Positions 1 to 64,000 of a stretch of 64,000 nt of DNA are shown here, piece after piece. The notes beneath the pieces were generated by a model. The model was not told the DNA's origin, searched no databases, and worked only from the letters and a program-made list of their open reading frames with translations. The stretch spans positions 7,567-71,566 of the forward strand of contig JBFOMG010000004.1 in NCBI GenBank assembly GCA_040830725.1. Reading direction: 5' to 3'. Numbering within the stretch: position 1 is the stretch's first letter; the number at the start of each line of letters is the position of its first letter. This DNA comes from Rhizobiaceae bacterium (GTDB lineage: Bacteria > Pseudomonadota > Alphaproteobacteria > Rhizobiales > Rhizobiaceae). A program made the translations under genes and the position numbers.

Positions 1-453
1 CTTCTGGCCGCAAGTGGACACGAACCGCATCTCGATCATCAGCACCGGTTGTTGATTGCCAATTGCCTTGCACAATCCGAAGCGCTGATGCGCGGGCGCA
101 CCGGAATCGAGGCCGCGTCACAATTGGCCGATCAGGGCATGACGCGTCAGGAGGCCGCCAAACTGGTGCCGCACAAGACCTTTCCCGGCAACCGGCCGTC
201 AATGACGATTCTGTACAAGAAACTCACGCCCCACACGCTGGGCGAACTCATTGCGCTTTATGAACACCGCGTATTCGTCGAAGCCTGTCTTTATGGCATC
301 AACGCGTTTGACCAGTGGGGTGTGGAACTTGGAAAGGAACTGGCAACCGGTTTGCTGCCCGTTGTCGAACAGCGCAAATCAGCGAGCGGTCATGATGCGT
401 CGACAAAAAACCTGCTGGCCAGAATATTTACGCTTCGCGAGCAGGTGGGTTAA
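1..453 (+). CDS. pgi: glucose-6-phosphate isomerase, C-terminal fragment (gene starts upstream of window)
   Basis: Frame 1 is open from base 1. The motif [34 protein letters not shown] is typical of the Pgi C-terminus. Confidence 0.9.
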
Positions 454-473
454 AACCCTTCGGTGGAACCGCT

Positions 474-911
474 CTAGCTCGCCAAACCCTCAAGCGCCGA
501 ACGCAATTTGGCGTTCAGCGGCATTGATTTCCGTGTTTTGCGATCGACATAAACATGAATGAAGTGACCCTCGGCGGAGGCGATTTCCTCTTCATTGCGA
601 AACAACCCGACTTCATAGCGGACCGAGGATTTCCCCAGCCGTTCGACTTTGATTCCGGCAGTAACAACGTCGGGGAACGCCATCTCGGCGAAATATCTGC
701 ACCCGGTTTCCACCACCAGTCCGACTTGATCTCCAGCGGTAAGATCGAGAACATCCTGTTCAATCAGCCATCCATTCACCGCAGTGTCGAACAGTGAATA
801 GTGCACCACATTGTTCATGTGACCATAGACGTCATTGTCCATCCAGCGCGTCGAAATGGTGCGAAACACCTTGTAATCGCTTCGGGTGGAAGGCCTCTGC
901 CTTTCGCTCAT
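474..911 (-). CDS. acyl-CoA thioesterase, 4HBT/YbgC-like hotdog fold
   Basis: 145 aa. WMDNDVYGHMNNVVHYSLFD is hotdog-thioesterase-like. ATGA start/stop overlap with the upstream alcohol dehydrogenase gene. Confidence 0.75.
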   Translation of the reverse strand: MSERQRPSTRSDYKVFRTISTRWMDNDVYGHMNNVVHYSLFDTAVNGWLIEQDVLDLTAGDQVGLVVETGCRYFAEMAFPDVVTAGIKVERLGKSSVRYEVGLFRNEEEIASAEGHFIHVYVDRKTRKSMPLNAKLRSALEGLAS

Positions 912-2068
912 AGCGCCGCCTTGTAAATCGCCAATGCATCGGCCTCCGTGACCTCGCGCGGATTATTGACCAGCAATCGCGTCTGCAACATGGAATCAGC
1001 GGCCATTTTCGGAAGGTCACCCTCACTGATGCCGACTTCGCGCAAGGTTGTTTGCAGGCCGAGCTTCCTGGACAAATCTGCCAGCGCCTCGATGAAACCT
1101 GCACACCGGCTTTGGGTGCCGGCCTCATTGGCCAGCCCCGGGAAAGCGTCAGCCGCGATCTCGGCATAAAGCGGCGCCGCGTCGGGGGCGTTGAATCGCA
1201 AGACATGCGGCAGCACCAGCGCGTTTGACAGACCATGGGGGACGTGAAATGTGCCACCTATGGGATAGGCAAGCGCGTGCACGGCCGCAACCGGTGAGTT
1301 GGCGAAGGCCTGTCCCGCCAGCATTGAGCCGAGCAGCATGGCCCCGCGGGCTTTCACATCGCTACCGTTGAACACTGCCGTCTCGATATTGGCTCCCAGA
1401 AGCTGCAAAGCCTGGCGCGCCAGCATTTTCGAAACCGGATTGTTGTTGGCATTCTTTGATGCGTAAGCCTCAATGGCGTGTACCATCGCGTCCACACCGG
1501 TTGCCGCGGTTGTTGCGGCTGGAAGACCGAGCGTCAAATCCGGATCCAGGATTGCGATGTCAGGCAGGATGATAGGCGAGGAGACACCGCGTTTTTCTTC
1601 GCCTCCCACCGTGATGATCGAAACAGGCGTGGCCTCAGATCCGGTCCCTGCGGTTGTTGGCACCAGAACCAGCGGCAGACGTGGCCCCTTGGCATTTGCG
1701 ACACCCCACGCTTCATCGATATCTTCGCCTGATCCTGCAAGCAGCGCAACGAGTTTGGCGATATCCATGGAGGAACCGCCACCAAAACCGATAACGCCGG
1801 TGGCGCCAAGAGAACCAGCCAGTTCCACGGCCTTTTGCAGAGTATCAAGCGACGGATCAGCTTCGACTTCGGAGAAGATTGCCATCGTCAAACCGGCTTC
1901 TTTCAGCGAATCGACCGCTCTGTCTGCAAGGCCCAGCGACATTATTCCCGGATCGGTAACGAACAGGACTTTTGTACCGAGGACAGATCCGGCAATGTTT
2001 CCGAGATCGGCGGCAATACCTTCGCCAAACCGCACGCTGGGCGTTGTGTTGAAGTTAAACGGCGTCAT
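908..2068 (-). CDS. iron-containing (group III) alcohol dehydrogenase
   Basis: 386 aa. GFGGGSSMDIAK and PTTAGTGSE motifs and His-rich metal site (DAMVHAIEAY, HALAYP..HVPHG). Confidence 0.85.
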   Translation of the reverse strand: MTPFNFNTTPSVRFGEGIAADLGNIAGSVLGTKVLFVTDPGIMSLGLADRAVDSLKEAGLTMAIFSEVEADPSLDTLQKAVELAGSLGATGVIGFGGGSSMDIAKLVALLAGSGEDIDEAWGVANAKGPRLPLVLVPTTAGTGSEATPVSIITVGGEEKRGVSSPIILPDIAILDPDLTLGLPAATTAATGVDAMVHAIEAYASKNANNNPVSKMLARQALQLLGANIETAVFNGSDVKARGAMLLGSMLAGQAFANSPVAAVHALAYPIGGTFHVPHGLSNALVLPHVLRFNAPDAAPLYAEIAADAFPGLANEAGTQSRCAGFIEALADLSRKLGLQTTLREVGISEGDLPKMAADSMLQTRLLVNNPREVTEADALAIYKAAL

Positions 2069-2169
2069 TCAAATTCGCTCCATATCGCCCAAGTTTCTGC
2101 ATTCCTGTTTACAGTCCCGTCTGATCGGAATGTAAACAGCAAACGAGAATGATCATCCAAATTGTTTGG

Positions 2170-2199
2170 AAAAAGGCTCAGTTCGGTCCGAATCCGAAC
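2170..2199 (-). terminator. candidate intrinsic terminator of the formate dehydrogenase operon
   Basis: On the minus strand: GTTCGG-7 nt-CCGAAC hairpin, then a 6-nt spacer and T5. The stem is weak and the spacing suboptimal. Confidence 0.3.
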
Positions 2200-2256
2200 C
2201 TCACGGATGTGGTGGCAATTTGGTTTGACGCGCCAGAGCGGAAGCAGGCCTTTCCT

Positions 2257-2382
2257 CTACTCCAGGCGAACCGATGAGCTTGCGTTTACATCAGCGCTGG
2301 AAAACCCGATTTGATCGAGTATCAGATCGGACCCGACTGCAATGACGATGATGGCGGCAAATGCGATCAGCATTGGTTTCAT
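2257..2382 (-). CDS. 41-aa single-pass membrane peptide, last gene of the FDH operon (below the ORF-track cut-off)
   Basis: My own translation: MKPMLIAFAAIIVIAVGSDLILDQIGFSSADVNASSSVRLE. AAAGGA Shine-Dalgarno sits 6 nt upstream. The start is 11 nt after the stop of the WD40-cytochrome c gene. Confidence 0.4.
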   Translation of the reverse strand: MKPMLIAFAAIIVIAVGSDLILDQIGFSSADVNASSSVRLE

Positions 2383-2393
2383 CTCGGATCCTT

Positions 2394-3734
2394 TCAACGC
2401 GACGTGGCTTGACGAAGGTAGTCGATCAGGTCGTCGCGATCTTGTTTTCTGGCAATACGCTGCATCGGCATTTTCGATCCGGGGATGTAGTGATCAGGCC
2501 CCAGATCAAACAGTTTGTCTATCGTGTCGTCACCCCAGACGATATCAGATCCGGACAGGGTTTTGGAGAAATTGTAACCGTCCAGGGCGCCTGCCCTTCG
2601 GCCAAACAGGCCATAAAGCGTTGGCCCGGCCCTGCGGCTGCCTTCGGCTTCGAGCGAATGACAGATTGAACACTTTCTTGCAAACTGCCGTTCGCCGTTT
2701 TCCATTTTGGCCGGATCGCGAAGAAATTCCGGATTGCTGTCAGCCATCGGCCCGAGATCCTTGATCTGGTCGAGCGGCCAGGAATAGACAATGCTTTCAA
2801 TGCCGCCGGCATGAATGTTTTTGCCGTCGTTAGAGAATGCGAGCGCCCAGATCGGACCTCGCAATGCGGCGCGAAAATCATGGATGATTTTCCACTGGTC
2901 CGTATCAACAATCATGATAAAGCCATCGCCATCACCGACCGCTATCTTGTCGCCTGAATCCGTCTGGGAAATCGAAAGAATAGGTCGCCGCTCAAGGGTA
3001 AAATCTGCAATTTGCTCGTCGGTGGACAAGTCGATGACACGCGTGACGCCGTCGACCGCACCATAGGCAAGCCAGCCGTGCCGGTGATTGAGTGTCATGA
3101 CATTGACGCCAAACCCGTGCCGCAGCATCAGGCGTTTTTCCCTGCGTCCGCCCACGTCCCAAGTACGGATAGTTCCGTCGGTTGACGCCGAATAAAGGAG
3201 AGAACCATCGGCAGAAAATGCGACATCATTGACGCCGGATTTGTGGCCGCCCAGGAATGAGACGTCGCCGCGGTCATCAAGCGGCCAAAGCCCGATCGTG
3301 CCGTCCCAGCTTGCTGTTGCCAACAGCGATTGATCCGGAGCCACAGCAAGCGCCATTATTTTGGCCTTGTGCCGCCCGAGCATCCTTCCGGTTCCAGACG
3401 CCCTGTCCCAGAGGCGGACGGAATAATCATCTCCGGCAGAGGCCAATCGATGTTCGCCGATGAAAACGACCGAGTTGACCGCCGCCTCGTGCGCTTCCAG
3501 CCAAACCGGCTTGCGGCCGTCCCAGATGCCGACTGAATTGTCAAAGCTGGCTGTTGCAATGGTTCCGCTATCCGATGACACCGCAACATCCATCACCGGG
3601 CCGCCATGCCCCTTGAGCGTGAAAAATTCTCCGGCGCTGGTTGACAGCGGAACAATGGCCATGCTCAGCGCCGCAGCGACCATAGCGCCAAACGCGGATA
3701 TTCGAAAATCAGCCACGGGATCGGAGTTGGTCAC
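2394..3734 (-). CDS. membrane-anchored/periplasmic WD40 beta-propeller fused to a C-terminal class I cytochrome c domain
   Basis: 446 aa. Repeated WD40-type blades (SFDNSVGIWD, GDDYSVRLWD, SWDGTIGLWP, STDGTIRTWD). C-terminal CSICH heme motif followed by GP.LYGLFGR...IPGSKMP. GTGA overlap with the gamma-subunit stop. Confidence 0.85.
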   Translation of the reverse strand: MTNSDPVADFRISAFGAMVAAALSMAIVPLSTSAGEFFTLKGHGGPVMDVAVSSDSGTIATASFDNSVGIWDGRKPVWLEAHEAAVNSVVFIGEHRLASAGDDYSVRLWDRASGTGRMLGRHKAKIMALAVAPDQSLLATASWDGTIGLWPLDDRGDVSFLGGHKSGVNDVAFSADGSLLYSASTDGTIRTWDVGGRREKRLMLRHGFGVNVMTLNHRHGWLAYGAVDGVTRVIDLSTDEQIADFTLERRPILSISQTDSGDKIAVGDGDGFIMIVDTDQWKIIHDFRAALRGPIWALAFSNDGKNIHAGGIESIVYSWPLDQIKDLGPMADSNPEFLRDPAKMENGERQFARKCSICHSLEAEGSRRAGPTLYGLFGRRAGALDGYNFSKTLSGSDIVWGDDTIDKLFDLGPDHYIPGSKMPMQRIARKQDRDDLIDYLRQATSR

Positions 3735-4942
3735 TCAGCAGGAACAATTTCTCCATCGGGCGCTTCGGTTTCTGCATTCATAACCTCCTCAACCCAAAGG
3801 CTGTGATGTTCCCTCGCCCATTGCAAATCGACTTCGCCGGATCCCATTGCGTCATACGCTCCTTCCATGCCCACCGAGCCGATATAGATATGGGCCAAAA
3901 TTATCGCGATCAGCACGAAAGCGACGATCCCGTGCCACAGTTGCGCATATTGCATTTCTTCGTGTGGCGTCAGTTCCGTTGGAAGCGCACCCATACCGGG
4001 CAGACTGGTGATGCCGATTGCCGACAGCTTCTGGAAAGTCACTTCGAACATGGGTAGTTCGAAGGGGAACAGCAATGACAGGCCGGATGCTGAAATTGAT
4101 GCGCCAAGAATGATCACCGACCAGAAAATCAGTTTCTGGCCCGCATTGAATTTCTTTGCCGGTGGATGAACGCCCTTTACAAAAAGGCCGCCGCCCTTTG
4201 CCATCCATGTCAAATCGGTTCTGCTGGGCAAATTGTGGATCACCCACATGACGAACACCATCACCAGACCGAGGATGAATGCCCACGAAACACTGTTGTG
4301 AACCCATTTGGATGCGAGTGCCAAATTCGAAAACATATCCTTGCCGAGTATTGGAATAAGCGCTGTACGGCCGAACAAGGTAATAAGCCCGGTGATGCCC
4401 AACAGGATGAACGACCCTGCCAGTAGCCAGTGGCCAAATCGCTCAATCGCCTTGAAGCGAGTGATCGTTCGTCCGGTTTTCTCTCCGTCAATCCGGATGC
4501 GACCGCGAAGCGCAAAAAACAGCGCAAGCAAAACAAGAGTGGCGAGCAACAAATACCCGCCCCACTGCGCCATGGGTCCGGCCCGGAACTCGAGCCAGCG
4601 CATGCCGCCATCCTGCACCAAAATTGCACCGACCTCGCCACCGGAAGAAGCATTGATGTCGGCCGAGCCGTAACGGAGTGCTCGCCAAAGCTCTGGATCC
4701 GAAGCACCGCCAAGCGTTCCCAATTGCGATGAAATTGCCGCTGCGCTGTCCGGATCGCCGATCGCTTCGCGTCTGAACGCATCGTCGATCTTCTCCCCGC
4801 GCTGGCGCGCCATGATGTCTTCCAGCGTCTGGGCTCCGCCGGTTGACGACCGGTCGCCGCTTTCCTGGGCCATTGGCGTGACCGGTGCAAAAATGCCGGA
4901 AAGGGCAATCGACAACAGGAGGACAAACAACGCGCGCATCAT
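3731..4942 (-). CDS. formate dehydrogenase gamma subunit (cytochrome b) with long periplasmic N-terminal extension
   Basis: Track ORF 3731..5554 trimmed to the ATGATG at 4942 (MMRALFVLLLSIALSG signal-like start), because the upstream part overlaps the beta-subunit gene. C-terminal multi-TM His-containing cytochrome b region. Confidence 0.8.
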   Translation of the reverse strand: MMRALFVLLLSIALSGIFAPVTPMAQESGDRSSTGGAQTLEDIMARQRGEKIDDAFRREAIGDPDSAAAISSQLGTLGGASDPELWRALRYGSADINASSGGEVGAILVQDGGMRWLEFRAGPMAQWGGYLLLATLVLLALFFALRGRIRIDGEKTGRTITRFKAIERFGHWLLAGSFILLGITGLITLFGRTALIPILGKDMFSNLALASKWVHNSVSWAFILGLVMVFVMWVIHNLPSRTDLTWMAKGGGLFVKGVHPPAKKFNAGQKLIFWSVIILGASISASGLSLLFPFELPMFEVTFQKLSAIGITSLPGMGALPTELTPHEEMQYAQLWHGIVAFVLIAIILAHIYIGSVGMEGAYDAMGSGEVDLQWAREHHSLWVEEVMNAETEAPDGEIVPAE

Positions 4943-5039
4943 GGCAGCACCTCGGTTCAAGCCGGAATATTGCAAGTAAGTTCGACCGGGGCGATCTGTC
5001 GACCGCCCCGGGAAAGGCAATGGGGACAAATGTGCGGCG

Positions 5040-5633
5040 TCAGCCGCCCTTTTGCCCGTATGCCGTGCCCCAGCCCCAGGCACCCGTACCGAATCCGCGG
5101 GCAACAACACGCTCGCGGTAGATGCCTGAAACCACATCGCCATCGCCGGCAAGCAGTGCCTTGGTCGAGCACATTTCTGCGCAAATCGGCAACTTGCCTT
5201 CAGCAATACGGTTGCGTCCGTATTTCTGGAACTCCGCCTGGCTATGGTTTTCTTCCGGTCCACCGGCGCAGAAGGTACATTTGTCCATCTTACCGCGCGA
5301 ACCGAAATTGCCCGCCTGCGGAAACTGCGGTGCTCCGAACGGGCACGCATAGAAGCAGTAACCGCAACCAATGCAGAGGTCCTTCGAATGCAGGACCACG
5401 CCATCGTCGTTCTGATAGAAACAGTCGACAGGGCATACCGCCATGCATGGCGCGTCGGAACAATGCATGCAGGCCACGGAGATCGACCGCTCACCTGGGC
5501 TGCCATCATTGATGGTGACCACCCGGCGACGATTGATACCCCAAGGTACTTCATGCTCGTTCTTACAAGCCGTCACGCAGGCGTTGCATTCAATGCAGCG
5601 TTCGGCGTCGCAGAGGAATTTTGCTCTAGCCAT
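5040..5633 (-). CDS. formate dehydrogenase beta subunit, 4Fe-4S ferredoxin-type
   Basis: 197 aa. CIECNACVTACK, CMHCSDAPC, CIGCGYCFYACP and CTFC cluster motifs. Confidence 0.9.
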   Translation of the reverse strand: MARAKFLCDAERCIECNACVTACKNEHEVPWGINRRRVVTINDGSPGERSISVACMHCSDAPCMAVCPVDCFYQNDDGVVLHSKDLCIGCGYCFYACPFGAPQFPQAGNFGSRGKMDKCTFCAGGPEENHSQAEFQKYGRNRIAEGKLPICAEMCSTKALLAGDGDVVSGIYRERVVARGFGTGAWGWGTAYGQKGG

Positions 5634-5644
5634 TATTTTTCTCC

Positions 5645-8539
5645 TTATGCTGCAGTGATCTTGCAGAGAGTGGCCTTGGTCTCCTGCATCTGGGTGACCG
5701 AGTCGTAACCGTAGGTCTGCGCGGTGTTCGACGACTCACCCAGAACGTATGGATCGGCCCCTTCGGGATATTTGTCCCTCAAGTCGGCGCCCTCAAAATG
5801 GCCGCCGAAGTGGAACGGCATAAACGCAACTCCCGAACCAACTCTCTCGGTGACCATGGCCATGACCTTGACCTTGGCGCCTTCGGCACCTTCGACCCAG
5901 ACCTGTTCGCCGTCGCGGATACCCAAATTGTTGGCATCGCGCGGGTTGATTTCGACGAACATGTCCTGCTGCAGTTCAGCAAGCCACGGATTGGAGCGCG
6001 ATTCATCGCCACCACCCTCGTACTCAACCAGGCGGCCGGACGTCAGGATCATTGGATAATCCTTCGAGAAGTCCTGCTTCTGGATCGACGCATACATGGT
6101 CGGCAGACGATAGAACTTGCGGTCCTCATAGGTCGGATAATCGGCCACGAGATCGCGACGAGGCGTGTAGAGCGGCTCGCGGTGCAAGGGCACCGGATCC
6201 GGGAACGTCCACACAACCGCGCGGGCCTTTGCATTACCAAATGGTGCGCAGCCATGCTTGATCGCTACGCGCTGGATACCGCCAGACAGATCGGTTTTCC
6301 AGTTGGTCTTCGGCCCTGCCACCGCGTCGATCGCAGCACGCTCGTCATCAGTCAGGTCTCCATCCCAACCCAGATCCATCAGCATCTGCATGGTGAATTC
6401 CGGATAACCATCCTGAATTTCCGAACCAGGATTGTAGACGCCCTCCGCCAGGAGATTGTCGCCATCCCGCTCAACGCCGAAGCGGGCACGGAAACACAAG
6501 CCGCCCTCTGCAACAGGCTTGGACATGTCATAGAGGTTTGGCGTACCGGGATGACCCATTTCGGCTGTACCCCAGCAAGGCCAAGGCAGGCCGTAATAGT
6601 CACCGTCAGCCGGACCGCCAATGGCCTGCAGCGTCGTCCTGTCAAACGTATGCTGATTGGCCATGTGCAGTTTCAGCCGTTCGGGCGACTGACCAGTATA
6701 GCCAATCGTCCAGAGCCCGCGGTTGAATTCGCGGGTGATGCTCTCGACGTTTGGTGTTTCCGCATCTTCCATCTCGATGTTGCGGAAGAAACGGTCAGCC
6801 CATCCGAACTTGTTGGCAAACTTCGCCATGATGACTTCATCCGGCAAGCTTTCAAACAGCGGATCGACAACCTTGTCGCGCCACTGGAAGGAGCGGTTTG
6901 ATGCCGTCACCGAACCGCGTGTCTCAAACTGCGTGCACGCGGGCAGCAGATAGACACCGTCGGTCCTGTCATGGAGAACCGCCGAGACGGTTGGATATGG
7001 ATCGATCACGACAAGCATGTCGAGCTTCTCCATCGCCGTCTTCATTTCCTTCATGCGGGTCTGCGAGTTCGGTGCATGGCCCCACAGAACCATTGCCCGT
7101 ACATTATTGGGCTGGTCGATGTTGTCGGCATCCTCGAGAATGCCGTCGATCCAGCGGCTGACCGGAATACCCGTCAAGTTCTGGAGCGACTTTTCTTTGC
7201 CGTCAGCACCGGTGATCTTGTCAAACTGGCCTGCCAGCCAATCCGGATCCTCTTCCCAGACCCGGGCCCAGTGCGCCCACGAACCTTTCGAAAGGCCGTA
7301 GTAGCCGGGCAAAGTGTGACTGAGGACGCCAAGATCTGTTGCGCCCTGCACGTTGTCGTGGCCACGGAAGATATTGGTTCCGCCGCCGGTGGTTCCCATA
7401 TTGCCAAGCGCCAACTGCAAGACACAGTAAGCACGCGTGTTGTTGTTGCCGTTGGTATGCTGGGTTCCACCCATGCACCAGATCACCGTACCGGGACGGT
7501 TGTTGGCCATGGTGCGGGCAACACGGCGAAGCTGCGAACCGGGTGTGCCGGTGACGCGCTCAACTTCCTCAGGCGTCCATTTAGCGACTTCCGCCTTGAT
7601 CTGGTCCATGCCCCACACGCGGGTGCGAATGAACTCATTGTCTGCCCAGTCGTTCTCGAAAATGTGCCAGAGAATACCCCAGATCAGCGCAACGTCCGTG
7701 CCCGGGCGGAAACGCACATATTCATCCGCATGGGCGGCAGTGCGTGTGAACCGCGGATCACATACGATCAGTGGCGCATTGTTTTGCTCCTTTGCCCGCA
7801 GCACGTGCAGCAAGGATACAGGGTGCGCCTCGGCAGGGTTGCCACCGATAATGAAGATCGCCTTGGAATTGTGGATGTCGTTGTAGCTGTTTGTCATGGC
7901 GCCGTAGCCCCATGTGTTTGCCACGCCGGCGACCGTCGTTGAATGACAGATGCGTGCCTGATGGTCCACATTGTTCGTGCCCCAGTAGGCTGCGAACTTT
8001 CTGAACAGGTAGGCCTGTTCGTTATTGTGCTTGGCCGATCCAAGCCAATAAACACTGTCCGGCCCGCTTTCGTCGCGGATTTTCATCATGCCATCGCCGA
8101 TCTCGTTGATGGCCTCTTCCCAGCTGACGCGTTTCCACTCGCCGCCTTCTTTCTTCATCGGATACTTCAGGCGGCGCTCGCCATGGGCGTGCTCGCGTAC
8201 CGATGCGCCTTTTGCGCAATGCGCGCCGAGATTGAACGGGCTGTCCCAGCCGGGTTCCTGGCCGACCCAGACACCGTTGGAAACTTCAGCGATAACTGTG
8301 CAGCCAACTGAACAGTGGGTGCAAACCGATTTGACGGTTTCTACCGCGTCGTTGCCGTTGCTTTGAGCCTTCGCCTTCGTCACCGACCCGGCAGTGGCGC
8401 CAATAGCCGCCAGACCGCCCACGGCCAGTCCCGAACCACGCAAAAATGCGCGGCGGTCAACCGATTTGTCCGCAAAACTTGACAGGATACTGGCCCGCTG
8501 GGGGCGTCTCGCAACCCCGTTGGTCTTTTTCCTTAGCAT
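5645..8539 (-). CDS. formate dehydrogenase alpha subunit, bis-MGD molybdopterin enzyme, Tat-exported, Cys-type
   Basis: 964 aa. Twin-arginine signal DRRAFLRGSGLAVGG. N-terminal CTHCSVGC Fe-S motif. ARICHSTTVAG active-site region with Cys (TGT at 7946-7948) where Sec-type enzymes have TGA. Strong GGAGAGAGGAA RBS. Confidence 0.95.
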   Translation of the reverse strand: MLRKKTNGVARRPQRASILSSFADKSVDRRAFLRGSGLAVGGLAAIGATAGSVTKAKAQSNGNDAVETVKSVCTHCSVGCTVIAEVSNGVWVGQEPGWDSPFNLGAHCAKGASVREHAHGERRLKYPMKKEGGEWKRVSWEEAINEIGDGMMKIRDESGPDSVYWLGSAKHNNEQAYLFRKFAAYWGTNNVDHQARICHSTTVAGVANTWGYGAMTNSYNDIHNSKAIFIIGGNPAEAHPVSLLHVLRAKEQNNAPLIVCDPRFTRTAAHADEYVRFRPGTDVALIWGILWHIFENDWADNEFIRTRVWGMDQIKAEVAKWTPEEVERVTGTPGSQLRRVARTMANNRPGTVIWCMGGTQHTNGNNNTRAYCVLQLALGNMGTTGGGTNIFRGHDNVQGATDLGVLSHTLPGYYGLSKGSWAHWARVWEEDPDWLAGQFDKITGADGKEKSLQNLTGIPVSRWIDGILEDADNIDQPNNVRAMVLWGHAPNSQTRMKEMKTAMEKLDMLVVIDPYPTVSAVLHDRTDGVYLLPACTQFETRGSVTASNRSFQWRDKVVDPLFESLPDEVIMAKFANKFGWADRFFRNIEMEDAETPNVESITREFNRGLWTIGYTGQSPERLKLHMANQHTFDRTTLQAIGGPADGDYYGLPWPCWGTAEMGHPGTPNLYDMSKPVAEGGLCFRARFGVERDGDNLLAEGVYNPGSEIQDGYPEFTMQMLMDLGWDGDLTDDERAAIDAVAGPKTNWKTDLSGGIQRVAIKHGCAPFGNAKARAVVWTFPDPVPLHREPLYTPRRDLVADYPTYEDRKFYRLPTMYASIQKQDFSKDYPMILTSGRLVEYEGGGDESRSNPWLAELQQDMFVEINPRDANNLGIRDGEQVWVEGAEGAKVKVMAMVTERVGSGVAFMPFHFGGHFEGADLRDKYPEGADPYVLGESSNTAQTYGYDSVTQMQETKATLCKITAA

Positions 8540-8642
8540 TTCCTCTCTCCCATTGTTGCGCCTGATTGTCCGGGCGCTTGGAGTTTTTGTGAATCCGGCG
8601 TTCGGGCGTCACGCAACCTTGGCCGGTTCGGCTTGGTTCTTT

Positions 8643-8834
8643 CTAGAACTTTGCCGATGCAAAATAGGCGCGCGTATGCGCAGTATCCTGCATGCGGTCG
8701 CCAGCCTCTTCAGCCTTGGCTTCCGCTTCCGAAACACCTGCCGCAACAGCTGCTGCAGCCGCTGGCGCAGAAAGGCCAGCCAGTTTCAGAAAATCGCGGC
8801 GGTCATTTCGTTTGACCTCCTCGTTTTTACGCAT
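8643..8834 (-). CDS. small twin-arginine-signal protein of the 'formate dehydrogenase region TAT target' type
   Basis: 63 aa. RRDFLKLAG Tat motif, then an Ala-rich segment. GGGAGGA RBS. Lies immediately upstream of the alpha subunit. Confidence 0.8.
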   Translation of the reverse strand: MRKNEEVKRNDRRDFLKLAGLSAPAAAAAVAAGVSEAEAKAEEAGDRMQDTAHTRAYFASAKF

Positions 8835-8885
8835 GGGAAAATTCCTCCCGTTGTTGTGGCGGACATTCCGCCGTTATGACCGGGT

Positions 8886-9503
8886 TCAGCCGGTCCCCAT
8901 CCGGAATGCCTCCTGCTCGATATCCATGAACAGCCGGCCGACAGCGCCGACCGATGCGTAGAACACCGAACTTTTGGTTGATTCCAAATCCGTGAAAAAA
9001 TGCCCGGCCCATGGGCCGATGTGCTTGTCGAAGAAAGCCTTTTGCTCTTCCAATTCGGCGACACTGCCAAAGCGGCCCATAATCAGCCCGCCCATCATCT
9101 CCATCAGCGAGGCAATATTGTCTTCCGGTTCGAAAACGTTTTCAGCTCTGGCAATCTGGCGCTCTGCCATTTCTCCGCGCAATTGTGCCAGCGGTTTCTC
9201 GTTCAGGAACCCTGTCAGATAGTATGATGCATAGGGAAGCAATTCTCCCCGGCTCAACCCGACAAATAACGTGTTGAATTCGCGCTCTGCTGCCTTCGGT
9301 TTCGTGACGTTTGCCACACGCGCCAGTCCTGAGATCGCTTCGCCCAGGTCGCTGGAATCACCTGTCAATTCGGCAGTCTGCTGAAGGAGGCCGGCGTTGG
9401 GTGGGCGGGACAAAATCAAGCCTAGATAGTCGTACAGGTCCGCGCGCATCCGGTCTTCCGGTGCAACCAGTCCCAAAACGGCTTCAGCGGCTGCTGACAT
9501 CAA
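8886..9503 (-). CDS. TorD/DmsD-family redox enzyme maturation chaperone
   Basis: 205 aa. LFVGLSRGELLPYASYYLTGFLNEKPL is typical of TorD-like chaperones. The start is TTG at 9503 or ATG at 9500, abutting the DUF3306 stop. Confidence 0.8.
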   Translation of the reverse strand: MMSAAAEAVLGLVAPEDRMRADLYDYLGLILSRPPNAGLLQQTAELTGDSSDLGEAISGLARVANVTKPKAAEREFNTLFVGLSRGELLPYASYYLTGFLNEKPLAQLRGEMAERQIARAENVFEPEDNIASLMEMMGGLIMGRFGSVAELEEQKAFFDKHIGPWAGHFFTDLESTKSSVFYASVGAVGRLFMDIEQEAFRMGTG

Positions 9504-10154
9504 CTATCCCTTTGCCTCGTGACCTTGCAACTGTTGGTTCTCGCCCGAAAAATGAAACCGCATCCGGCGTATGGGCACTGCTCTGGCTTCCGACACCATG
9601 TTCACTTCAAGCGGCTGTCCTGCCTGTTCGGGAGGCTCACCTTCCGGATCATCTATTGAATCAGCTTCGGCTGACGCCGGAGTGATTTCCACGTCTTCTG
9701 CAAGGTACTCAGAGTCGCCTTCAGTTTCGGTCGAAATCTCAGCTTCATCATCCACATCTGCAAGCGCCTCGATATGTTTGAGCATGCCCTTTCCCACCTG
9801 ATAGGCAGTCTGCAAGTTTTCAACGACCGTTGCACCGTCGGTGTAATCCTCGCCATACTCAATCAGGCCATCAAGATTTGCGAGAGCCGGATTGCTGAGC
9901 CATAGCTTTCTGAGCGCTCGACGCCTGATGCGCTCCGGCACCGCCTTGCCCATGAATGCCTTGAAATCATCGCCTAATTGTAGCTCGTCTGGATCGGGGA
10001 GATTGAGCTCTTCAAGAATTTCACCGTCTGTTTTGGTTTCCAGCTCCTGCAATTCCGCTTCGCGTTGCGTGTCCTCCGCGACGGCGAGCTCGGCCTCTGC
10101 CTCAGCGCGGACACCGGCCTTTCGTTTGCTCCAGAAGTCAGTTGCGGAGGTCAA
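9504..10154 (-). CDS. DUF3306-like acidic low-complexity protein
   Basis: 216 aa, very Glu/Asp-rich. TTGA overlap with the upstream gene. The family call is from memory of FDH-neighbourhood families. Confidence 0.6.
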   Translation of the reverse strand: MTSATDFWSKRKAGVRAEAEAELAVAEDTQREAELQELETKTDGEILEELNLPDPDELQLGDDFKAFMGKAVPERIRRRALRKLWLSNPALANLDGLIEYGEDYTDGATVVENLQTAYQVGKGMLKHIEALADVDDEAEISTETEGDSEYLAEDVEITPASAEADSIDDPEGEPPEQAGQPLEVNMVSEARAVPIRRMRFHFSGENQQLQGHEAKG

Positions 10155-10705
10155 TGCAGTCGCTCCAGCTTGGCAGATTTCGGTGACCGATAGACGTCGG
10201 TCAGTTGCGGAATCCGGGGGTCGCCGACACCATCCTCGACAAGTTCGACGGTAACCCGGTCGCGGCGGCGTTTTACGAACTCTTCCGGCTCATGGTGCTC
10301 GTCAATGAAAGCCTTGATCCAGGCAATCAGGCCTGAAGGCATCGCGACCTTTTCGACGATATCCTCGCCGCTGTCTGCGTAGTCCTGGGCCTCGTATGGA
10401 GAAGCGGTTGCTAGCAGTACCTCCACAGGGATGTCGTCGCCGTTTGCCGGTTCCTGGCGCAGGATTACGAAGATTGAGGGGATTTTTTCGCTCAAGCCCG
10501 TCAGATAGGCTTCCGTGTCAGTCCGGTGCAATTCCAGAGTGACGGTTGCCGCGTGATATTCAACGGCGTCACCTTCTTTTCGCAGCACCTGCCAATTCGC
10601 AGGACCAGCACCGGGGAGGACTGATACAGCCTTCCAAGACCATTTGGCCCAACGCGTAACGCCCGGCAGCCGGCGCACGACAATACCGAGCGGCAAAGTC
10701 CGCAT
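10151..10705 (-). CDS. DUF3305-like protein
   Basis: Track ORF 10151..10777. I prefer the ATG at 10705 (MRTLPLGIVVRRLPGVTRWAKWSW), which matches the usual family N-terminus. The start is uncertain. Confidence 0.6.
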   Translation of the reverse strand: MRTLPLGIVVRRLPGVTRWAKWSWKAVSVLPGAGPANWQVLRKEGDAVEYHAATVTLELHRTDTEAYLTGLSEKIPSIFVILRQEPANGDDIPVEVLLATASPYEAQDYADSGEDIVEKVAMPSGLIAWIKAFIDEHHEPEEFVKRRRDRVTVELVEDGVGDPRIPQLTDVYRSPKSAKLERLH

Positions 10706-11079
10706 TCTTTCAATTTTACCGGACAATGCTCCTCCCAAAGCCTGCGCGGATATTTGTGCACGAACAGAATGCAACATATTGCATTATTTGCAAGCTCCGG
10801 GAGCTGGAATGCTGCAATTGTGAAGACTGTATTCGACTAAAGTGTAAGATGCTTTTCCGGAGCATCCTGAAAACGCACATTTGCTGATGGTTGCGCGCCA
10901 AAAACCCTCCGAATCGTCGTGACTCCAACGAGCTTTTGTCGCTCGGTTGAGAGCGGACAGTCGTGTGGCAGGAAATTAGGTTTCAAACGGCGGCTTTACT
11001 GCCGCGAAGTTTCGTGACTAGTTTCACTGTTCGCACACGGGCAGGCAAGTGCCAAAAGTGAAGTAAGAATTTGAAAAAG

Positions 11080-13056
11080 ATGCCTAAACAATTGGTATTG
11101 TGTGACTGTATGGGTTCGCAAGACATTGACGTAGATGCCTTGTCGAGCGCTTGCGGTGGCATGAAGTGTTCCAACGTTCACACCGAGTTGTGTCTGAGCG
11201 AGATCGAAATTGCTGCCGAAGCGATCCGGTCCGGTGACGCGATTATTGCATGTCAACAGGAGCGGCGGCGGTTCGAGGACCTTGCCGCGGAATTGGAAAT
11301 CGACCCGCCCGGATTTGTAGACATTCGCGACCGGGCCGGCTGGTCTGCCGACAAAAATCCAAAAACCGCCAAAATGGCAGCACTTGTCGCCGAGGCTCAA
11401 TTACCGGCGCAACGGCAAAAGTTGTTCGACATCGTTTCGGAAGGTCTTTGCCTTGTCATGGGCGCCAGTGAGACTGCTTTGGAAGCCGCTGATCAATTGA
11501 GCAACCACCTGAGCGTCACGGTCCTTCTTCCACCGGAATTCGCCAAGGATAGCCAGATTGGCGCCGGCGCCAGGCAATTTGACATTGTGTTTGGCGATCT
11601 GCGGATCGCATCAGGCTCGCTTGGCAATTTTGACCTTACAATCGACAAATTCACTGAGCCAGTACCAGGTGGGCGGGATTCATCCACCTGCACAGAAGCT
11701 CGCGACGGAGCGCAGTCACAATGCGATATCATTGTCGATCTGTCGGGTGCAGCACCTCTGTTTCCAGCCCACAAGAAACGTGACGGATATCTGCGCGCTG
11801 ATCCCCGGTCAGCCGGTGCGGTCGCCAAAACAGTGCTGGATGCATCGCACCTTACCGGCACGTTCGAAAAACCGCTCCATGTAAGGCTGGACGAGCAATT
11901 ATGCGCCCATTCACGGGCGCAAAAAACGGGGTGTTCAAAGTGCCTGGACAATTGTCCGACCGGGGCGATTACGCCGAACGGAGACTTCGTCACCGTTGAT
12001 CCAGCGATCTGTGCAGGCTGCGGCACTTGTTCCGCAATCTGTCCTTCCGGCGCAATCTCATATGATACACCAGCGCCAGCCGAAACGTTCAAGCGTATCG
12101 AAACACTGGCTTCCACCTATCGTAAAATTGCCAAATCGCCACCGAGGTTGCTGGTTCACGATGAAGACCATGGCCGCGAAATGATCTCGCTTTGCGCGCG
12201 CCACGATCGCGGCCTGCCTTCAGATGTAATCCCAATGGAAGTCTCGGCGCTCGCAGCGTTTGGACACGCCGAAATGTTGGCAGCCCTGGGTAGCGGATTT
12301 GCATCGGTAACTGTGTTGCTGTCTCCGAATACCGATAATGATGCAGTCGAGCGTGAGCTTATGATCGTATCGGCCATTGGCGGGACGGGAGCCATCAATC
12401 TTCTGGACATCGCCGATCCGGCCCACCTTGCGGATCACCTCTACAACCAGGCCGAACTCAATGATCCAGTGGTCAAGCCGGTTCTCCCACTGGGTTCCCG
12501 GCGCCAGGTAACCCGCCTAGCTGCAAAGGCCATCAGGCCCGATGTAAACACAATCGAATTACCCCAGGGCGCGCCCTATGGCACGATAATGGTCGATACT
12601 GAAGCATGCACACTTTGTCTTGCCTGTGTGTCGCTCTGCCCGTCCGGTGCCCTGGGAGACAATACGGAATCTCCGCAACTTCGTCTTCAGGAAAGCGCGT
12701 GCCTGCAATGTGGCCTGTGCAAAAACACCTGCCCGGAATCCGCTATTTCCCTGAAACCACAACTCAATCTTGCTGACGAGGCGCTGTCGCACCAAGTGCT
12801 GCACGAAGAAGAACCTTTTGCCTGCATCGAATGCGGAAAACCATTTGGCGTGAAATCCACGGTCATGCGGATCACCGAAAAACTGGCTGGCAAACATGCC
12901 ATGTTCGAGAACTCAGACGCCGTGAAAATCATCCAGATGTGCGATGATTGCCGTGTGAATGCGCAGTTTCACTCCGAGAACAATCCATTTGCCGGCGGAG
13001 AGCGCCCACGTGTACGCACAACAGACGACTACCTGTCGAAAAGACGGGATCATTGA
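11080..13056 (+). CDS. large polyferredoxin (four 4Fe-4S-type motifs plus N- and C-terminal Cys clusters)
   Basis: About 658 aa. CSKCLDNCP, CAGCGTCSAICP, CTLCLACVSLCP, CLQCGLCKNTCP and C-terminal CIECG...CDDC. TTG at 11071 is an alternative start. Confidence 0.8.
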   Translation: MPKQLVLCDCMGSQDIDVDALSSACGGMKCSNVHTELCLSEIEIAAEAIRSGDAIIACQQERRRFEDLAAELEIDPPGFVDIRDRAGWSADKNPKTAKMAALVAEAQLPAQRQKLFDIVSEGLCLVMGASETALEAADQLSNHLSVTVLLPPEFAKDSQIGAGARQFDIVFGDLRIASGSLGNFDLTIDKFTEPVPGGRDSSTCTEARDGAQSQCDIIVDLSGAAPLFPAHKKRDGYLRADPRSAGAVAKTVLDASHLTGTFEKPLHVRLDEQLCAHSRAQKTGCSKCLDNCPTGAITPNGDFVTVDPAICAGCGTCSAICPSGAISYDTPAPAETFKRIETLASTYRKIAKSPPRLLVHDEDHGREMISLCARHDRGLPSDVIPMEVSALAAFGHAEMLAALGSGFASVTVLLSPNTDNDAVERELMIVSAIGGTGAINLLDIADPAHLADHLYNQAELNDPVVKPVLPLGSRRQVTRLAAKAIRPDVNTIELPQGAPYGTIMVDTEACTLCLACVSLCPSGALGDNTESPQLRLQESACLQCGLCKNTCPESAISLKPQLNLADEALSHQVLHEEEPFACIECGKPFGVKSTVMRITEKLAGKHAMFENSDAVKIIQMCDDCRVNAQFHSENNPFAGGERPRVRTTDDYLSKRRDH

Positions 13057-13802
13057 TGTTTGATCGGCGCACCAAGATTAGCGGGGGAAATCGTCGCAGC
13101 GTAGGCCATGATCGCCTCGAGATCTTCAAGCGTCATTTCCAACGGCGCGATCGGCGAAGGCCGCTGGGAGCTAAACGGCTCTGTGACTTCCTCGATCTGC
13201 GTGAATGCGGGGTGCGGGTTGAGCACGTAGAATGTCTGAAAACGCGCTTCCCAATCTTCAAAACTGCGCAAGAGCGAGAAGGATGGTGTGGATCCGATGG
13301 CGTTCATCCGGTTCGTTTCGTTAACGACGTGGCAGCGCCCACAATGGCGGAGGGACAACTTCTCTCCTGCAGCGGCGTCACCACCGTTCGAGACCACTTT
13401 TACCACGGCCACTTTCTTTGCCTGTGGCGAAAATGGCGCAACTCCATCCGGTTTGAACGAACCGATCGTCCGGCGTCCGACATCGGAAGCCAGCCATTTG
13501 GCAAACCGTTCGGCATGCGGCCGCCGGTCCGAGGCGGTAATTCCGAGATACCAGTTTTGCTCCACACCGCTGAATGCAATCGTTCCGGAGCTATCCGCAG
13601 AAAAACTCGCGTCCGCGGGTTCGCCAAAATTGACGACCGTGATGCGTATTCCGGTTTTCAGCGAAAAGCGCGGCAGCAAGTATTTGAGAAATCCCGTCTC
13701 GACAATATCGGGGTGTGCGCTGAGCTTGAATTCCCGCTCCTGCGCAACTGCAATGCCTGCGAAAACACCTGCAGATATTACCAATATGGCCAATCTGTGC
13801 AT
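13050..13802 (-). CDS. secreted protein: TupA/ModA-like N-terminal segment fused to a single-heme CxxCH domain
   Basis: 250 aa. Signal peptide MHRLAILVISAGVFAGIAVA. ETGFLKYLLPRFSLKTGIRITVV resembles tungstate/molybdate-binding proteins. CGRCH heme c motif. Its 3' end overlaps the polyferredoxin 3' end by 7 nt (convergent). Confidence 0.55.
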   Translation of the reverse strand: MHRLAILVISAGVFAGIAVAQEREFKLSAHPDIVETGFLKYLLPRFSLKTGIRITVVNFGEPADASFSADSSGTIAFSGVEQNWYLGITASDRRPHAERFAKWLASDVGRRTIGSFKPDGVAPFSPQAKKVAVVKVVSNGGDAAAGEKLSLRHCGRCHVVNETNRMNAIGSTPSFSLLRSFEDWEARFQTFYVLNPHPAFTQIEEVTEPFSSQRPSPIAPLEMTLEDLEAIMAYAATISPANLGAPIKHQ

Positions 13803-13903
13803 CGATTAATCCCGGTTTGCATCCCATCCCGGACCAATGAAGCGTAAATTGCACAGGACGATAAGGTCAATGCTCGTGATTCTATTGAAGGAGGGAGAGA
13901 ACC

Positions 13904-14098
13904 TTGAGTGACGAATTCAACATGTCGATGCGAAAATTTTTAAAACAGGTCGGCGTAACATCACAGCAAGCTATCGAGAACGCGATGCGAAGCGCCGAGG
14001 CTACCGGTGGGAAAAGCTATAAGGTGAAGGTGGTTTTGACGATCGAAGAAGTTGGCCTGGAACACGTTGTCGATGGATCAATCGAGGGTCCTGAGTGA
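13904..14098 (+). CDS. small conserved protein (DUF6494-like)
   Basis: 64 aa. FNMSMRKFLKQVGVTSQQAIENAMR. Strong GAAGGAGGGAGAG RBS. TTG start (ATG at 13922 is the alternative). Confidence 0.55.
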   Translation: MSDEFNMSMRKFLKQVGVTSQQAIENAMRSAEATGGKSYKVKVVLTIEEVGLEHVVDGSIEGPE

Positions 14099-14099
14099 C

Positions 14100-15191
14100 G
14101 TGAGCCTCAGCCGCGAAATAATCCATTCTGCGCTCAAGCCAGTCATCGACCCGGCTTCAAGGAGCGATATCGTTGCAGCAAACATCATCGACGACCTGGT
14201 GATCGATGATGACGGTGTCCGGCTGGTGCTCACCGTTGACCCATCATTCGCCGCTGAAATGGAAGCTGTTCGAGCAGCAGCAGAAAAGCGCATTAGCGCG
14301 GTGGCCGGCCGACGAAAAGTGACGGTCATTCTGACTGCGCATAGCGATGCACCGTCCGCCACAACCGGTCCGGATGATGATGAGCGCTCGCATGAATCCC
14401 CCCGCGAGAATGGAGCGGCCGGACCAGAAACAATACCGGGCATCGATCGCATCATTGCGGTTGCGTCGGGCAAGGGCGGGGTTGGCAAATCGACCGTTGC
14501 AGCGAATTTGGCATGCGCATTGGCACTTGGTGGTCACCGCGTCGGTCTGCTGGATGCAGATGTTTACGGCCCGTCACAACCCCGGATGCTTGGTATATCG
14601 GGCCGGCCGGCATCGCCGGACGGGCAGATGATCCTTCCGTTGCGCGGCCACGGGGTTACCTTGATGTCGATCGGCTTGCTTGCAGAGGAAGGCGAAGCAG
14701 TGGCTTGGCGGGGCCCGATGCTGATGGGAGCGCTGCAACAGATGCTGTCAAAAGTGCAGTGGGGGGCGCTTGACGCGTTGCTGGTGGATCTGCCGCCCGG
14801 GACTGGCGACGTTCAGATGACACTTGCACAGACGGTTCGGGTTGACGGCGCAATCGTCGTTTCGACCCCGCAGGACATTGCCTTGCTCGACGCCCGAAAG
14901 GGGATCGACATGTTCCGGCAAATGAATGTTCCGATATTTGGCCTGATTGAGAACATGTCGTCCCACATATGTTCGAAATGCGGTCACGAAGAGCACATTT
15001 TCGGGCATGGCGGCGTCAAGGCCGAAGCGGAAAAACTGGATGTACCGCTGTTGGGAACAATTCCCTTGCTGATGGACATTCGCACCGCATCAGACGACGG
15101 AACACCGATCGTAATTTCAATGCCTGAAAGCGCGGCCGCCGCTGCTTTCTCAGACATTGCCAGCAAGATCATTAAGGGCGAAGTCAAGTGA
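14100..15191 (+). CDS. apbC: Mrp/NBP35/ApbC-family iron-sulfur cluster carrier ATPase
   Basis: Deviant Walker A motif ASGKGGVGKST. CSKCGHEEHIFG motif. GTG at 14100 lies 1 nt after the upstream stop. The track ORF starts at 14052 and ATG 14073 is also possible. Confidence 0.9.
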   Translation: MSLSREIIHSALKPVIDPASRSDIVAANIIDDLVIDDDGVRLVLTVDPSFAAEMEAVRAAAEKRISAVAGRRKVTVILTAHSDAPSATTGPDDDERSHESPRENGAAGPETIPGIDRIIAVASGKGGVGKSTVAANLACALALGGHRVGLLDADVYGPSQPRMLGISGRPASPDGQMILPLRGHGVTLMSIGLLAEEGEAVAWRGPMLMGALQQMLSKVQWGALDALLVDLPPGTGDVQMTLAQTVRVDGAIVVSTPQDIALLDARKGIDMFRQMNVPIFGLIENMSSHICSKCGHEEHIFGHGGVKAEAEKLDVPLLGTIPLLMDIRTASDDGTPIVISMPESAAAAAFSDIASKIIKGEVK

Positions 15192-15895
15192 GCAGCCTTG
15201 TTTTCCCGCCTCTGATGAGCGGACAGGAGGTCGAGGCAAATGTCGACCCGTTCGAAAATGCCTGTGGCAGGGCTGCGCTCGGCTGCGATTCCGGTCTCGT
15301 CGTCTATCGCTTTGATCCGGATTGGTTGCGCGCAGCAATCGTCTTCGCGCCCGAAGTCCCGCTTGAGGACGCTGTTGTGATGATGCCCGCCTGCGGTGTC
15401 GGATTTCAAAATGCGCTTGGAGCGCTGGCGCCGCCGGAGGTCGCTGTTCATCTGGAGTGGAGCGGCGGCATCCGCGTCAATGGCGCAGCTTGCGGCCGAT
15501 TGAGGATGGCGGCATCGAGCAAAGTTCCCAGCGTTGAACCGGATTGGCTGATTGTGGGGATCGAGATACCGCTACTGCCTGCCGGCGATTCCCCCGGGAA
15601 CGACCCCGCACGAACCACGCTCTTCGAGGAAGGCTGTGCGGAAGTCGAGCCGCCCCGGTTGCTGGAAAGCTGGACAAAACACACGCTGGTCTGGATCAAC
15701 CGGTGGGTAGGCGAAGGCGTCGAGCCGCTGCACGAGGCATGGCGTGGATTGGCGCATAATATGGGTGAAGAAACCGCAGAACTCGGCCACAGTGGCGTTT
15801 TCCTGGGCGTCGATGAACGGTTTGGAATGTTGTTGAGAAAAGGCGATGACACAGACCTCCTGCCGCTGACATTACTGCTGGAGGGCGAAGAATGA
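15188..15895 (+). CDS. biotin/lipoate protein ligase (BPL/LplA)-like protein lacking the GRGRxGR-type loop
   Basis: 235 aa. LRAAIVFAPEVPLEDAVVMMPACGVGFQNALGALAPPEVAVHLEWSGGIRVNGAACGRL follows the BirA-core pattern (..KWPNDi..ng.K.aGiL). GTGA overlap with the Mrp gene. Confidence 0.55.
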   Translation: MSSLVFPPLMSGQEVEANVDPFENACGRAALGCDSGLVVYRFDPDWLRAAIVFAPEVPLEDAVVMMPACGVGFQNALGALAPPEVAVHLEWSGGIRVNGAACGRLRMAASSKVPSVEPDWLIVGIEIPLLPAGDSPGNDPARTTLFEEGCAEVEPPRLLESWTKHTLVWINRWVGEGVEPLHEAWRGLAHNMGEETAELGHSGVFLGVDERFGMLLRKGDDTDLLPLTLLLEGEE

Positions 15896-16368
15896 ATCTC
15901 GCGCGGGCAATTCATGTCGATGAAAGCGACATGCACGTGTTTGCCCAACCGGCCCGCACCGGCGAATGGTGCATTTCAGGCGGCTTTGAATTCTCGAACT
16001 GGACCGAAGCGGATCTGACCGGCAAGGCGCGGCAGGCATTTGCGAATGGCTGGCTCGGTGTTGAGACGTTCGGGCGTGTGACCTTCGTTGCCGTGACCAA
16101 AATCGAACAGCACGAATTGGAAGGCCTGACCGAACAATTGGCCAAGCATTTCGTCGAAACCTATGGCGCTCCATCAATGGACGCCGCGATGCCGGTCGCA
16201 ATGCAAGAACTGGAGCATATGGCGGAGCTGTGTCGCGAACACCCTGCAAACACAATGATCACCGTCCATCGAGAGCTGGGCGAGGACGGCGTGAGAGAGA
16301 GTTTCCGCACGATCGCTCCGCAATCGGCAGGACTGGAGCAATTCGCAGTGCATGGATCTGGTGCATAG
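15892..16368 (+). CDS. conserved hypothetical protein (possibly DUF6505-like)
   Basis: 158 aa. ATGA overlap with the BPL-like gene. I recognise no motif. Confidence 0.55.
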   Translation: MNLARAIHVDESDMHVFAQPARTGEWCISGGFEFSNWTEADLTGKARQAFANGWLGVETFGRVTFVAVTKIEQHELEGLTEQLAKHFVETYGAPSMDAAMPVAMQELEHMAELCREHPANTMITVHRELGEDGVRESFRTIAPQSAGLEQFAVHGSGA

Positions 16369-16499
16369 CGAATGCGCCACGACTGTGTACTTGCCCTTAA
16401 TGTTTGGGTGCAGAACCTGAACAATCAATGAATATGCGCCTCAGTCGGAGTTCAGCCGCAGAACGCATACTTGGCTGGAATTCAAGGGAGGACGAGTTC

Positions 16500-16733
16500 A
16501 TGTTCAGCCGATCCACAATCACATTTTCCGCCGTAACCATTATTGCTGCGTCTCTCTTTGCTGGGCAGCCAGTGCCAGCACATGCGGCAGCCTTAGACAA
16601 CAGCGCCAGCGAAGCCCAATTCGGCGATCAAGAGTATTTTCCTCTTCGCAGGTGCTATTTGCATCTAATCAGATACAGAAATACCGGACTCAGGTACCAT
16701 CTGAGAAAATATTACAGATGCATGAGGCGTTAG
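16500..16733 (+). CDS. 77-aa secreted precursor of a cationic two-cysteine peptide
   Basis: AAGGGAGGA RBS ends 7 nt upstream of the ATG. Signal peptide MFSRSTITFSAVTIIAASLFAGQPVPAHA. Mature tail RRCYLHLIRYRNTGLRYHLRKYYRCMRR. The 3' half is visibly AT-richer than its surroundings. Confidence 0.45.
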   Translation: MFSRSTITFSAVTIIAASLFAGQPVPAHAAALDNSASEAQFGDQEYFPLRRCYLHLIRYRNTGLRYHLRKYYRCMRR

Positions 16734-16770
16734 ACCCTGTAATTAGGGCAGCATGCGGTGGTGACACGGT

Positions 16771-19700
16771 TCACCCCGCCGCAGCCAACAGGCTGGCATT
16801 GCCACCTGCGGCGGTCGTGTCGACGCAGACTGCCCGTTCATGGGCATGGGCAACTGCATCCAGCGGTTCACTGATCATCCGGACGATCGGCCCGTCACGG
16901 CCTGCCAATAATTTGCGGATATCGCGGGTCATGGCAGGCGATCCACAGAAAGCCACCGCGTCGACAGCCAGTGTGGATATCTCCTCCAACTTCGGCGACC
17001 CATCCACGACGATCAGCGGCAGGCTTTTGACTTTCGACAGCACCGCAAGGGACTGCCTGGCACCCTCAGACACGGCGATGACCGAGTTTCCCGCTGCCAG
17101 CGCCAGGACCGTTTGATTGAGCAGTGCGTCCGGATCGGGCCCGAGACAAAGAACGTTGCCGCGCGGATGCAATGCGAGCGAATTGGCCTCTCCGGTCGGT
17201 CCGGGCAAATCAACAGGGCCGAAATCGAGCGATGCAGCGGCGGCGACAGCGCTGGCAGCGCGACCCCGCAGCGCTTTTCGCAGAATTGCAATTCTGTCCT
17301 GGCGAAGCTGCCATTCACCGGCTTCAGCAAAGGCTTTCGGCAGATCAGTCTTACCAGTTTTTACCTCCGGTTCTCCGGTCACCCCAGCGTCAACTGACTT
17401 CCTGAACCTGCGCAGATAATGCGGGCCGCCGGCCTTTGGGCCTGTGCCTGACAGTCCCTCTCCGCCAAATGGTTGGGAGCCAACGATAGCGCCGATCTGG
17501 TTGCGATTGACGTAGACATTGCCGGCGTGGACCTGATCGATAACGTCTTGAACGCGGCCCTCAATGCGAGTGTGCAGCCCAAAAGTCAGACCATATCCGC
17601 GGGCGTTGACATCATCGATGACTTTGCCGATTTGCTCAGCTTCGAACGTCGCCACATGAAGCACTGGTCCGAATATCTCTCGGTCCATATCACCAATGCC
17701 GTTCACCTTGATGATATGTGGTGCAACGAATAGACCCTCTTCAGGCACCTCCAGTCTGGCGATCACCCTGCCCTCCTGTTCCGCCGCTTGGCAGTAATCA
17801 AGGATGGATTGCCGGGCTTCCTGGTCGATCACCGGCCCGACATCGCTGGACAGCTGCCAAGGGTCGCCAACCGATAGCGCGTTCATCGCACCGGTAAGCA
17901 TTTCGAGCACTTTTGGCGCCACATCGTGTTGCACATACAGGATGCGAAGGGCTGAACATCGCTGGCCGGCACTTTGAAACGAAGACGCAACAATATCTCG
18001 CACCGCCTGCTCGGGAAGCGCGGTTGAATCGACGATCATCGCGTTCAGTCCGCCGGTTTCGGCGATCAGCATCGCGTCAGGTGGGGCAGAATTTGCCAGT
18101 TGAGCTTCGATAAGCTTGGCGACTTCCGTGGAGCCGGTGAAACAGACGCCGGCAATGCGCGGATCAGCAACCAGCGGCCCACCGACTGACGGTCCATCGC
18201 CCGGCAACAGTTGAATGACGTGTTCGGGGATGCCGGCTTCAAGCATCAACCCGACCGCGCGGGCTGCAATCAGCGGCGTCTGCTCGGCAGGTTTTGCAAT
18301 CACTGCATTTCCGGTTACCAGCGCTGCTGCGATCTGGCCGGTAAAGATCGCCAGCGGAAAATTCCACGGCGAAATACAGACGATCACTCCGCGGGCGATT
18401 GTATCGCGCTCGGCTTTCAGAGCTTCATTGGCATAGTACCGCAGGAAATCGACCGCCTCGCGCACCTCCGCAATACCGTCTGCGAGTGTTTTCCCTGCCT
18501 CCCGGGCGGTGAGCGCGAAGAACTCGGCGGCGTTTTCCTCATAATGATCGGCAATGCGCCTGAGGATTTCGGCACGATCGCTCACCGGTCTGGCAGACCA
18601 GTCAGGTTGAGCGGCGACGGCCCTGCCGATCGCTTCTGTGGCAATCCCGGCATTGGCTTCGGTAACTTCACCGACAGTCTCGACAGGACGCGCAGGATTG
18701 GCAACATCGCGCGCCTTGCCGCCTTCAACCTGCGGGATCGGCCCTGACTTCCAGCAATGAGGCTGTTCAAACAGCTTGCGGTTGTTTTCGATTACCGACA
18801 CAGCGTTGCGGTCGAAAATATCCCAACCGCGCGAATTTACCCGTTCCGGACCGAAGATGCGCGAAGGATGCTGAATAACCGGATTGACCGCGCTCTGCCC
18901 TTCTGCCAGCGCAACCGGATCGCTTGCTATCTCCTCTGCACTGACTGCCTCATCGACGATCTGGTGTACGAAAGAAGAGTTAGCGCCGTTTTCCAACAAA
19001 CGCCGCACAAGATAGGCCAGCAGGTCCTCATGCGCCCCTACCGGTGCATAGATCCGGCAGCGCGTGCCTTCAGCTTTTCTGATTTCCTCGTGCAGCGCAT
19101 CGCCCATGCCGTGAAGGCGCTGAAACTCGTATAGCGTCCGGTCTTCCGCCATTTCCAGGATTGCCGCAGCAGTGTGTGCGTTGTGGGTGGCAAATTGCGG
19201 ATAGATGCGATCGGTCAAACCGAGCAGTTTTCGCGCACAGGCAAGATAGGAAATGTCGGTGTTGCATTTGCGGGTGAAGACCGGAAAGCCCTCAAGTCCA
19301 AGCACTTGCGCCCGCTTGATCTCGGTATCCCAATAGGCGCCCTTGACCAATCGCACCATCACCTTGCGGTCAAGGCGCTCCGCCAAATTGTGCAACCAGT
19401 CAATGACGAAGGGTGCACGCGGTCCATAGGCCTGAACAACGACACCGAAGCCTTCCCAACCTGCCAGCGATTTATCCCCCAGCACCGTTTCGATGACGTC
19501 CAGCGACAGATCGAGCCGGTCGGCCTCCTCCGCGTCGATATTCAAGCCCATGCGTGCGTCGCGAGCCTCCTGGCAGAGATCCAGAAGCCGCGCCGACAGT
19601 TCCGGAAGCATGCGTTCGCGCTGCGGCTCTTCATAACGCGGATGCAGCGCCGACAATTTGACCGATATGCCCGGATTGGTGCGGATGTCGTCGCGGTTGG

Positions 19701-20499
19701 ATTCCCGCTTCAATGCCCTGATTGCCTGTCGGTAGGCCTCGAAATAGCGGTCAGCATCGGAATGGGTGCGTGCCGCTTCACCGAGCATGTCGTAGGAATA
19801 GAGATATCCTTTCGCGGTCATGGGTTTGCCGCGCGAGACCGCCTCCTTGATCGTCTGACCAAGAACGAACTGATCGCCCATTTCGCGCATGGCGGTGCCG
19901 ACCGCCGTACGGATCACCGGCTCGCCCAGCCGTCTGATCATGCCAAACAATGTGGCTTCGATCGGCCCTTCGCCCTGCTCCAACACGCGTCCGGTCAGCA
20001 TAAGCGCCCAGGTCGAGGCGTTGACGAACATGGAGGCGGATTCGCCTGAATGCGAAGACCAGTCATGCGGCACGATCTTGTCAGCAATCAATTCATCGAT
20101 GGTCTCGGCGTCGGGCACCCGCAGCAGTGCTTCGGCCAGACACATCAAGGCAACGCCTTCATTGGTCGACAAGCCGTATTCAGCCAGGAACGCTTCCATG
20201 AGTTTCGGTTCACTGGAGGCGCGCACCGCCCGTACCAGATCGGCGCCACGCCCGGAAATACGTGCGCGTGTATTCGCATCCAGTGCAGCGAGTTTCGACA
20301 GGCGTGTTACGGCTGCCGCTTCATCGGCATATATATTTTCGCGAATGGCGCCGCGAAGCGCTTCAAGAGACTTTGCCACTTCAACCCCCTGAAAGTCGGC
20401 GTGCGAGTTTGCCTTGTTGGCGGTCGAGAACGATTTTACCAAACTTGAGAAAACCGATTTGACCAAAGATTGGCCAGTGTTAGTCTGTTTGATGCTCAA
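16771..20499 (-). CDS. putA: bifunctional proline dehydrogenase / L-glutamate gamma-semialdehyde dehydrogenase
   Basis: 1242 aa, with PRODH barrel and ALDH domains (FTGSTEVAK, ETGGLNAMIVD, QRCSALR). The TTG start given by the track is uncertain. Confidence 0.95.
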   Translation of the reverse strand: MSIKQTNTGQSLVKSVFSSLVKSFSTANKANSHADFQGVEVAKSLEALRGAIRENIYADEAAAVTRLSKLAALDANTRARISGRGADLVRAVRASSEPKLMEAFLAEYGLSTNEGVALMCLAEALLRVPDAETIDELIADKIVPHDWSSHSGESASMFVNASTWALMLTGRVLEQGEGPIEATLFGMIRRLGEPVIRTAVGTAMREMGDQFVLGQTIKEAVSRGKPMTAKGYLYSYDMLGEAARTHSDADRYFEAYRQAIRALKRESNRDDIRTNPGISVKLSALHPRYEEPQRERMLPELSARLLDLCQEARDARMGLNIDAEEADRLDLSLDVIETVLGDKSLAGWEGFGVVVQAYGPRAPFVIDWLHNLAERLDRKVMVRLVKGAYWDTEIKRAQVLGLEGFPVFTRKCNTDISYLACARKLLGLTDRIYPQFATHNAHTAAAILEMAEDRTLYEFQRLHGMGDALHEEIRKAEGTRCRIYAPVGAHEDLLAYLVRRLLENGANSSFVHQIVDEAVSAEEIASDPVALAEGQSAVNPVIQHPSRIFGPERVNSRGWDIFDRNAVSVIENNRKLFEQPHCWKSGPIPQVEGGKARDVANPARPVETVGEVTEANAGIATEAIGRAVAAQPDWSARPVSDRAEILRRIADHYEENAAEFFALTAREAGKTLADGIAEVREAVDFLRYYANEALKAERDTIARGVIVCISPWNFPLAIFTGQIAAALVTGNAVIAKPAEQTPLIAARAVGLMLEAGIPEHVIQLLPGDGPSVGGPLVADPRIAGVCFTGSTEVAKLIEAQLANSAPPDAMLIAETGGLNAMIVDSTALPEQAVRDIVASSFQSAGQRCSALRILYVQHDVAPKVLEMLTGAMNALSVGDPWQLSSDVGPVIDQEARQSILDYCQAAEQEGRVIARLEVPEEGLFVAPHIIKVNGIGDMDREIFGPVLHVATFEAEQIGKVIDDVNARGYGLTFGLHTRIEGRVQDVIDQVHAGNVYVNRNQIGAIVGSQPFGGEGLSGTGPKAGGPHYLRRFRKSVDAGVTGEPEVKTGKTDLPKAFAEAGEWQLRQDRIAILRKALRGRAASAVAAAASLDFGPVDLPGPTGEANSLALHPRGNVLCLGPDPDALLNQTVLALAAGNSVIAVSEGARQSLAVLSKVKSLPLIVVDGSPKLEEISTLAVDAVAFCGSPAMTRDIRKLLAGRDGPIVRMISEPLDAVAHAHERAVCVDTTAAGGNASLLAAAG

Positions 20500-20511
20500 A
20501 ATTCAAATACA

Positions 20512-20988
20512 ATGCCGAAATGGGCTGCAGAAATGATGAATGCCGAACATTTGGACCGCATGGATCAGAAAATCGTCGCTGCACTTGCAGCCGACGGCCG
20601 TCAATCCATGGCGCAGCTTGCCGTCAATGTGGGACTGTCGAAGACACCGGTACAGGCTCGCGTCAGGCGTTTGGAGAAGGACGGATATATTCGCGGCTAT
20701 ACCGCTATCATTGATCGCGAACGCATGGGCGAAGGCCACATCGCCTTCGTTCAGGTGACCTTGTCGGATACCCGTTCATTGGCACTTGATGCCTTCAACA
20801 AGGCAATTCTCGCGGTTCCCGAAATCGAACAGTGCCATATGATCGCTGGCGGATTCGACTATCTGCTCAAAGTCCGCACCAGAGACATCGCCTCCTACAG
20901 ACGCGTTCTTGGAGAACGCATCTCCGCCCTGCCCCATGTGGCGCAGACTTCGACCTTCGTGGCGATGGAGACGGTCAAAGACCGGTAG
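20512..20988 (+). CDS. putR: Lrp/AsnC-family regulator, divergent from putA (PutR-type)
   Basis: LDRMDQKIVAALAADGRQSMAQLAVNVGLSKTPVQARVRRLEKDGYI helix-turn-helix plus RAM domain. The start could be 20512, 20533 or 20536. Confidence 0.85.
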   Translation: MPKWAAEMMNAEHLDRMDQKIVAALAADGRQSMAQLAVNVGLSKTPVQARVRRLEKDGYIRGYTAIIDRERMGEGHIAFVQVTLSDTRSLALDAFNKAILAVPEIEQCHMIAGGFDYLLKVRTRDIASYRRVLGERISALPHVAQTSTFVAMETVKDR

Positions 20989-21994
20989 GCAGTTTAAACC
21001 GATATTCCGTCACCTGATGATACGTCTCACCCGGGCGCAGGATACAGTTTGGGAAATATGGCCGGTTCGGGCCGTCCGGCCAGGTTTGCGCTTCCAGGCA
21101 AAAACCTGAATGCGCCTTGTAGGCCCTGCCCTCCAGCCCGCCATCCATTTCGGCAATGCCACCGCCAGCATAAAACTGAACCCCAGGCTCGGTCGTCCAG
21201 ACCTCCATCTCGACGCCTGATGCATTGCCCTGGGCCCAGACGGCACGCCGCAAAGCACCACGCTGCGCCGACAGGCAAAAATTATGATCGTATAGCTGCT
21301 GCTCACCGCCGGAATCATAGCGGATCGGACGGGCCAAGCGGAAATCAAAGTCCGTTCCTTCCACCGGCTTTACTACGCCGGTAGGGATCAATTCATCGTC
21401 GACCGGGAGATAAGCGGCGGCTGCGATTTGCAGCCGGTGATCAAGCACATCACTTTGCCCGCCGTCATTGAGGTTGAAATAGGAATGATGGGCAAGATTG
21501 CATGGCGTCGGGGCGTCAGTCGTCGCTTCGAATTCGACCACCAACCGCCCGGGCGGCAGCAGGCGATAGGTGCAGGAAATCTCGAGATTCCCTGGAAATC
21601 CCATCTCGCCCGCAGCATCAATCACGGTCAGTGTGACAAAATCTTCGCCGGTATCCGCAATCTTCCAGTTCCGTTTGCCGGTTCCATTTGCACCGCCGTG
21701 CAGCGTGTGTTTGCCAAGGAAATTTTGATCTGCCTGAAATTCTTCTTCGTCAATCGAAAACCGGCCACTTGCAATGCGATTGGCAAAACGCCCGGCGATG
21801 GCTCCAAAATAGGGGGATTTTTCCGGATAATCCGCGAATTTCTCACATCCGAGCACCAGTGGCGGGCGATGACCTTCCAACCGAAGGTCTTGGATCACCG
21901 CACCCCAGCTAATGATGTTCGCAGAAAGGCCTCCGCCGGAAATGCCCTTCCGGTGAACGTCAGCACCGTCATCAGTGTTTCCGAATACCTCCAC
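20975..21994 (-). CDS. aldose 1-epimerase (galactose mutarotase family)
   Basis: 339 aa. GRFANRIA, HTLHGG, NLAHHSYFNL and FCLEAQ motifs. GTG start. Confidence 0.85.
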   Translation of the reverse strand: MEVFGNTDDGADVHRKGISGGGLSANIISWGAVIQDLRLEGHRPPLVLGCEKFADYPEKSPYFGAIAGRFANRIASGRFSIDEEEFQADQNFLGKHTLHGGANGTGKRNWKIADTGEDFVTLTVIDAAGEMGFPGNLEISCTYRLLPPGRLVVEFEATTDAPTPCNLAHHSYFNLNDGGQSDVLDHRLQIAAAAYLPVDDELIPTGVVKPVEGTDFDFRLARPIRYDSGGEQQLYDHNFCLSAQRGALRRAVWAQGNASGVEMEVWTTEPGVQFYAGGGIAEMDGGLEGRAYKAHSGFCLEAQTWPDGPNRPYFPNCILRPGETYHQVTEYRFKLPTGL

Positions 21995-22005
21995 CGGCGG
22001 TCCCG

Positions 22006-23463
22006 TTACAGTCCGAGGCCGCCTATGCAGACATATTTGGAATCGAGATAGTCTTCGATGCCCTGGTGTCCACCTTCCTTGCCCAGGCCGGATTCCTTCA
22101 GGCCGCCAAACGGCGCTTCGACAGTCGTAATCAGACCTTCGTTGACGCCGATCAGTCCATATTTGACGCCATCTGAAACGCGGAAAGCCCGTCCGAGGTC
22201 GCCGGTGTAGAAGTAACAGGCCAGACCATATTCGGTGTCGTTGGCCATGGCGATCGCTTCTTCTTCGGTCTCGAACTTGTAGACCGGCGATATCGGTCCG
22301 AAAATCTCTTCCTTCGTAAAACGCATGTCGGAAGAGGCATCGGCGATCACCGTCGGCTGGAAAAAGGTTCCGCCAAGTTCGTGGCGCTCACCGCCCGCAA
22401 CGACGCGTCCACCCTTGGCCTTGGCGTCCGCAATCATGCCTTCAACGGTGTCGACCGCTCCGCCGTCAATCAGCGGTCCTTGTTTTGTGCCGTCTTCAAG
22501 ACCGGGTCCGACCTTCAGGTCATTGGTGGCAGCGATCAGCTTGTCGAGGAACTCGTCATAGACGCCAGCCTGAACCAGAAAGCGGTTGGTGCAGACACAG
22601 GTCTGACCGGAATTGCGGTATTTGGCGATAATCGCACCCTCCACCGCCCGGTCAACGTCTGCGTCGTCGAACACAATGAACGGCGCGTTACCGCCAAGTT
22701 CCATCGAGACCTTTTTCACTGTTCCAGCCGCGCGCTGCATGATGACCTTGCCAACCTCGGTCGAACCGGTGAATGTGATTTTGCGCACCAGCGGGTTGTC
22801 ACATATTTCATTGCCGATCGCCGACGCCGCACCGGTGACAATGTTGACGACTCCGGCGGGAATGCCGACTTCCTCGCAGAGCACACCCCATGCGAGCCCC
22901 GAGTAAGGCGTGGCAGTCGCCGGTTTGACCACCGCGGTACAGCCTGCCGCCAGCGCTGGTCCGATCTTGCGTGCCAGCATGGATGAAGGGAAATTCCACG
23001 GCGTAATCGCTGCAATAACCCCGACCGGCTCTTTGGTGACCATGATTTTGCGATCAGCCCAGGGCGCCGGTACGAGATCGCCGTAGACCCTGCGGCCTTC
23101 CTCGGCAAACCAGAGCACATAAGCCGCCGACATGCCGATCTCGCCCTTGGCTTCGGAGAGCGGTTTGCCTTGTTCCAGCACAAGCAATTCGGCGAGCACA
23201 TCCTGGTTGTCCATGATTGCATCGTGCAGTTTGCGCAGAAGCTGTGAACGATGAAGCGCTGAGGTCTTTTGCCATTCCAGGAAAGCGTCTTGCGCAGCTG
23301 ATATGGCGCGGGCCGTCTCGGCTGCTCCCGACTTCGGCACCGTGCCCAGCTTCAGGCCGGTGGCCGGGTTGGTGACATCGATCGTTTCACCTGAATCTGC
23401 GCCAACCCATTGCCCGCCGATGAGGTTGGCTTCACGCATGAAATGGCTTGTTTTCTGCAACAT
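22006..23463 (-). CDS. gabD: NAD(P)-dependent succinate-semialdehyde dehydrogenase
   Basis: Trimmed from track ORF 22006..23571 to the ATG at 23463 (MLQKTSHFMREANLIGGQWV). ALDH motifs FTGSTEVGK, ELGGNAP and GQTCVCTNR. Confidence 0.85.
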   Translation of the reverse strand: MLQKTSHFMREANLIGGQWVGADSGETIDVTNPATGLKLGTVPKSGAAETARAISAAQDAFLEWQKTSALHRSQLLRKLHDAIMDNQDVLAELLVLEQGKPLSEAKGEIGMSAAYVLWFAEEGRRVYGDLVPAPWADRKIMVTKEPVGVIAAITPWNFPSSMLARKIGPALAAGCTAVVKPATATPYSGLAWGVLCEEVGIPAGVVNIVTGAASAIGNEICDNPLVRKITFTGSTEVGKVIMQRAAGTVKKVSMELGGNAPFIVFDDADVDRAVEGAIIAKYRNSGQTCVCTNRFLVQAGVYDEFLDKLIAATNDLKVGPGLEDGTKQGPLIDGGAVDTVEGMIADAKAKGGRVVAGGERHELGGTFFQPTVIADASSDMRFTKEEIFGPISPVYKFETEEEAIAMANDTEYGLACYFYTGDLGRAFRVSDGVKYGLIGVNEGLITTVEAPFGGLKESGLGKEGGHQGIEDYLDSKYVCIGGLGL

Positions 23464-23685
23464 TGAGAATTCTCCCTGCGCAACGGAAGCGCTGATTTTC
23501 CGGAAAAGAAGACAGGCGACACCTGACCGTTCACACGGTTTCGAGTAGCACCTTGAACATCTGCGCGGCAAGGCCCGAATTCAGCCGCAGAGGTGCCATC
23601 AATCAAATTCGGTGTAATTCTTCTATCTTATGTCTTACAAGAAGCAGTAACGGACCTGCCGAGAGCAGCCTTTGGACAAGATCAC

Positions 23686-24420
23686 ATGCCTGAAGTTGGT
23701 GCAAAACCGGCGTTTGCCTACAAACCGCTCTACATGCAGGTCAAGGAGAGCCTGATCGGCTACCTGGTCGATGGCACCTGGCAACCTGGTCAATTGATTC
23801 CATCGGAAATCGAATTGGCGCGGCAGACCGGCGTCAGTCAGGGGACCGTTCGCAAAGCCCTGGACGCCATGACTGCCGAGCATTTGCTTGTTCGTCACCA
23901 GGGCCGGGGTACTTATGTTGCGGTGCCCGAAGAGAGCCAGATTCTGTTCCGGTACTATCGGTTGCGACCCGATCACGGAGAACACGGATTTCCAAACTCC
24001 AAGGTGCTCAGGCGCGAGCAGAAACCAGCGACAGAACATGAGCAGAAGGCGCTGCATCTTGCGGACAATGGCGAGGTGTTCCGAATTTCCCGTTCGCGGT
24101 TGATTGACGGTGTTCCGCTGATCGCAGAGGCGATTTCACTTCCATCGGCACGGTTTGACGGATTCAACGATTTGAGTGAGATTCCCAACAACGTCTATCA
24201 GCTTTATTCCGAACGCTGGGGAATTACGGTCGGCCGTGCAGCCGAAAAACTGAAAGCAGTTGCCGCCTCGGCAGCCGAAGCGCAACTGCTTGGTTGTGCT
24301 GAAGGTTCGCCATTGCTGGAAATCGCGCGGATCGCCTACGATCTCGAAGACAAGCCGGTGGAGCTCCGGATTTCCCACTGTCTGACAGATCGTATTCACT
24401 ACCAAATTGACTTGAAGTGA
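23686..24420 (+). CDS. GntR-family regulator, HutC subfamily (UTRA effector domain)
   Basis: Trimmed to the ATG at 23686. LIPSEIELARQTGVSQGTVRKALDAM winged helix-turn-helix. Divergent from gabD. Confidence 0.85.
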   Translation: MPEVGAKPAFAYKPLYMQVKESLIGYLVDGTWQPGQLIPSEIELARQTGVSQGTVRKALDAMTAEHLLVRHQGRGTYVAVPEESQILFRYYRLRPDHGEHGFPNSKVLRREQKPATEHEQKALHLADNGEVFRISRSRLIDGVPLIAEAISLPSARFDGFNDLSEIPNNVYQLYSERWGITVGRAAEKLKAVAASAAEAQLLGCAEGSPLLEIARIAYDLEDKPVELRISHCLTDRIHYQIDLK

Positions 24421-24466
24421 TTTCTGCACAACGTCTGCGACGATCGACACCACAGGTGAGACCGCA

Positions 24467-24673
24467 ATGGGAACGAACGATCAGCTACTGAAGGTCGGAA
24501 TCGCCGGATCGATTGTCACAGCGGTCTGCTGTTTTACACCGTTATTGCCATTTTTGCTCGGCGCGATCGGCATTTCCTGGTTTGTCGGATATCTGGACAT
24601 CATTTTGCTGCCACTTCTTGCCATCTTTGCGGTCATTACGTTGTTTGCATATTGGAAACGGCGGTCGGCATGA
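24467..24673 (+). CDS. merF: MerF-like two-TM metal transporter
   Basis: 68 aa. LLKVGIAGSIVTAVCCFTPLLPFLLGAIG...GYLDIILLPLLAIF closely parallels MerF (vicinal CC in TM1). It lacks the C-terminal CC pair of canonical MerF. Confidence 0.75.
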   Translation: MGTNDQLLKVGIAGSIVTAVCCFTPLLPFLLGAIGISWFVGYLDIILLPLLAIFAVITLFAYWKRRSA

Positions 24674-24873
24674 CCGAATTGAAGTCGACAATTGCTTGCC
24701 CGGAGTGCGGGAAACGTGCAACTGAAACCATGCCAACCAATGCCTGTCAGTGGTTTTACGAATGCAAGGGGTGTGGTGCGTTGCTGAAACCACTTCCCGG
24801 TGATTGTTGTGTGTACTGCTCTTATGGAACGGTCCCTTGCCCGCCCATCCAGGAGGGCAAGAACTGCTGCTGA
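24670..24873 (+). CDS. GDCCVxC-domain cysteine-rich protein
   Basis: 67 aa, 12 Cys. CPECG, CKGCG, GDCCVYC and a C-terminal NCC. ATGA overlap with the merF-like stop. Confidence 0.75.
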   Translation: MTELKSTIACPECGKRATETMPTNACQWFYECKGCGALLKPLPGDCCVYCSYGTVPCPPIQEGKNCC

Positions 24874-24883
24874 AGCGGATCGC

Positions 24884-25783
24884 TTATTGAGCGTGGGCTT
24901 TCAGAAATTCCGCAACCTCGTCGCGCGTCGGAATTCCCTCCCTGCCTCCGAATCGCGTGCATTTCAGCGAAGCCACCGCATTGGCAAACCGGACTGCCTC
25001 CAACTCATCGGAGCCTTCTCCAAGAGCCAAGGCAAAGGCTCCATGCCAAGCGTCACCAGCTCCCAGCGTATCGACAACATCCACCTGTGGGGGAAGAACA
25101 GTCTTTTCGGAATCACCGTTCAGATAGGTCACACCGTTGGGGCCGTCGGTAAAGCAAACCCACGCGCCGGTTTGAGCGGCCGCTTCCCGCAATCCGCGGA
25201 CAAGATCCTGATGACCCGAATAATCCCGTAACCCTTGCGCCGAGAATGCAATATGCGAAGCGACCTTTAATGCATCGGCCGCCTCTGCAACCGGCGCTTC
25301 GGCATCAATTACACCCGGTTTCGAATGTTCACGGGCAGCGGTCATAATGGCGAGCGCACCGGCCGGCCATCTCGTATCGGCCATTGCGGCATCAAACCCG
25401 CTCCCCAACTGTGAAGTTAGCCATTCAGCATCCGCCGGGATGTTGGGGTCGCGGAAACTGACAATCTGACGCTCCCCGGATTTGTCGATGAGGACCGATG
25501 CATAGGGCGAACGCGCTTCGGGAAAAGACTGTATGTACCGGCAATCAACACCGTCGTCGATCAGATCCGACCGGATAATCTCGCCAATCCGGTCTGCGCC
25601 AAGCCTTGATGCAAGCTGGGCTCTACCGCCAAGTCTGGCCACAGCTACTGCTGCGCTGGCCGCACACCCGCCACCGACAATCGATGAATCGCTTGCCCGG
25701 TATTTTTCTGGCTTGTTGGGCATCTCATCTACCAGAAACACGAAGTCGACAACGGCGACACCGGCCAAAAGTACAGTCGTCAT
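24884..25783 (-). CDS. PfkB-family sugar/nucleoside kinase
   Basis: Trimmed from 24884..26008 to the ATG at 25783 (MTTVLLAGVAVVDFVF). DTLGAGDAWHGAF PfkB signature. Confidence 0.85.
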   Translation of the reverse strand: MTTVLLAGVAVVDFVFLVDEMPNKPEKYRASDSSIVGGGCAASAAVAVARLGGRAQLASRLGADRIGEIIRSDLIDDGVDCRYIQSFPEARSPYASVLIDKSGERQIVSFRDPNIPADAEWLTSQLGSGFDAAMADTRWPAGALAIMTAAREHSKPGVIDAEAPVAEAADALKVASHIAFSAQGLRDYSGHQDLVRGLREAAAQTGAWVCFTDGPNGVTYLNGDSEKTVLPPQVDVVDTLGAGDAWHGAFALALGEGSDELEAVRFANAVASLKCTRFGGREGIPTRDEVAEFLKAHAQ

Positions 25784-25927
25784 GCCTGTTCCAACACTCC
25801 TGCGCGACAAATGCAATTCCACCAACCGCGGTACAGAAACCACAGGTTCAACGCAACTGGCAGGCGCGAACAATGCCCCGACCGATAAAAATTTGAAAAC
25901 TGCAGCCTTCTGTGAAAAGAAGCTGCC

Positions 25928-27499
25928 ATGCAGGAAAAACGAAAAAGATTTGTGATTGTCGGCGGAGGAACGGCGGGATGGATTGCCGCGCTGATGATGC
26001 AAAAACATGCGGCACAGAACAAACTGCCGATTGACATCACTGTGGTTGAATCAAGCAAGATTCCAACAATTGGCGTCGGCGAAGGCACGACCGCCGTTTT
26101 CCGGCAGATTCTGTTTGAGCTGAAGTTGGACGAAGTTGAATTCGTCCGAGAAACCGGAGCGACGATCAAATTCGGCATTCGTCACAAGGAGTGGAAGCGA
26201 AAGGGACACAGCTACGACGGCCCTATCGATGATCCCAATCTCCTCGCGCCAAACCCCGCATTCTCCCCCGCCGAACAAGCCTCTGCACTCGATGTATATG
26301 CAGTTTCTGCCGGTAAGGGTGTGGCCGGAACCCACCTGTTTCAACATCTCATGCTCAGGGAAAAGAGCCCCTTCGGCCTTGATGAAGCGACCGGCGAACT
26401 CATCCCTTCCGGCCCTTTCCAGCACGCATTTCATTTTGACCAGTCGCAAGTCGGAGCCTGGTTGCGGAAAAAGGCCAGCGGCATTGAACATATTGACGCC
26501 GAGGTAGACAACGCACGAAAAAACAACGAGACGGGCGACCTGGAAGCACTTGTCCTGTCTGATGGACGGGAAGTCTCGGGCGATTTCTTTTTCGACTGCA
26601 CCGGTTTCCGCAAAAAACTCATCGGCGACATCATGGGAGCGAAATGGGTTTCTTATGCGGATACATTGCCGGTCAATCGCGCCATGCCTTTCTGGATTGA
26701 GCACGATGAAAGCAAGGACATTGCACCGCTGACGCTCGCGTGGGCGCAAAAGGCCGGTTGGATGTGGTCCATTCCCACGCGCGAACGCATTGGCTGCGGA
26801 TACGTGTATTCCGACGAATTCACGACGCCTGATCAGGCCAAGTCGGAAATCGAAACAGCGCTTGGCCATGAGATCGAACCACGCAATGACATCAGGTTCG
26901 TTGGCGGGCGGCTGGACAGAGCCTGGATCAAAAACTGTTTGTCGTTGGGTTTGTCATCCAGTTTTCTGGAGCCCCTTGAAGCCACCTCCATTCACGGCAC
27001 GATCGTACAGCTTATGCTTTTTACGAAATTCCACATGAAGGACGCAGCTGGAGCCAGCGATCAGACGCGCGATCATTTCAACCACGCAGTTGAGCGGCAG
27101 CTGGATGATTTCCGCACGTTCATCAACATCCATTATGCCGGTCAGCGTGAAGAACCTTTCTGGCAACATGTGCGAGAAAACTGCATGCACGAGAAAGCAC
27201 GTGAAATGCTTGCCCATTGGTCAGGCAACATGCCACGGCGGACCGATTTTGCGGCATTTCCCGGAGATCTGCCTCATATCAATGAACAACTCTACTACCC
27301 GGTACTGGACGGGCTGGGACTGTTGGACCCCAAGGTCGCAAAAACCGACATGGCCGCACGACCAAAGGTCCGGGCGCACGCACGCAAAGCCACCGACGCA
27401 ATGATACGAGACTTCCGGCAGGCCGCAGGCAAATGTATTGGGCATCGGGAATATCTGGACAAGGTAGCTGAAGGCAGCGTCAGCTTCAGTTGGCATTGA
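25928..27499 (+). CDS. flavin-dependent halogenase (tryptophan halogenase family)
   Basis: 523 aa. FAD motif IVGGGTAGWIAA, GVGEGT, and the halogenase signature GWMWSIP (WxWxIP). Confidence 0.85.
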   Translation: MQEKRKRFVIVGGGTAGWIAALMMQKHAAQNKLPIDITVVESSKIPTIGVGEGTTAVFRQILFELKLDEVEFVRETGATIKFGIRHKEWKRKGHSYDGPIDDPNLLAPNPAFSPAEQASALDVYAVSAGKGVAGTHLFQHLMLREKSPFGLDEATGELIPSGPFQHAFHFDQSQVGAWLRKKASGIEHIDAEVDNARKNNETGDLEALVLSDGREVSGDFFFDCTGFRKKLIGDIMGAKWVSYADTLPVNRAMPFWIEHDESKDIAPLTLAWAQKAGWMWSIPTRERIGCGYVYSDEFTTPDQAKSEIETALGHEIEPRNDIRFVGGRLDRAWIKNCLSLGLSSSFLEPLEATSIHGTIVQLMLFTKFHMKDAAGASDQTRDHFNHAVERQLDDFRTFINIHYAGQREEPFWQHVRENCMHEKAREMLAHWSGNMPRRTDFAAFPGDLPHINEQLYYPVLDGLGLLDPKVAKTDMAARPKVRAHARKATDAMIRDFRQAAGKCIGHREYLDKVAEGSVSFSWH

Positions 27500-27643
27500 A
27501 CACCAAACTTTGAGGACAAGACGTATTTGAAACCGAATGTGCCTGTTGAAAACCACTCTTGAAATCCCACCTTCCCCTTGCCCTAAAAAACCGTTAGAAG
27601 CGCCCGACATTTCAACAAGCCGCAATCTCCGAGGAATCAAAAC

Positions 27644-27925
27644 GTGTCCGAAATCTTCGACAAGGTCGCCGACATCATCGCCGAAACCAGCGAGATCGAT
27701 CGCGATACTATTACACCTGACAGCCATACAATCGACGATCTCGGGATCGACAGCCTTGATTTCCTCGACATCGTATTTGCCATCGACAAGGAATTCGGCA
27801 TCAAGATACCGCTTGAAAAATGGACCCAGGAAGTCAATGACGGAAATGCTCCGACCGAGGAGTACTTTGTCATGAAGAACCTGTGCGGGAAAATTGGTGA
27901 ACTGATCGAGGCCAAAGAAGCCTGA
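27644..27925 (+). CDS. acpXL: specialised acyl carrier protein (AcpXL type)
   Basis: 93 aa. [23 protein letters not shown] phosphopantetheine site. GTG start. Context with two KS genes, an MDR dehydrogenase and the lipid A acyltransferase. Confidence 0.85.
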
Positions 27926-28040
27926 CTTCTGCCTTTGAACAGGATTGACTTGGCAGCTACATTGACGTTGCGGCCTGGCTGGCGCGTTTGGCCGGCTCAA
28001 AACCCTTGACGACAACCCGAGGCTGTCGCAAGAGCGGCCC

Positions 28041-29255
28041 ATGAAAAACAACGAAGTCGTGATAACGGGCATCGGGTTGGTTTCGTCGCTCGGCGAAGGC
28101 CGCGAAGCAAATCTGAATGCATTGAACACCGATCCGGTTCCCTCGGTAATCGACAACGAGCGGTTCGCGCCCTACCCGGTTCACCCTCTACCCGAGATCG
28201 ACTGGAGCACGCAGATCGCCAAGCGGGGCGATCTTCGCCAAATGGACGGCTGGCAGCGGCTGGGTGTCCACACGGCCGGTCTGGCGCTTGATGATGCCGG
28301 TTTGAAGGGTGACGAAACGCTCTGCGGCACCATGGACATGATTGTTGCGGCGGCAGGAGGTGAGCGCGATCAGGAGGTGGATGAGGCCATCCTGGAGGCT
28401 GCTCTGTCCAGAAACGACCGTGACGTCTTGCTAAACGAAAAACTGACCACGGAACTGCGGCCGACCCTGTTTCTGGCCCAATTGTCAAACCTCATGGCGG
28501 GGAACATCTCGATCGTCCACAAAGTAACCGGTTCGTCACGTACGTTCATGGGTGAGGAAGGCTCCGGTATTTCGGCTGTTGAACACGCGGTTGCCCGCAT
28601 CCGGTCCGGCCAATCCACCCATGCGTTGGTCGGCGGTGCCTATTATACAGAGAGCCTGGATTTTCTTCTGACGTTCGAGTTCGGCCAATATCTGCACCAG
28701 GGGCAATGGAAACCGCTGTGGCAACGGCAAAGTGATCCGGGAGGAGGTCTGATCCTGGGTTCCGGTTCAGCGTTTCTGGTTCTCGAGGAACGTTCCCACG
28801 CGGATGCCCGTGGAGCCAACAAATATGCGGCGATTGAAGAAGTCGTATCGGGGCAAGCTCAAAGACATTCCGGATCCTATGACGCATCGCTCGGGCAGTT
28901 ATTTGGGCGGATTTCCGATGGGCACGACATCGACCTTCTAATAACCGGGGCCTCCGGTTCTGACCTGGCAACGAAGGCAGAATTGCAGGTTCTGGACAAG
29001 GTGGAGGCAAAAGCGGTTCGGGCGCTTTCCTCCGCTACCGGCCATCTCAAGGAAGCGCAATTTCCATTCGCGGTCGCCGCGGCAGCATTGGCCATACACC
29101 AGAATAAATGTTTTCCCGAGTTCTCACCAGCTGAAGAGAGCGCCTATGACGGACCGGTGTCCTCGGCGATTGCGACGACCGTCGGCTATCACCGAGCGGA
29201 AGGTGCAGCGCGAATTTCTAAGCCTGGATCACAGCGAAAACGGAGCGATCCATGA
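28041..29255 (+). CDS. ketosynthase-like protein lacking the catalytic Cys and first His (FabF2XL position)
   Basis: 404 aa. Aligned to the downstream FabF, active-site Cys corresponds to Glu173 (GAA at 28557-28559, MGEEGSG) and AHGTST corresponds to TGASGS. Confidence 0.75.
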   Translation: MKNNEVVITGIGLVSSLGEGREANLNALNTDPVPSVIDNERFAPYPVHPLPEIDWSTQIAKRGDLRQMDGWQRLGVHTAGLALDDAGLKGDETLCGTMDMIVAAAGGERDQEVDEAILEAALSRNDRDVLLNEKLTTELRPTLFLAQLSNLMAGNISIVHKVTGSSRTFMGEEGSGISAVEHAVARIRSGQSTHALVGGAYYTESLDFLLTFEFGQYLHQGQWKPLWQRQSDPGGGLILGSGSAFLVLEERSHADARGANKYAAIEEVVSGQAQRHSGSYDASLGQLFGRISDGHDIDLLITGASGSDLATKAELQVLDKVEAKAVRALSSATGHLKEAQFPFAVAAAALAIHQNKCFPEFSPAEESAYDGPVSSAIATTVGYHRAEGAARISKPGSQRKRSDP

Positions 29256-30526
29256 CAGACATGACTGATCACAAAGGCCGCCCGATTGTCGTTGTGACCG
29301 GCATCGGTGTCATAACTTCGCTCGGCTCGGGCAAGAAGGAGAATTGGCAGGCGCTAACCTCGGGGAACTCGGGCATACACTCAATCACCCGTTTTCCGAT
29401 CAACGATTTGGCGACCACGATGGCCGGTACGGTTGATTTTCTCGAAACCGGTGACAAAGGCATCGTCGCACATACCTACAATCTTGCGGCGCTTTCGGCT
29501 GAGGAGGCACTGGATCAAGCAGGCCTCAACGGCGGATCATTTGGAGGGCCATTGTTCCTTGCCGCACCTCCGGTCGAAATTGACTGGAACCAGCGCTACA
29601 GCCTGTTTGACCGCGGCAAGAGCGAATTGTCCGGCTATGCGCGCCTTTTGGATGCCGCTCGCGAGGGTCAAGCCGTGGAAATGTTCGATAATATCCAGTT
29701 TGGAACGATTGCCGATCAGATTGCCGCAAAATTCGGCACCACGGGCCTTCCCGTGACCTTGTCGACAGCTTGCGCATCCGGTGCGACCGCAATTCAACTT
29801 GGTGTGGAGGCAATTCGCCGCGGTGAGTGTGACCGGGCTATCTCCATTGGTGCCGATGGATCAGCGTCTGAAGAGGCGCTTATTCGTTTCTCGCTTCTAT
29901 CGGCACTGTCGACGCAAAACGATGTACCGGAAAGGGCTTCAAAACCATTCTCCAAGGACCGGGACGGATTTGTGCTCGCCGAGGGTTCCGCAGCTTTAGT
30001 GCTGGAATCGCTTGAAAGTGCAGCAGCACGGGGCGCCGAAATTCTCGGTGTGATGAAAGGATGCGGCGAGAAGGCCGACGATTTTCACCGTACCCGCTCC
30101 AAACCCGACGGCTCCCCGGCCATCGCTGCGGTGGAAGCGGCATTGGACGATGCCGGCATAAGCGCCGATGACATCGAATATATCAACGCCCATGGCACTT
30201 CGACGCCAGAAAACGACAAGATGGAACATCTTTCGCTATCGCATGTGTTCGGCAATCGATTGCCTACAATCCCGATTTCATCGAATAAATCGATGATCGG
30301 TCACACATTGTCGGCAGCCGGTGCAATCGAGGCAGCGTTTTCGCTGATGACGATGCGCGAAAGTGTGATTCCGCCGACAATCAACTATGATAATCCGGAC
30401 CCGGCCATCGAGCTCGATGTCGTTCCAAACCGTGCGCGCAAGACAGATGTTTCCAATGTCCTGTCCAATTCCTTTGGTTTTGGCGGACAGAACGCTTGTC
30501 TTGTCATGGCACGGGAACCGGTCTAA
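29252..30526 (+). CDS. beta-ketoacyl-ACP synthase II (FabF1XL position)
   Basis: 424 aa. LSTACASGATAI, NAHGTSTPENDK and GHTLSAAG catalytic triad motifs. ATGA overlap with the upstream gene. Confidence 0.88.
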   Translation: MTDMTDHKGRPIVVVTGIGVITSLGSGKKENWQALTSGNSGIHSITRFPINDLATTMAGTVDFLETGDKGIVAHTYNLAALSAEEALDQAGLNGGSFGGPLFLAAPPVEIDWNQRYSLFDRGKSELSGYARLLDAAREGQAVEMFDNIQFGTIADQIAAKFGTTGLPVTLSTACASGATAIQLGVEAIRRGECDRAISIGADGSASEEALIRFSLLSALSTQNDVPERASKPFSKDRDGFVLAEGSAALVLESLESAAARGAEILGVMKGCGEKADDFHRTRSKPDGSPAIAAVEAALDDAGISADDIEYINAHGTSTPENDKMEHLSLSHVFGNRLPTIPISSNKSMIGHTLSAAGAIEAAFSLMTMRESVIPPTINYDNPDPAIELDVVPNRARKTDVSNVLSNSFGFGGQNACLVMAREPV

Positions 30527-30560
30527 GCGACGATCCTGATTGAGCAATCCGGAAAAACCC

Positions 30561-31592
30561 ATGCGCGCATTGCAACTGATCGAGGATCGCAAACTCGAAA
30601 CCGTCGAGATTGAGTCTCCCGCAGATCCAGGGCCGGGAGAAGCCATCGTAAAGATATCGGCTGTAGCGCTAAACCACATTGATGTGTGGGGCTGGCGCGG
30701 CATGGCATTCGCGAAACGAAAGCTGCCTTTGACCGTCGGCGCAGAAGCTTCCGGAATCGTGCAAGCGATCGGTGCCGGTGTTTCCAATGTGTTGCCGGGG
30801 CAACTTGTTTCAATTTATGGCGCGTTGACCTGCGGACTGTGCGGTCCCTGCAGCGAGAACCGTGATAATCTGTGTGAAAACGTCGGCGGCGTCCATGGAT
30901 TTCACCTGGATGGATTTGCTCAGGAATTGGCAAAATTGCCGGCTCGAAACCTGGTTCCGGCACCGCCCGGTATTGACGCCGTTGCTGCGGCAGTTGCCCC
31001 GGTTACGTTCGGAACTGTCGAACACATGCTGTTTGACAATGCGCGGCTTCAACCGGGTGAAACAATTCTTGTTCAGGCTGGCGGATCAGGCATCGGCACC
31101 GCGGCCATTCAACTGGCAAAAGCCATGGGATGCACTGTCATCACAACTGTCGGATCTAATGAAAAGGGCGAGAAGGCATCTGCACTCGGTGCAGACCACG
31201 TCATCAACTACCGTGAAGACCGCTTTGAAGGGGTGGTAAGAAAGATCACCCGCAAGAAAGGGGTCGATGTCGTTTTCGAGCACGTCGGTGCGGACACCTG
31301 GGCAGGCTCGCTGTTGTCGATGAAGCGCGGAGGGCGCCTCGTTACCTGCGGTTCAACGTCCGGTGTATCGACGTCGATGAACCTCATGCAGTTGTTTCAA
31401 CAGCAGCTGAAAATATTCGGTTCATTTGGTTGCCGGATGCAAAACATGGCCGATGCGATGCAAAAAATGGCCCGCGGCATCGTCCACCCGGTGGTTGATG
31501 CCGAGGTTGGATTTGACGACATTGATACGGCACTTTCGCGCATGGAAAGCCGCGACGTTTTCGGCAAAATCATTTTGCGGCTCGATGCGTAA
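30561..31592 (+). CDS. zinc-type medium-chain dehydrogenase/reductase (AdhA2XL position)
   Basis: MRALQLIEDRKLE start (TTG at 30540 is the alternative). GGSGIGTAAIQLAK Rossmann motif. Confidence 0.8.
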   Translation: MRALQLIEDRKLETVEIESPADPGPGEAIVKISAVALNHIDVWGWRGMAFAKRKLPLTVGAEASGIVQAIGAGVSNVLPGQLVSIYGALTCGLCGPCSENRDNLCENVGGVHGFHLDGFAQELAKLPARNLVPAPPGIDAVAAAVAPVTFGTVEHMLFDNARLQPGETILVQAGGSGIGTAAIQLAKAMGCTVITTVGSNEKGEKASALGADHVINYREDRFEGVVRKITRKKGVDVVFEHVGADTWAGSLLSMKRGGRLVTCGSTSGVSTSMNLMQLFQQQLKIFGSFGCRMQNMADAMQKMARGIVHPVVDAEVGFDDIDTALSRMESRDVFGKIILRLDA

Positions 31593-31606
31593 CTCATAAC
31601 AAACCG

Positions 31607-32524
31607 ATGAAACCTTCCACGGCGATTGCCCTGAACCGCATCAAACGGCCTGTTGACTGGCTTGTGGCCAAGCTGATCATGCTAGTGCTGAGGTTTCTTC
31701 GACTTTTTCCGGCAAAACCTGCACTCAATTTTGTTGGCGCGGCAGCACGAAAAATCGGCCCTCTCATGGGACGGCACCGTACCGCGTTGGCCAATCTTCG
31801 CCAGGCCTATCCAGAAAAATCCGAGGAAGAGTTGCTCCAAATCGCGCTCGACATGTGGGAAAACATGGGAAAACTCGCGACCGAGTACATCTTTCTCGAC
31901 CGGTTGGCCGGGTTTGTCGGAGAAGGTGCAGATTCCCCGAACGTGGAGTGGAAAGGTATCGATACCTTCAACCGCATTCGCGACGGTGGCAAACCAACCA
32001 TATTCTTCACAGCGCATATGGGTAATTTTGAGCTTCTGCCGATTACAGCCAAGCAATATGGGCTGCCAATGACGGCGCTGTTTCGTCCACCCAACAACCA
32101 GTTTATCGCAGAGGAAGTCGCCAAGGTCAGAAATATGTCGATGGACAATTTGCTGGCTTCTCGGGTTGGCGCAGCCTTCACTCTGGCCAGAATTCTCGAC
32201 AACGGAGGCAATATCGGCGCTCTGGTCGATCAGAAATTCAGCCACGGAGTGGCGTCGACTTTTTTCGGCAGGGAGTGCAAGACAAACCCGCTTCTGGCAA
32301 AGCTTGCACGTCAATTTGACTGCGATATTCATCCTTGCCGGTGTCTCCGGCTGCCTGGCAACAGGTACCGAATTGAAATCATGGAAAAGATAGATCCTCC
32401 ACGTGACAAGGAGGGACGGATTGACGTTCCCGGCACCGTTCAGCTGTTCAACGATATTGTAGAGAGCTGGATTCGCGAATATCCCGGCCAGTGGATGTGG
32501 TTCCACCGGCGATGGACTGTTTGA
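31607..32524 (+). CDS. lpxXL: lipid A late acyltransferase (HtrB/MsbB family, LpxXL type)
   Basis: 305 aa. FFTAHMGNFELL (HX4E-type acyltransferase motif) and C-terminal YPGQWMWFHRRW. Confidence 0.85.
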   Translation: MKPSTAIALNRIKRPVDWLVAKLIMLVLRFLRLFPAKPALNFVGAAARKIGPLMGRHRTALANLRQAYPEKSEEELLQIALDMWENMGKLATEYIFLDRLAGFVGEGADSPNVEWKGIDTFNRIRDGGKPTIFFTAHMGNFELLPITAKQYGLPMTALFRPPNNQFIAEEVAKVRNMSMDNLLASRVGAAFTLARILDNGGNIGALVDQKFSHGVASTFFGRECKTNPLLAKLARQFDCDIHPCRCLRLPGNRYRIEIMEKIDPPRDKEGRIDVPGTVQLFNDIVESWIREYPGQWMWFHRRWTV

Positions 32525-32574
32525 ACCGATGATATCCTTTTCGGCTGGCCATGCTTGGTGGTTAGCTGAATCAA

Positions 32575-33507
32575 TCAGGCTACTGCCGCAATTCCTCGAC
32601 TTCGGAAAAACGCTGCGACCGCGAATCCCGAGATGATGTGCCAGACGCCCCACCAGGCCGCGACAATGGCCATGCCTCCGAGACCATCGAAGAAATTGAA
32701 AATTAGGATCAGGCCCAGGCCGGAATTCTGTATGCCGGTTTCAATCGAAATTGCGCGGCGGTCACGCTCCGGCAACCCGCTTGCAAAAGCGATCCCATAT
32801 CCTCCGGACAGTGCGATTGCGTTGTGCACCAAGACCAGCAGGAACACGACGCCGACATAGTCGAGAAAATGCTGCCAATTTGCCGCCAGCGCACCGATGA
32901 CAAATGCGGCGAAAATCAGCATTGAGATGATCCGCATCGGCCCTCTCAATCTTTCAGCCAGTTTCGTGTAGCGGGCGTTGACGGTCATCCCCAGTATCAG
33001 AGGTACCACCAGCAGTATGGCGACCGTAAAGGCCATCTGAAGTGGACTGACACTGGTTTCGCGCACGAGAGCAGCCGACGGCTCGTAGAATGAACCCCAG
33101 AACGCGAGATTGAATGGAGTCATGATTACGGCCGACATGGTAGCCACCGCCGTCAGCGAAACAGACAGGGCGGTCGTTCCCCCTGCCCTGTGCGTAAAAA
33201 AGTTCGAAATGTTCCCACCGGGACAAGCTGCGACCATCATCATTCCCAGCGCAACGCTTGCCTGCGGCTGGATTAGAATGACAAGGAGAAAGGTCGCGGC
33301 CGGCAGAAAAATGAACTGCGAACCGAACCCTGCCAGGAACGCCACCGGCGCACGCAGAAGCCTTTGAAAATCTTCAATTTTCAGATCGAGCGCAACGCCG
33401 AACATGACGATGCCAAGAATGAAATTGAGCAGCAACAAACTGCCGGGCGAGAAATTCAGAGCGACGTCGTCAAGGGGTGTCATCGCCGGTATCGGCCTCC
33501 CGTCCAT
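32575..33507 (-). CDS. bile acid:sodium symporter (BASS) family transporter
   Basis: 310 aa, polytopic membrane protein. ACPGGNISNFF and ETGIQNSGLG motifs. Confidence 0.85.
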   Translation of the reverse strand: MDGRPIPAMTPLDDVALNFSPGSLLLLNFILGIVMFGVALDLKIEDFQRLLRAPVAFLAGFGSQFIFLPAATFLLVILIQPQASVALGMMMVAACPGGNISNFFTHRAGGTTALSVSLTAVATMSAVIMTPFNLAFWGSFYEPSAALVRETSVSPLQMAFTVAILLVVPLILGMTVNARYTKLAERLRGPMRIISMLIFAAFVIGALAANWQHFLDYVGVVFLLVLVHNAIALSGGYGIAFASGLPERDRRAISIETGIQNSGLGLILIFNFFDGLGGMAIVAAWWGVWHIISGFAVAAFFRSRGIAAVA

Positions 33508-33651
33508 GGAATTTTGTTATTTTGATTATCGGTAACACGCGATCGCCGCGCATTCCACCGCAAGGTCTGCGTAATTGCGATCTACCTCTGGATTTTTGCG
33601 CCCACGGCACTATTCAAGGTTTCGATAGTTTTATTGATATCGGATCATCCA

Positions 33652-35271
33652 ATGACCACTCCAATGCCTGCCGGCCTGTTTCCGCTCGGTGAAGATCACA
33701 CGACCTATCGCAAACTGACCGGAGATTTCGTGTCAACTGAGACATTCAAAGGACAGGAAATCCTGACCGTCGACCCTGAGGCGCTTCGCCTGTTGTCGGA
33801 GACCGCTTTCGGTGACATCAATCACCTGCTGCGACCAGGCCACCTGAAACAGCTCGCTTCAATCCTGGAAGACCCGGAAGCTACCGACAATGACCGCTTC
33901 GTTGCCTACGATTTGCTGAAAAACGCCAATATCGCGGCCGGTGGGGTGCTGCCGATGTGCCAGGATACCGGCACAGCGATTGTCATGGGCAAGAAAGGCC
34001 GCCTTGTGTGGACCGAGGGAGGCGATTCCGAACAGCTCGGTCAAGGCGTGCGCGATGCCTATGAGCGCAAGAATTTGCGCTATTCCCAACTGGCGCCGCT
34101 TTCAATGTTCGAGGAAAAAAACACCCGAAATAACCTGCCTGCTCAGATCGACATCTACGAAGAGGGGGAGGACGCCTACAAATTCCTTTTCATTGCCAAG
34201 GGTGGCGGTTCGGCAAACAAGACGTTTCTCTATCAGGGTACGCCGTCATTGCTCACCCATGACCGGTTAATCGAGTTTCTCAAAGAGAAGATACTGACAC
34301 TCGGCACGGCTGCCTGCCCGCCATATCATCTGGCGATTGTCATTGGTGGTACCTCGGCAGAAATGAACCTCAAGACCGTGAAACTGGCTTCAACCCGCTA
34401 TCTCGACACGCTGCCGACCGAAGGCAGCGACAATGGACACGCTTTCCGCGATCTGGAAATGGAGGCAGAGGTACACAGGCTTACACAGCAGATGGGTGTT
34501 GGTGCCCAGTTCGGCGGCAAGTATTTTTGCCACGATGTGCGCGTCATTCGCCTGCCCCGGCACGGCGCTTCGTTGCCTATTGGCCTTGGCGTTTCATGCT
34601 CCGCCGACCGGCAGGCGCTTGGCAAAATCACCAAAGACGGCGTTTTCATCGAGGCGCTGGAAACGGATCCTTCGAAATACATGCCCGATATCGACGAGGA
34701 TGCACTGACCAGCCACGTTGTCGAAGTCGACCTTAACCGGCCAATGGCTGAAATCCTCGGCGAATTGAGCAAGCATCCGGTAAAAACAAGGCTTTCTCTC
34801 AGCGGCTCGATTATCGTGGCCCGCGATCTGGCGCATGCGAAAATCCGCGAGCGGCTCGAAAATGACGAGCCGATGCCGGACTATTTCAAGAACCACCCGA
34901 TCTACTATGCCGGTCCGGCGAAAACGCCGGAAGGCTATGCATCAGGTTCTTTCGGTCCGACAACCGCCGGACGGATGGATTCCTTCGTCGACCAGTTCCA
35001 GTCATTTGGTGGCTCAATGGTCATGCTCGCCAAGGGCAACCGTTCGCGCACCGTTCGTGAGGCGTGCAAACGTCATGGTGGGTTTTATCTCGGCTCGATC
35101 GGCGGCCCCGCCGCGCGGCTGGCTCAGGACTGCATCAAGAAGGTCGAAGTGGTGGAATATCCCGAACTGGGCATGGAGGCCATCTGGCGCATTGAGGTGG
35201 AAAATTTTCCCGCTTTCATCGTTATTGACGACAAGGGCAATGACTTTTTCAAGGAGCTGAATCTTGGGTAG
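33652..35271 (+). CDS. fumA: class I (Fe-S) fumarate hydratase
   Basis: [15 protein letters not shown] and KGGGSANK motifs and C-terminal beta domain [12 protein letters not shown] at 33652 preferred over the track start 33634. Confidence 0.9.
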
Positions 35272-35469
35272 TCTTTCGGACTAGGGTGGACAACAATTCG
35301 TCGTCTAATGTACGATTTGGCAAAACGCCATGAAAAAAACCTTTGAGTCCAGTTCGGCGATTAACGATCCCAGTTAACCCCACATTCACCTTGTGCGCGC
35401 CGTCACAGCGTTTCTCCTCTATATCCCGGATAACAGCGTCAACACCGGAACTTGAGAGGAACAAATCCG

Positions 35470-36087
35470 ATGAAACGCTTTTTGACCACACTTTGCGCCG
35501 CAACGATCGCCGCAACCGCCGCCATGACAGCAGCTCCCGCACCAGCAGAAGCCGGTGTGTTCTCGAAATTCATGCAGGGCGGTCAGGAGCGCGTGAATCC
35601 CGTCAAGCGCGTTGCGGTAAGGAATTCCAACGCTTCTCCCATCCCGCGCGAAACAGTTCGTTTTGATGAACCTGCTTCTGCCGGCACCATCATCGTCGAG
35701 ACGTCAGAACGCCGCCTTTACTATGTGCTCGGCAATGGATTGGCGATCAAATATGCGATTGGCGTTGCCCGGCCAGGCTTTGAATGGGCCGGCACCAACC
35801 GGATCAGCCGCAAGGCCGAGTGGCCGGACTGGCGTCCGCCGGCAGAGATGATTGCGCGCGAAGCCCGCAAAGGCCGTAAACTTCCCGCTTTCATGGCCGG
35901 AGGCCCGAATAATCCGCTGGGCGCGCGCGCCATGTATCTCGGTTCGACGATCTATCGTATCCACGGCACCAATCAGCCTTGGACCATCGACAAGAACATG
36001 TCTTCGGGTTGCATCCGCATGGCCAACGATGATGTGACGCACCTTTACCAACAGGCAAAGATCGGGGCCAAAGTTATCGTCCGTTGA
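35470..36087 (+). CDS. L,D-transpeptidase (YkuD domain)
   Basis: Signal peptide MKRFLTTLCAATIAATAAMTAAPAPAEA. YRIHGTN...SSGCIRM catalytic motif. Confidence 0.85.
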   Translation: MKRFLTTLCAATIAATAAMTAAPAPAEAGVFSKFMQGGQERVNPVKRVAVRNSNASPIPRETVRFDEPASAGTIIVETSERRLYYVLGNGLAIKYAIGVARPGFEWAGTNRISRKAEWPDWRPPAEMIAREARKGRKLPAFMAGGPNNPLGARAMYLGSTIYRIHGTNQPWTIDKNMSSGCIRMANDDVTHLYQQAKIGAKVIVR

Positions 36088-36117
36088 TCTGGTCGGAAAA
36101 TTGATAAAAGATTGCAG

Positions 36118-36146
36118 CGGCCGGAACTGACCGGCCGTTTGCTGTT
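36118..36146 (+). terminator. intrinsic terminator after the L,D-transpeptidase gene
   Basis: CGGCCGG-AACTGA-CCGGCCG hairpin followed by TTTGCTGTT. Confidence 0.6.
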
Positions 36147-36157
36147 GGAGGATCAGT

Positions 36158-36559
36158 TTGAAGAAGGGTTTCCAGGCGCTGCTCGACGAGGCCAATGCCG
36201 AAATAAAAGCGATTTCTCCGCAAGAGGCGGCAGAAATGGCAAAATCAGATGATGTCACCCTGGTAGACATTCGTGATATTCGCGAACTGAATCGCGAAGG
36301 CCGGATCAATGGCGCGATCCACGCACCACGCGGTATGCTGGAGTTCTGGGTCGATCCGGAAAGTCCCTATCATCGCGACGTCTTCGCATCAGGCAATACC
36401 TTCGTCTTTTTTTGCGCGGCGGGCTGGCGTTCTGCGCTTGCGACCAAATCGATGCAAGAGATGGGCCTTGAACCCGTCATGCATATCGAAGGCGGTTTCG
36501 CTGCCTGGAAGGAAGCGGAATTGCCGATCAACGAGCCCGATGCAGCGAAAAAGAGCTGA
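36158..36559 (+). CDS. rhodanese-like sulfurtransferase domain protein
   Basis: 133 aa. Active-site loop FFCAAGWRS. TTG start. Confidence 0.8.
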   Translation: MKKGFQALLDEANAEIKAISPQEAAEMAKSDDVTLVDIRDIRELNREGRINGAIHAPRGMLEFWVDPESPYHRDVFASGNTFVFFCAAGWRSALATKSMQEMGLEPVMHIEGGFAAWKEAELPINEPDAAKKS

Positions 36560-36577
36560 GCGGTAGGTCAGCCACTA

Positions 36578-37486
36578 TCACGCGGCAAGTTTTTGCCATT
36601 CAAGGTTCACAAAACCGGCGATTTCAGCAAGAACTCTCGCATCCGAGATAATGCGGCTGTGGCCCAAACCGTCGGCACGAAGAAGACGCACGTGCCCGCC
36701 GGCGACGGCCATTGCTTCGGCACCGGCAAACTCCACCTGGCGGTCATCCGGCGCATGGGCGATCAACGTTGGCACCTTAAGCGACTTTAACTGCTCGTCT
36801 CCGCAAAAAACCTCGACCGGGTTTCCGGTCAGCCTCTCAACTTCTTTCTCCATGGCACGTTGTGATTTTGGCCCAAGCCCGACAACCGATCCGAACCATC
36901 TGAAGACGCGTTTCATCCTGTTTGGGGAGGAAATCAGAACCATGCGGCTGGTTTCCACCGGTTCAAACTGCCTGACCGAACCGTAGGCAGCATTCAGCAC
37001 CACGACGCCACCGAAAGAGTGTCCGATCATCGCCTGGAACGGTCCAAACCAGGTTTCAGCCTGTTTGACTGCCTCAACTGCATTGGCCATGTTGATCTGC
37101 CGTCCGCTTGATTTGCCGTGTCCGGGCAGATCGAGAGAGATGACCCGAAAGCCCAGATCCCTCGACATGCGAATCAGGCTTGTCATGTGCTCCGTTCTGG
37201 AGCGCCAGCCATGAACAATCAGCATTGCAGGAGCGGAAGGATTGTAAATCACTGGCTTGAACTCGTAGGCCAGGACCCAGCCCCTCTTCGTGACGAGATG
37301 GTGACGGCGCGCTTCAGCCATCAGCTCTCCTGCACGCTCGTTGGCTCTGATTTCTCCGGCACTGAGGTGATTTGGGTTTTTTGTACGCGCAAACAGCCAG
37401 AAAGCGGATTTGCCGGAAATCCCAGGTGCAAGCTTCTCGCCAACCAAAAAAGCGGCATTGATGATTTTTTTCATAAAAGCTGCCAT
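36578..37486 (-). CDS. alpha/beta hydrolase
   Basis: Trimmed to the ATG at 37486. GHSFGG nucleophile elbow and HGW oxyanion region. Divergent from the MarR gene. Confidence 0.8.
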   Translation of the reverse strand: MAAFMKKIINAAFLVGEKLAPGISGKSAFWLFARTKNPNHLSAGEIRANERAGELMAEARRHHLVTKRGWVLAYEFKPVIYNPSAPAMLIVHGWRSRTEHMTSLIRMSRDLGFRVISLDLPGHGKSSGRQINMANAVEAVKQAETWFGPFQAMIGHSFGGVVVLNAAYGSVRQFEPVETSRMVLISSPNRMKRVFRWFGSVVGLGPKSQRAMEKEVERLTGNPVEVFCGDEQLKSLKVPTLIAHAPDDRQVEFAGAEAMAVAGGHVRLLRADGLGHSRIISDARVLAEIAGFVNLEWQKLAA

Positions 37487-37529
37487 AGTGAAACCTATTC
37501 CGTTCAACCATGAACAATTTAGTTCAAGT

Positions 37530-38000
37530 ATGGACAATATGCAAGAGACGATTTGGGACAATCCGCGTTTTCGCAATTGGGTGGCTGTCGCGAGGGCGTG
37601 TCAGGCCGTTGATCGTACACTCAGTCAGGCGCTTTCCGGGCTTGAGCTGAAAACAGCGCATCTCGACATGATGATGAATATTCACCGTCATCCTGGCATG
37701 TCACAACAAGAGCTGGCGAATAAACTGCTGGTGGGCCGCTCGAACATCACAATGCTTCTTCCGCAAATGGAAAAACGCGAGCTGGCGCGACGGGTGCCTG
37801 ACAAGAAAGACAAGCGGGTATTGCGCCTTTACCTGACAGAAAAAGGTGAAGCTTTGCTTCAGGAAGCATTGAAGATCCACTTGGCGTTGGTTGAACGAAT
37901 CATGGCGGAAACGCCGGAATACGAATGCGACGTTGTAGGCGCAGCGATGAACCGTGTTGTTGCCGCGCTGAGCGCTGATGACAGAGAATTCCCGGAATGA
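37530..38000 (+). CDS. MarR-family transcriptional regulator
   Basis: Trimmed to the ATG at 37530. MSQQELANKLLVGRSNITMLLPQMEKRELARRVPDKKDKRV winged helix-turn-helix. Confidence 0.85.
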   Translation: MDNMQETIWDNPRFRNWVAVARACQAVDRTLSQALSGLELKTAHLDMMMNIHRHPGMSQQELANKLLVGRSNITMLLPQMEKRELARRVPDKKDKRVLRLYLTEKGEALLQEALKIHLALVERIMAETPEYECDVVGAAMNRVVAALSADDREFPE

Positions 38001-38087
38001 TCCTGCGCGATAATGAATTGACCTACCGCAAAGCCGGTTCAGAAATCGTTGGCTAGACTGCCGCCGAAGAAATTGGGAGATCAGACC

Positions 38088-38501
38088 ATGTTCAATAAAA
38101 TCATGATTCCCGTTGACTTGGCGCATGCCGACAAGCTCGACACGGCAATGGCAATCGCGACCAAGATTGCCAAAAACGAAAATGCCAGTCTCGTCGCGAC
38201 CGGCGTTACAACGTCGCAGCCATCCAGCGTTGCTCACAATCCCGAGGAGTTCGCTCAAAAACTGGCTGAATTTGCTGCGTCGGCGTCATCGAAATATGGG
38301 GTCGACATTGATACCGTCACCCTGAATAGTCACGATCCGGTCCGCGACCTCGACGAGTTACTGATGCAGTCAATTGAAGAAAACGGCATCGATCTGGTGG
38401 TTATGGCGTCTCACGTTCCAGGCGCGATGGATTATCTGTTCGCCTCCAATGCCGGTTACCTGGCATCGCATGCGCCGGTATCGGTGTTCGTTGTGCGGTA
38501 G
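38088..38501 (+). CDS. universal stress protein (UspA family)
   Basis: MFNKIMIPVDLAH start and DLVVMASH..GAMDYLFASNA motifs. Confidence 0.85.
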   Translation: MFNKIMIPVDLAHADKLDTAMAIATKIAKNENASLVATGVTTSQPSSVAHNPEEFAQKLAEFAASASSKYGVDIDTVTLNSHDPVRDLDELLMQSIEENGIDLVVMASHVPGAMDYLFASNAGYLASHAPVSVFVVR

Positions 38502-38554
38502 CTGGGTAGCTACATCTTTCAACGTGGACGCTTGGGCTCGGTTGCGACCCGTCG

Positions 38555-38935
38555 TTAGGGTTCTCGCGACAGTCCTTTCTCGGCCAGCTCATCCAGATAT
38601 TGTCGCCAGCGTTCGTCCTTTTCGCCGCCGAGCTCGCGAAAATAGTCCCAGGAGTAAATTCCAGTGTCGTGCATGTCGTCGAACGTGATGCGCACTGCAT
38701 AATTGCCGATCGGCGCGATGGTCATGATTTCCACGTTTGCCTTACCGGAAACGGTGACGCGTTGATCGGGCGAATGGCCCTGCACCTCGGCACTTGGAGA
38801 CATCACGCGCAGCATTTCTGCCGAAAATTCATACCTGTGCGTGGCCCCGAAGCTGATGGTGAGCAGTTTTCGGTCCTTCGAAACCCGAATTTCGCTTGGT
38901 GTTTCCGCAGTCATGGTATTCTCCGTCAGCGGCAC
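38555..38935 (-). CDS. DUF971 (gamma-butyrobetaine hydroxylase-like N-terminal domain) protein
   Basis: 126 aa. EFSAEMLRVMSPSAEVQGH...GNYAVRITFDDMHDTGIYSWDY is typical of DUF971. Confidence 0.75.
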   Translation of the reverse strand: MPLTENTMTAETPSEIRVSKDRKLLTISFGATHRYEFSAEMLRVMSPSAEVQGHSPDQRVTVSGKANVEIMTIAPIGNYAVRITFDDMHDTGIYSWDYFRELGGEKDERWRQYLDELAEKGLSREP

Positions 38936-39082
38936 CAGTCATAGCCGAACTCGCGGAAATGTGTAGCGGATTTCGACATTCTCGCACCTTGAACGCCGCA
39001 AGGAAAATGTTCACCATGGACTACAAGAACGTCCAGCGCTAATTGTTCGTGTTCTTGAAGCATTTCAGTCGATCGGAACCCA

Positions 39083-40102
39083 ATGGTGACAATCTCCAGT
39101 ACAAATACCGTAATGACCGATCCGTTCGGTCGTGATGTCACCTATCTGCGGGTCTCGGTAACCGACCGTTGCGATTTCCGCTGCACCTATTGCATGGCGG
39201 AGAACATGACCTTTTTGCCGAAGAAGGATCTGCTGACACTGGAAGAACTGGACCGGATGTGTTCCGTCTTCATCGAAAAAGGCGTCAGAAAACTCCGGCT
39301 GACAGGCGGGGAGCCACTCGTCCGAAAAAATATCATGCATCTGGTGCGGCAATTGTCGAGGCACCTCAAATCAGGTGCCCTGGACGAACTGACACTGACG
39401 ACCAATGGTTCACAGCTGGCGCGCTTTGCAGATCAACTCGCTGATGCCGGCGTTAAGCGCATCAATGTCTCGCTCGACACGCTCGACAAAACCAAATTTC
39501 AGCAGATCACCCGTTGGGGCCAGCTGGGCAAGGTGATGGAAGGCATTCAGGCAGCCGAGAACGCCGGGTTGAAAATCAAGATCAATGCAGTAGCGCTTAA
39601 GAATTTCAACGATACCGAAATACCCGAGATGATACGCTGGGCCCATGGCCGCGGGATGGACATGACCGTCATCGAGACCATGCCCATGGGTGAAATCGAC
39701 GAGGACCGGACCGACCAGTATCTGCCGTTGTCGCAACTTCGTCAGGATCTCGAAAAGCAATTCACATTGAACGATATTCCGTTCAAAACCGGCGGCCCTG
39801 CACGCTACGTCGAAATTGCGGAAACCGGTGGCAAACTGGGTTTCATCACGCCGCTAACCCATAATTTTTGCGAAAGTTGCAACAGGGTTCGCCTGACATG
39901 TACCGGAACCCTTTACATGTGCCTTGGCCAGGATGACGCTGCCGACCTGCGAGCAGCACTTCGTGCTTCGGAAGGAAACGAACTGGTATCCGCCGCGATC
40001 GATGAAGCGATCACCCGCAAGCCCAAGGGCCATGATTTCATCATCGACCGAGGCACTCAGCGTCCTGCGGTGGCGCGGCACATGAGTGCGACAGGCGGCT
40101 GA
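39083..40102 (+). CDS. moaA: GTP 3',8-cyclase (radical SAM, Moco biosynthesis)
   Basis: [18 protein letters not shown] radical-SAM motif and C-terminal [14 protein letters not shown] cluster. ATG at 39113 is an alternative start. Confidence 0.92.
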
Positions 40103-40284
40103 TCTCGCATTTGATCAACCATTTGCACTTCGTGCAATCATCGAATCCCGGCAACCCAGCCATGCGCTGAGCGCATTGGTAATCAGTTTGTCCGTGACAT
40201 ATCTGTTGCTTGTCGAGACCGGCGCCAGCCGGTGAAAAATCAAGGCGCATCCTCCCAGCGCCGAGGGAATTCAGGAACAGACCA

Positions 40285-40440
40285 ATGAGCGATCATCGCG
40301 ATCACACCCAGAACGAAGCCTTTCGCGGATATGACTACTACATGGAACGCGCACGGATCGAGCGCAGCAAAGCTGCCCGCCGCTTTTTCCGCCGCCTTGT
40401 TGGTGCGGTAGACAAGGCCGACACCAAATCCTGGGGCTAA
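40285..40440 (+). CDS. 51-aa hypothetical basic protein
   Basis: MSDHRDHTQNEAFRGYDYYMERARIERSKAARRFFRRLVG. Followed by a 9-bp perfect hairpin at 40457-40480. Coding status is uncertain. Confidence 0.3.
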   Translation: MSDHRDHTQNEAFRGYDYYMERARIERSKAARRFFRRLVGAVDKADTKSWG

Positions 40441-40560
40441 CCACTGGTCCCGTGAAGCGGCTGGCGAATTTGCCAGCCGCATCATAGCCGATGCGATGAG
40501 TTCAAGGGTGGCGCAAATAGTAGCCGGTCTGTGATGAATATCACGTGACGCGGGCTTCAT

Positions 40561-41817
40561 TTGGCCCTATGCCGATGCAGTTCGCCCGCAATTCGCCGGG
40601 CACTCACATTGACGGCAACGGATTTCTTGAAACCGGCATCTCCTCCACACATCGTAACTCTGGTGCTCTGCTCGGCCACCGGTGCGCTGTCGATGAACGT
40701 GTTTCTGCCGTCAATGCCCGGTATGGCGCGTTATTTCGGTGTCGACTACGCGTTGATGCAGCTGACCGTCTCGCTGTTTCTTGCCTCGACCGCCGTTTTG
40801 CAACTGATCGTCGGACCTTTGTCAGACCGCTTCGGCCGCAGGCCAGTCATGATCACTTGCTTTCTGATCTTTCTTGCTGCCACTGCCGCGGCAACCCGCT
40901 CGACAAGTTTTGAATTCCTCCTGGCCATGCGCATACTGCAATCATTCTCGGCAGCGGGAATGGTGCTGTCGCGCGCCATAGTTCGTGACCTGGTCGAACC
41001 AAATCGAGCCGCCAGCATGATCGGATACGTGACCATGGGCATGGCGCTGGCGCCGATGATCGGGCCTGTCATCGGCGGGTTGCTGGAGCAGGAATTCGGT
41101 TGGCAATCCACTTTTATACTGACTTTTGCCTTCGGCTTGGTCGCATTTGGCTTTGTCTGGTTCGATCTCGGCGAGACAAACCTGAATCGGACATCCAGTT
41201 TTGCTGCGCAGTTCAGGGCCTATCCCGAACTCCTGACGTCACGCCGATTTTGGGGCTACACGCTGACGGCCGGATTCACGTCTGGACAGTTTTTTGCCTT
41301 CCTCGGCGGCGGGCCATTTGTTGCCTCCGAAATCCTTGAACTCCAGCCGGCGGAATATGGTCTTTATTTTGGCATCATTTCGGTTGGTTACATTTTCGGC
41401 AATTTTCTGTCGGGCAGGCTTTCAGAAAAAATGGGCATCAATCGAATGATGCTAGCTGGTGGAATTCTAGCCTCGCTTGGGATGCTTGCTTCGCTGCTGC
41501 TTTTCGCTTCCGGTTTGTTCCATCCACTATCGCTATTCGGTCCCGTGATCATGACAGGTGTCGGAAACGGACTGACATTGCCCAACGCCGGAGCCGGCAT
41601 CGTAAGCGTCAGACCGCATCTGGCCGGCTCTGCGTCGGGTCTCGGATCGGCAATGCAAATCGGATTGGGTTCGGTGCTGGCGGTTGTCGCGGGCGCCTTG
41701 CTTACGGCGCAGTCTGGCCCCTATCCGCTGATCTGGGTCATGCTCGCCACATCTATCGCCGGTGTATTCACAGCGCTATATGTAATCTTCGTGGAAAGGC
41801 AATTGGCGAGACAATAG
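40561..41817 (+). CDS. MFS transporter, Bcr/CflA drug-resistance subfamily
   Basis: 12-TM pattern. GPLSDRFGRRPVM motif A. The start codon is uncertain. Confidence 0.85.
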   Translation: MALCRCSSPAIRRALTLTATDFLKPASPPHIVTLVLCSATGALSMNVFLPSMPGMARYFGVDYALMQLTVSLFLASTAVLQLIVGPLSDRFGRRPVMITCFLIFLAATAAATRSTSFEFLLAMRILQSFSAAGMVLSRAIVRDLVEPNRAASMIGYVTMGMALAPMIGPVIGGLLEQEFGWQSTFILTFAFGLVAFGFVWFDLGETNLNRTSSFAAQFRAYPELLTSRRFWGYTLTAGFTSGQFFAFLGGGPFVASEILELQPAEYGLYFGIISVGYIFGNFLSGRLSEKMGINRMMLAGGILASLGMLASLLLFASGLFHPLSLFGPVIMTGVGNGLTLPNAGAGIVSVRPHLAGSASGLGSAMQIGLGSVLAVVAGALLTAQSGPYPLIWVMLATSIAGVFTALYVIFVERQLARQ

Positions 41818-41842
41818 CGTGGCATGTGCCCAGAAGAAGAAG

Positions 41843-42736
41843 ATGTCTGACCGAATAGATGAATTCGCCGTCAAACCGGATCCCGGCAATCCCCGGCTAT
41901 CCGTGAAAGTGCAGGGCATCGACCACACCGGAAATCCGATCACTCAGCAGGTGGTCACAGAAAAACCGCTGACGCTGTATCTCAACCGACAGGAGATCGT
42001 CACGATGATGACGATTGGCGATCATCCAAATCTGCTTGCGGTCGGTTATCTTCTGAACCAGAACATGCTCAGCCCGGAAGACGAGATTGAGGGAATTGAT
42101 GTCGATGAAGATCTTGATGTCATAGTCGTTCGGACAGCACGAGAAACCGATTATGAGACAAAGCTGCAAAAAAAGGTTCGCACGTCCGGCTGCGCTCAGG
42201 GAACTGTTTTTGGTGACGTCATGGAAGGCTTCGATTCAACCGCTCTGTCGACGACCGCCAGACTGAAAACATCCTGGCTTTATGAACTGACCAAGAAAAT
42301 CAACACGGCGCCAAGCCTTTATCTTGAAGCCGGTGCAATTCACGGCTGTGTGCTGTGCCAAGAGGACAAACCGCTTGCCTATATGGAAGATGTCGGCCGG
42401 CATAACGCCGTCGACAAGATTGCCGGCTGGATGTTCATGAACGGAATATCTGCAGCCGACAAGATTTTCTACACAACCGGACGCCTTACTTCGGAGATGG
42501 TGATCAAGACCGTGATGATGGGTATTCCCATATTGGTGTCGCGATCAGGTTTCACGGCTTGGGGTGTCGATCTCGCCCGCCAGGCGGGACTGACCTTGAT
42601 CGGCCGGGCTCGCGGCAAGCGATTTATCGCGCTCTCCGGTGAAAACCGAATTGTCTTCGACCTCGATCCTGAAACCATCGCCGAAGAAGGCGATCGTCAT
42701 CTCCGCCGGGGTGCCAGACGGGCGGCCGCCGAGTGA
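41843..42736 (+). CDS. fdhD: formate dehydrogenase accessory sulfurtransferase
   Basis: SGCAQGTVFG (catalytic Cys loop) and EDVGRHNAVDK motifs. ATG at 41843 preferred. Confidence 0.9.
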   Translation: MSDRIDEFAVKPDPGNPRLSVKVQGIDHTGNPITQQVVTEKPLTLYLNRQEIVTMMTIGDHPNLLAVGYLLNQNMLSPEDEIEGIDVDEDLDVIVVRTARETDYETKLQKKVRTSGCAQGTVFGDVMEGFDSTALSTTARLKTSWLYELTKKINTAPSLYLEAGAIHGCVLCQEDKPLAYMEDVGRHNAVDKIAGWMFMNGISAADKIFYTTGRLTSEMVIKTVMMGIPILVSRSGFTAWGVDLARQAGLTLIGRARGKRFIALSGENRIVFDLDPETIAEEGDRHLRRGARRAAAE

Positions 42737-43362
42737 CAGTTGCCGGCGTCATTTTGGCTGGAGGCCAATCGCGGCGCATGGGCGGTGGCGACAAGAGCCT
42801 GCTTTCGATTGCCGGAAGTACCATGCTGCAAAGGGTCGTCGACAGGCTCAGACCGCAGGTCGGAGAACTGGCGCTCAACGCAAATGGTGATTTGTCCAGA
42901 TTTTCCGGCATCGGGCTTCCGATCATCACCGATCCAATCGACGGTTTTGCCGGGCCGCTTGCAGGTGTGCTTTCCGGCATGCATTGGGCCGCTTCACTTG
43001 GACCGTCACCAACCCATATTGTTACAGTCGCTTCCGACACGCCCTTCTTCCCAACGAACCTGGTAGCTGGTTTTCGCGACGTGAATGAAGGGGCCACGGA
43101 TCGTATTGTGTTGGCGAGGTCAAACGGAAATCGCCACCCCGTTTTTGGCTTCTGGCCCGTCGCGTTGCGCAACGATCTGGCGAAATTCATGGCAAACACA
43201 GACACTTTAAAAGTCATGGCCTTCGCCAATCATCACGACCTGCGGTTCGCCGATTTCCCGCTGATTGAAATCAACGGATTGGAGGTCGATCCGTTCTTTA
43301 ACGCCAACACGCCCGATGATATTGAAACGGCAGAAAGAATTGCGACGGAGACGATTTCTTGA
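42733..43362 (+). CDS. mobA: molybdenum cofactor guanylyltransferase
   Basis: GVILAGGQSRRMGGGDKSL N-terminal motif. GTGA overlap with fdhD. Confidence 0.9.
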   Translation: MTVAGVILAGGQSRRMGGGDKSLLSIAGSTMLQRVVDRLRPQVGELALNANGDLSRFSGIGLPIITDPIDGFAGPLAGVLSGMHWAASLGPSPTHIVTVASDTPFFPTNLVAGFRDVNEGATDRIVLARSNGNRHPVFGFWPVALRNDLAKFMANTDTLKVMAFANHHDLRFADFPLIEINGLEVDPFFNANTPDDIETAERIATETIS

Positions 43363-43877
43363 CGCATCGCGTGTTCGGCATCACGGGCTGGAAGAATTCC
43401 GGCAAGACGACACTGACCGTTCGCCTTGTGGAAGAGTTGACCGCGCGCGGCTACAAGGTTTCGACGATTAAACACGCGCATCATGCGTTTGATATCGACA
43501 GGCCGGGGGCGGACAGTTACCGACATCGCGAGGCCGGAGCGGGCGAAGTCGCTATTGTATCGGGAACGCGCTGGGCCTTGATGCATGAAATGCGAGGCGA
43601 GAAAGAACCACCGATAGAAGAAATACTCACCCGTCTCGAGCCTTGTGACATCGTGCTGGTCGAGGGCTACAAGCGCGAAAACCACCCAAAAATTGAAGCC
43701 CGGCGCAAGGGTACAAAAGACGATCAGCCCTTGTCGAAAACCGATCCGGCAATTGCCGCCATCGCCTCGGACTATGCGATAACCGGTGAGACATTGCCTT
43801 TGTTCAATATTGATGACATCAGCCGCATCGCCGACTTTGTCGAACTCAAAAGCGGGCTGAAAGAAGAAGCGGCGTGA
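43359..43877 (+). CDS. mobB: molybdopterin-guanine dinucleotide biosynthesis adaptor protein
   Basis: GITGWKNSGKTTL P-loop. TTGA overlap with mobA. Confidence 0.88.
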   Translation: MTHRVFGITGWKNSGKTTLTVRLVEELTARGYKVSTIKHAHHAFDIDRPGADSYRHREAGAGEVAIVSGTRWALMHEMRGEKEPPIEEILTRLEPCDIVLVEGYKRENHPKIEARRKGTKDDQPLSKTDPAIAAIASDYAITGETLPLFNIDDISRIADFVELKSGLKEEAA

Positions 43878-45151
43878 GCACCGGCCGGAAATTGCTGGAC
43901 GATTGTTTCCTGCATGACAAGGACCGGCTCCGCCATGAAGAATGTCTCGGCCTTATCCTTGAGCGACTAGGTCCGGTTACCGGCAAATCGACTGTACCGA
44001 TAGACACCGCGAGTGGAATGTATCTGGCGCAGGATGTCGCCGCACCACGTGACGTACCGTTGCACACCAACTCGGCAGTGGACGGCTATGCATTTGCCCA
44101 TTCATCGCTGGCCGCAACAGGCGGCACGCTGGAGGTTGCGGCGCGAATTGCCGCCGGCGAATTGACCCCTGCCCCGCTTGCAGCCGGCACCGCAGCCCGG
44201 ATCTTCACCGGTGCCACTCTTCCTTCCGGAGCCGACACCGTGGTCATGCAGGAAGATTGTGAAGCGTCATCCGATGGACGGTCTGTAGACATTCCAGCTG
44301 GTGCAAAGCCGGGATCCAACATCCGCAAGGCGGGCGAAGACCTTCGCGCGGGCGACGCTGTTTTAAACACCGGTCAACGATTACGGCCGCAGGATATCGC
44401 TACCCTCGCCTCGATTGGATTCGCCGAGGTGGAGATGTTCGAACCGGTGCGTGTGGCGCTTGTTTCAAGCGGCAATGAACTCGTGCAACCCGGCGAACCG
44501 ATTTCCGAAGGCCAGGTATATGATTCGAATCGAACCATGATTGCCTCGTTATTGTCTTCACTACCGGTACAGGTCACCGATTTGGGTGTGCTGGCAGACG
44601 ATGCATCGATCGTTGAAACGAAGCTTGAGCAGGCCTGTGAAGCCCATGACCTCATCCTGACGTCAGGCGGGGCTTCCCGGGGCGAGGAGGACCATATTGT
44701 CGAGGTGCTGGACAAGCTTGGCAAACGTCACCTTTGGCAGATTGCCATCAAGCCCGGCCGGCCGATGGTGATGGGGCAGATCGGCGATTGCGCCGTTATG
44801 GGTCTTCCCGGAAATCCGGTCGCAGCATTCGTTTGTTTCCTGCTCTACTGCCGTCCCGCCATCGCCCGGCTGGGAGGTGGCATCTGGCTTGAACCGCAGC
44901 GTTTCCCGGTTCAAGCCGGATTCTCGGTGCCAAAAAAGAAGCCGGATCGACGAGAATTTTGGCGGGGATGGCTTGAACATGATCAAGACGGCAGGTTGGT
45001 CGCGCAAAAGTTCACCCGGGACGGCTCCGGGCTGATCTCCGGCCTGCGCCAGGCGACCGGTCTGATTGAAGTCACCGAAGATGTTACTGAAATCAGGCAG
45101 GGGCAGGAATTGGCATTTATCCCGTTTTCGCAATTCGGCATCCATAACTAG
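43874..45151 (+). CDS. moeA: molybdopterin molybdotransferase
   Basis: 425 aa. NSAVDGYA, TSGGASRGEEDH and PGNPVAAFV motifs. GTGA overlap with mobB. Confidence 0.9.
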   Translation: MSTGRKLLDDCFLHDKDRLRHEECLGLILERLGPVTGKSTVPIDTASGMYLAQDVAAPRDVPLHTNSAVDGYAFAHSSLAATGGTLEVAARIAAGELTPAPLAAGTAARIFTGATLPSGADTVVMQEDCEASSDGRSVDIPAGAKPGSNIRKAGEDLRAGDAVLNTGQRLRPQDIATLASIGFAEVEMFEPVRVALVSSGNELVQPGEPISEGQVYDSNRTMIASLLSSLPVQVTDLGVLADDASIVETKLEQACEAHDLILTSGGASRGEEDHIVEVLDKLGKRHLWQIAIKPGRPMVMGQIGDCAVMGLPGNPVAAFVCFLLYCRPAIARLGGGIWLEPQRFPVQAGFSVPKKKPDRREFWRGWLEHDQDGRLVAQKFTRDGSGLISGLRQATGLIEVTEDVTEIRQGQELAFIPFSQFGIHN

Positions 45152-45225
45152 GGATCGAACCCTTCGAGAACGGCGAAGTTGCGATTTGCGCAGACCAAAT
45201 AAGCCAATCTCCAGATTGACCTGAC

Positions 45226-45241
45226 ATAAAGAATTCTTTAT
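45226..45241. promoter_or_regulatory. perfect 16-bp palindrome ATAAAGAATTCTTTAT, candidate operator upstream of the homocysteine methyltransferase gene
   Basis: Read directly from the sequence, ending 32 nt upstream of the ATG at 45274. It shares the half-sites ATAAAGA/TCTTTAT, at identical 2-nt spacing, with the site at 56693-56714. Confidence 0.5.
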
Positions 45242-45273
45242 ATGTTTATTTCTTCCAGCTTTGCAGGTGAACC

Positions 45274-46284
45274 ATGTCGAATCCAATTGATGCACTTATT
45301 GCGGAAAAAGGTGTGTTGCTTGCCGATGGCGCCACTGGCACCAATTTGTTTGCGATGGGCCTGGAGGCCGGCGAAGCCCCGGAACTCTGGAATGAAAGCG
45401 CACCCGACAAGATCCGCGCCCTGCATCAAGGTTTCGTCGATGCTGGCTCTGATATCATCCTGACCAACTCTTTTGGGGGCACCCGCCACCGCCTGAAGCT
45501 GCATCATGCTCAGGACCGGGTGTTCGAACTCAACAAACTGGCCGCGGAAATTGCCTGCGAGATTGCTGCGTCGGTCGAACGGACAATAATTGTGGCCGGC
45601 TCGGTAGGACCGACCGGGGAGTTGCTCCAACCATTGGGCACGCTTTCCTTCGAACAGACCATAGATGCTTTTGTCGAGCAGATAGAAGGCTTGAAGGCTG
45701 GCGGTGCCGAAGTTGCCTGGATTGAGACCATGTCGGCGCCAGACGAAATCCGCGCTGCAGCAGAGGCGGCGATTCGCGTTGGCCTGCCCTACACCTATAC
45801 CGGTTCATTCGATACGGCTGGCCGAACCATGATGGGCCTTCTGCCAAAGGATATTCATGGTGTGAACGAGGATCTTGCGGGTAAACCGGTAGCCGTTGGC
45901 GCAAATTGCGGAGTCGGTGCGTCGGACATATTGGCATCATTGCTGGATATGACCGAAGCGGACGATGACGCAACAATTATCGTCAAAGGCAATTGCGGCA
46001 TCCCGGAATTCCGTGGCTCCGAGATTCACTATTCCGGCACACCGGAGCTGATGGCGGAATATGTTCGAATGGCAATCGATGGCGGAGCAAAGATCATCGG
46101 CGGCTGTTGCGGAACGTCCTGTGATCATTTGAAAGCCATGCGTGCCGCGTTGGATAGCCACACCAAAGGTGCCCGGCCGACAATCGAAGATATTACCGCG
46201 CGCATCGGCCCCATGCGCAACAAGATCGCCAATCAGAATGAGCAAAGCGGCAGCCGCCGCGAACGGCGGAGGCGGAGAGCCTGA
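45274..46284 (+). CDS. stand-alone homocysteine S-methyltransferase domain protein (annotated type: betaine-homocysteine methyltransferase / MetH Hcy-binding module)
   Basis: 336 aa. LLADGATGTNL, ILTNSFGG, GANCG and IIGGCCGTS (zinc-binding Cys) motifs. C-terminal tail SGSRRERRRRRA. Confidence 0.85.
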   Translation: MSNPIDALIAEKGVLLADGATGTNLFAMGLEAGEAPELWNESAPDKIRALHQGFVDAGSDIILTNSFGGTRHRLKLHHAQDRVFELNKLAAEIACEIAASVERTIIVAGSVGPTGELLQPLGTLSFEQTIDAFVEQIEGLKAGGAEVAWIETMSAPDEIRAAAEAAIRVGLPYTYTGSFDTAGRTMMGLLPKDIHGVNEDLAGKPVAVGANCGVGASDILASLLDMTEADDDATIIVKGNCGIPEFRGSEIHYSGTPELMAEYVRMAIDGGAKIIGGCCGTSCDHLKAMRAALDSHTKGARPTIEDITARIGPMRNKIANQNEQSGSRRERRRRRA

Positions 46285-46379
46285 TTGAAAAAATTGACCG
46301 GCAGGTTGCCCCGCCGGCCAAATTTGGCTCCACAAAGAGCCCGCCCACAATTTGCTCCATCTTGCTCCGGTAATCAGTC

Positions 46380-48461
46380 TTAGTCCAACGCGTCGGCAAT
46401 GCGCACAAGCGACAGGAACTCGGCGCGGTATCCATAGGGGTCCGAGCCCCGTGCCGCCTGCGCCAACTTCAAAATCTCGTCGTAACCGTAGTTCGATGTC
46501 TGATCGGTATCACGAAGCTTTTGGCCGAATGCCGCCACCGCCACCGAGAAACGCTGATCATCACTTGCTGACCCAAGGCCATCGACTTCGTTGCTTACAG
46601 TCACGGGCGTCGTGATCAGCTTGCTTGTATCCTCATCGGGCAATTTGTAGCGCAGTTTCAGGAACGCATATTCATCTTCAACGCCAACTGGCCTATCGCC
46701 GTCAAATTGCACGGGTTTTTCGCCTTGCGCGTCCTGATTGGCTGCGTAACGCAGCGCGTCGCTGGTCACTGCCGGACTTCCGATCGGTGTGATCTCATAG
46801 ATTGCAGTCACAGAGTGACCGGAGCCGATATCGCCTGCGTCGATACGATCGTTGTTGAAATCCTCACGTTTCAGCGCACGGGTTTCATAACCGATCAGCC
46901 GGTATTCAGCGACACGGGCCGGATTGAACTCAACCTGGATCTTCACATCCTTGGCAATCGGGAAAAGTGTTGATCCGGCTTCCTCGACAAGCGTTTTTTG
47001 CGCCTCGGCGACCGTGTCGATGTAGGCAGCCTGCCCGTTACCGTTTTGCGCCAATGTTTGCATCAGCTGGTCGTTGTAATTGCCGTGACCAAACCCGAAT
47101 ACTGACAGAAAGATGCCGCTTTCGCGTTTTTTCTCGATGATCCGCTTTAGCGACGCATCGTCTGATACGCCGACATTGAAATCGCCGTCTGTTGCCAACA
47201 TGACACGATTGACGCCATCCTTGACGAAGGCCTGCTCCGCCAGCCGGTATGCCTGCTCGATTCCAGCCGCACCCGCTGTTGACCCCCTAGCCCCCAATGA
47301 ATCGATCACATTGAGAATTTTCGATTTCTCGGAAGCCTTTGTCGGCTCAAGCGCGGTGCCGGCGCTACCAGCGTAGGTCACGATGGATATCGTGTCTTCC
47401 GCATCAAGCCGGTCCAAAAGCATCCTGAAAGAGGTTTTCAATAGCGGCAATTTGTCGGGCTGGTTCATTGAACCGGACGTGTCGATCAGAAAGACAAGAT
47501 TGGCTCGCGGTTTTTCCGATGGCTGAACGTCATAGCCCTTGATCGCCACATGCATCAGCTTGGTGTTCTCATTCCACGGTGACGGCATGACCGTGACCGT
47601 GGAATTAAAAGGTACGGAAATGTTCTCAGGCCCGGCCCAATTGTAAGGAAAATAGTTGATCATTTCCTCAACACGCACCGCATCGGGATTAGGCATACCG
47701 TTTCGCATCAGCGCGCTTCGCACGAACGAATAGGAAGCCGTATCCACGTCGATAGAGAAAGTTGAGACTGGATCGCGCAACGCCTGCTTGACCGGATTGG
47801 TATCAAAATTCTCAAACCGGTCCCGGTTCTGCTCTTCGACGATCACCGGCTCTGGAAGCATGATACGACCCTTTTCGGCCAGCAACTTGGGTTGAGGCGC
47901 CGCTGCCTGCAGGGTTCCGACTGCGTTCGGCCGAGCCTCATCTGCCACGACCAGATTTTCAGCCTCGCGCAGACCATCGACTGCGCGCTCCTCTTTATCA
48001 GAGTCCGCGCGCCCGGCAGTAACCGTATCGACTTCGAGCTGTTGGCGAACCCGCTTGTCGTCAGCGCTGGTTGCCTCGCCTTTCAGTTTCTCTTCCTGCG
48101 GCCTGAAATTGGCGTCCTTCTTGCCGGCAGTCTCGTTTATATCGGCCGGCTCCAGCCTGTCGCCGATCGCAAACGGGGTCTCCTGTGCCAGATACCAAGC
48201 TGCATAGCCTGCGATTGGCAGTGCCAGAATTCCGGCAATTGTCGGTGTCGCACTCAATTTTCGTTCCATCATTGCTCTCCAAAAATCTGCCGCCCGTGAA
48301 CTCAGACGATTTCCAGAAGCTGATCCTTGGGTTGAACTTGAGAATTTTTGCTCGTCGAACGCATCCATTGCCGCTGAAAGCGCGGCGGCGCGCCGTTTTG
48401 CATCCGGTTTTTCCATGGGCATCTTGCCCAGCAGTTTCAATTCACGATCATCCATGATCAT
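46380..48461 (-). CDS. membrane-anchored anti-sigma-like N-terminus fused to a periplasmic von Willebrand factor A (YfbK-type) domain
   Basis: 693 aa. One TM segment (TIAGILALPIAGYAAWYL). VWA MIDAS motif DTSGSM. ATGA overlap with the ECF sigma gene. Confidence 0.8.
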   Translation of the reverse strand: MIMDDRELKLLGKMPMEKPDAKRRAAALSAAMDAFDEQKFSSSTQGSASGNRLSSRAADFWRAMMERKLSATPTIAGILALPIAGYAAWYLAQETPFAIGDRLEPADINETAGKKDANFRPQEEKLKGEATSADDKRVRQQLEVDTVTAGRADSDKEERAVDGLREAENLVVADEARPNAVGTLQAAAPQPKLLAEKGRIMLPEPVIVEEQNRDRFENFDTNPVKQALRDPVSTFSIDVDTASYSFVRSALMRNGMPNPDAVRVEEMINYFPYNWAGPENISVPFNSTVTVMPSPWNENTKLMHVAIKGYDVQPSEKPRANLVFLIDTSGSMNQPDKLPLLKTSFRMLLDRLDAEDTISIVTYAGSAGTALEPTKASEKSKILNVIDSLGARGSTAGAAGIEQAYRLAEQAFVKDGVNRVMLATDGDFNVGVSDDASLKRIIEKKRESGIFLSVFGFGHGNYNDQLMQTLAQNGNGQAAYIDTVAEAQKTLVEEAGSTLFPIAKDVKIQVEFNPARVAEYRLIGYETRALKREDFNNDRIDAGDIGSGHSVTAIYEITPIGSPAVTSDALRYAANQDAQGEKPVQFDGDRPVGVEDEYAFLKLRYKLPDEDTSKLITTPVTVSNEVDGLGSASDDQRFSVAVAAFGQKLRDTDQTSNYGYDEILKLAQAARGSDPYGYRAEFLSLVRIADALD

Positions 48462-49048
48462 TCTTCCCTGGCCCGTTTGGCCAAATCCTTGAGCCGCTTC
48501 TTCGCTTCATGGATGTGCCAGGAGATGGTCGTCTCGGCACATCCCAACACATCGCTCGCATCTCCGTGCGACAGGCCCTCGCCATAAACCAGCAATACCG
48601 CGTCGCGCTGTTTGGCGGGCAGTTGCTGTACCAGCCGCCACAGTTCTGCAGCTCGCGCTTCTTCATCACCGGCGCCGCTATCACCGAACAGCTTGCTGTG
48701 TTCACCCCAGGCCTCTGCCTTTACGGCCTCGCGATTGCTTTTGCGCAACAAGTCCCGGGCAGCGTTAATCGTCAATGCATAGAGCCAGGTGGTAAACCGG
48801 CTTTCGCCCTTGAAATTTTGGATTGCCCTGGCGAGCCGAACACAGACTTCCTGTGTGATATCCTCGGCGTTGGCACGATCGCCACACCAGCGCAGCGCCA
48901 CCCGAAAGACAAAGTCGTAGTGCCGCTCGACAAGCATGGCAAAGGCCGCACGGTCACCCTCGACCGCACGCCCCACCAATGCACCGTCTGACGTGGCATC
49001 CAACCCGCCTTCCGGCACCTCTGCTTCGGCAAGCGTCATGACCTTCAT
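48458..49048 (-). CDS. ECF-type RNA polymerase sigma-70 family factor
   Basis: 196 aa. Region 2 (HYDFVFRVALRW...AEDITQEV) and region 4 (LPAKQRDAVLLVYGEGLSHGDASDVLGCAETTISWHIHEAKKRL). Confidence 0.9.
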   Translation of the reverse strand: MKVMTLAEAEVPEGGLDATSDGALVGRAVEGDRAAFAMLVERHYDFVFRVALRWCGDRANAEDITQEVCVRLARAIQNFKGESRFTTWLYALTINAARDLLRKSNREAVKAEAWGEHSKLFGDSGAGDEEARAAELWRLVQQLPAKQRDAVLLVYGEGLSHGDASDVLGCAETTISWHIHEAKKRLKDLAKRAREE

Positions 49049-49102
49049 CGCCCTTTCGACGAATCGAATGGGCCGATCCTTTGGTTTTTTGATGAAAATA
49101 AT

Positions 49103-49801
49103 CTAATTCGGCGTGTTATTCGCCAAAAAAGCTGCCATGTGAAAGGCTTGAACCTCGGCTGGATACCGGTAATTGGCGCCGACGGGACACGAATTTCGGG
49201 CCAGGCAGCCAGTATTTCTGCAATGGCCATCATCTGCGGTTGAAACATGACCGGCGCAGCCCGCAACATCATAACCGTTCAGGGAGATTGCGCTAACAGG
49301 GCACGTGATCAGGCACGGCTTGTCTTCGCAATCATCGCATGGGTGGCTTGATTTTGGTGGTTGCGGAAGGCCAATCACATCATCAAACAACAATGCTCCA
49401 CGGTATGCATGCCAAAGCCCAAACTCGGGGTGAATCAGAATTCCCAAAGGTGACGGTCTCAACCCCTCTGCCCGACTTGCCCATTGCTGAAATGGCAGCC
49501 ATGGTTTGTCTGATGGAAACACAGCGCGTGCGGAACAGTCAGCAGCGACCACGCAAATGACTTCTCTCGACCACGTATCCAGAGGATTTTCTGGTTTATT
49601 TTTAAATTTTTGTAGCCATTTATTAAAGTGATTCCAATTTCCTGCGCCACGTTGTCCTACCAGCAATACGGACTTGGCAGGTTCGCTACGTATACCGGCT
49701 GGCGCATCCTCATCTTTTGCAAAATCGAAACCGCCTCGCAGAACAAGACCGTTTTCTGCCAGTGCCGCTGCTATCGATTTCAAAAAACCCGGTTCAGCCA
49801 C
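49103..49801 (-). CDS. ferredoxin-like protein with a C-terminal Cys-rich (4Fe-4S-type) region
   Basis: 232 aa. CDDCEDKPCLITCPVSAI followed by CAGH..CRNTGCLARNSCP. I do not recognise the N-terminal domain. Confidence 0.55.
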   Translation of the reverse strand: MAEPGFLKSIAAALAENGLVLRGGFDFAKDEDAPAGIRSEPAKSVLLVGQRGAGNWNHFNKWLQKFKNKPENPLDTWSREVICVVAADCSARAVFPSDKPWLPFQQWASRAEGLRPSPLGILIHPEFGLWHAYRGALLFDDVIGLPQPPKSSHPCDDCEDKPCLITCPVSAISLNGYDVAGCAGHVSTADDGHCRNTGCLARNSCPVGANYRYPAEVQAFHMAAFLANNTPN

Positions 49802-49865
49802 CTTCCTGATCCGGATCCTTGAACGCGGAGCGCCAGACTTCCTTGTGTATCATGTTGGCCACTTT

Positions 49866-49885
49866 AGCCCGGCCGTCCTCGGGCT
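49866..49885. terminator. hairpin abutting the MttB stop codon (weak terminator candidate)
   Basis: AGCCCG-8 nt-CGGGCT. The T-run lies on the plus strand, not on the strand of the gene it follows, so the function is uncertain. Confidence 0.3.
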
Positions 49886-49889
49886 TTTT

Positions 49890-51455
49890 TCACGTGAAAG
49901 CGTCGGGCATCGATTCCTTTTTCTTGGCAATGAATGCCTGCAACGCTTCATCAATGCCCGCATCGAGTTCAGGGGCCTGATAGCTGCTCAACCATTGGCG
50001 CGCCAATTCATTGGCCCTTTGATTTGCGGCTTTCTCACCTTCGGCCTGCCATTGCTCAAACGAATTGTTGTCGGCAATTGTCGAACGGTAGAAGGCGGTC
50101 TGAAAGTTCGCCTGCGTATGGCTGCAGCCAAGATAGTGGCTGCCCGGGCCAACTTCGCGAATGGCATCCAGCGCCTGGTCGTTCTCGGTCAGCGAAACAC
50201 CCTCGGCGATGCGCTGTTGCATGCCCAGTTGATCGATATCCATCATGAACTTTTCGTAGGAACTGACGAGGCCGCCTTCCAGCCAACCAGCGGCGTGAAG
50301 GACAAAATTCGTCCCTGCGAGCACTGTGGAGTTGATTGTGTTGGCGCTCTCATAGGCAGCCTGTGCATCGCTCAGTTTCGAACCACACAAGGACCCACCG
50401 GTTCGAAACGGCAATCCCAGTCTGCGCGCCAATTGTGCGGCTCCATAAGACACGAGTGTTGGCTCAGGGGTGCCGAAGGTCGGCGCACCCGATTGCATGG
50501 AAATTGAAGAGGCAAAAGTGCCAAACAATACCGGTGCACCTGGCCGGACCAATTGCGTAAACGCCGCGCCTGCCAAAACTTCAGCCAGAACCTGGGTCAG
50601 CGTTCCTGCCACGGTGACCGGGCTCATGGCACCGGCGAGGATGAACGGTGCGATAATGCAGGCCTGGTTGTTGCGGGCGTAAACCTTGGCCGCTCCAACC
50701 ATTGTCTCGTCAAAAACCATTGGTGAATTTGCATTGATAAGGCTGACCAACACAGTGTTGTCGGTAACAAACTGCTCGCCGAACAGGATCTTGCACATTT
50801 CGACAGTGTCCTCGGCGCGTTCAGGCGCTGTGACCGATCCCATGAACGGCTTGTCGGAATAACGGATATGGGAATAGATCATGTCGAGGTGGCGCTTGTT
50901 GACCGGTATGTCCACCGGTTCGCACACGGTGCCGCCTGAGTGATGTATTGCCGGCGCCATATAGGCCAGTTTCACAAAGTTGCGAAAATCCTCAATGGTT
51001 GCATACCGGCGCTCACCTTCGAGATCGCGTACAAATGGCGGCCCGTAGACAGGCACGAAGACGGTCGCATTGCCGCCAATCTGCACCGATCTTTCGGGGT
51101 TGCGCGCGTGTTGCGTAAAAACCGGAGGAGCGGATTTGATCAGCGCACGACACAGGCCTTTTGGAAAATGAACTCTTTCACCCTTAACCTCGGCACCAGC
51201 GTTCCGCCAGAGTTCCAGCGCCTCGGTATCATCGCGAAATTCAACACCAATTTCTTCCAGAATCGTATCAGCGTTGGCCTCGATCAGAGCCAGACCTTCG
51301 TCATCAAGCACTTCAAACGGCTTCAATGCCCGCTTTATGTAGGTCAACTGCGTTCCCGGCCCGCCTCCGGATCGTGCGGCGCGCCGGGCGGCCGCACCGC
51401 CACCCGCACGAGCACTGCGCCTTGATCTTCCGCCGTCTGCAGAAACTTCGTTCAT
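49890..51455 (-). CDS. MttB-superfamily (trimethylamine methyltransferase family) non-pyrrolysine methyltransferase, probable quaternary amine:corrinoid methyltransferase
   Basis: 521 aa, uninterrupted frame with no in-frame TAG. Family-typical TIM-barrel segments. N-terminal Arg/Gly/Ala-rich leader GGRSRRSARAGGGAAARRAARSGGG. Confidence 0.88.
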   Translation of the reverse strand: MNEVSADGGRSRRSARAGGGAAARRAARSGGGPGTQLTYIKRALKPFEVLDDEGLALIEANADTILEEIGVEFRDDTEALELWRNAGAEVKGERVHFPKGLCRALIKSAPPVFTQHARNPERSVQIGGNATVFVPVYGPPFVRDLEGERRYATIEDFRNFVKLAYMAPAIHHSGGTVCEPVDIPVNKRHLDMIYSHIRYSDKPFMGSVTAPERAEDTVEMCKILFGEQFVTDNTVLVSLINANSPMVFDETMVGAAKVYARNNQACIIAPFILAGAMSPVTVAGTLTQVLAEVLAGAAFTQLVRPGAPVLFGTFASSISMQSGAPTFGTPEPTLVSYGAAQLARRLGLPFRTGGSLCGSKLSDAQAAYESANTINSTVLAGTNFVLHAAGWLEGGLVSSYEKFMMDIDQLGMQQRIAEGVSLTENDQALDAIREVGPGSHYLGCSHTQANFQTAFYRSTIADNNSFEQWQAEGEKAANQRANELARQWLSSYQAPELDAGIDEALQAFIAKKKESMPDAFT

Positions 51456-51756
51456 AGCAATCCCTCAGAGCCATTCTTAACGGTCCAATCGCCCGTTTTC
51501 CAGAATCGTAGTTGACGTCTCGCGTTGAACGTTTCCGCCAACGCCAAGGCGTGTCGCAAAAGCGATAAGGCAGCAAGTGCGGAACTCCAATTCGAGCTGT
51601 CCAACTACGCCATTCAGGGACAGGCAAGGCAAAGTGGCGTTATCGTCGTCGCGCACGTCGCAATCCGGCTATGCCATTGGCATCTGGAGGAAATATGGAT
51701 AGTGAAGATATCACCATTGCGCACTGCGCCGGGCGAATCTGAGGGAGCCTCCGGAA

Positions 51757-52455
51757 ATGTCTGATGACGAAATCATTCTGTCCGAACTGAGTGACGACGA
51801 GCTCGTGCCGCAGATGCACGATGATCTTTATGACGGGCTGAAGGAGGAAATCGAGGAAGGTACCCAGATTCTGCTCGATCGTGGCTGGATGCCTTATGAT
51901 GTACTGACCAAAGCTCTGGTCGAAGGTATGCGCATCGTGGGTGAGGATTTCCGTGACGGTATCCTGTTTGTGCCGGAAGTCCTGCTATCAGCCAATGCGA
52001 TGAAGGCTGGCATGGCGATTCTGCGCCCACTGCTTGCGGAGACCGGCGCCCCAAAACTCGGCAAGATGGTCATTGGTACCGTCAAGGGTGATATTCACGA
52101 TATCGGTAAAAACCTCGTCGGCATGATGATGGAGGGAGCCGGCTTTGATGTGGTCGATCTCGGCATCAACAATCCGGTCGAAAACTATCTCGAGGCCATT
52201 GAGCGCGAGGAACCCGACATTGTCGGCATGTCGGCATTGCTCACAACAACCATGCCCTACATGAAAGTGGTCATCGATACGATGGTTGAGAAGGGCATCC
52301 GTGACGACTACGTCGTGCTTGTAGGTGGCGCCCCGCTGAACGAGGAATTCGGCAAGGCTGTTGGAGCCGACGCTTACTGCCGAGACGCTGCTGTAGCGGT
52401 TGAAACCGCCAAGGAGTTCATGTCGCGCCGTCACAATCAACGCGCCACTGCGTAA
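51757..52455 (+). CDS. corrinoid (cobalamin-binding) protein, cap helical domain plus B12-binding Rossmann domain
   Basis: 232 aa. DxHxxG motif GDIHDIGKNLV, then SALLTTT and GGAPL. N-terminal 35 aa contain 14 Asp/Glu and 1 Lys. Confidence 0.9.
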   Translation: MSDDEIILSELSDDELVPQMHDDLYDGLKEEIEEGTQILLDRGWMPYDVLTKALVEGMRIVGEDFRDGILFVPEVLLSANAMKAGMAILRPLLAETGAPKLGKMVIGTVKGDIHDIGKNLVGMMMEGAGFDVVDLGINNPVENYLEAIEREEPDIVGMSALLTTTMPYMKVVIDTMVEKGIRDDYVVLVGGAPLNEEFGKAVGADAYCRDAAVAVETAKEFMSRRHNQRATA

Positions 52456-52558
52456 ACTTTTGGGCATTGGCCGAGACTCGGCCATATCGGCGAGTGTTCC
52501 CGGCTGTGCGGATCTCACAATTTGAGCAATGCAGGATGTGTATGCGGGCTACACATGC

Positions 52559-52605
52559 AAAAAAATACCGCGCCGCGATGCCGCCGCTTGGCACCGGGCG
52601 CGGTA
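52559..52605 (-). terminator. strong minus-strand intrinsic terminator with no confidently annotated gene upstream of it
   Basis: On the minus strand: TACCGCGCC...GGCGCGGTA (9 bp), extended by a 7-bp inner stem (CGGTGCC/GGCATCG with one G-U), then T7. Confidence 0.7.
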
Positions 52606-53173
52606 CACCGGGAAAGACCATGGGGCAACGGTCAAGTTGTCCGGTGTCAAACTGATCGGCCTTACGACAGGCCGTTAGTTTCGTTTCCGTCGCCAATTAT
52701 CCGTTTTGGCGATTCGACAGTGGCGGCCCCCCGCCGCTGTATTTCGTTTCGTTCCCATATATTCCTAAACCGGGCGAACCCCGCCATCATTTGACCGTCG
52801 ATGGTGATCGGCAACGAGCCTGGTCAGCATGGCCGAACCCTGTTCCGCGAAATGTTTCATCTGTGCGCGCCTGCAGCGGCGAACAGCACGACGATGTTGA
52901 ATTGCGTCTCTCCAATGGTGCGTCGAGCGCGGCTCCGTACGCTCAAAAACCGGCAGAATGTTTGGAAGTTCAATCGTGTAATCCCCAAACGTAGCCTGTA
53001 TCCCGTTCCTTCCTTGATGTAACTGGCCCATTTCATCCTCCCTGGGCAGGCGGTTGCCATCGCCTGAATTCATCACTACATGCATCCAACTGCTGCGTAC
53101 GTGAATTAAATCACACAACGTCGTGAATTCTCCGTGATATTTCACCGGTCGGCCACTGCCCAGGAGTTGGAAA

Positions 53174-53815
53174 TTGGACATTTCGACCCGAAAGAAGAGG
53201 CAAAACGGCGAAATCCGGACCCAAAAGGTCCGAATAATTGCCTGTGGAATGATCGCTCGTGAAGTTCTTGCAGTTAAAGAACGTCACGGACTGGAAAACC
53301 TGGATCTGGTGTGTTTACCGGCGCAATTTCACTATTACCCGGATCGTATCGCCCCGGCGATGGAAGAAGCGATTCAGCAGGCAAAAGAGGAAGGCGTTGA
53401 GCACATACTCGCCGGATATGCAGATTGTGGAACCGGCGGGCATCTTGATCTTGTCTGTGAAAAATACGGCATAGACCGAATCGACGGTCCTCATTGTTTT
53501 GCGTTCTATCAAGGCATGAAGTCCTACGAACAGGTTGCTGACGAGGACATGACGGCGTTCTACATGACTGATTTTTTGTGCCGGCAGTTTGACGCTTTTT
53601 TCATGAAACCGCTTGGCCTTGATAAGCACCCTGAACTGGCGAGCGACTATTTCGGCCACTATGAGAAACTGGTGTATCTTGCTCAGACGGATGACCCGTC
53701 TCTCGACCAGGTGGCTGAAGACGCGGCCAGAATGTTGGGACTTCGATACGAGCGTCGATATACGGGATATGGCGATTTGACGACATCACTGTTGGCCGCC
53801 ACCGCGACGCCATGA
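53174..53815 (+). CDS. DUF1638 domain protein
   Basis: 213 aa. VRIIACGMIAREV N-terminus and GYADCGTGG motif as I remember for DUF1638. TTG start 7 nt after AGGAG. Confidence 0.75.
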   Translation: MDISTRKKRQNGEIRTQKVRIIACGMIAREVLAVKERHGLENLDLVCLPAQFHYYPDRIAPAMEEAIQQAKEEGVEHILAGYADCGTGGHLDLVCEKYGIDRIDGPHCFAFYQGMKSYEQVADEDMTAFYMTDFLCRQFDAFFMKPLGLDKHPELASDYFGHYEKLVYLAQTDDPSLDQVAEDAARMLGLRYERRYTGYGDLTTSLLAATATP

Positions 53816-53915
53816 ATGTGTTATAGTGTGTGCGCCAGTTAACAGCAGATTTACGGGCGCGATGTAATCTTGTGCAGGGTATTTACCCACGCATGCGCGC
53901 CGAGGCATATGGACC

Positions 53916-54551
53916 ATGGACGACCTGACTGCTGACAGTGCCTTAAGAGCCAGCCCTGCGCCCCGGCGCCTGTCGGTGATAATCTCCCAACTGGCACAAA
54001 ATGCGACCGGTCCCGTGTCCATCGAGCAGATTCGCGATGCTTTGGGCGACCGGTCTTTTGCGGCAATGCTGGCGTTTTTCGCTGTATTGAACCTTGTGCC
54101 CTTCCCTCCAGGTACGACGTTAATCCTGGGACCGCCCCTGGTCATTGTCGCGGTCCAGATGGCGCTCGGCCACCATCGAGTGTGGTTGCCGAAATTTGTG
54201 CTTCGAAAATCCGTCAGCCGTGAGCGCTTCGTAGCCATGACTGAGCGGCACCTTCCAAGACTGCTGCGTTTGGAGACTTTGATTCGGCCGCGGCATTGGC
54301 CCTTTACCGACAGTGGTTTGGCTGATCGAATCATTGGATGGTTTGCGCTTGTTCTCTCCATTGCGGTCACCATCCCAATCCCCCTCGGCAACTGGCTGCC
54401 TGCACTCGGTATCCTGTTGATTGCATTCGCACTTTCCGAGCGTGACGGAATCCTTTTCTATGCTGGGGTGTTCGTGGGCACGTTGGCACTTGTTGTCATC
54501 GCTGCGGTGATTGGTGCTGCTGGAGCAGCCGCAGGCATTCTGTTTGGCTGA
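53916..54551 (+). CDS. ExoD-family membrane protein
   Basis: 211 aa. LGDRSFAAMLAFFAVLNLVPFPPG and TM-rich C-terminus are typical of ExoD. Confidence 0.8.
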   Translation: MDDLTADSALRASPAPRRLSVIISQLAQNATGPVSIEQIRDALGDRSFAAMLAFFAVLNLVPFPPGTTLILGPPLVIVAVQMALGHHRVWLPKFVLRKSVSRERFVAMTERHLPRLLRLETLIRPRHWPFTDSGLADRIIGWFALVLSIAVTIPIPLGNWLPALGILLIAFALSERDGILFYAGVFVGTLALVVIAAVIGAAGAAAGILFG

Positions 54552-54684
54552 AACCCGGTTTTCCCAGTTCATACGCCCGCGTCGTTTTTGAATTTGCCGG
54601 TGTCGTCCTGTAAACAGCGGCAAAGCGGCCCTTCCGGCAATTGTCCGCGCAACTATCAGGCCGCTGTTTTGTTGGGAACTGACC

Positions 54685-54987
54685 ATGGCTGATCTCACCA
54701 TCGTCTATTGGCGCGATATTCCCGCGCAGGTCATTGTCAAGAAGGGTCGCGCAAATGCCAAGCGCGAACTTCCGCTTCGATTCACAGAAGCAATTGATAT
54801 GTGTGCCATGCGTTCCGGTGCTGACGATACCGATGCCTATCTCGCCGAATGGCGCCGGGGAGAACCTGTTTCAGTTGGAGATGACCTCGAGATCGAAGCT
54901 GACAAGGCGATGAACGAAATCGATTCCGCCTATCCCAAGGATCGGCTGGTGGCGTTGGTCAATGCCGGTGGTATCGACAATGGCTAA
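54685..54987 (+). CDS. small conserved protein of the family usually annotated 'virulence factor' domain, found next to MTHFR_C genes
   Basis: 100 aa. MADLTIVYWRDIPAQVIVKKGR. Overlaps the next gene by 8 nt (ATGGCTAA). Confidence 0.55.
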   Translation: MADLTIVYWRDIPAQVIVKKGRANAKRELPLRFTEAIDMCAMRSGADDTDAYLAEWRRGEPVSVGDDLEIEADKAMNEIDSAYPKDRLVALVNAGGIDNG

Positions 54988-55564
54988 AAATACACCAATC
55001 GTCACTCAGGCAACCAAGGTGCGTAAAGCCGCGCCAAAGCTTGCGTATAAACCGGCGCATGTCAGTCCGACTCAACGGTTGCGCAAGGGATATACAATCA
55101 GGCTTTGGTCGGTACGGCATTCCCGCAGCCTGGAGTGGCTCTATGAGCAGTTCGCCAATATCTTTTTGATGCTGCACCCATTCTGGAAGGCGGTCGGCTA
55201 CCATCGCGCCGAAAAGCCGGTGACGTTTGTGGAAAGGCGTGTCAAGGGCCTATTGTTCGACTGCCGCATGTGTGGACAGTGCATCTTGTCGTCGACGGGC
55301 ATGTCTTGTCCCATGAATTGCCCAAAACAGCTTCGCAACGGCCCATGCGGTGGCGTTCGTGCTGACGGCAATTGCGAAGTCGAGCCTGACATGCCTTGTG
55401 TTTGGGTTCAGGCGTGGGAAGGCGCTGAGCGCATGCGGGAAGGTGAGCAGAACCTCGCAGCAGTGCAAAAGCCGGTCGACCAATCTTTGCGGGAAACCTC
55501 TTCCTGGTTGCGGGTAACGGCATCTGCAGCGGCTGAACGAGCCGCCAAGAATGGTGGCAAGTAA
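54980..55564 (+). CDS. methylenetetrahydrofolate reductase C-terminal-domain protein (MetV-like, Cys-rich)
   Basis: CRMCGQCILSSTGMSCPMNCPKQLRNGPCGG motif. ATG at 54980 preferred over track start 54962. Confidence 0.8.
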   Translation: MAKNTPIVTQATKVRKAAPKLAYKPAHVSPTQRLRKGYTIRLWSVRHSRSLEWLYEQFANIFLMLHPFWKAVGYHRAEKPVTFVERRVKGLLFDCRMCGQCILSSTGMSCPMNCPKQLRNGPCGGVRADGNCEVEPDMPCVWVQAWEGAERMREGEQNLAAVQKPVDQSLRETSSWLRVTASAAAERAAKNGGK

Positions 55565-56667
55565 TGCAAAACGGTAAGCGACCACCTCAACGGGACGAAA
55601 ATCCAGCCGGTATCGATCTGCCGCTCGATCCACTGCCCGGCCATACATCACGCAGCCGTCTTGAGCGGATTCTTCGCCGTGGAGAGTTTGCTGTCACAAC
55701 CGAACTCAACCCTCCAGACAGCGCCAATCCGGAGGACGTCTACGAGCGCGTAGCCATCTTCGATGGCTGGGTCGATGGTATCAACGCTGTCGATGCGTCG
55801 GGTGCAAACTGCCACATGTCTTCTGTCGGCATCTGCGCGCTTCTGACCCGCATGGGTTATGCACCGATCCTGCAAATTGCTTGTCGTGACAAAAACCGTA
55901 TTGCCATTCAGGGTGACGTGCTCGGCGCTGCTGCCATGGGTGTTGCCAACATACTCTGCCTGACCGGAGATGGCGTGCAGGCAGGAGACCAACCTGGCGC
56001 AAAGCCCGTCTTCGATCTCGATTGCATGAGCCTTTTGGAGACCATTCGCACCATGCGCGATGAGTCGAAGTTTTTGTCAGGCCGCAAACTGACGACGCCG
56101 CCGGAAGTATTTCTGGGCGCGGCAATCAATCCGTTTGCCCCGCCCTATGATTTCCGCCCGCTGCGTCTGGCAAAGAAGATCGCGGCCGGTGCCCAGTTCG
56201 TTCAAAGCCAGTATTGCTTTGACGTGCCGATGTTCCGTGAATACATGAAACGGGTCAACGACATGGGGTTGACCGAGGAGTGTTTCGTGATGTGCGGCGT
56301 CGGTCCCCTGGCTTCAGCCAAGACCGCACGTTGGATCAGGTCAAATGTTCCCGGAATTCATATCCCCGACCAGGTTATCGAACGGCTGGAAGGCGCCGAA
56401 AACCAAAAGCAGGAGGGGAAGCGTCTTTGCATCGACATCATCAATGAGGTCAAAGAGATCGAAGGCGTATCCGGCGTCCACGTCATGGCCTATCGGCAGG
56501 AAGAGTTTGTTGCTGAAATCGTCCACGATTCCGGTGTGTTGAGGGGTCGCAAGCCATGGCAACGTGAACCCCGCGCTGACGATGTGCTGGTTGCCGAAAG
56601 GTTGGAAGAAGTATTGCAGAATCCATCCGCGGAAAGCCCCGCGGATGTCATCAGGGACACCGTCTAG
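55564..56667 (+). CDS. metF: methylenetetrahydrofolate reductase catalytic subunit
   Basis: 367 aa. FAVTTELNPP, ILQIACRDKNR and ILCLTGD motifs. TAATG overlap with the MetV-like gene. Confidence 0.88.
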   Translation: MQNGKRPPQRDENPAGIDLPLDPLPGHTSRSRLERILRRGEFAVTTELNPPDSANPEDVYERVAIFDGWVDGINAVDASGANCHMSSVGICALLTRMGYAPILQIACRDKNRIAIQGDVLGAAAMGVANILCLTGDGVQAGDQPGAKPVFDLDCMSLLETIRTMRDESKFLSGRKLTTPPEVFLGAAINPFAPPYDFRPLRLAKKIAAGAQFVQSQYCFDVPMFREYMKRVNDMGLTEECFVMCGVGPLASAKTARWIRSNVPGIHIPDQVIERLEGAENQKQEGKRLCIDIINEVKEIEGVSGVHVMAYRQEEFVAEIVHDSGVLRGRKPWQREPRADDVLVAERLEEVLQNPSAESPADVIRDTV

Positions 56668-56692
56668 CGACGGTTGAAACCAATCACACAGC

Positions 56693-56714
56693 GATATAAA
56701 GAAATCTTTATATC
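56693..56714. promoter_or_regulatory. 22-bp palindrome GATATAAAGA-AA-TCTTTATATC, candidate operator immediately upstream of the pterin-binding methyltransferase gene
   Basis: 10-bp perfect arms read directly from the sequence. It lies between the metF stop (56667) and the ATG at 56728, and has the same core as the site at 45226-45241. Confidence 0.5.
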
Positions 56715-56727
56715 ATTGGAGAAAATA

Positions 56728-57702
56728 ATGACACGCACAGTCGTAGCATCCGCCTCAAAAGAGATCATCATCGGTTTCGACCAGCCATTCTGCGTCATCG
56801 GTGAGAGAATAAATCCGACCGGTCGAAAAAAGCTCGCCGCGGAGATGAATGAAGGCAACTTTGAAACCGTCAAGAAAGACGCACTTGAGCAAGTCGCCGC
56901 TGGTGCAACAATGCTCGACGTCAATGCAGGTGTCACCGCTGTTGATCCAAACGTGACCGAGCCTCCGCTTCTCGTAAAGACGCTGGAGATCGTTCAGGAA
57001 CTCGTCGATGTGCCGCTCTCGATCGACAGCTCCGTAACGGCTGCAATCGAGGCTGGCCTCAAGGTTGCCAAGGGCCGTCCTCTGGTCAACTCGGTTACCG
57101 GTGAAGAGGAAAAGCTCGAAGCGATTTTGCCTCTGATAAAGAAATACGACGTGCCGGTTGTCGCTATCTCCAATGATGAAACGGGAATCTCCGAGGACCC
57201 GGATGTGCGCTTCGAGGTTGCCAAGAAAATTGTTGAGCGTGCCGCCGATTTTGGCATTCCCGCACATGACATTGTTGTCGATCCGCTGGTGATGCCGATC
57301 GGTGCAATGGGCACTGCGGGAAAGCAGGTGTTTGCACTGCTGCGCCGCTTGCGCGAAGAACTCAAAGTCAACACGACCTGCGGTCTTTCCAACATCTCGT
57401 TCGGCCTGCCGCACCGGCATGGGATCAATGCGGGCTTCATTCCGATGGTTATCGGCGCCGGCATGACATCGGCCATCATGAATCCCTGCCGCCCGCAGGA
57501 GATGGAGGCTGTCCGCGCCGCAAATGTTCTGAACGGAACTGATCCGGACTGCATGACCTGGATTCGCACTTACAAGGACTATCAGCCGCATGCGCCTGGT
57601 GCACCGGCCGCGGCCAATGCCAATCCGGCCGCCAGTGGCGCGTCGGGCGGACGTTCGGGCCGCCGTGGCGGCCGCGCAGCCAGAGCTGGCGCGAGGGGCT
57701 AG
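56728..57702 (+). CDS. methyltetrahydrofolate:corrinoid methyltransferase (pterin-binding domain, MtrH/AcsE/MetH-module type)
   Basis: GERINPTGRKK, LDVNAG, SIDSS, VNSV and GLSNISFGLP motifs. C-terminal tail SGGRSGRRGGRAARAGARG. GGAGAA RBS. Confidence 0.88.
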   Translation: MTRTVVASASKEIIIGFDQPFCVIGERINPTGRKKLAAEMNEGNFETVKKDALEQVAAGATMLDVNAGVTAVDPNVTEPPLLVKTLEIVQELVDVPLSIDSSVTAAIEAGLKVAKGRPLVNSVTGEEEKLEAILPLIKKYDVPVVAISNDETGISEDPDVRFEVAKKIVERAADFGIPAHDIVVDPLVMPIGAMGTAGKQVFALLRRLREELKVNTTCGLSNISFGLPHRHGINAGFIPMVIGAGMTSAIMNPCRPQEMEAVRAANVLNGTDPDCMTWIRTYKDYQPHAPGAPAAANANPAASGASGGRSGRRGGRAARAGARG

Positions 57703-57808
57703 AGCAATCTCGAATGTTCAACCGGAAACCGGGAAGACGGTTCTGACGATATTGGAAAGCCGTCTTCCGCACGAGCCAACACGCATCAATTGCGACGACA
57801 GCTCTGCC

Positions 57809-58000
57809 ATGGATGCACAGACGATATGCTTCGCAGACCGCGATACGGGTGAGGAATTCGATCACTTTCTTGCCGACACGGCCGTGAAAGATGAAACGAT
57901 CTTCCTGCGCACAGACGACGTTGCAAAACTTGTTGATCCGACAACGGAAGTGGTGATTTATGACGCCGTCGCGGATAGTGAAAAGCGATGGCGGAAATGA
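57809..58000 (+). CDS. possible 63-aa acidic protein between the methyltransferase and activase genes
   Basis: ATG-initiated part of track ORF 57590..58000: MDAQTICFADRDTGEEFDHFLADTAVKDETIFLRTDDVAKLVDPTTEVVIYDAVADSEKRWRK. Its stop overlaps the activase start by 13 nt. No clear RBS. Confidence 0.3.
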   Translation: MDAQTICFADRDTGEEFDHFLADTAVKDETIFLRTDDVAKLVDPTTEVVIYDAVADSEKRWRK

Positions 58001-60033
58001 CCGATCCCCTCATTCTCTTCATGCCATCGGGCAAACGCGGGCGATTTCCCGCGGGAACGCCCATTCTCGATGCGGCGCGCGAACTGGGCGTGTATGTGGA
58101 GAGCGTCTGCGGTGGACGTGGCATCTGCGGGCGTTGCCAGATCGAAGTCCAGGAAGGCCAATTCGCCAAACATGGCATTACCTCAGCCAAGGACCACATT
58201 TCACCGGTCGGTTCGAAGGAAACCCGTTACGCCGAAAAGCGTACGTTGAAGCCGGGACGACGCCTCTCCTGTTCATCGACCATCATTGGAGATCTCGTTA
58301 TCGATGTGCCTGCCGATGCGCAGGTCAACGAACAAGTCGTGCGCAAAGCAGCGATCGATCGTGTCATCGAACGCAATCCCGCCGTTCAGCTTTGCTATGT
58401 CGAGGTTGACGAACCCGACATGCACAAACCGCTTGGAGATCTCGACCGTCTTGAGGCGGTTTTGGAAGCCGATTGGGGCTGGAAGGACCTCCTTGTTTCC
58501 CAACATCTGCTCCCGGATGTGCAGAAGATACTGCGTAAGGGCGGCTGGGCAGCAACTGCCGCCATCCACATGGATTTGGAATCGTCGCGGCCGTCAATCG
58601 TTGCACTATGGCCTGGTTTGAAAAACGAAGCCTATGGAATTGCTTGCGATATCGGCTCGACCACGATCGCCATGCACCTTGTGTCGCTGCTTTCCGGCCG
58701 GATCATCGCGTCTTCCGGTACATCCAATCCGCAGATCCGTTTTGGCGAAGACCTGATGAGCCGGGTTTCATATGTAATGATGAATCCGGACGGGCGCGAA
58801 GCCATGACCAGGGCGGTTCGCGAGGCAATCAACGATCTCATAGCGAAAGTCTGCGAGGAAGGTGGGATCACACCCGAAGACATTTTGGACGCGGTGTTCG
58901 TCGGCAATCCGATCATGCATCACCTGTTTCTCGGAATTGACCCGACCGAGCTGGGCCAGGCTCCGTTCGCGCTTGCCGTGTCTGGTGCGGTTCATACCTG
59001 GGCAAGCGAGATTGGTCTCGACATCAATCAGGGTTCGCGTGTGTACATCTTGCCGTGCATTGCCGGTCATGTAGGCGCCGACGCCGCAGCCGCCACGTTG
59101 TCTGAAGGGCCGCACCGTCAAGACAGCATGATGTTGTTGGTCGATGTCGGAACCAATGCAGAGATCGTGCTGGGAAACTCAAACCGTGTTGTGGCAGCCT
59201 CATCTCCGACCGGCCCGGCTTTCGAGGGTGCTGAAATATCGTCAGGGCAACGGGCAGCGCCTGGCGCCATAGAACGGGTGCGCATTGATCCGGAAACCCT
59301 GGAGCCGAGATTTCGGGTTATCGGCGTGGACCATTGGTCTGACGAAGAAGAATTTGCCGATGCAGCCGAGAAGACTGGCGTCACCGGCATTTGCGGTTCT
59401 GCAATCATTGAAGTTGTCGCCGAGATGTACCTGGCAGGCATCATCTCCGAGGATGGTGTCGTCGACGGAAGTCTCGCTGCAAGAAGTTCCCGGATCATCG
59501 CCGACGGCCGAACCTTCTCCTATCTGGTTCACGAGGGGAACCAGAAAATCACCGTTACCCAGAATGATGTTCGCGCCATACAGCTGGCAAAGGCAGCACT
59601 TTATGCGGGCATCAAGCTGTTGATGCAAAAACAGGATGTGGAATCCGTTGACGTCATTCGCTTCGCTGGTGCGTTCGGCTCCTTCATTGATCCGAAATAC
59701 GCAATGGTTCTGGGATTGATCCCCGATTGCGATCTCGGCGAGGTGAAGGCTGTCGGCAACGCCGCCGGAACCGGCGCTCTCATAGCATTGCTCAATCGAG
59801 ACTACCGGCGTGAGATCGAGACCACAGTCCGCAGAATCGAGAAAATCGAAACCGCCCTAGAGCCGGACTTCCAGCAATTATTCGTCAACGCGATGGCGAT
59901 GCCAAACAAGGTCGATCCTTTTCCCAAATTGGGGAAGCAGGTGGCACTGCCGGAGCGCAAAGTGCTTGAAACTGCGGAGACCAATGGAGGAAGACGCAGA
60001 CGGCGCGACGGCGGGCGGCGCAGTCGCAGTTAG
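57988..60033 (+). CDS. corrinoid reductive activase (RamA/RACo type): N-terminal 2Fe-2S ferredoxin plus ASKHA ATPase domain
   Basis: 681 aa. CGGRGICGRCQIEV plant-type ferredoxin motif. DIGSTTIAMHLV and VDVGTNAEIVLG ASKHA phosphate-binding motifs. C-terminal tail GGRRRRRDGGRRSRS. Confidence 0.88.
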   Translation: MAEMTDPLILFMPSGKRGRFPAGTPILDAARELGVYVESVCGGRGICGRCQIEVQEGQFAKHGITSAKDHISPVGSKETRYAEKRTLKPGRRLSCSSTIIGDLVIDVPADAQVNEQVVRKAAIDRVIERNPAVQLCYVEVDEPDMHKPLGDLDRLEAVLEADWGWKDLLVSQHLLPDVQKILRKGGWAATAAIHMDLESSRPSIVALWPGLKNEAYGIACDIGSTTIAMHLVSLLSGRIIASSGTSNPQIRFGEDLMSRVSYVMMNPDGREAMTRAVREAINDLIAKVCEEGGITPEDILDAVFVGNPIMHHLFLGIDPTELGQAPFALAVSGAVHTWASEIGLDINQGSRVYILPCIAGHVGADAAAATLSEGPHRQDSMMLLVDVGTNAEIVLGNSNRVVAASSPTGPAFEGAEISSGQRAAPGAIERVRIDPETLEPRFRVIGVDHWSDEEEFADAAEKTGVTGICGSAIIEVVAEMYLAGIISEDGVVDGSLAARSSRIIADGRTFSYLVHEGNQKITVTQNDVRAIQLAKAALYAGIKLLMQKQDVESVDVIRFAGAFGSFIDPKYAMVLGLIPDCDLGEVKAVGNAAGTGALIALLNRDYRREIETTVRRIEKIETALEPDFQQLFVNAMAMPNKVDPFPKLGKQVALPERKVLETAETNGGRRRRRDGGRRSRS

Positions 60034-60044
60034 CGTGTAGTGGA

Positions 60045-60758
60045 ATGGCCCATCCGAAGGCTTTGATATTCGATGTTTTTGGCACCTGCGTCGACTGGCG
60101 CCAAGGTGTTGCCAATGAAGCTGCAAGCTGGTTTGCCGAACTGAATATTGATGCCGATCCAGTTGCTTTTGCCGCTGCCTGGCGCGGAGAGTATCAGCCG
60201 GCGATGGAGCGTATCCGTTCGGGAAGCCGGGGTTATAGCGATCTGGACGACCTGCATCTGGAAAATCTCGATATCGTCCTGGATCGATTCAGAATCGCGA
60301 ACCGCTTTGATGAAGCTGCGCGCAAAGCCTTCAATCGCGCCTGGGAAAAACTGCCTCCTTGGCCTGATACCGTTCCGGGTCTTGCTGCAATTCGGCAACA
60401 AGCGATCATTGCGCCCTGCTCCAACGGTTCAATCGCGCTGATGACCCATTTGGCACGTTACGCGAAATTGCCCTGGGATTGCATCGTCGGCGCCGGGGTT
60501 GCCCGTGACTACAAGCCAAAGCCGGTTGTTTACCTGGCGTCGTGCCGGGCGCTTCGGCTGGAGCCGGAAGAAGTCATGATGGTCGCCGCGCACAATGATG
60601 ACCTGGCCGCAGCTGAGGCTTGCGGACTGATGACAGCGTTCGTCGCGCGGCCAACCGAGCATGGTACTGGCCAAACAAGCGACCTTGCCCCATCGAAAAA
60701 GTGGACGGTCAGCTCCAACGACTTTCTCGAATTGTCCGGGCAACTGGCTCATATTTGA
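60045..60758 (+). CDS. HAD-superfamily hydrolase, type II haloacid dehalogenase-like
   Basis: 237 aa. ALIFDVFGTCVDW (DxFGT nucleophile motif), SNGS and AAHNDDL motifs. Confidence 0.8.
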   Translation: MAHPKALIFDVFGTCVDWRQGVANEAASWFAELNIDADPVAFAAAWRGEYQPAMERIRSGSRGYSDLDDLHLENLDIVLDRFRIANRFDEAARKAFNRAWEKLPPWPDTVPGLAAIRQQAIIAPCSNGSIALMTHLARYAKLPWDCIVGAGVARDYKPKPVVYLASCRALRLEPEEVMMVAAHNDDLAAAEACGLMTAFVARPTEHGTGQTSDLAPSKKWTVSSNDFLELSGQLAHI

Positions 60759-60871
60759 CCTTCGCGCTGTGCGCTTGGTCACACCTCGAACATCACAAAG
60801 CGAATAAATTTGGTGACACACCGGAATTGCCCGCTTGAGCAGCAATCCGAACAAACGGCCGCGCGATGTGA

Positions 60872-61360
60872 ATGAGGTCGCGGCTTTTCATGAAGGCGCC
60901 TGTGATGTTGAACTTGACCGGAAACGACGCACTCGGATTGGCACTGGCGCTCGCGATGGCCATGGCGGCGACCACGAACGGGGCCGAGGCAAAGAAGAAA
61001 ACTTCAAACAGCAGCCCCGTCGAAGTGTCCGAAGTAAAACTGTTCACGCAGCCGCACAATCCGGTTTGCGGAGAACCGGTTCAGATCATCGCCGAGATTC
61101 ACACAAAAAAGCCTGGTGCTGTCGAGTTTATGCTCCATCGAAAGGAAGGCCGCAGCCAGCGGGCCTCGTTGACGACGCAGAAGACCGAACATGGATATGT
61201 GGAGCGTTGGCAAAGACAGTACGTCTACAAATATTCGGTACGGCGAGAATACCGGATCGTGATCAACGGCGGCAAACTGTCAACCAACTGGATGCCGGTG
61301 AGCGTCAGATGCAACTACACCGGAACCTACAAAGGGCTGGCCAGTTTGAAATACCACTGA
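60872..61360 (+). CDS. secreted hypothetical protein
   Basis: 162 aa. Signal-like ALGLALALAMAMAATTNGAEA. I recognise no domain. Confidence 0.5.
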   Translation: MRSRLFMKAPVMLNLTGNDALGLALALAMAMAATTNGAEAKKKTSNSSPVEVSEVKLFTQPHNPVCGEPVQIIAEIHTKKPGAVEFMLHRKEGRSQRASLTTQKTEHGYVERWQRQYVYKYSVRREYRIVINGGKLSTNWMPVSVRCNYTGTYKGLASLKYH

Positions 61361-61418
61361 CTTCCTCCTCCCGAAGACCAGGCTTTTTCGGCTAAGCGTC
61401 CCATCCGAGAAGCCAGGC

Positions 61419-61449
61419 GAAAGGCCAGTGCTCCCAGCACTGGCCTTTC
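61419..61449. terminator. bidirectional intrinsic terminator between convergent genes
   Basis: Perfect 14-bp stem GAAAGGCCAGTGCT/AGCACTGGCCTTTC with a CCC loop, followed by the T-rich stretch TTTGTGCTGTTTGGTTTTT on the plus strand. Confidence 0.75.
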
Positions 61450-61494
61450 TTTGTGCTGTTTGGTTTTTCCGCGATAAGCACAGCTTGCCGATGC

Positions 61495-61914
61495 CTATTC
61501 CCCAAAACCGGCGCCGGGCTGCCGCGGCGACATACGGATCAGGCGGGAATCTTCGACAGCAGCCGTACGATGAACAACTGCCTTTTGGTAATCGGGATCC
61601 TTGACCATTGAAACAAAGGCATTCGCGTCCGGATATTCGGCAATGAAGCAGGCATCCCAGGCTTCATCCTCGGGTCCGGTCAGCATAAAGCGAAAATCTC
61701 CCGACCAGACAATTCGCCCGCCAAGTCTGCGAAAGATCGGACCGCTTTCGCGCCCATACGCGGCATAGGCTTCCGCTCCGGTGGCTTCCCGACCATCGGG
61801 GTAGTCTGCCTTGGCGCGAAAACGGACCAGATTGAGCATGTGGATAGGACCATCGTCAGGTAGGCTGCGAAAGCCACCAAAACGTTCTCTGGAGGGATTG
61901 ATGTATCCGGTCAT
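61495..61914 (-). CDS. DUF1330 domain protein
   Basis: Trimmed to the ATG at 61914 (MTGYINPSRERF). PIHMLNLVRFRAKADYPDG...FIAEYPDANAFVSM is typical of DUF1330. Confidence 0.8.
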   Translation of the reverse strand: MTGYINPSRERFGGFRSLPDDGPIHMLNLVRFRAKADYPDGREATGAEAYAAYGRESGPIFRRLGGRIVWSGDFRFMLTGPEDEAWDACFIAEYPDANAFVSMVKDPDYQKAVVHRTAAVEDSRLIRMSPRQPGAGFGE

Positions 61915-61943
61915 TTTATTCCTTTTCCTCCTCACGCGGCTGT

Positions 61944-62834
61944 TCACTGCCGGGAAAGTATCCAATTTAGCTCACTGCGCCAGTCGATCATTCGAATGGG
62001 CGTACCGTGCGTACCGGTTTCGAACCGGATAAACCGGGCGGGGTAATTTGCCGATTTTGCTTTGAAGCGCCTGAAGTGCTTTTCGATGTCATCGATCGAA
62101 TACACCTGATCGCGCGAACCATGAGCAAACAGAAATGGCGTTTTTCGTTTGTAGGCGGCGCTCGATACCATCCCCGTGACCGGCGGCGCACCAAGCAGAA
62201 CATATCCACCTATCATCGCGGCAGCGCCCGGGTTTTGAGCGATCTGATAGCAAATCTCCGCTCCAAGCGAACCGCAGGCAAGGATGACCGGCGCCCGGCG
62301 TGTAATCTTGCGGTAATGGGCTATCAGGGCCGATATGGCCTTCGCCCCATTCTGATCGAAATGCGGAACATCAGGCGAGATATAAATGCCCCGGTTGCGC
62401 ACCATCAGGTTTTTGATGCGGTTGAAATTGCCGCCAAATGAATAGTCATTAACACCTTGTTTCCGGTTGCCGCCCTTGCCGTGAATGTAGATGACGGTCA
62501 ACTGCGCGCCTTCGGGTTGGCCGACAACATAATGTTTCAGCCGGCCCGAGGGGGTGTCGACTTCGAGCTCGGCTTGAACCTTGCGCACCTTCAGCGAAAC
62601 GTAGCGGCTCCAAACCCGGCGTTCTGGAACCTGGTCGCGCTGGTCGATATCGCGCGATTCGCGATAGTCGATGATGCTGTAGCTGTCATTTCCGTCCGGC
62701 TGCAAGATACCCGGGTAACCGAACAACCGGTCTTTATATGGCTTGAGCTCGAGCGCGTGTGCTTCGGCCGCCATCTGCATAACGGCTGCAAACATCACTG
62801 CCAAAAAACAACAGATTGCTTTTGATTTGCTCAC
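61944..62834 (-). CDS. secreted alpha/beta hydrolase (esterase/peptidase-like)
   Basis: 296 aa. Signal peptide, then IYIHGKGGN, CGSLGA (GxSxG) and HGSRD motifs. Confidence 0.7.
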   Translation of the reverse strand: MSKSKAICCFLAVMFAAVMQMAAEAHALELKPYKDRLFGYPGILQPDGNDSYSIIDYRESRDIDQRDQVPERRVWSRYVSLKVRKVQAELEVDTPSGRLKHYVVGQPEGAQLTVIYIHGKGGNRKQGVNDYSFGGNFNRIKNLMVRNRGIYISPDVPHFDQNGAKAISALIAHYRKITRRAPVILACGSLGAEICYQIAQNPGAAAMIGGYVLLGAPPVTGMVSSAAYKRKTPFLFAHGSRDQVYSIDDIEKHFRRFKAKSANYPARFIRFETGTHGTPIRMIDWRSELNWILSRQ

Positions 62835-62894
62835 GATTGGGGGATCAGACTCACAGCCGGTTGGATGCCATTTTTCGTTTAGCAGACAGCAGTA

Positions 62895-63416
62895 TCATTC
62901 ACAGCGTAAAATCGTAAGCGCCGTGTAGTCTCCGGCAGGGTATTGTGATCCGGTGCGTGTGGCATCCATATTGATGGTCACCCTTGTTGCCCCGTAGCGG
63001 CGGCGCAGACGAATGCGCTGGTTTCCGGGACGCTCGGCAAAATTCCGTCCCCGTCGCGTCAAGGCCTGGCCAGAAAATGTTGAGGAGATCGTCACGCCCG
63101 TGTCGCCGCCAGGCGGCATCGCCAGGAAGAAGGGAACCGCATCGGCCTGCAGCCAGTAGTTCGAAAAGGAGTGAACATCTGCGACTGCTGCGACCCCTCC
63201 GGCTTCCTTGGAACTAAGAACCTGACGCGTTGTGTCCAAGCCGAGCGTACCGTCATTTTGAACCAGGATAATGCATGCATTGGGAATGAATATGTTGATG
63301 CCGAAGTTGATATTGCCGCTTGCAGCATCGGCCGTCCGCTCGGCGGAAATTCCAAGCAGCATCGCCGCAGCAACGGCGATCGCGGAAACTCGCGAACCCT
63401 TTCGCATCAAGAACAA
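62895..63416 (-). CDS. secreted protein with pilin/SCPU-like features
   Basis: 173 aa. Signal peptide ending ADA. Two Cys (PNACII and ILRCE). C-terminal GDYTALTILRCE resembles fimbrial subunit C-termini. The call is weak. Confidence 0.45.
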   Translation of the reverse strand: MFLMRKGSRVSAIAVAAAMLLGISAERTADAASGNINFGINIFIPNACIILVQNDGTLGLDTTRQVLSSKEAGGVAAVADVHSFSNYWLQADAVPFFLAMPPGGDTGVTISSTFSGQALTRRGRNFAERPGNQRIRLRRRYGATRVTINMDATRTGSQYPAGDYTALTILRCE

Positions 63417-63537
63417 AGTCCCCTGTACCCCTCAGGTCTGGCAGTGTTTCATGATAATCTAAAGAATCAGTATTAAAGCCGGTTGCGGTTAGTTAAGGAA
63501 AATCACCGGTATGTGGCTTCCTTGGCCGCAATGTCGG

Positions 63538-64000
63538 TCAGTCGCGAAATCCCGAAATTGCATCAACGACAGGATGCCTGATACGGGCACCGATCTTGAT
63601 GCCCTTTGCCGCAGCCGTCCCCTCATTCAGTTCGAGGACGAACCGGACAGGGTAAATGGGTGATATGGTTGAGTCGCTGAATGGAACGCCCCTTCTGATC
63701 GCGACGACCCTTCCGCTTTCCGAGATGAACAGCAAATCCAGTGGCAGTGGCGTATTCCGCATCCAAAATCCGCGCTGGGCGGTGTTGTCGAAAACAAACA
63801 ACATACCCCGGTCGGCAGGGAAATCGCGGCGAAACATCAGGCCTCTTGCCCGCTCGATTTCATCGTCCGCGACTTCGATCGTGAATTCGGCTGTCCCACC
63901 GCTGGTTTCAATGACCAACGGTACTGCATGCGGCGGCAGCAGCATTGGTTCGTTCAGTTGCGCATGGCTGTTGTTCGTCACCAACAGGGTCGCGGTTACC
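63538..64000 (-). CDS. DUF192 domain protein, N-terminus probably beyond the window end
   Basis: RGLMFRRDFPADRGMLFVFDN...FWMRNTPLPLDLLFI is typical of DUF192. The frame stays open upstream of the GTG at 63984 to the window edge (..TATLLVTNNSHAQ looks like the end of a signal peptide). Confidence 0.75.
   Translation of the reverse strand, partial: VTATLLVTNNSHAQLNEPMLLPPHAVPLVIETSGGTAEFTIEVADDEIERARGLMFRRDFPADRGMLFVFDNTAQRGFWMRNTPLPLDLLFISESGRVVAIRRGVPFSDSTISPIYPVRFVLELNEGTAAAKGIKIGARIRHPVVDAISGFRD

Follow-up and report, generated by a model that had tools for sequence, protein, structure and literature searches.

MtgE, a stand-alone homocysteine-binding module encoded near corrinoid and tetrahydrofolate genes in a Rhizobiaceae genome, as a probable part of a split methionine synthase

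Introduction

A methionine synthase (MetH) that depends on cobalamin and is divided into separate polypeptides has already been described in Alphaproteobacteria. Fitness genetics of Phaeobacter inhibens revealed a three-part MetH accompanied by a RamA-like protein and a DUF1638 protein (Price et al. 2018, PMC5764234), in agreement with the remark in a preliminary description of the present locus that split MetH systems had been proposed from genetic data in some alphaproteobacteria. Methionine rescues P. inhibens strains that are mutated in the three parts, in the RamA-like gene, or in the DUF1638 gene, and DUF1638 is genetically tied to B12 reactivation (PMC5764234). A bmt deletion also makes P. 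inhibens a methionine auxotroph. In Ruegeria pomeroyi, MtgC and MtgD are required for making methionine as well as for demethylating glycine betaine; strains mutated in mtgC or mtgD are auxotrophic for methionine and fail to use glycine betaine even if methionine is supplied (Mausz et al. 2025, PMC12478193). The same study gave the homocysteine module the name MtgE and reinterpreted the "Bhmt" of Sinorhizobium meliloti as an MtgE protein. It also reported that metF2 adjoins mtgD, that mtgBCDE lie together with the reactivation genes in S. meliloti, that the B12 domain of MetH and the corrinoid protein are distinct in phylogeny, and that Hyphomicrobiales species having mtgBCD usually have metH too (PMC12478193). 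Thus, the model of a split MetH with a shared carrier is known from publications of 2018 and 2025.

The MtgBCDE system bears on the methionine prototrophy and the B12 dependence of soil and marine alphaproteobacteria. Thousands of database entries name proteins of the MtgE type "betaine--homocysteine S-methyltransferase", while the active site and the predicted fold of the MtgE protein studied here are MetH-like. Here, a 64-kb stretch of DNA (64,000 nucleotides, hereafter the window) was analyzed, which represents a compact and clean example of MtgBCDE, with a corrinoid carrier that would be common to the synthesis of methionine and the demethylation of glycine betaine. It is likely that the ORF at 45274–46284 codes for MtgE and thereby for the homocysteine module of a cobalamin-dependent methionine synthase that consists of separate polypeptides. 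The preliminary description had arrived at the same idea, and it is supported by the separation of all modules, the MetH-like character of MtgE, a putative SahR operator, and the published genetics.

Results and Discussion

Gene content of the locus

As listed in Table 1, all partner modules sit within 15 kb of mtgE (45274–60033). Separate genes for the pterin-binding module, the B12-binding module, and a RamA-type activase had been claimed in the preliminary description, and Pfam and NCBIfam domains confirmed all three at the same coordinates. MtgD scores 405 bits against NF005719 (cutoff 259), and MtgC stays under the cut-offs set for two NCBIfam models, MtgC and MtbC. The activase has a Fer2 (2Fe-2S ferredoxin) domain and the RACo linker, middle, and C-terminal domains. 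It is indeed of the ATP-dependent RACo/RamA type and stands in place of the AdoMet domain, as had been proposed; in the Pfam comparison, none of the window ORFs covered had PF02965 (AdoMet-reactivation). The DUF1638 gene and the two-part methylene-THF reductase (MTHFR) gene were missing from the earlier list of modules. The start of mtgD was set at the ATG at 56728 by alignment with homologs, while the mechanical ORF begins at the TTG at 56674. No full-length MetH was found in the window; a 1242-aa ORF (16771–20499, minus strand) was considered as a MetH candidate and rejected, as it is PutA.

When compared with PDB sequences, the MttB-family protein scores 949 bits against 4yyc, which I take to be an S. 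meliloti protein, 427 bits against the D. hafniense-type 2qne, 426 bits against 9yce ("glycine betaine methyltransferase"), and just 129 bits against the Pyl-type MttB 7xcl. The neighborhood is kept in two relatives, L001 and L002, whose MtgE sequences are 92% and 83% identical to that of the window. The mtgE gene is 3.6 kb apart from the other cluster genes, and the VWA/ECF-sigma/anti-sigma unit lying between mtgE and mttB was judged to be a conserved but unrelated neighbor.

Table 1. Positions of genes, regulatory elements, and protein extensions in the window
Feature	Position	Strand	Remarks
Promoter-like ATTGAC-N17-TTATAT	45215-45243	+	read from sequence; spacer and -10 box both lie under palindrome 1
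SahR-type palindrome 1, 20 bp, ACATAAAGAATTCTTTATAT	45224-45243	+	30 nt upstream of the mtgE start codon
mtgE (annotated bmt/bhmT)	45274-46284	+	ATG start, 336 aa; stand-alone zinc-dependent homocysteine-binding methyltransferase module
MtgE basic C-terminal cluster, residues 328-335 RRERRRRR	46255-46278	+	after a variable low-complexity linker
G+C-rich hairpin	46294-46321	.	between the convergent mtgE and VWA genes; terminator-like on the - strand
MttB-family, non-pyrrolysine, MtgB-like quaternary amine:corrinoid methyltransferase	49890-51455	-	PF06253, E 3.9e-238
MttB protein Arg-rich N-terminal extension, residues ~8-29, GGRSRRSARAGGGAAARRAARS	51369-51434	-	
mtgC, corrinoid (B12-binding) carrier, 232 aa	51757-52455	+	PF02607 (B12-binding_2) and PF02310 (B12-binding)
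MtgC acidic N-terminal extension, residues 1-35	51757-51861	+	14 Asp/Glu
DUF1638 protein	53174-53815	+	PF07796, E 6.6e-24
Two-part methylene-THF reductase, MetF2 equivalent	54962-56667	+	PF12225 (DUF5981 "MTHFR C-terminal") and PF02219 (MTHFR)
SahR-type palindrome 2, ATATAAAGAAATCTTTATAT	56694-56713	+	in the 60-nt MTHFR-mtgD gap, 14 nt upstream of the mtgD start codon
mtgD, pterin-binding methyl-THF:corrinoid methyltransferase, 324 aa	56728-57702	+	PF00809 (Pterin_bind)
MtgD Arg-rich C-terminal tail, GGRSGRRGGRAARAGARG	57646-57699	+	
RamA/RACo-type reductive activase, 681 aa	57988-60033	+	PF00111, PF17650, PF17651, PF14574
Activase Arg-rich C-terminal tail, GGRRRRRDGGRRSRS	59986-60030	+	outside the AcsV model match (residues 9-640)

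Comparison with known systems

The locus resembles both the R. pomeroyi DSS-3 MtgBCDE system and the P. inhibens split MetH in having separate MtgE, MtgC, and MtgD proteins, an MttB-family MtgB, a RamA-like activase, a DUF1638 protein, and a metF2 gene beside mtgD, and probably in the use of one corrinoid hub for methionine synthesis and betaine demethylation. In these roseobacters, the genes are scattered; in the window, by comparison, six fall inside 10 kb, with mtgE 3.6 kb off. Unlike the roseobacter systems, the window derives from a Rhizobiaceae/Phyllobacteriaceae-like MAG, and in this group metH is usually retained. Since metH is usual in Hyphomicrobiales having mtgBCD, the split enzyme may not be the sole methionine synthase here and might be conditional or redundant. 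S. meliloti carries a canonical MetH. Its Bmt (SMc04325), first described as a true betaine-homocysteine methyltransferase, belongs to the same bacterial order and the same NCBIfam equivalog family as the window MtgE. As in the window, S. meliloti has its mtgBCDE genes close to those for reactivation (Mausz et al.), and the similarity may extend to MttB through its 4yyc match. The putative orthology of MtgE to the genetically characterized PGA1_c13370, SPO1884, and SMc04325 was drawn from NF005718 membership and from the published statement that the S. meliloti Bhmt is a homolog of MtgE.

The glycine betaine:THF system of Desulfitobacterium hafniense (MtgB-MtgC-MtgA) also combines an MttB-family betaine methyltransferase with corrinoid and pterin-binding proteins and a RamA-type activase, but it is anaerobic and lacks a homocysteine module. 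The canonical MetH of E. coli, T. maritima, and T. thermophilus shares with MtgE the barrel fold, the zinc Cys triad, and the Asp/Glu ligands; unlike MetH, the modules of the window are separate polypeptides, and the partners each have a basic extension at one terminus. Human BHMT and the SAR11-type Bhmt share with MtgE the PF02574 barrel, the zinc site, and the methionine product.

MtgE resembles the homocysteine module of MetH

PF02574 (S-methyl_trans) is the sole Pfam match in MtgE (residues 15–293 of 336, E 7e-60), and the zinc motifs GANCG and GGCCGTS occupy residues 209–213 and 276–282. Thus, the earlier picture of a protein consisting only of the homocysteine S-methyltransferase domain and carrying these two motifs was correct. 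In an alignment with MetH and human BHMT, Cys212, Cys278, and Cys279 match the zinc cysteines of these enzymes, and Asp18 and Glu151 match their homocysteine ligands. These five residues are nearly invariant among 61 homologs. A protein of a Rhizobiaceae MAG at NCBI is 100% identical to MtgE, and the AlphaFold2 model of MtgE has a mean pLDDT of 95.1.

Is MtgE a member of the MetH type or a true BHMT? Among PDB sequences, T. maritima MetH scores 139 bits against MtgE, while human BHMT scores 41.6 bits. In a Foldseek search with the MtgE model, the best 17 matches were all MetH homocysteine domains. MetH reached E 5.6e-25 and TMq ~0.8, BHMT and MmuM E ~1e-16 and TMq ~0.7. Tyr77, Tyr160, and Trp44 of human BHMT, which I take from the BHMT structural literature to be its betaine-pocket residues, correspond to Gly68, Thr152, and a gap in MtgE, exactly as in MetH. 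The human BHMT sequence used for this comparison had been confirmed against PDB 8d45. The BHMT-specific insertion after the first zinc cysteine was not found in MtgE when it was aligned with human BHMT and MetH. Judging from the sequence and the predicted fold, MtgE is nearer to the homocysteine module of MetH than to true BHMT, and the assignment to true BHMT was rejected because the pocket residues and the insertion are missing and MtgE is MetH-like at those positions. A canonical one-polypeptide MetH (TIGR02082/NF007024) was also rejected, as MtgE reaches 136.6 bits where the cutoff is 1010.85, and it matches the first module alone.

Nevertheless, the family name invites a different interpretation, in which MtgE would be a cofactor-independent betaine (or DMSP):homocysteine methyltransferase and the corrinoid genes would serve betaine-to-THF demethylation alone. 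As the preliminary description had noted, proteins of this type are usually annotated as BHMT: MtgE scores 556.6 bits against NF005718, "betaine--homocysteine S-methyltransferase" (cutoff 338), and the source annotations concur. However, the NF005718 name mirrors the annotation of its members and not a tested activity of the pocket of this clade. Purified P. inhibens Bmt was reported in 2025 to produce methionine straight from betaine or DMSP with neither THF nor cobalamin (PMC12366255), whereas Mausz et al. disputed the direct betaine activity on residue grounds (PMC12478193). Against a direct enzyme also stand the MetH-like sequence and fold, and the corrinoid and pterin mutants of P. inhibens and R. 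pomeroyi, which are auxotrophic despite an intact bmt/mtgE. Furthermore, an S. meliloti bhmt mutant supplied with methionine still grows on betaine (Mausz et al., PMC12478193), and the mtgE operator described below is common to mtgD but not to the betaine-loading mttB. Taken together, a direct betaine enzyme seems unlikely.

It is far less probable still that MtgE is an S-methylmethionine or S-adenosylmethionine:homocysteine methyltransferase of the MmuM/YagD type working in salvage. The two share the Pfam domain, and E. coli MmuM (PDB 5dml) matches MtgE with 53 bits in addition to the structural similarity mentioned above, but the MetH homocysteine domains are far better matches. The MmuM/YagD assignment was rejected on the NF007020 score (79.4 bits, cutoff 215). 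In addition, the short forms of ~290–300 aa lack the conserved C-terminal extension of ~40 residues with a basic tail, and the context of mtgE consists of corrinoid and THF genes.

SahR-type operators of mtgE and mtgD

The operator-like palindrome that had been noticed upstream of both mtgE and mtgD proved to be specific and conserved. Within the whole window, it occurs at two sites when up to three mismatches are allowed, while none is expected (100 shuffles). The site upstream of mtgE is kept in the two relatives as well as in loci of Mesorhizobium, Hoeflea, and Rhizobium, and the position of palindrome 2 is kept in L061, L029, L024, and L056. In a scan of 120 other genomes, the genes flanking the palindrome were those of AhcY (42), an ArsR-HTH plus methyltransferase protein with the SahR architecture (40), MtgE (9), MetK (5), MtgD (4), full-length MetH (3), and MTHFR (2). 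This gene set agrees with the SahR core regulon described by Leyn et al. (2014). Based on this regulon composition, and not on published site sequences, the palindrome was identified as a putative operator of SahR, the S-adenosylhomocysteine (SAH)-responsive regulator. No ArsR-plus-methyltransferase gene turned up among the window ORFs compared with Pfam. When the entire window was searched with Rfam at gathering thresholds, nothing matched, and hence no SAM-II, SAH, or cobalamin riboswitch.

With a SahR operator, both mtgE and mtgD would be wired into the S-adenosylmethionine (SAM) cycle. I infer that SahR binds the two sites and that the genes are probably derepressed when S-adenosylhomocysteine builds up, alongside ahcY, metK, and metH. 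The placement of mtgE and the internal mtgD-ramA unit in an SAH-responsive regulon fits a role in methionine synthesis. The promoter-like sequence upstream of mtgE resembles the rhizobial consensus CTTGAC-N17-CTATAT. A scan with the strict sigma-70 consensus gave no promoter upstream of either mtgE or mtgD.

Proposed mechanism

In the likely case of a split methionine synthase, MtgE would bind homocysteine and activate it as a zinc thiolate through Cys212, Cys278, and Cys279. I infer that the methyl group passes physically from methyl-Co(III) on the free MtgC to MtgE, which would yield methionine and Co(I)-MtgC; by analogy, the chemistry is expected to be that of MetH, with transfer from methyl-Co(III) to the zinc thiolate. 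MtgC would be reloaded from methyl-THF via the pterin-binding MtgD. When the cells grow on glycine betaine or on some related quaternary amine, the MttB-family MtgB would reload MtgC instead. MtgD may then run in reverse and pass the methyl group to THF for oxidation by the MetF2-type reductase. Carriers trapped as Co(II) would be rescued by the RamA/RACo-type activase together with DUF1638. As the published genetics of the related systems suggest, the separate modules would be needed for methionine synthesis, and MtgC and MtgD would have a dual role. A THF-free route from betaine through MttB and the corrinoid to homocysteine is a candidate.

Charged terminal extensions

The preliminary description ascribed an Arg-rich tail to all corrinoid clients. 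This is true of MtgE, MtgD, and the RACo activase, all of which have it at the C-terminus, but not of the MttB protein, which has no such tail and carries the feature at its N-terminus. The partner extensions are ~35–45 residues each and consist of a variable low-complexity linker followed by an arginine cluster (RRERRR or GGRRRGGR). In all of 120 close MtgE homologs, the last 15 residues hold five to seven Arg/Lys after a variable linker. A basic tail was also found in 33 of 40 distant stand-alone homologs with a C-terminal extension, in one of 35 short forms, and in one of 23 fused forms. The pLDDT of the MtgE model sinks to 64–78 across the last ~26 residues. The N-terminal extension of MttB is present in the two relatives and in PDB 4yyc but missing from 2qne and 9yce, whose alignments begin at query residues 39 and 45. 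MtgC has the most acidic N-terminus among the 49 window ORFs; its acidic extension is kept in the two relatives and missing from 1y80, 7xcn_M, and 4jgi. The D. hafniense MtgB and related corrinoid proteins lack these basic and acidic extensions, and the anaerobic and MetH homologs of solved structure have neither type.

Tentatively, with somewhat less than even probability, the Arg-rich partner extensions and the acidic MtgC N-terminus might be complementary electrostatic tethers to one shared B12 carrier. If so, the free modules would compete for and stay near the carrier, with the tethers replacing the covalent linkers of MetH, and the basic tails and the acidic handle of MtgC could account for how separate modules find one carrier. 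This idea is not mentioned in Price et al. 2018, in Mausz et al. 2025, or in the results of a literature text search, and the conserved Arg-rich partner extensions together with the acidic MtgC extension may be a new observation. Downstream of the codons for the MtgE tail, the hairpin between mtgE and the VWA gene may work in both directions.

The mtgE gene and its neighbourhood

The homocysteine module MtgE, usually labeled "betaine-homocysteine methyltransferase", has PF02574, the homocysteine S-methyltransferase domain, as its sole Pfam match (full-length, residues 15-293, E 7e-60), and contains the motifs GANCG (residues 209-213) and GGCCGTS (276-282). When MtgE is aligned to human BHMT and to the homocysteine domains of MetH, C212, C278, and C279 coincide with the three zinc cysteines, and D18 and E151 with the homocysteine-binding Asp and Glu. 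All of these residues are invariant or nearly so across a set of 61 homologs whose identity reaches as low as 35%. MtgE is 100% identical to an NCBI protein entry, and more than 120 homologs with 78-92% identity were found in Mesorhizobium, Aminobacter, Nitratireductor, and Chelativorans. Thus, the preliminary description was right about a stand-alone domain with both motifs, and the separate pterin, B12, and RamA-type activase genes it listed were also found. No full-length MetH exists among the ORFs of the 64-kb window; the only MetH-sized ORF, of 1242 aa, encodes PutA, which combines proline dehydrogenase with aldehyde dehydrogenase. The gene order from mtgE through the VWA, sigma factor, putative anti-sigma factor, and mttB genes to mtgC is kept in relatives with 92% and 83% identical MtgE and in several Mesorhizobium genomes.

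Features of the window
Feature	Position	Strand	Remark
Molybdopterin oxidoreductase, NarJ-like, DUF3305, DUF3306, 4Fe-4S proteins	5645-13056		
PutA	16771-20499	-	
moaA, MFS transporter, fdhD, mobA, mobB, moeA	39083-45151	+	Mo-cofactor cluster, directly upstream of mtgE
Palindrome ACATAAAGAATTCTTTATAT	45224-45243		30 nt before mtgE start
mtgE	45274-46284	+	ATG start, 336 residues
VWA/YfbK protein, ECF sigma factor, family-less 232-aa ORF	46380-49801	-	Downstream, convergent with mtgE
MttB-family methyltransferase	49890-51455	-	Pfam
Corrinoid protein (mtgC)	51757-52455	+	
mtgC-DUF1638 gap	52456-53173		About 700 nt
Terminator-like hairpin	52717-52740		Inside the gap
DUF1638 protein	53174-53815	+	
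ExoD	53916-54551	+	
DUF5981 'MTHFR C-terminal' protein	54962-55564	+	Pair with MTHFR, 54962-56667
MTHFR	55564-56667	+	
Palindrome ATATAAAGAAATCTTTATAT	56694-56713		14 nt before mtgD start, in 60-nt gap after MTHFR
Pterin-binding methyltransferase (mtgD)	56728-57702	+	
2Fe-2S plus RACo activase (ramA)	57988-60033	+	

MtgE resembles MetH rather than BHMT

Among PDB sequences, MtgE matches T. maritima MetH best, in its homocysteine domain (139 bits, E 2.5e-39); Thermus and human MetH come next, while E. coli MmuM and human BHMT score 53 and 41.6 bits, respectively. An AlphaFold2 model (mean pLDDT 95.1, pTM 0.91) is confident except for the last ~26 residues. In a Foldseek search of the PDB with this model, MetH homocysteine domains took all of the first 17 places (best E 5.6e-25, TMq about 0.8), and BHMT and MmuM ranked behind them (E ~1e-16, TMq about 0.7). 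At Tyr77, Tyr160, and Trp44 of human BHMT, which form its betaine pocket, the alignment shows Gly68, Thr152, and a gap in MtgE, identical to MetH. MtgE also lacks the insertion that BHMT has behind the first zinc cysteine. The human BHMT sequence used was checked against PDB 8d45.

The NCBI curated equivalog NF005718 "betaine--homocysteine S-methyltransferase" matches MtgE with 556.6 bits (cutoff 338), which explains the database name, although the model is no test of the methyl donor. Bmt of P. inhibens is reported, as a purified protein, to form methionine directly from either betaine or DMSP with no need for THF or B12, and its deletion causes methionine auxotrophy (Narvaez-Barragan et al. 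2025, PMC12366255). This activity conflicts with the argument from the pocket residues, and MtgE may have a direct activity.

The window matches a known split MetH system

A split MetH, that is, a cobalamin-dependent methionine synthase built of separate polypeptides, was the interpretation given in the preliminary description, with a possible direct input of methyl groups from a quaternary amine via MttB. A three-part MetH was proposed from fitness data in P. inhibens, consisting of PGA1_c13370 (homocysteine), PGA1_c16040 (pterin), and PGA1_c13350 (B12); a RamA-like and a DUF1638 protein are further required for reactivation, and methionine rescues all five mutants (Price et al. 2018, PMC5764234). 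In R. pomeroyi, mutation of either mtgC or mtgD causes methionine auxotrophy and leaves the cells unable to consume glycine betaine even when methionine is supplied (Mausz et al. 2025, PMC12478193). The same study named MtgE, proposed the methyl flow MtgB -> MtgC -> MtgD/MtgE, and reinterpreted the "Bhmt" of S. meliloti as an MtgE. It also pointed out that S. meliloti has mtgBCDE in one place with the reactivation genes and the cobalamin operon, and that Hyphomicrobiales typically account for the genomes in which metH and mtgBCD occur side by side. The window matches the published system gene for gene, including MetF2 next to mtgD. Thus, the observation is confirmed, and the split MetH interpretation is supported and already published. 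The window adds two things: predicted control of mtgE and mtgD-ramA by SahR, and basic and acidic extensions that are conserved.

Against PDB 4yyc, the MttB-family protein reaches 949 bits, against both 2qne (D. hafniense MtgB) and 9yce (deposited as "glycine betaine methyltransferase") about 427 bits, and against the pyrrolysine-type trimethylamine MttB only 129 bits. This pattern identifies it, at the sequence level, as an MtgB-like enzyme for quaternary amines. In NCBIfam, the corrinoid protein reaches the cut-off of neither the MtgC nor the MtbC model, in line with published work that sets the MtgC of proteobacteria apart as its own lineage. For the pterin protein, the score against NF005719 (methyl-THF:corrinoid methyltransferase) is 405 bits, above the cutoff of 259. 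The Cys-rich DUF5981 protein and MTHFR form a two-gene arrangement, resembling the MetV-MetF pairs of acetogens rather than E. coli MetF. In the relative with 83% identical MtgE, a second paralog of MttB, likewise rich in Arg at its N-terminus, lies 8 kb upstream of mtgE (1716-5943 of that locus) and adjoins a DAO/FAO_M/GCV_T protein (dimethylglycine-dehydrogenase-like). This pairing suggests that several quaternary-amine inputs may feed one corrinoid hub.

A predicted SahR operator precedes mtgE and mtgD

The operator-like palindrome reported to be shared by mtgE and the pterin module does occur before both genes; these are the only sites in 64 kb, where none is expected by chance. The site upstream of mtgE is kept in relatives, and four further genomes repeat the order MTHFR-[site]-mtgD-RACo. 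I searched ATAAAGANNTCTTTATAT in 185,579 species genomes, clustered the site-flanking genes, and annotated one representative per cluster. At least 120 loci were found, almost all in Alphaproteobacteria. The site is flanked by S-adenosylhomocysteine hydrolase (AhcY) in at least 42 loci, a protein with an ArsR-HTH plus a SAM-methyltransferase domain in at least 40, MtgE in at least 9, SAM synthetase (MetK) in at least 5, MtgD in at least 4, full-length MetH in at least 3, and MTHFR in at least 2. The published motif of SahR, the SAH-responsive regulator of the SAM cycle, is a 20-bp palindrome (Leyn et al. 2014), and an Ensifer aridi study predicted SahR sites upstream of ahcY, metH, metK, bhmT, and sahR. 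Taken together with the flanking genes, these reports identify the palindrome as a predicted SahR operator. Such control would place mtgE and mtgD with the SAM cycle, not with betaine catabolism, and would independently support a role in methionine synthesis. The mtgE-upstream palindrome overlaps a promoter-like ATTGAC-N17-TTATAT, which was identified by eye because a strict consensus promoter scan upstream of mtgE found none.

Basic and acidic terminal extensions

Four proteins carry the arginine-richest termini among the 49 window ORFs: the C-terminal ends of the RACo activase (8 Arg in 12), MtgE (7 in 12), and MtgD (5 in 12), and the N-terminal end of the MttB protein (7 in the first 35). 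Thus, the Arg-rich tail attributed to all corrinoid clients is C-terminal in three of them, but N-terminal in the MttB protein. The MtgC N-terminus is the most acidic of the 49 (14 of its first 35 residues are Asp/Glu). In each of the 120 close MtgE homologs listed, 5-7 of the last 15 residues are Arg/Lys, typically as RRERRR, and the linker before this cluster varies in length and sequence. Among representatives of 50%-identity clusters, the basic tail occurs in 33/40 stand-alone homologs with a C-terminal extension, 1/35 short forms, and 1/23 fused forms. Relatives likewise keep the tails of MtgD, the N-termini of MttB (PDB 4yyc among them), and the acidic MtgC N-terminus. Among homologs with a solved structure or a curated model, those of the anaerobic and MetH types lack these extensions. 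Mausz et al. 2025 (PMC12478193) do not mention arginine, tails, or electrostatics, and searching the literature for arginine-rich features in the partners of corrinoid proteins gave no match. As a hypothesis, the extensions might form an electrostatic tether that links the separate modules to the carrier they share.

Other features of the locus

The VWA, ECF sigma factor, and 232-aa ORF trio between mtgE and mttB has no evident functional tie to the methyl-transfer genes; the 232-aa ORF may encode the anti-sigma factor of the neighbouring sigma factor. The mtgC-DUF1638 gap has no convincing gene and no Rfam match, and its hairpin is strong. The relative with 92% identical MtgE has this gap too, with a DUF1638 gene called at only 99 aa. 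An ExoD-family gene sits between DUF1638 and the MTHFR pair, as it does in this relative and in a further locus with a window-like arrangement. The molybdopterin oxidoreductase set, together with the full set of Mo-cofactor genes, looks like a formate-dehydrogenase-type unit, which, if true, would suit the oxidation of betaine-derived C1 units.

Follow-up and report, generated by a model that had tools for sequence, protein, structure and literature searches.

Does a 10-kb stretch in an aerobic alphaproteobacterium encode one module for methyl transfer and methyl oxidation, and which compound would it demethylate? We analysed this locus within the window, i.e. the whole 64-kb stretch of DNA. 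The 10-kb stretch is a real and complete vitamin B12-dependent demethylation system for glycine-betaine-type compounds, and the region very probably represents the aerobic cobalamin-dependent MtgBCDE system as it occurs in Rhizobiaceae. HMM and PDB matches supported the reading as one module, as did conserved synteny across 65 related loci and the published genetics of the homologous system (PMC12478193, PMC5764234, bioRxiv 10.64898/2025.12.19.695462). The view that such systems are characterised only in anaerobes is out of date, as aerobic MtgBCDE was described in 2025, with mention of a co-located Sinorhizobium meliloti cluster. The cluster is not new: the system was described from aerobic alphaproteobacteria in 2018-2025, and the locus is therefore an ordinary new example of it. 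Two fresh leads were found, namely orf232, with a CblC/QueG/RdhA fold, and the PF13769 gene, which always lies directly upstream of an MTHFR gene.

Protein family identities, cofactor motifs and a conserved gene order were observed for the following features.

45274..46284, + strand: mtgE, 'Bhmt'-type homocysteine S-methyltransferase (Pfam S-methyl_trans, 203.7 bits)
49103..49801, - strand: orf232, conserved 232-aa protein (synteny, predicted fold)
49890..51455, - strand: mtgB, non-pyrrolysine MttB-superfamily methyltransferase (Pfam MTTB, 790.9 bits)
51456..51756, no strand: divergent mtgB/mtgC intergenic region (conserved sequence blocks)
51757..52455, + strand: mtgC, corrinoid (cobalamin-binding) protein (Pfam B12-binding_2 and B12-binding)
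53174..53815, + strand: DUF1638 protein (Pfam DUF1638, 85 bits)
53916..54551, + strand: ExoD-family membrane protein (Pfam ExoD, 166 bits)
54685..54987, + strand: PF13769 ('Virulence_fact') small protein (Pfam, 91.6 bits)
54962..55564, + strand: MetV-like Cys-rich subunit, MTHFR_C/DUF5981 (Pfam DUF5981, 95 bits)
55564..56667, + strand: metF2-type methylenetetrahydrofolate reductase (Pfam MTHFR, 113 bits)
56728..57702, + strand: mtgD, pterin-binding methyl-THF:corrinoid methyltransferase (Pfam Pterin_bind, 98.6 bits)
57988..60033, + strand: ramA/RACo-type ATP-dependent reductive activase, 2Fe-2S and ASKHA (Pfam Fer2, RACo_linker, Raco_middle and RACo_C_ter)

All nine genes named in the initial annotation were uninterrupted ORFs at the coordinates it gave, and profile searches matched every family it named far above the cut-off. 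Its claim that the module is complete within 49890-60033 did not hold for that range: orf232 lies outside it, and so does mtgE, which was missing from the earlier gene list. The latter is 3.6 kb from mttB, with unrelated genes for an ECF sigma factor and for a VWA protein in between. No betaine transporter, dimethylglycine or sarcosine genes were found in the 64-kb window.

The comparison set comprised 80 genome loci, all from the narrow group of Rhizobiaceae and Phyllobacteriaceae, 65 of which span the cluster and include Sinorhizobium, Mesorhizobium, Phyllobacterium, Hoeflea and Rhizobium. The order mttB-orf232 on one side and mtgC-DUF1638-(variable)-PF13769-metV-metF-mtgD-ramA on the other was kept in the spanning loci. 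In all loci mttB and mtgC form a divergent pair, and no other gene is linked to mtgC as tightly as mttB. The two conserved blocks remain adjacent although their junction took repeated insertions. ExoD occupies the junction in 28 of the 65 loci, and elsewhere a DUF4893, BA14K, epimerase or formyltransferase-like gene is found there; ExoD is thus probably a passenger between the blocks and outside the system, in agreement with the earlier remark on an odd passenger. Between mtgC and DUF1638 lies a non-conserved insert of 718 bp with terminator-like hairpins, and therefore co-transcription of the whole plus-strand set is not assured. The divergent mtgB/mtgC intergenic region is presumed to be a promoter/operator region. 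It has conserved columns in an alignment of 76 sequences, a 35-bp block (51535-51569) that matches Mesorhizobium/Aminobacter loci, and the motif GTCGCAA twice on the plus strand, near 51553 and 51657. No Rfam families were detected in the window.

The mtgB ORF has no internal stop and residues 5-521 of its product align with PDB 4yyc (949 bits, 83% identity), which confirmed it as a non-Pyl MttB homologue. The 4yyc chain, a putative trimethylamine methyltransferase, is presumably an S. meliloti protein. The closest PDB chains of known function were two glycine betaine enzymes (427 and 426 bits), with 427 bits to Desulfitobacterium hafniense MtgB (2qne/9yce) as compared to 129 bits to the trimethylamine enzyme MttB (7xcl). 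Of the betaine-binding residues of MtgB (Y97, R312, H348 and F356; PMC13080624), the first three correspond to Y137, R351 and H387 here and are invariant in 120 homologues. The fourth is replaced by Gly395, here and in all 120; an invariant Trp391 stands four residues before it and may or may not take the place of F356. Based on these likenesses we infer that the mtgB product is a probable glycine betaine:corrinoid methyltransferase. The initial annotation held that the substrate could not be read from the sequence; glycine betaine indeed stays unproven, but the literature assigns it to this cluster and three of the four binding residues are kept. The 2025 papers name the S. meliloti homologue MtgB, by homology, and our literature search found no experiment on the system for any member of the Rhizobiaceae. 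A knock-out phenotype has been reported for mtgB1, and S. meliloti is stated to have mtgBCD (bioRxiv 10.64898/2025.12.19.695462). In Mesorhizobium alhagi, salt raised the expression of an mttB gene, a possible orthologue of the one here, 14-fold, along with that of fhs and of genes for betaine uptake, and the mttB mutant showed no salt phenotype (PMC4302635).

MtgC carries a DIHDIG motif at residue 112 and is 84-93% identical across related loci; its nearest NCBIfam models are MtgC-type corrinoid proteins, with scores below their cut-offs. MtgD matched NCBIfam PRK07535 (405 bits, cut-off 259) and gave 136-142 bits to MeTr (2yck) and the folate domain of Thermotoga maritima MetH. Its start is more likely the ATG at 56728 (324 aa, as called for the source contig) than the TTG at 56674 of the ORF list. 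MetF matched the MTHFR half of NCBIfam PRK08645 (196 bits), and its MTHFR matches in the PDB were distant only. The metV stop overlaps the metF start (TAATG), and the PF13769 ORF runs 26 nt into the start of metV. Residues 101-146 of the MetV-like protein hold 8 Cys. The PF13769 gene was present in 64 of the 65 loci, always directly upstream of an MTHFR gene; in locus L006 the MTHFR gene right after it is a different one, without a MetV. Searches for PF13769 gave no PDB relative and no literature match; we propose that its product may be an accessory of the MetF2 reductase. In Ruegeria pomeroyi no protein is induced more strongly on N-osmolytes than the MetF2 encoded next to mtgD (PMC12478193), and the proposed direction of MetF2 is the oxidation of methyl-THF to methylene-THF.

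The activase aligned over its full length with RACo (3zyy, 324.5 bits) and has Cys41/47/50/95. Like RACo, AcsV and RamA it consists throughout of 2Fe-2S ferredoxin, linker, middle and ASKHA domains. Its NCBIfam scores were below the cut-offs for both AcsV (383, cut-off 800) and RamA (116, cut-off 500), and it is therefore assigned to a separate subfamily serving MtgC. The DUF1638 gene, also found in 64 of the 65 spanned loci, encodes a protein with invariant residues C24, C47, C85, C95, C108, C136, H53, H107 and H152; its AF2 model (pLDDT 83) gave no significant fold match in the PDB. The initial annotation gave DUF1638 no role, which no longer stands: Phaeobacter inhibens DUF1638 mutants are methionine auxotrophs, DUF1638 co-occurs with a RamA-like protein (PMC5764234), and in R. 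pomeroyi betaine induces it (PMC12478193). DUF1638 is genetically tied to B12 reactivation and methionine-synthase function.

Downstream of mtgB, by 88 bp and on the same strand, lies orf232, which accompanies MttB in 76 of the 80 loci at a median spacing of 130 bp. A profile search gave no Pfam match. Its AF2 model (pLDDT 89) was found by Foldseek to be most similar to human MMACHC (E 1.4e-5, TM about 0.55), followed by QueG and RdhA, so that the predicted fold matched only three groups of B12 proteins, MMACHC/CblC, QueG and reductive dehalogenases. Sequence similarity was marginal (phmmer to MMACHC, E 0.005; profile E 0.1). Like QueG and RdhA, the protein has 8 Cys, all invariant and suited to two [4Fe-4S] clusters; unlike the members of the three groups, it is only 232 aa long. 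The model thus suggests a CblC/QueG/RdhA-like cobalamin-binding fold with a probable di-[4Fe-4S] domain, and orf232 is a candidate B12-processing, B12-reducing or B12-sensing accessory.

In the proposed mechanism, the methyl donor would be a carboxylated quaternary amine, with glycine betaine as the most likely one; MtgB would transfer one of its methyl groups onto Co(I) of MtgC, and MtgD would pass this group to tetrahydrofolate. MetF2/MetV (54962-56667), probably with the PF13769 protein, would then convert methyl-THF to methylene-THF for C1 oxidation or assimilation. MtgC at Co(II) would be returned to Co(I) by the RamA/RACo-type activase using ATP, and DUF1638 may also take part in this repair. 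With MtgE present (45274-46284; NCBIfam NF005718, 556.6 bits, cut-off 338), which has zinc-ligand-type Cys212, Cys278 and Cys279, the locus would also be a split methionine synthase, in which the MtgC/MtgD pair runs in reverse and MtgE methylates homocysteine. MtgD is bidirectional in the published model. [quoted passage not shown] MetF2, RamA and DUF1638 are induced on N-osmolytes (PMC12478193), and a split methionine synthase with RamA-like and DUF1638 proteins was described in P. inhibens (PMC5764234).

The balance of these roles could be different, with the locus acting primarily as an anabolic split methionine synthase of MtgE, MtgC and MtgD, reactivated by RamA and DUF1638, and with the MttB homologue and a reductive, methyl-THF-supplying MetF as auxiliaries. 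We consider this rather unlikely. MTHFR normally works reductively, MtgE here has zinc-ligand Cys, and in 60 of the 80 loci an mtgE gene is found at a distance of 0.3-9 kb from mttB. Methionine prototrophy of P. inhibens also needs exactly the corrinoid, pterin-binding, homocysteine methyltransferase, RamA-like and DUF1638 proteins (PMC5764234). However, anabolic and catabolic roles are not exclusive, both being part of the published model, and the tightest partner of mtgC is mttB, whereas mtgE stands apart behind unrelated genes. On N-osmolytes R. pomeroyi MtgE falls while MetF2 rises most, and a classical metH is usually also present in Hyphomicrobiales with mtgBCD (PMC12478193), so that a purely anabolic role would be redundant.

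The catabolic reading could also hold with another substrate for MttB: proline betaine/stachydrine, carnitine, gamma-butyrobetaine, choline or a plant- or alga-derived betaine. Stachydrine is among the betaines that rhizobia encounter in the rhizosphere. The residue lost here and in the 120 close homologues, F356, is one of two aromatics caging the betaine nitrogen in MtgB; this pair differs among MtcB, MtpB, MthB and MtyB, while R312 and H348 are common to all acid-substrate enzymes (PMC13080624), and mtgCD genomes often hold as many as seven MttB paralogues, presumed to act on other substrates (PMC12478193). Against this, Y97 is conserved, the nearest chains of known function are glycine betaine enzymes, the S. 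meliloti homologue is labelled MtgB, and growth of S. meliloti bhmt mutants on betaine persists when methionine is supplied, which points to a second betaine demethylase (PMC12478193). Another substrate is therefore possible but doubtful, and glycine betaine is preferred. Far less probable is that the synteny was simply inherited and reflects no functional link, with the MttB/corrinoid pair as one system and the MetF/pterin/RACo block as another that happens to lie beside it in one family. MttB and a corrinoid protein need a second methyltransferase and an activase for turnover, and the blocks have stayed adjacent through repeated insertions, although all 80 loci come from one narrow group and unrelated genes fill the junction. 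R. pomeroyi and P. inhibens have these genes at scattered sites (PMC12478193), but in Rhodobacterales the parts are co-induced and genetically co-required whether scattered or clustered (PMC12478193, PMC5764234).

[quoted passage not shown] 2025, PMC12478193; Price et al. 2018, PMC5764234) has the same protein families as the locus here (MtgB, MtgC, MtgD, MtgE, RamA-like and DUF1638), a MetF paralogue adjoining mtgD and an aerobic alphaproteobacterial host; by protein family, the MtgB here is a putative counterpart of SPO2108 / PGA1_RS07270. In contrast to that system, the genes here are clustered in about 15 kb rather than scattered, MetF comes with MetV-like and PF13769 genes, and a gene for a CblC-fold FeS protein follows mttB. 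In S. meliloti the mtgBCDE cluster is the SMc04325 'bhmt' region, where MtgBCDE and two reactivation modules are co-located (PMC12478193). Four Sinorhizobium loci (L040, L041, L044 and L046) have the same gene order as here, with a junction lacking ExoD and, in L040, holding a BA14K-like ORF. The anaerobic glycine betaine system MtgABC of D. hafniense and Methanolobus vulcani follows the same logic of MT1 (MttB family), corrinoid protein, MT2 and RamA, and the MT1 here gave 427 bits to its MtgB, with Y97, R312 and H348 kept but not F356. The locus differs from it in the aerobic host, in an MT2 of the MeTr/MetH-folate-domain type and in the link to methionine synthesis via MtgE, and in phylogeny the aerobic type of MtgC is distinct from that of anaerobic MtgABC (PMC12478193).

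Profile searches recovered every ORF that the initial annotation had named, at the same coordinates, and each of the named families was matched in Pfam far above threshold. The genes of the cluster are as follows.

Genes of the cluster, with position in the window, strand and family support
45274-46284 (+), mtgE, homocysteine S-methyltransferase; PF02574, 203.7 bits; NF005718, 556.6 bits, above cut-off
49103-49801 (-), orf232, 232 aa; no Pfam family
49890-51455 (-), mttB (mtgB); MTTB, 790.9 bits
51757-52455 (+), mtgC, corrinoid protein; B12-binding_2 and B12-binding (PF02607 and PF02310), above cut-off
53174-53815 (+), DUF1638 protein; 85 bits
53916-54551 (+), ExoD; 166 bits
54685-54987 (+), PF13769 ('Virulence_fact') protein; 91.6 bits
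54962-55564 (+), MetV-like protein; MTHFR_C/DUF5981 (PF12225), 95 bits
55564-56667 (+), metF; MTHFR (PF02219), 113 bits
56674/56728-57702 (+), mtgD; Pterin_bind, 98.6 bits
57988-60033 (+), ramA, activase; Fer2 and three RACo domains (linker, middle, ASKHA), above cut-off

MttB is encoded by an uninterrupted ORF of 521 aa, and its residues 5-521 were aligned with PDB 4yyc at 83% identity. The 4yyc entry, for which a literature search found no paper, is presumably an S. meliloti protein. Against the Pyl-MttB equivalog TIGR02369 the protein scored 285.6 bits, with the cut-off at 525. Since the ORF has no internal stop and stays below this cut-off, MttB is a non-Pyl member of the family, as had been claimed from the sequence. 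A Pyl-type trimethylamine methyltransferase was excluded on the same grounds and by the match to the true trimethylamine enzyme 7xcl, which reached 129 bits. The closest PDB chains of known function were those of the D. hafniense glycine betaine methyltransferase MtgB (2qne and 9yce, ~427 bits).

In D. hafniense MtgB the betaine site is formed by Y97 and F356 (cation-pi) and by R312 and H348 (carboxylate) (Picking et al. 2026, PMC13080624). Mapped through the PDB alignment, Y97, R312 and H348 correspond to Y137, R351 and H387 of MttB, each of which is invariant in 120 homologues. F356 corresponds to G395, also invariant in these homologues, with an invariant W391 four residues before it. The initial annotation had held that the substrate could not be read from the sequence. 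This was too cautious in that the three retained residues and the closeness to MtgB point to glycine betaine as the best guess from sequence comparison, if only tentatively, with F356 replaced by glycine. Salt induced an mttB gene of Mesorhizobium alhagi ~14-fold, along with fhs and genes for betaine uptake, and the mttB mutant was without a salt phenotype (PMC4302635). This gene may be the ortholog at L009, one of the related loci.

The other parts of the methyl-transfer chain were also assigned by family. The corrinoid protein consists of a stand-alone B12 cap and B12-binding domain with an intact DxHxxG motif (DIHDIG at residue 112), and its nearest NCBIfam models are of the MtgC type. MtgD matched NCBIfam PRK07535 (methyl-THF:corrinoid methyltransferase) with 405 bits, above the cut-off of that model, and its PDB matches were MeTr and the folate domain of T. 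maritima MetH. The activase matched RACo (3zyy) over its full length with 324.5 bits, and four ferredoxin cysteines were found at positions 41, 47, 50 and 95 in addition to the complete set of Pfam domains. The MTHFR catalytic gene and the Cys-rich metV gene, whose product has eight cysteines, are adjacent and overlapping in a MetFV-type arrangement (PF02219 and PF12225), with metF being only distantly related to solved MTHFRs in the PDB comparison. The overlaps between the PF13769 gene and metV (26 nt) and between metV and metF (TAATG) fit translational coupling.

Scanning a single genome of each species, we obtained 80 loci, almost all from Rhizobiaceae and Phyllobacteriaceae (Mesorhizobium, Sinorhizobium, Phyllobacterium, Aminobacter, Hoeflea, Shinella, Pararhizobium and Rhizobium), with MttB being 75-86% identical across them. 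In tblastn searches with the window proteins, 65 of these loci were found to span the cluster, all with constant gene order. An identical MttB is annotated from a Rhizobiaceae MAG, and the protein is also encoded on a Logan contig that shares this order. DUF1638 and PF13769 were each present in 64 of the 65 spanning loci, the RamA-like activase (RACo) in 60, and MetV and MetF in 56 each. In 60 of the 80 loci, mtgE is found at a distance of 0.3-9 kb from mttB. The module had been described as complete within 49890-60033; the listed genes were indeed all there, but the homocysteine S-methyltransferase at 45274-46284 lies outside this range and had been missed. It belongs to NCBIfam NF005718 'betaine--homocysteine S-methyltransferase', the family of S. 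meliloti SMc04325. With this gene included, the locus combines a demethylase with a split methionine synthase. Between orf232 and mtgE there is an ECF sigma factor gene (48458-49048, -) overlapping by 4 nt with the gene of a 693-aa vWF_A/VWA/YfbK_C protein (46380-48461, -), and over half of the related loci have the pair at the same place.

Methionine synthesis in Phaeobacter inhibens depends on a split B12-dependent synthase of three parts, namely a homocysteine methyltransferase together with a pterin-binding and a corrinoid protein. It additionally needs a RamA-like and a DUF1638 protein, a pair found together across the alphaproteobacteria, S. meliloti among them (Price et al. 2018, PMC5764234). 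N-osmolytes induce the MttB-family proteins MtgB1/2, RamA, DUF1638 and MetF2, a MetF paralogue beside mtgD, and SMc04325 of S. meliloti has been reinterpreted as MtgE (Mausz et al., PMC12478193). For P. inhibens, a 2025 preprint describes a phenotype of the mtgB1 deletion, and it also reports mtgBCD from S. meliloti (bioRxiv 10.64898/2025.12.19.695462). That MtgC and MtgD are needed for both betaine catabolism and methionine synthesis is reported for R. pomeroyi and P. inhibens only (PMC12478193; bioRxiv 10.64898/2025.12.19.695462). [quoted passage not shown] Based on the published systems, the identity to 4yyc and the gene order shared with the Sinorhizobium loci (L040, L041, L044 and L046), the locus is a rhizobial MtgBCDE cluster. 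The initial interpretation as a corrinoid-dependent methyl-transfer and methyl-oxidation module was therefore correct in substance, and corresponds to this published system.

ExoD, which had been called an odd passenger, is located between DUF1638 and PF13769 in 28 of the 65 spanning loci, and elsewhere the same junction contains DUF4893, a BA14K-like ORF, an epimerase or a formyltransferase-like gene. This variable content divides the cluster into two conserved blocks, mttB-orf232 | mtgC-DUF1638 and PF13769-metV-metF-mtgD-ramA, separated by a variable spacer in which ExoD is indeed a passenger. The gene of a type II haloacid dehalogenase (60045-60758, +; TIGR01428, 145 bits), which begins 12 bp downstream of ramA, adjoins the cluster in one other locus only (L001) and is probably unrelated to it.

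The divergent intergenic region of mttB and mtgC contains conserved blocks and two copies of GTCGCAA, ~100 bp apart, with one conserved block at 51535-51569 and the second copy at ~51657; the pair may be an operator. A scan of the whole window at Rfam gathering thresholds gave no cobalamin or other riboswitch and no family at threshold. Across 160 related loci nothing matched the 718-bp stretch between mtgC and DUF1638 (52456-53173), which contains two GC-rich terminator-like hairpins (52657-52674 and 52717-52740) and is probably a strain-specific insertion remnant. ORFs of 138, 90, 136 and 63 aa in this gap and in the 285-bp gap before ramA were without a Pfam match and without a counterpart in the 160 related loci, and were thus treated as non-coding or strain-specific. 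Between mttB and orf232 there is a GC-rich hairpin (49866-49885) followed by a T-run on the plus strand. As a canonical mttB terminator it was rejected, because on the minus-strand transcript an A-run precedes the stem.

The orf232 gene starts 88 bp past mttB, which it accompanies in 76 of the 80 loci at a median spacing of 130 bp. Source annotations call the product 'hypothetical' or '4Fe-4S dicluster domain-containing', and a Pfam search at E ≤ 0.001 gave no match. The protein has eight invariant cysteines. Its AF2 model (pLDDT 89, pTM 0.86) matched only one cobalamin-protein fold in Foldseek, that of MMACHC/CblC, the epoxyqueuosine reductase QueG and reductive dehalogenases. All 16 matches at E ≤ 0.001 were MMACHC/CblC, with the human and worm proteins at the top (E 1.4e-5 to 5e-4, TM ~0.55) and with QueG and then RdhA coming after. 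A nitroreductase-like B12-binding core was thus recognisable in the predicted structure. Support at the sequence level was marginal (phmmer to MMACHC, E 0.005 over 38 residues; profile, E 0.1), and no significant membership in MMACHC PF16690 or an equivalent family was obtained with Pfam, phmmer or profile searches. An ordinary ferredoxin was also considered and was rejected, as the best-conserved N-terminal 150 residues fold like CblC and not like a ferredoxin.

The orf232 family comprises 1743 cluster representatives at E ≤ 1e-3. An HTH_3 domain is found at the N-terminus of several members, and one member matches Pfam MMACHC below threshold. The HTH-bearing representatives P0266, P0269, P0286, P0294, P0299 and P0346 (~350 aa, XRE-type HTH) suggest a ligand- or redox-sensing transcription factor built on a CblC-like/FeS module, and such fusions, which occur in other bacteria, point to a variant of the orf232 domain that senses B12 or redox state. 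A metagenome scan for distant orf232 loci returned mostly close relatives, and another context was found only in three loci (L153, L156 and L158). There the homologue is separated by ~2 kb from another MttB paralogue (39-40% identity), indicating that the link to MttB is not only inherited synteny. In these three loci (4463-9817 in L158) it is located upstream of the paralogue, which has Ala at the Y97 position. L158, the only annotated one, has the homologue beside an AraC/DJ-1 (GbdR-like) regulator, a DAO oxidoreductase and solute-binding proteins, with two intervening ORFs of 198 and 350 aa without a Pfam family.

DUF1638 had initially been listed as having no assigned role. Genetically it is needed in P. 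inhibens (PMC5764234), but its AF2 model (pLDDT 83) had no significant match among PDB folds (best E 5e-3, best TM 0.47) and a profile search gave no sequence match. The invariant Cys24, Cys47, Cys85, Cys95, Cys108 and Cys136 together with His53, His107 and His152 hint at a possible metal or redox site. For PF13769 no PDB relative was found, and a literature search gave no paper naming the family. Its gene is always followed directly by an MTHFR gene. In the Phyllobacterium locus L006 and in seven other loci the MetV/MetF pair has been replaced; L006, which was the one examined, lacks MetV and has a different MTHFR-family protein of 305 aa directly after PF13769 (4887-6096). This position before an MTHFR gene even where MetV is missing suggests that PF13769 partners the reductase, perhaps as a dedicated small subunit of MetF2, for which oxidation of methyl-THF is the proposed direction.

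The rest of the window contains PutA, class I fumarase, a lipid A acyltransferase, Moco biosynthesis genes and a molybdopterin oxidoreductase, a content that fits an aerobic or facultative heterotroph. This is consistent with the aerobic setting read initially from PutA, class I fumarase and lipid A genes. No betaine transporter, dimethylglycine or sarcosine genes were found in the 64-kb window. The 964-aa molybdopterin oxidoreductase is encoded with a cytochrome b561-like membrane protein and a WD40 and cytochrome c fusion protein (2394-8539, -), and a tryptophan-halogenase-family gene lies at 25928-27499 (+); these genes are unrelated to the cluster.

This kind of system has already been described and the locus mainly confirms published work, with the residual novelty being orf232 and PF13769. 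No orf232-type protein is mentioned in PMC12478193 or in bioRxiv 10.64898/2025.12.19.695462. Our tentative proposal, which we consider possible but would not yet favour, is that orf232 is an undescribed Fe-S-dependent component for cobalamin processing, loading or sensing in aerobic corrinoid methyltransferase systems, and that PF13769 is the dedicated small subunit of MetF2. In such a scheme orf232 would strip the upper ligand from incoming cobalamin, or reduce it, before hand-over to MtgC. Should orf232 indeed act on cobalamin meant for MtgC, the human B12-processing enzyme MMACHC would have a bacterial counterpart that depends on iron-sulfur clusters.

The cluster agrees with published work in placing B12-dependent betaine demethylation coupled to methionine synthesis outside anaerobes and marine Rhodobacterales as well, and the trait is conserved and tightly clustered in soil- and plant-associated Rhizobiaceae and Phyllobacteriaceae. 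In the model organisms the loci are scattered, whereas the cluster in the window is compact, with every known part side by side. It is useful since these known parts stand next to two conserved uncharacterised proteins, so that orf232 and PF13769 are seen as partners in the compact rhizobial cluster, which the scattered loci of the model organisms do not reveal.
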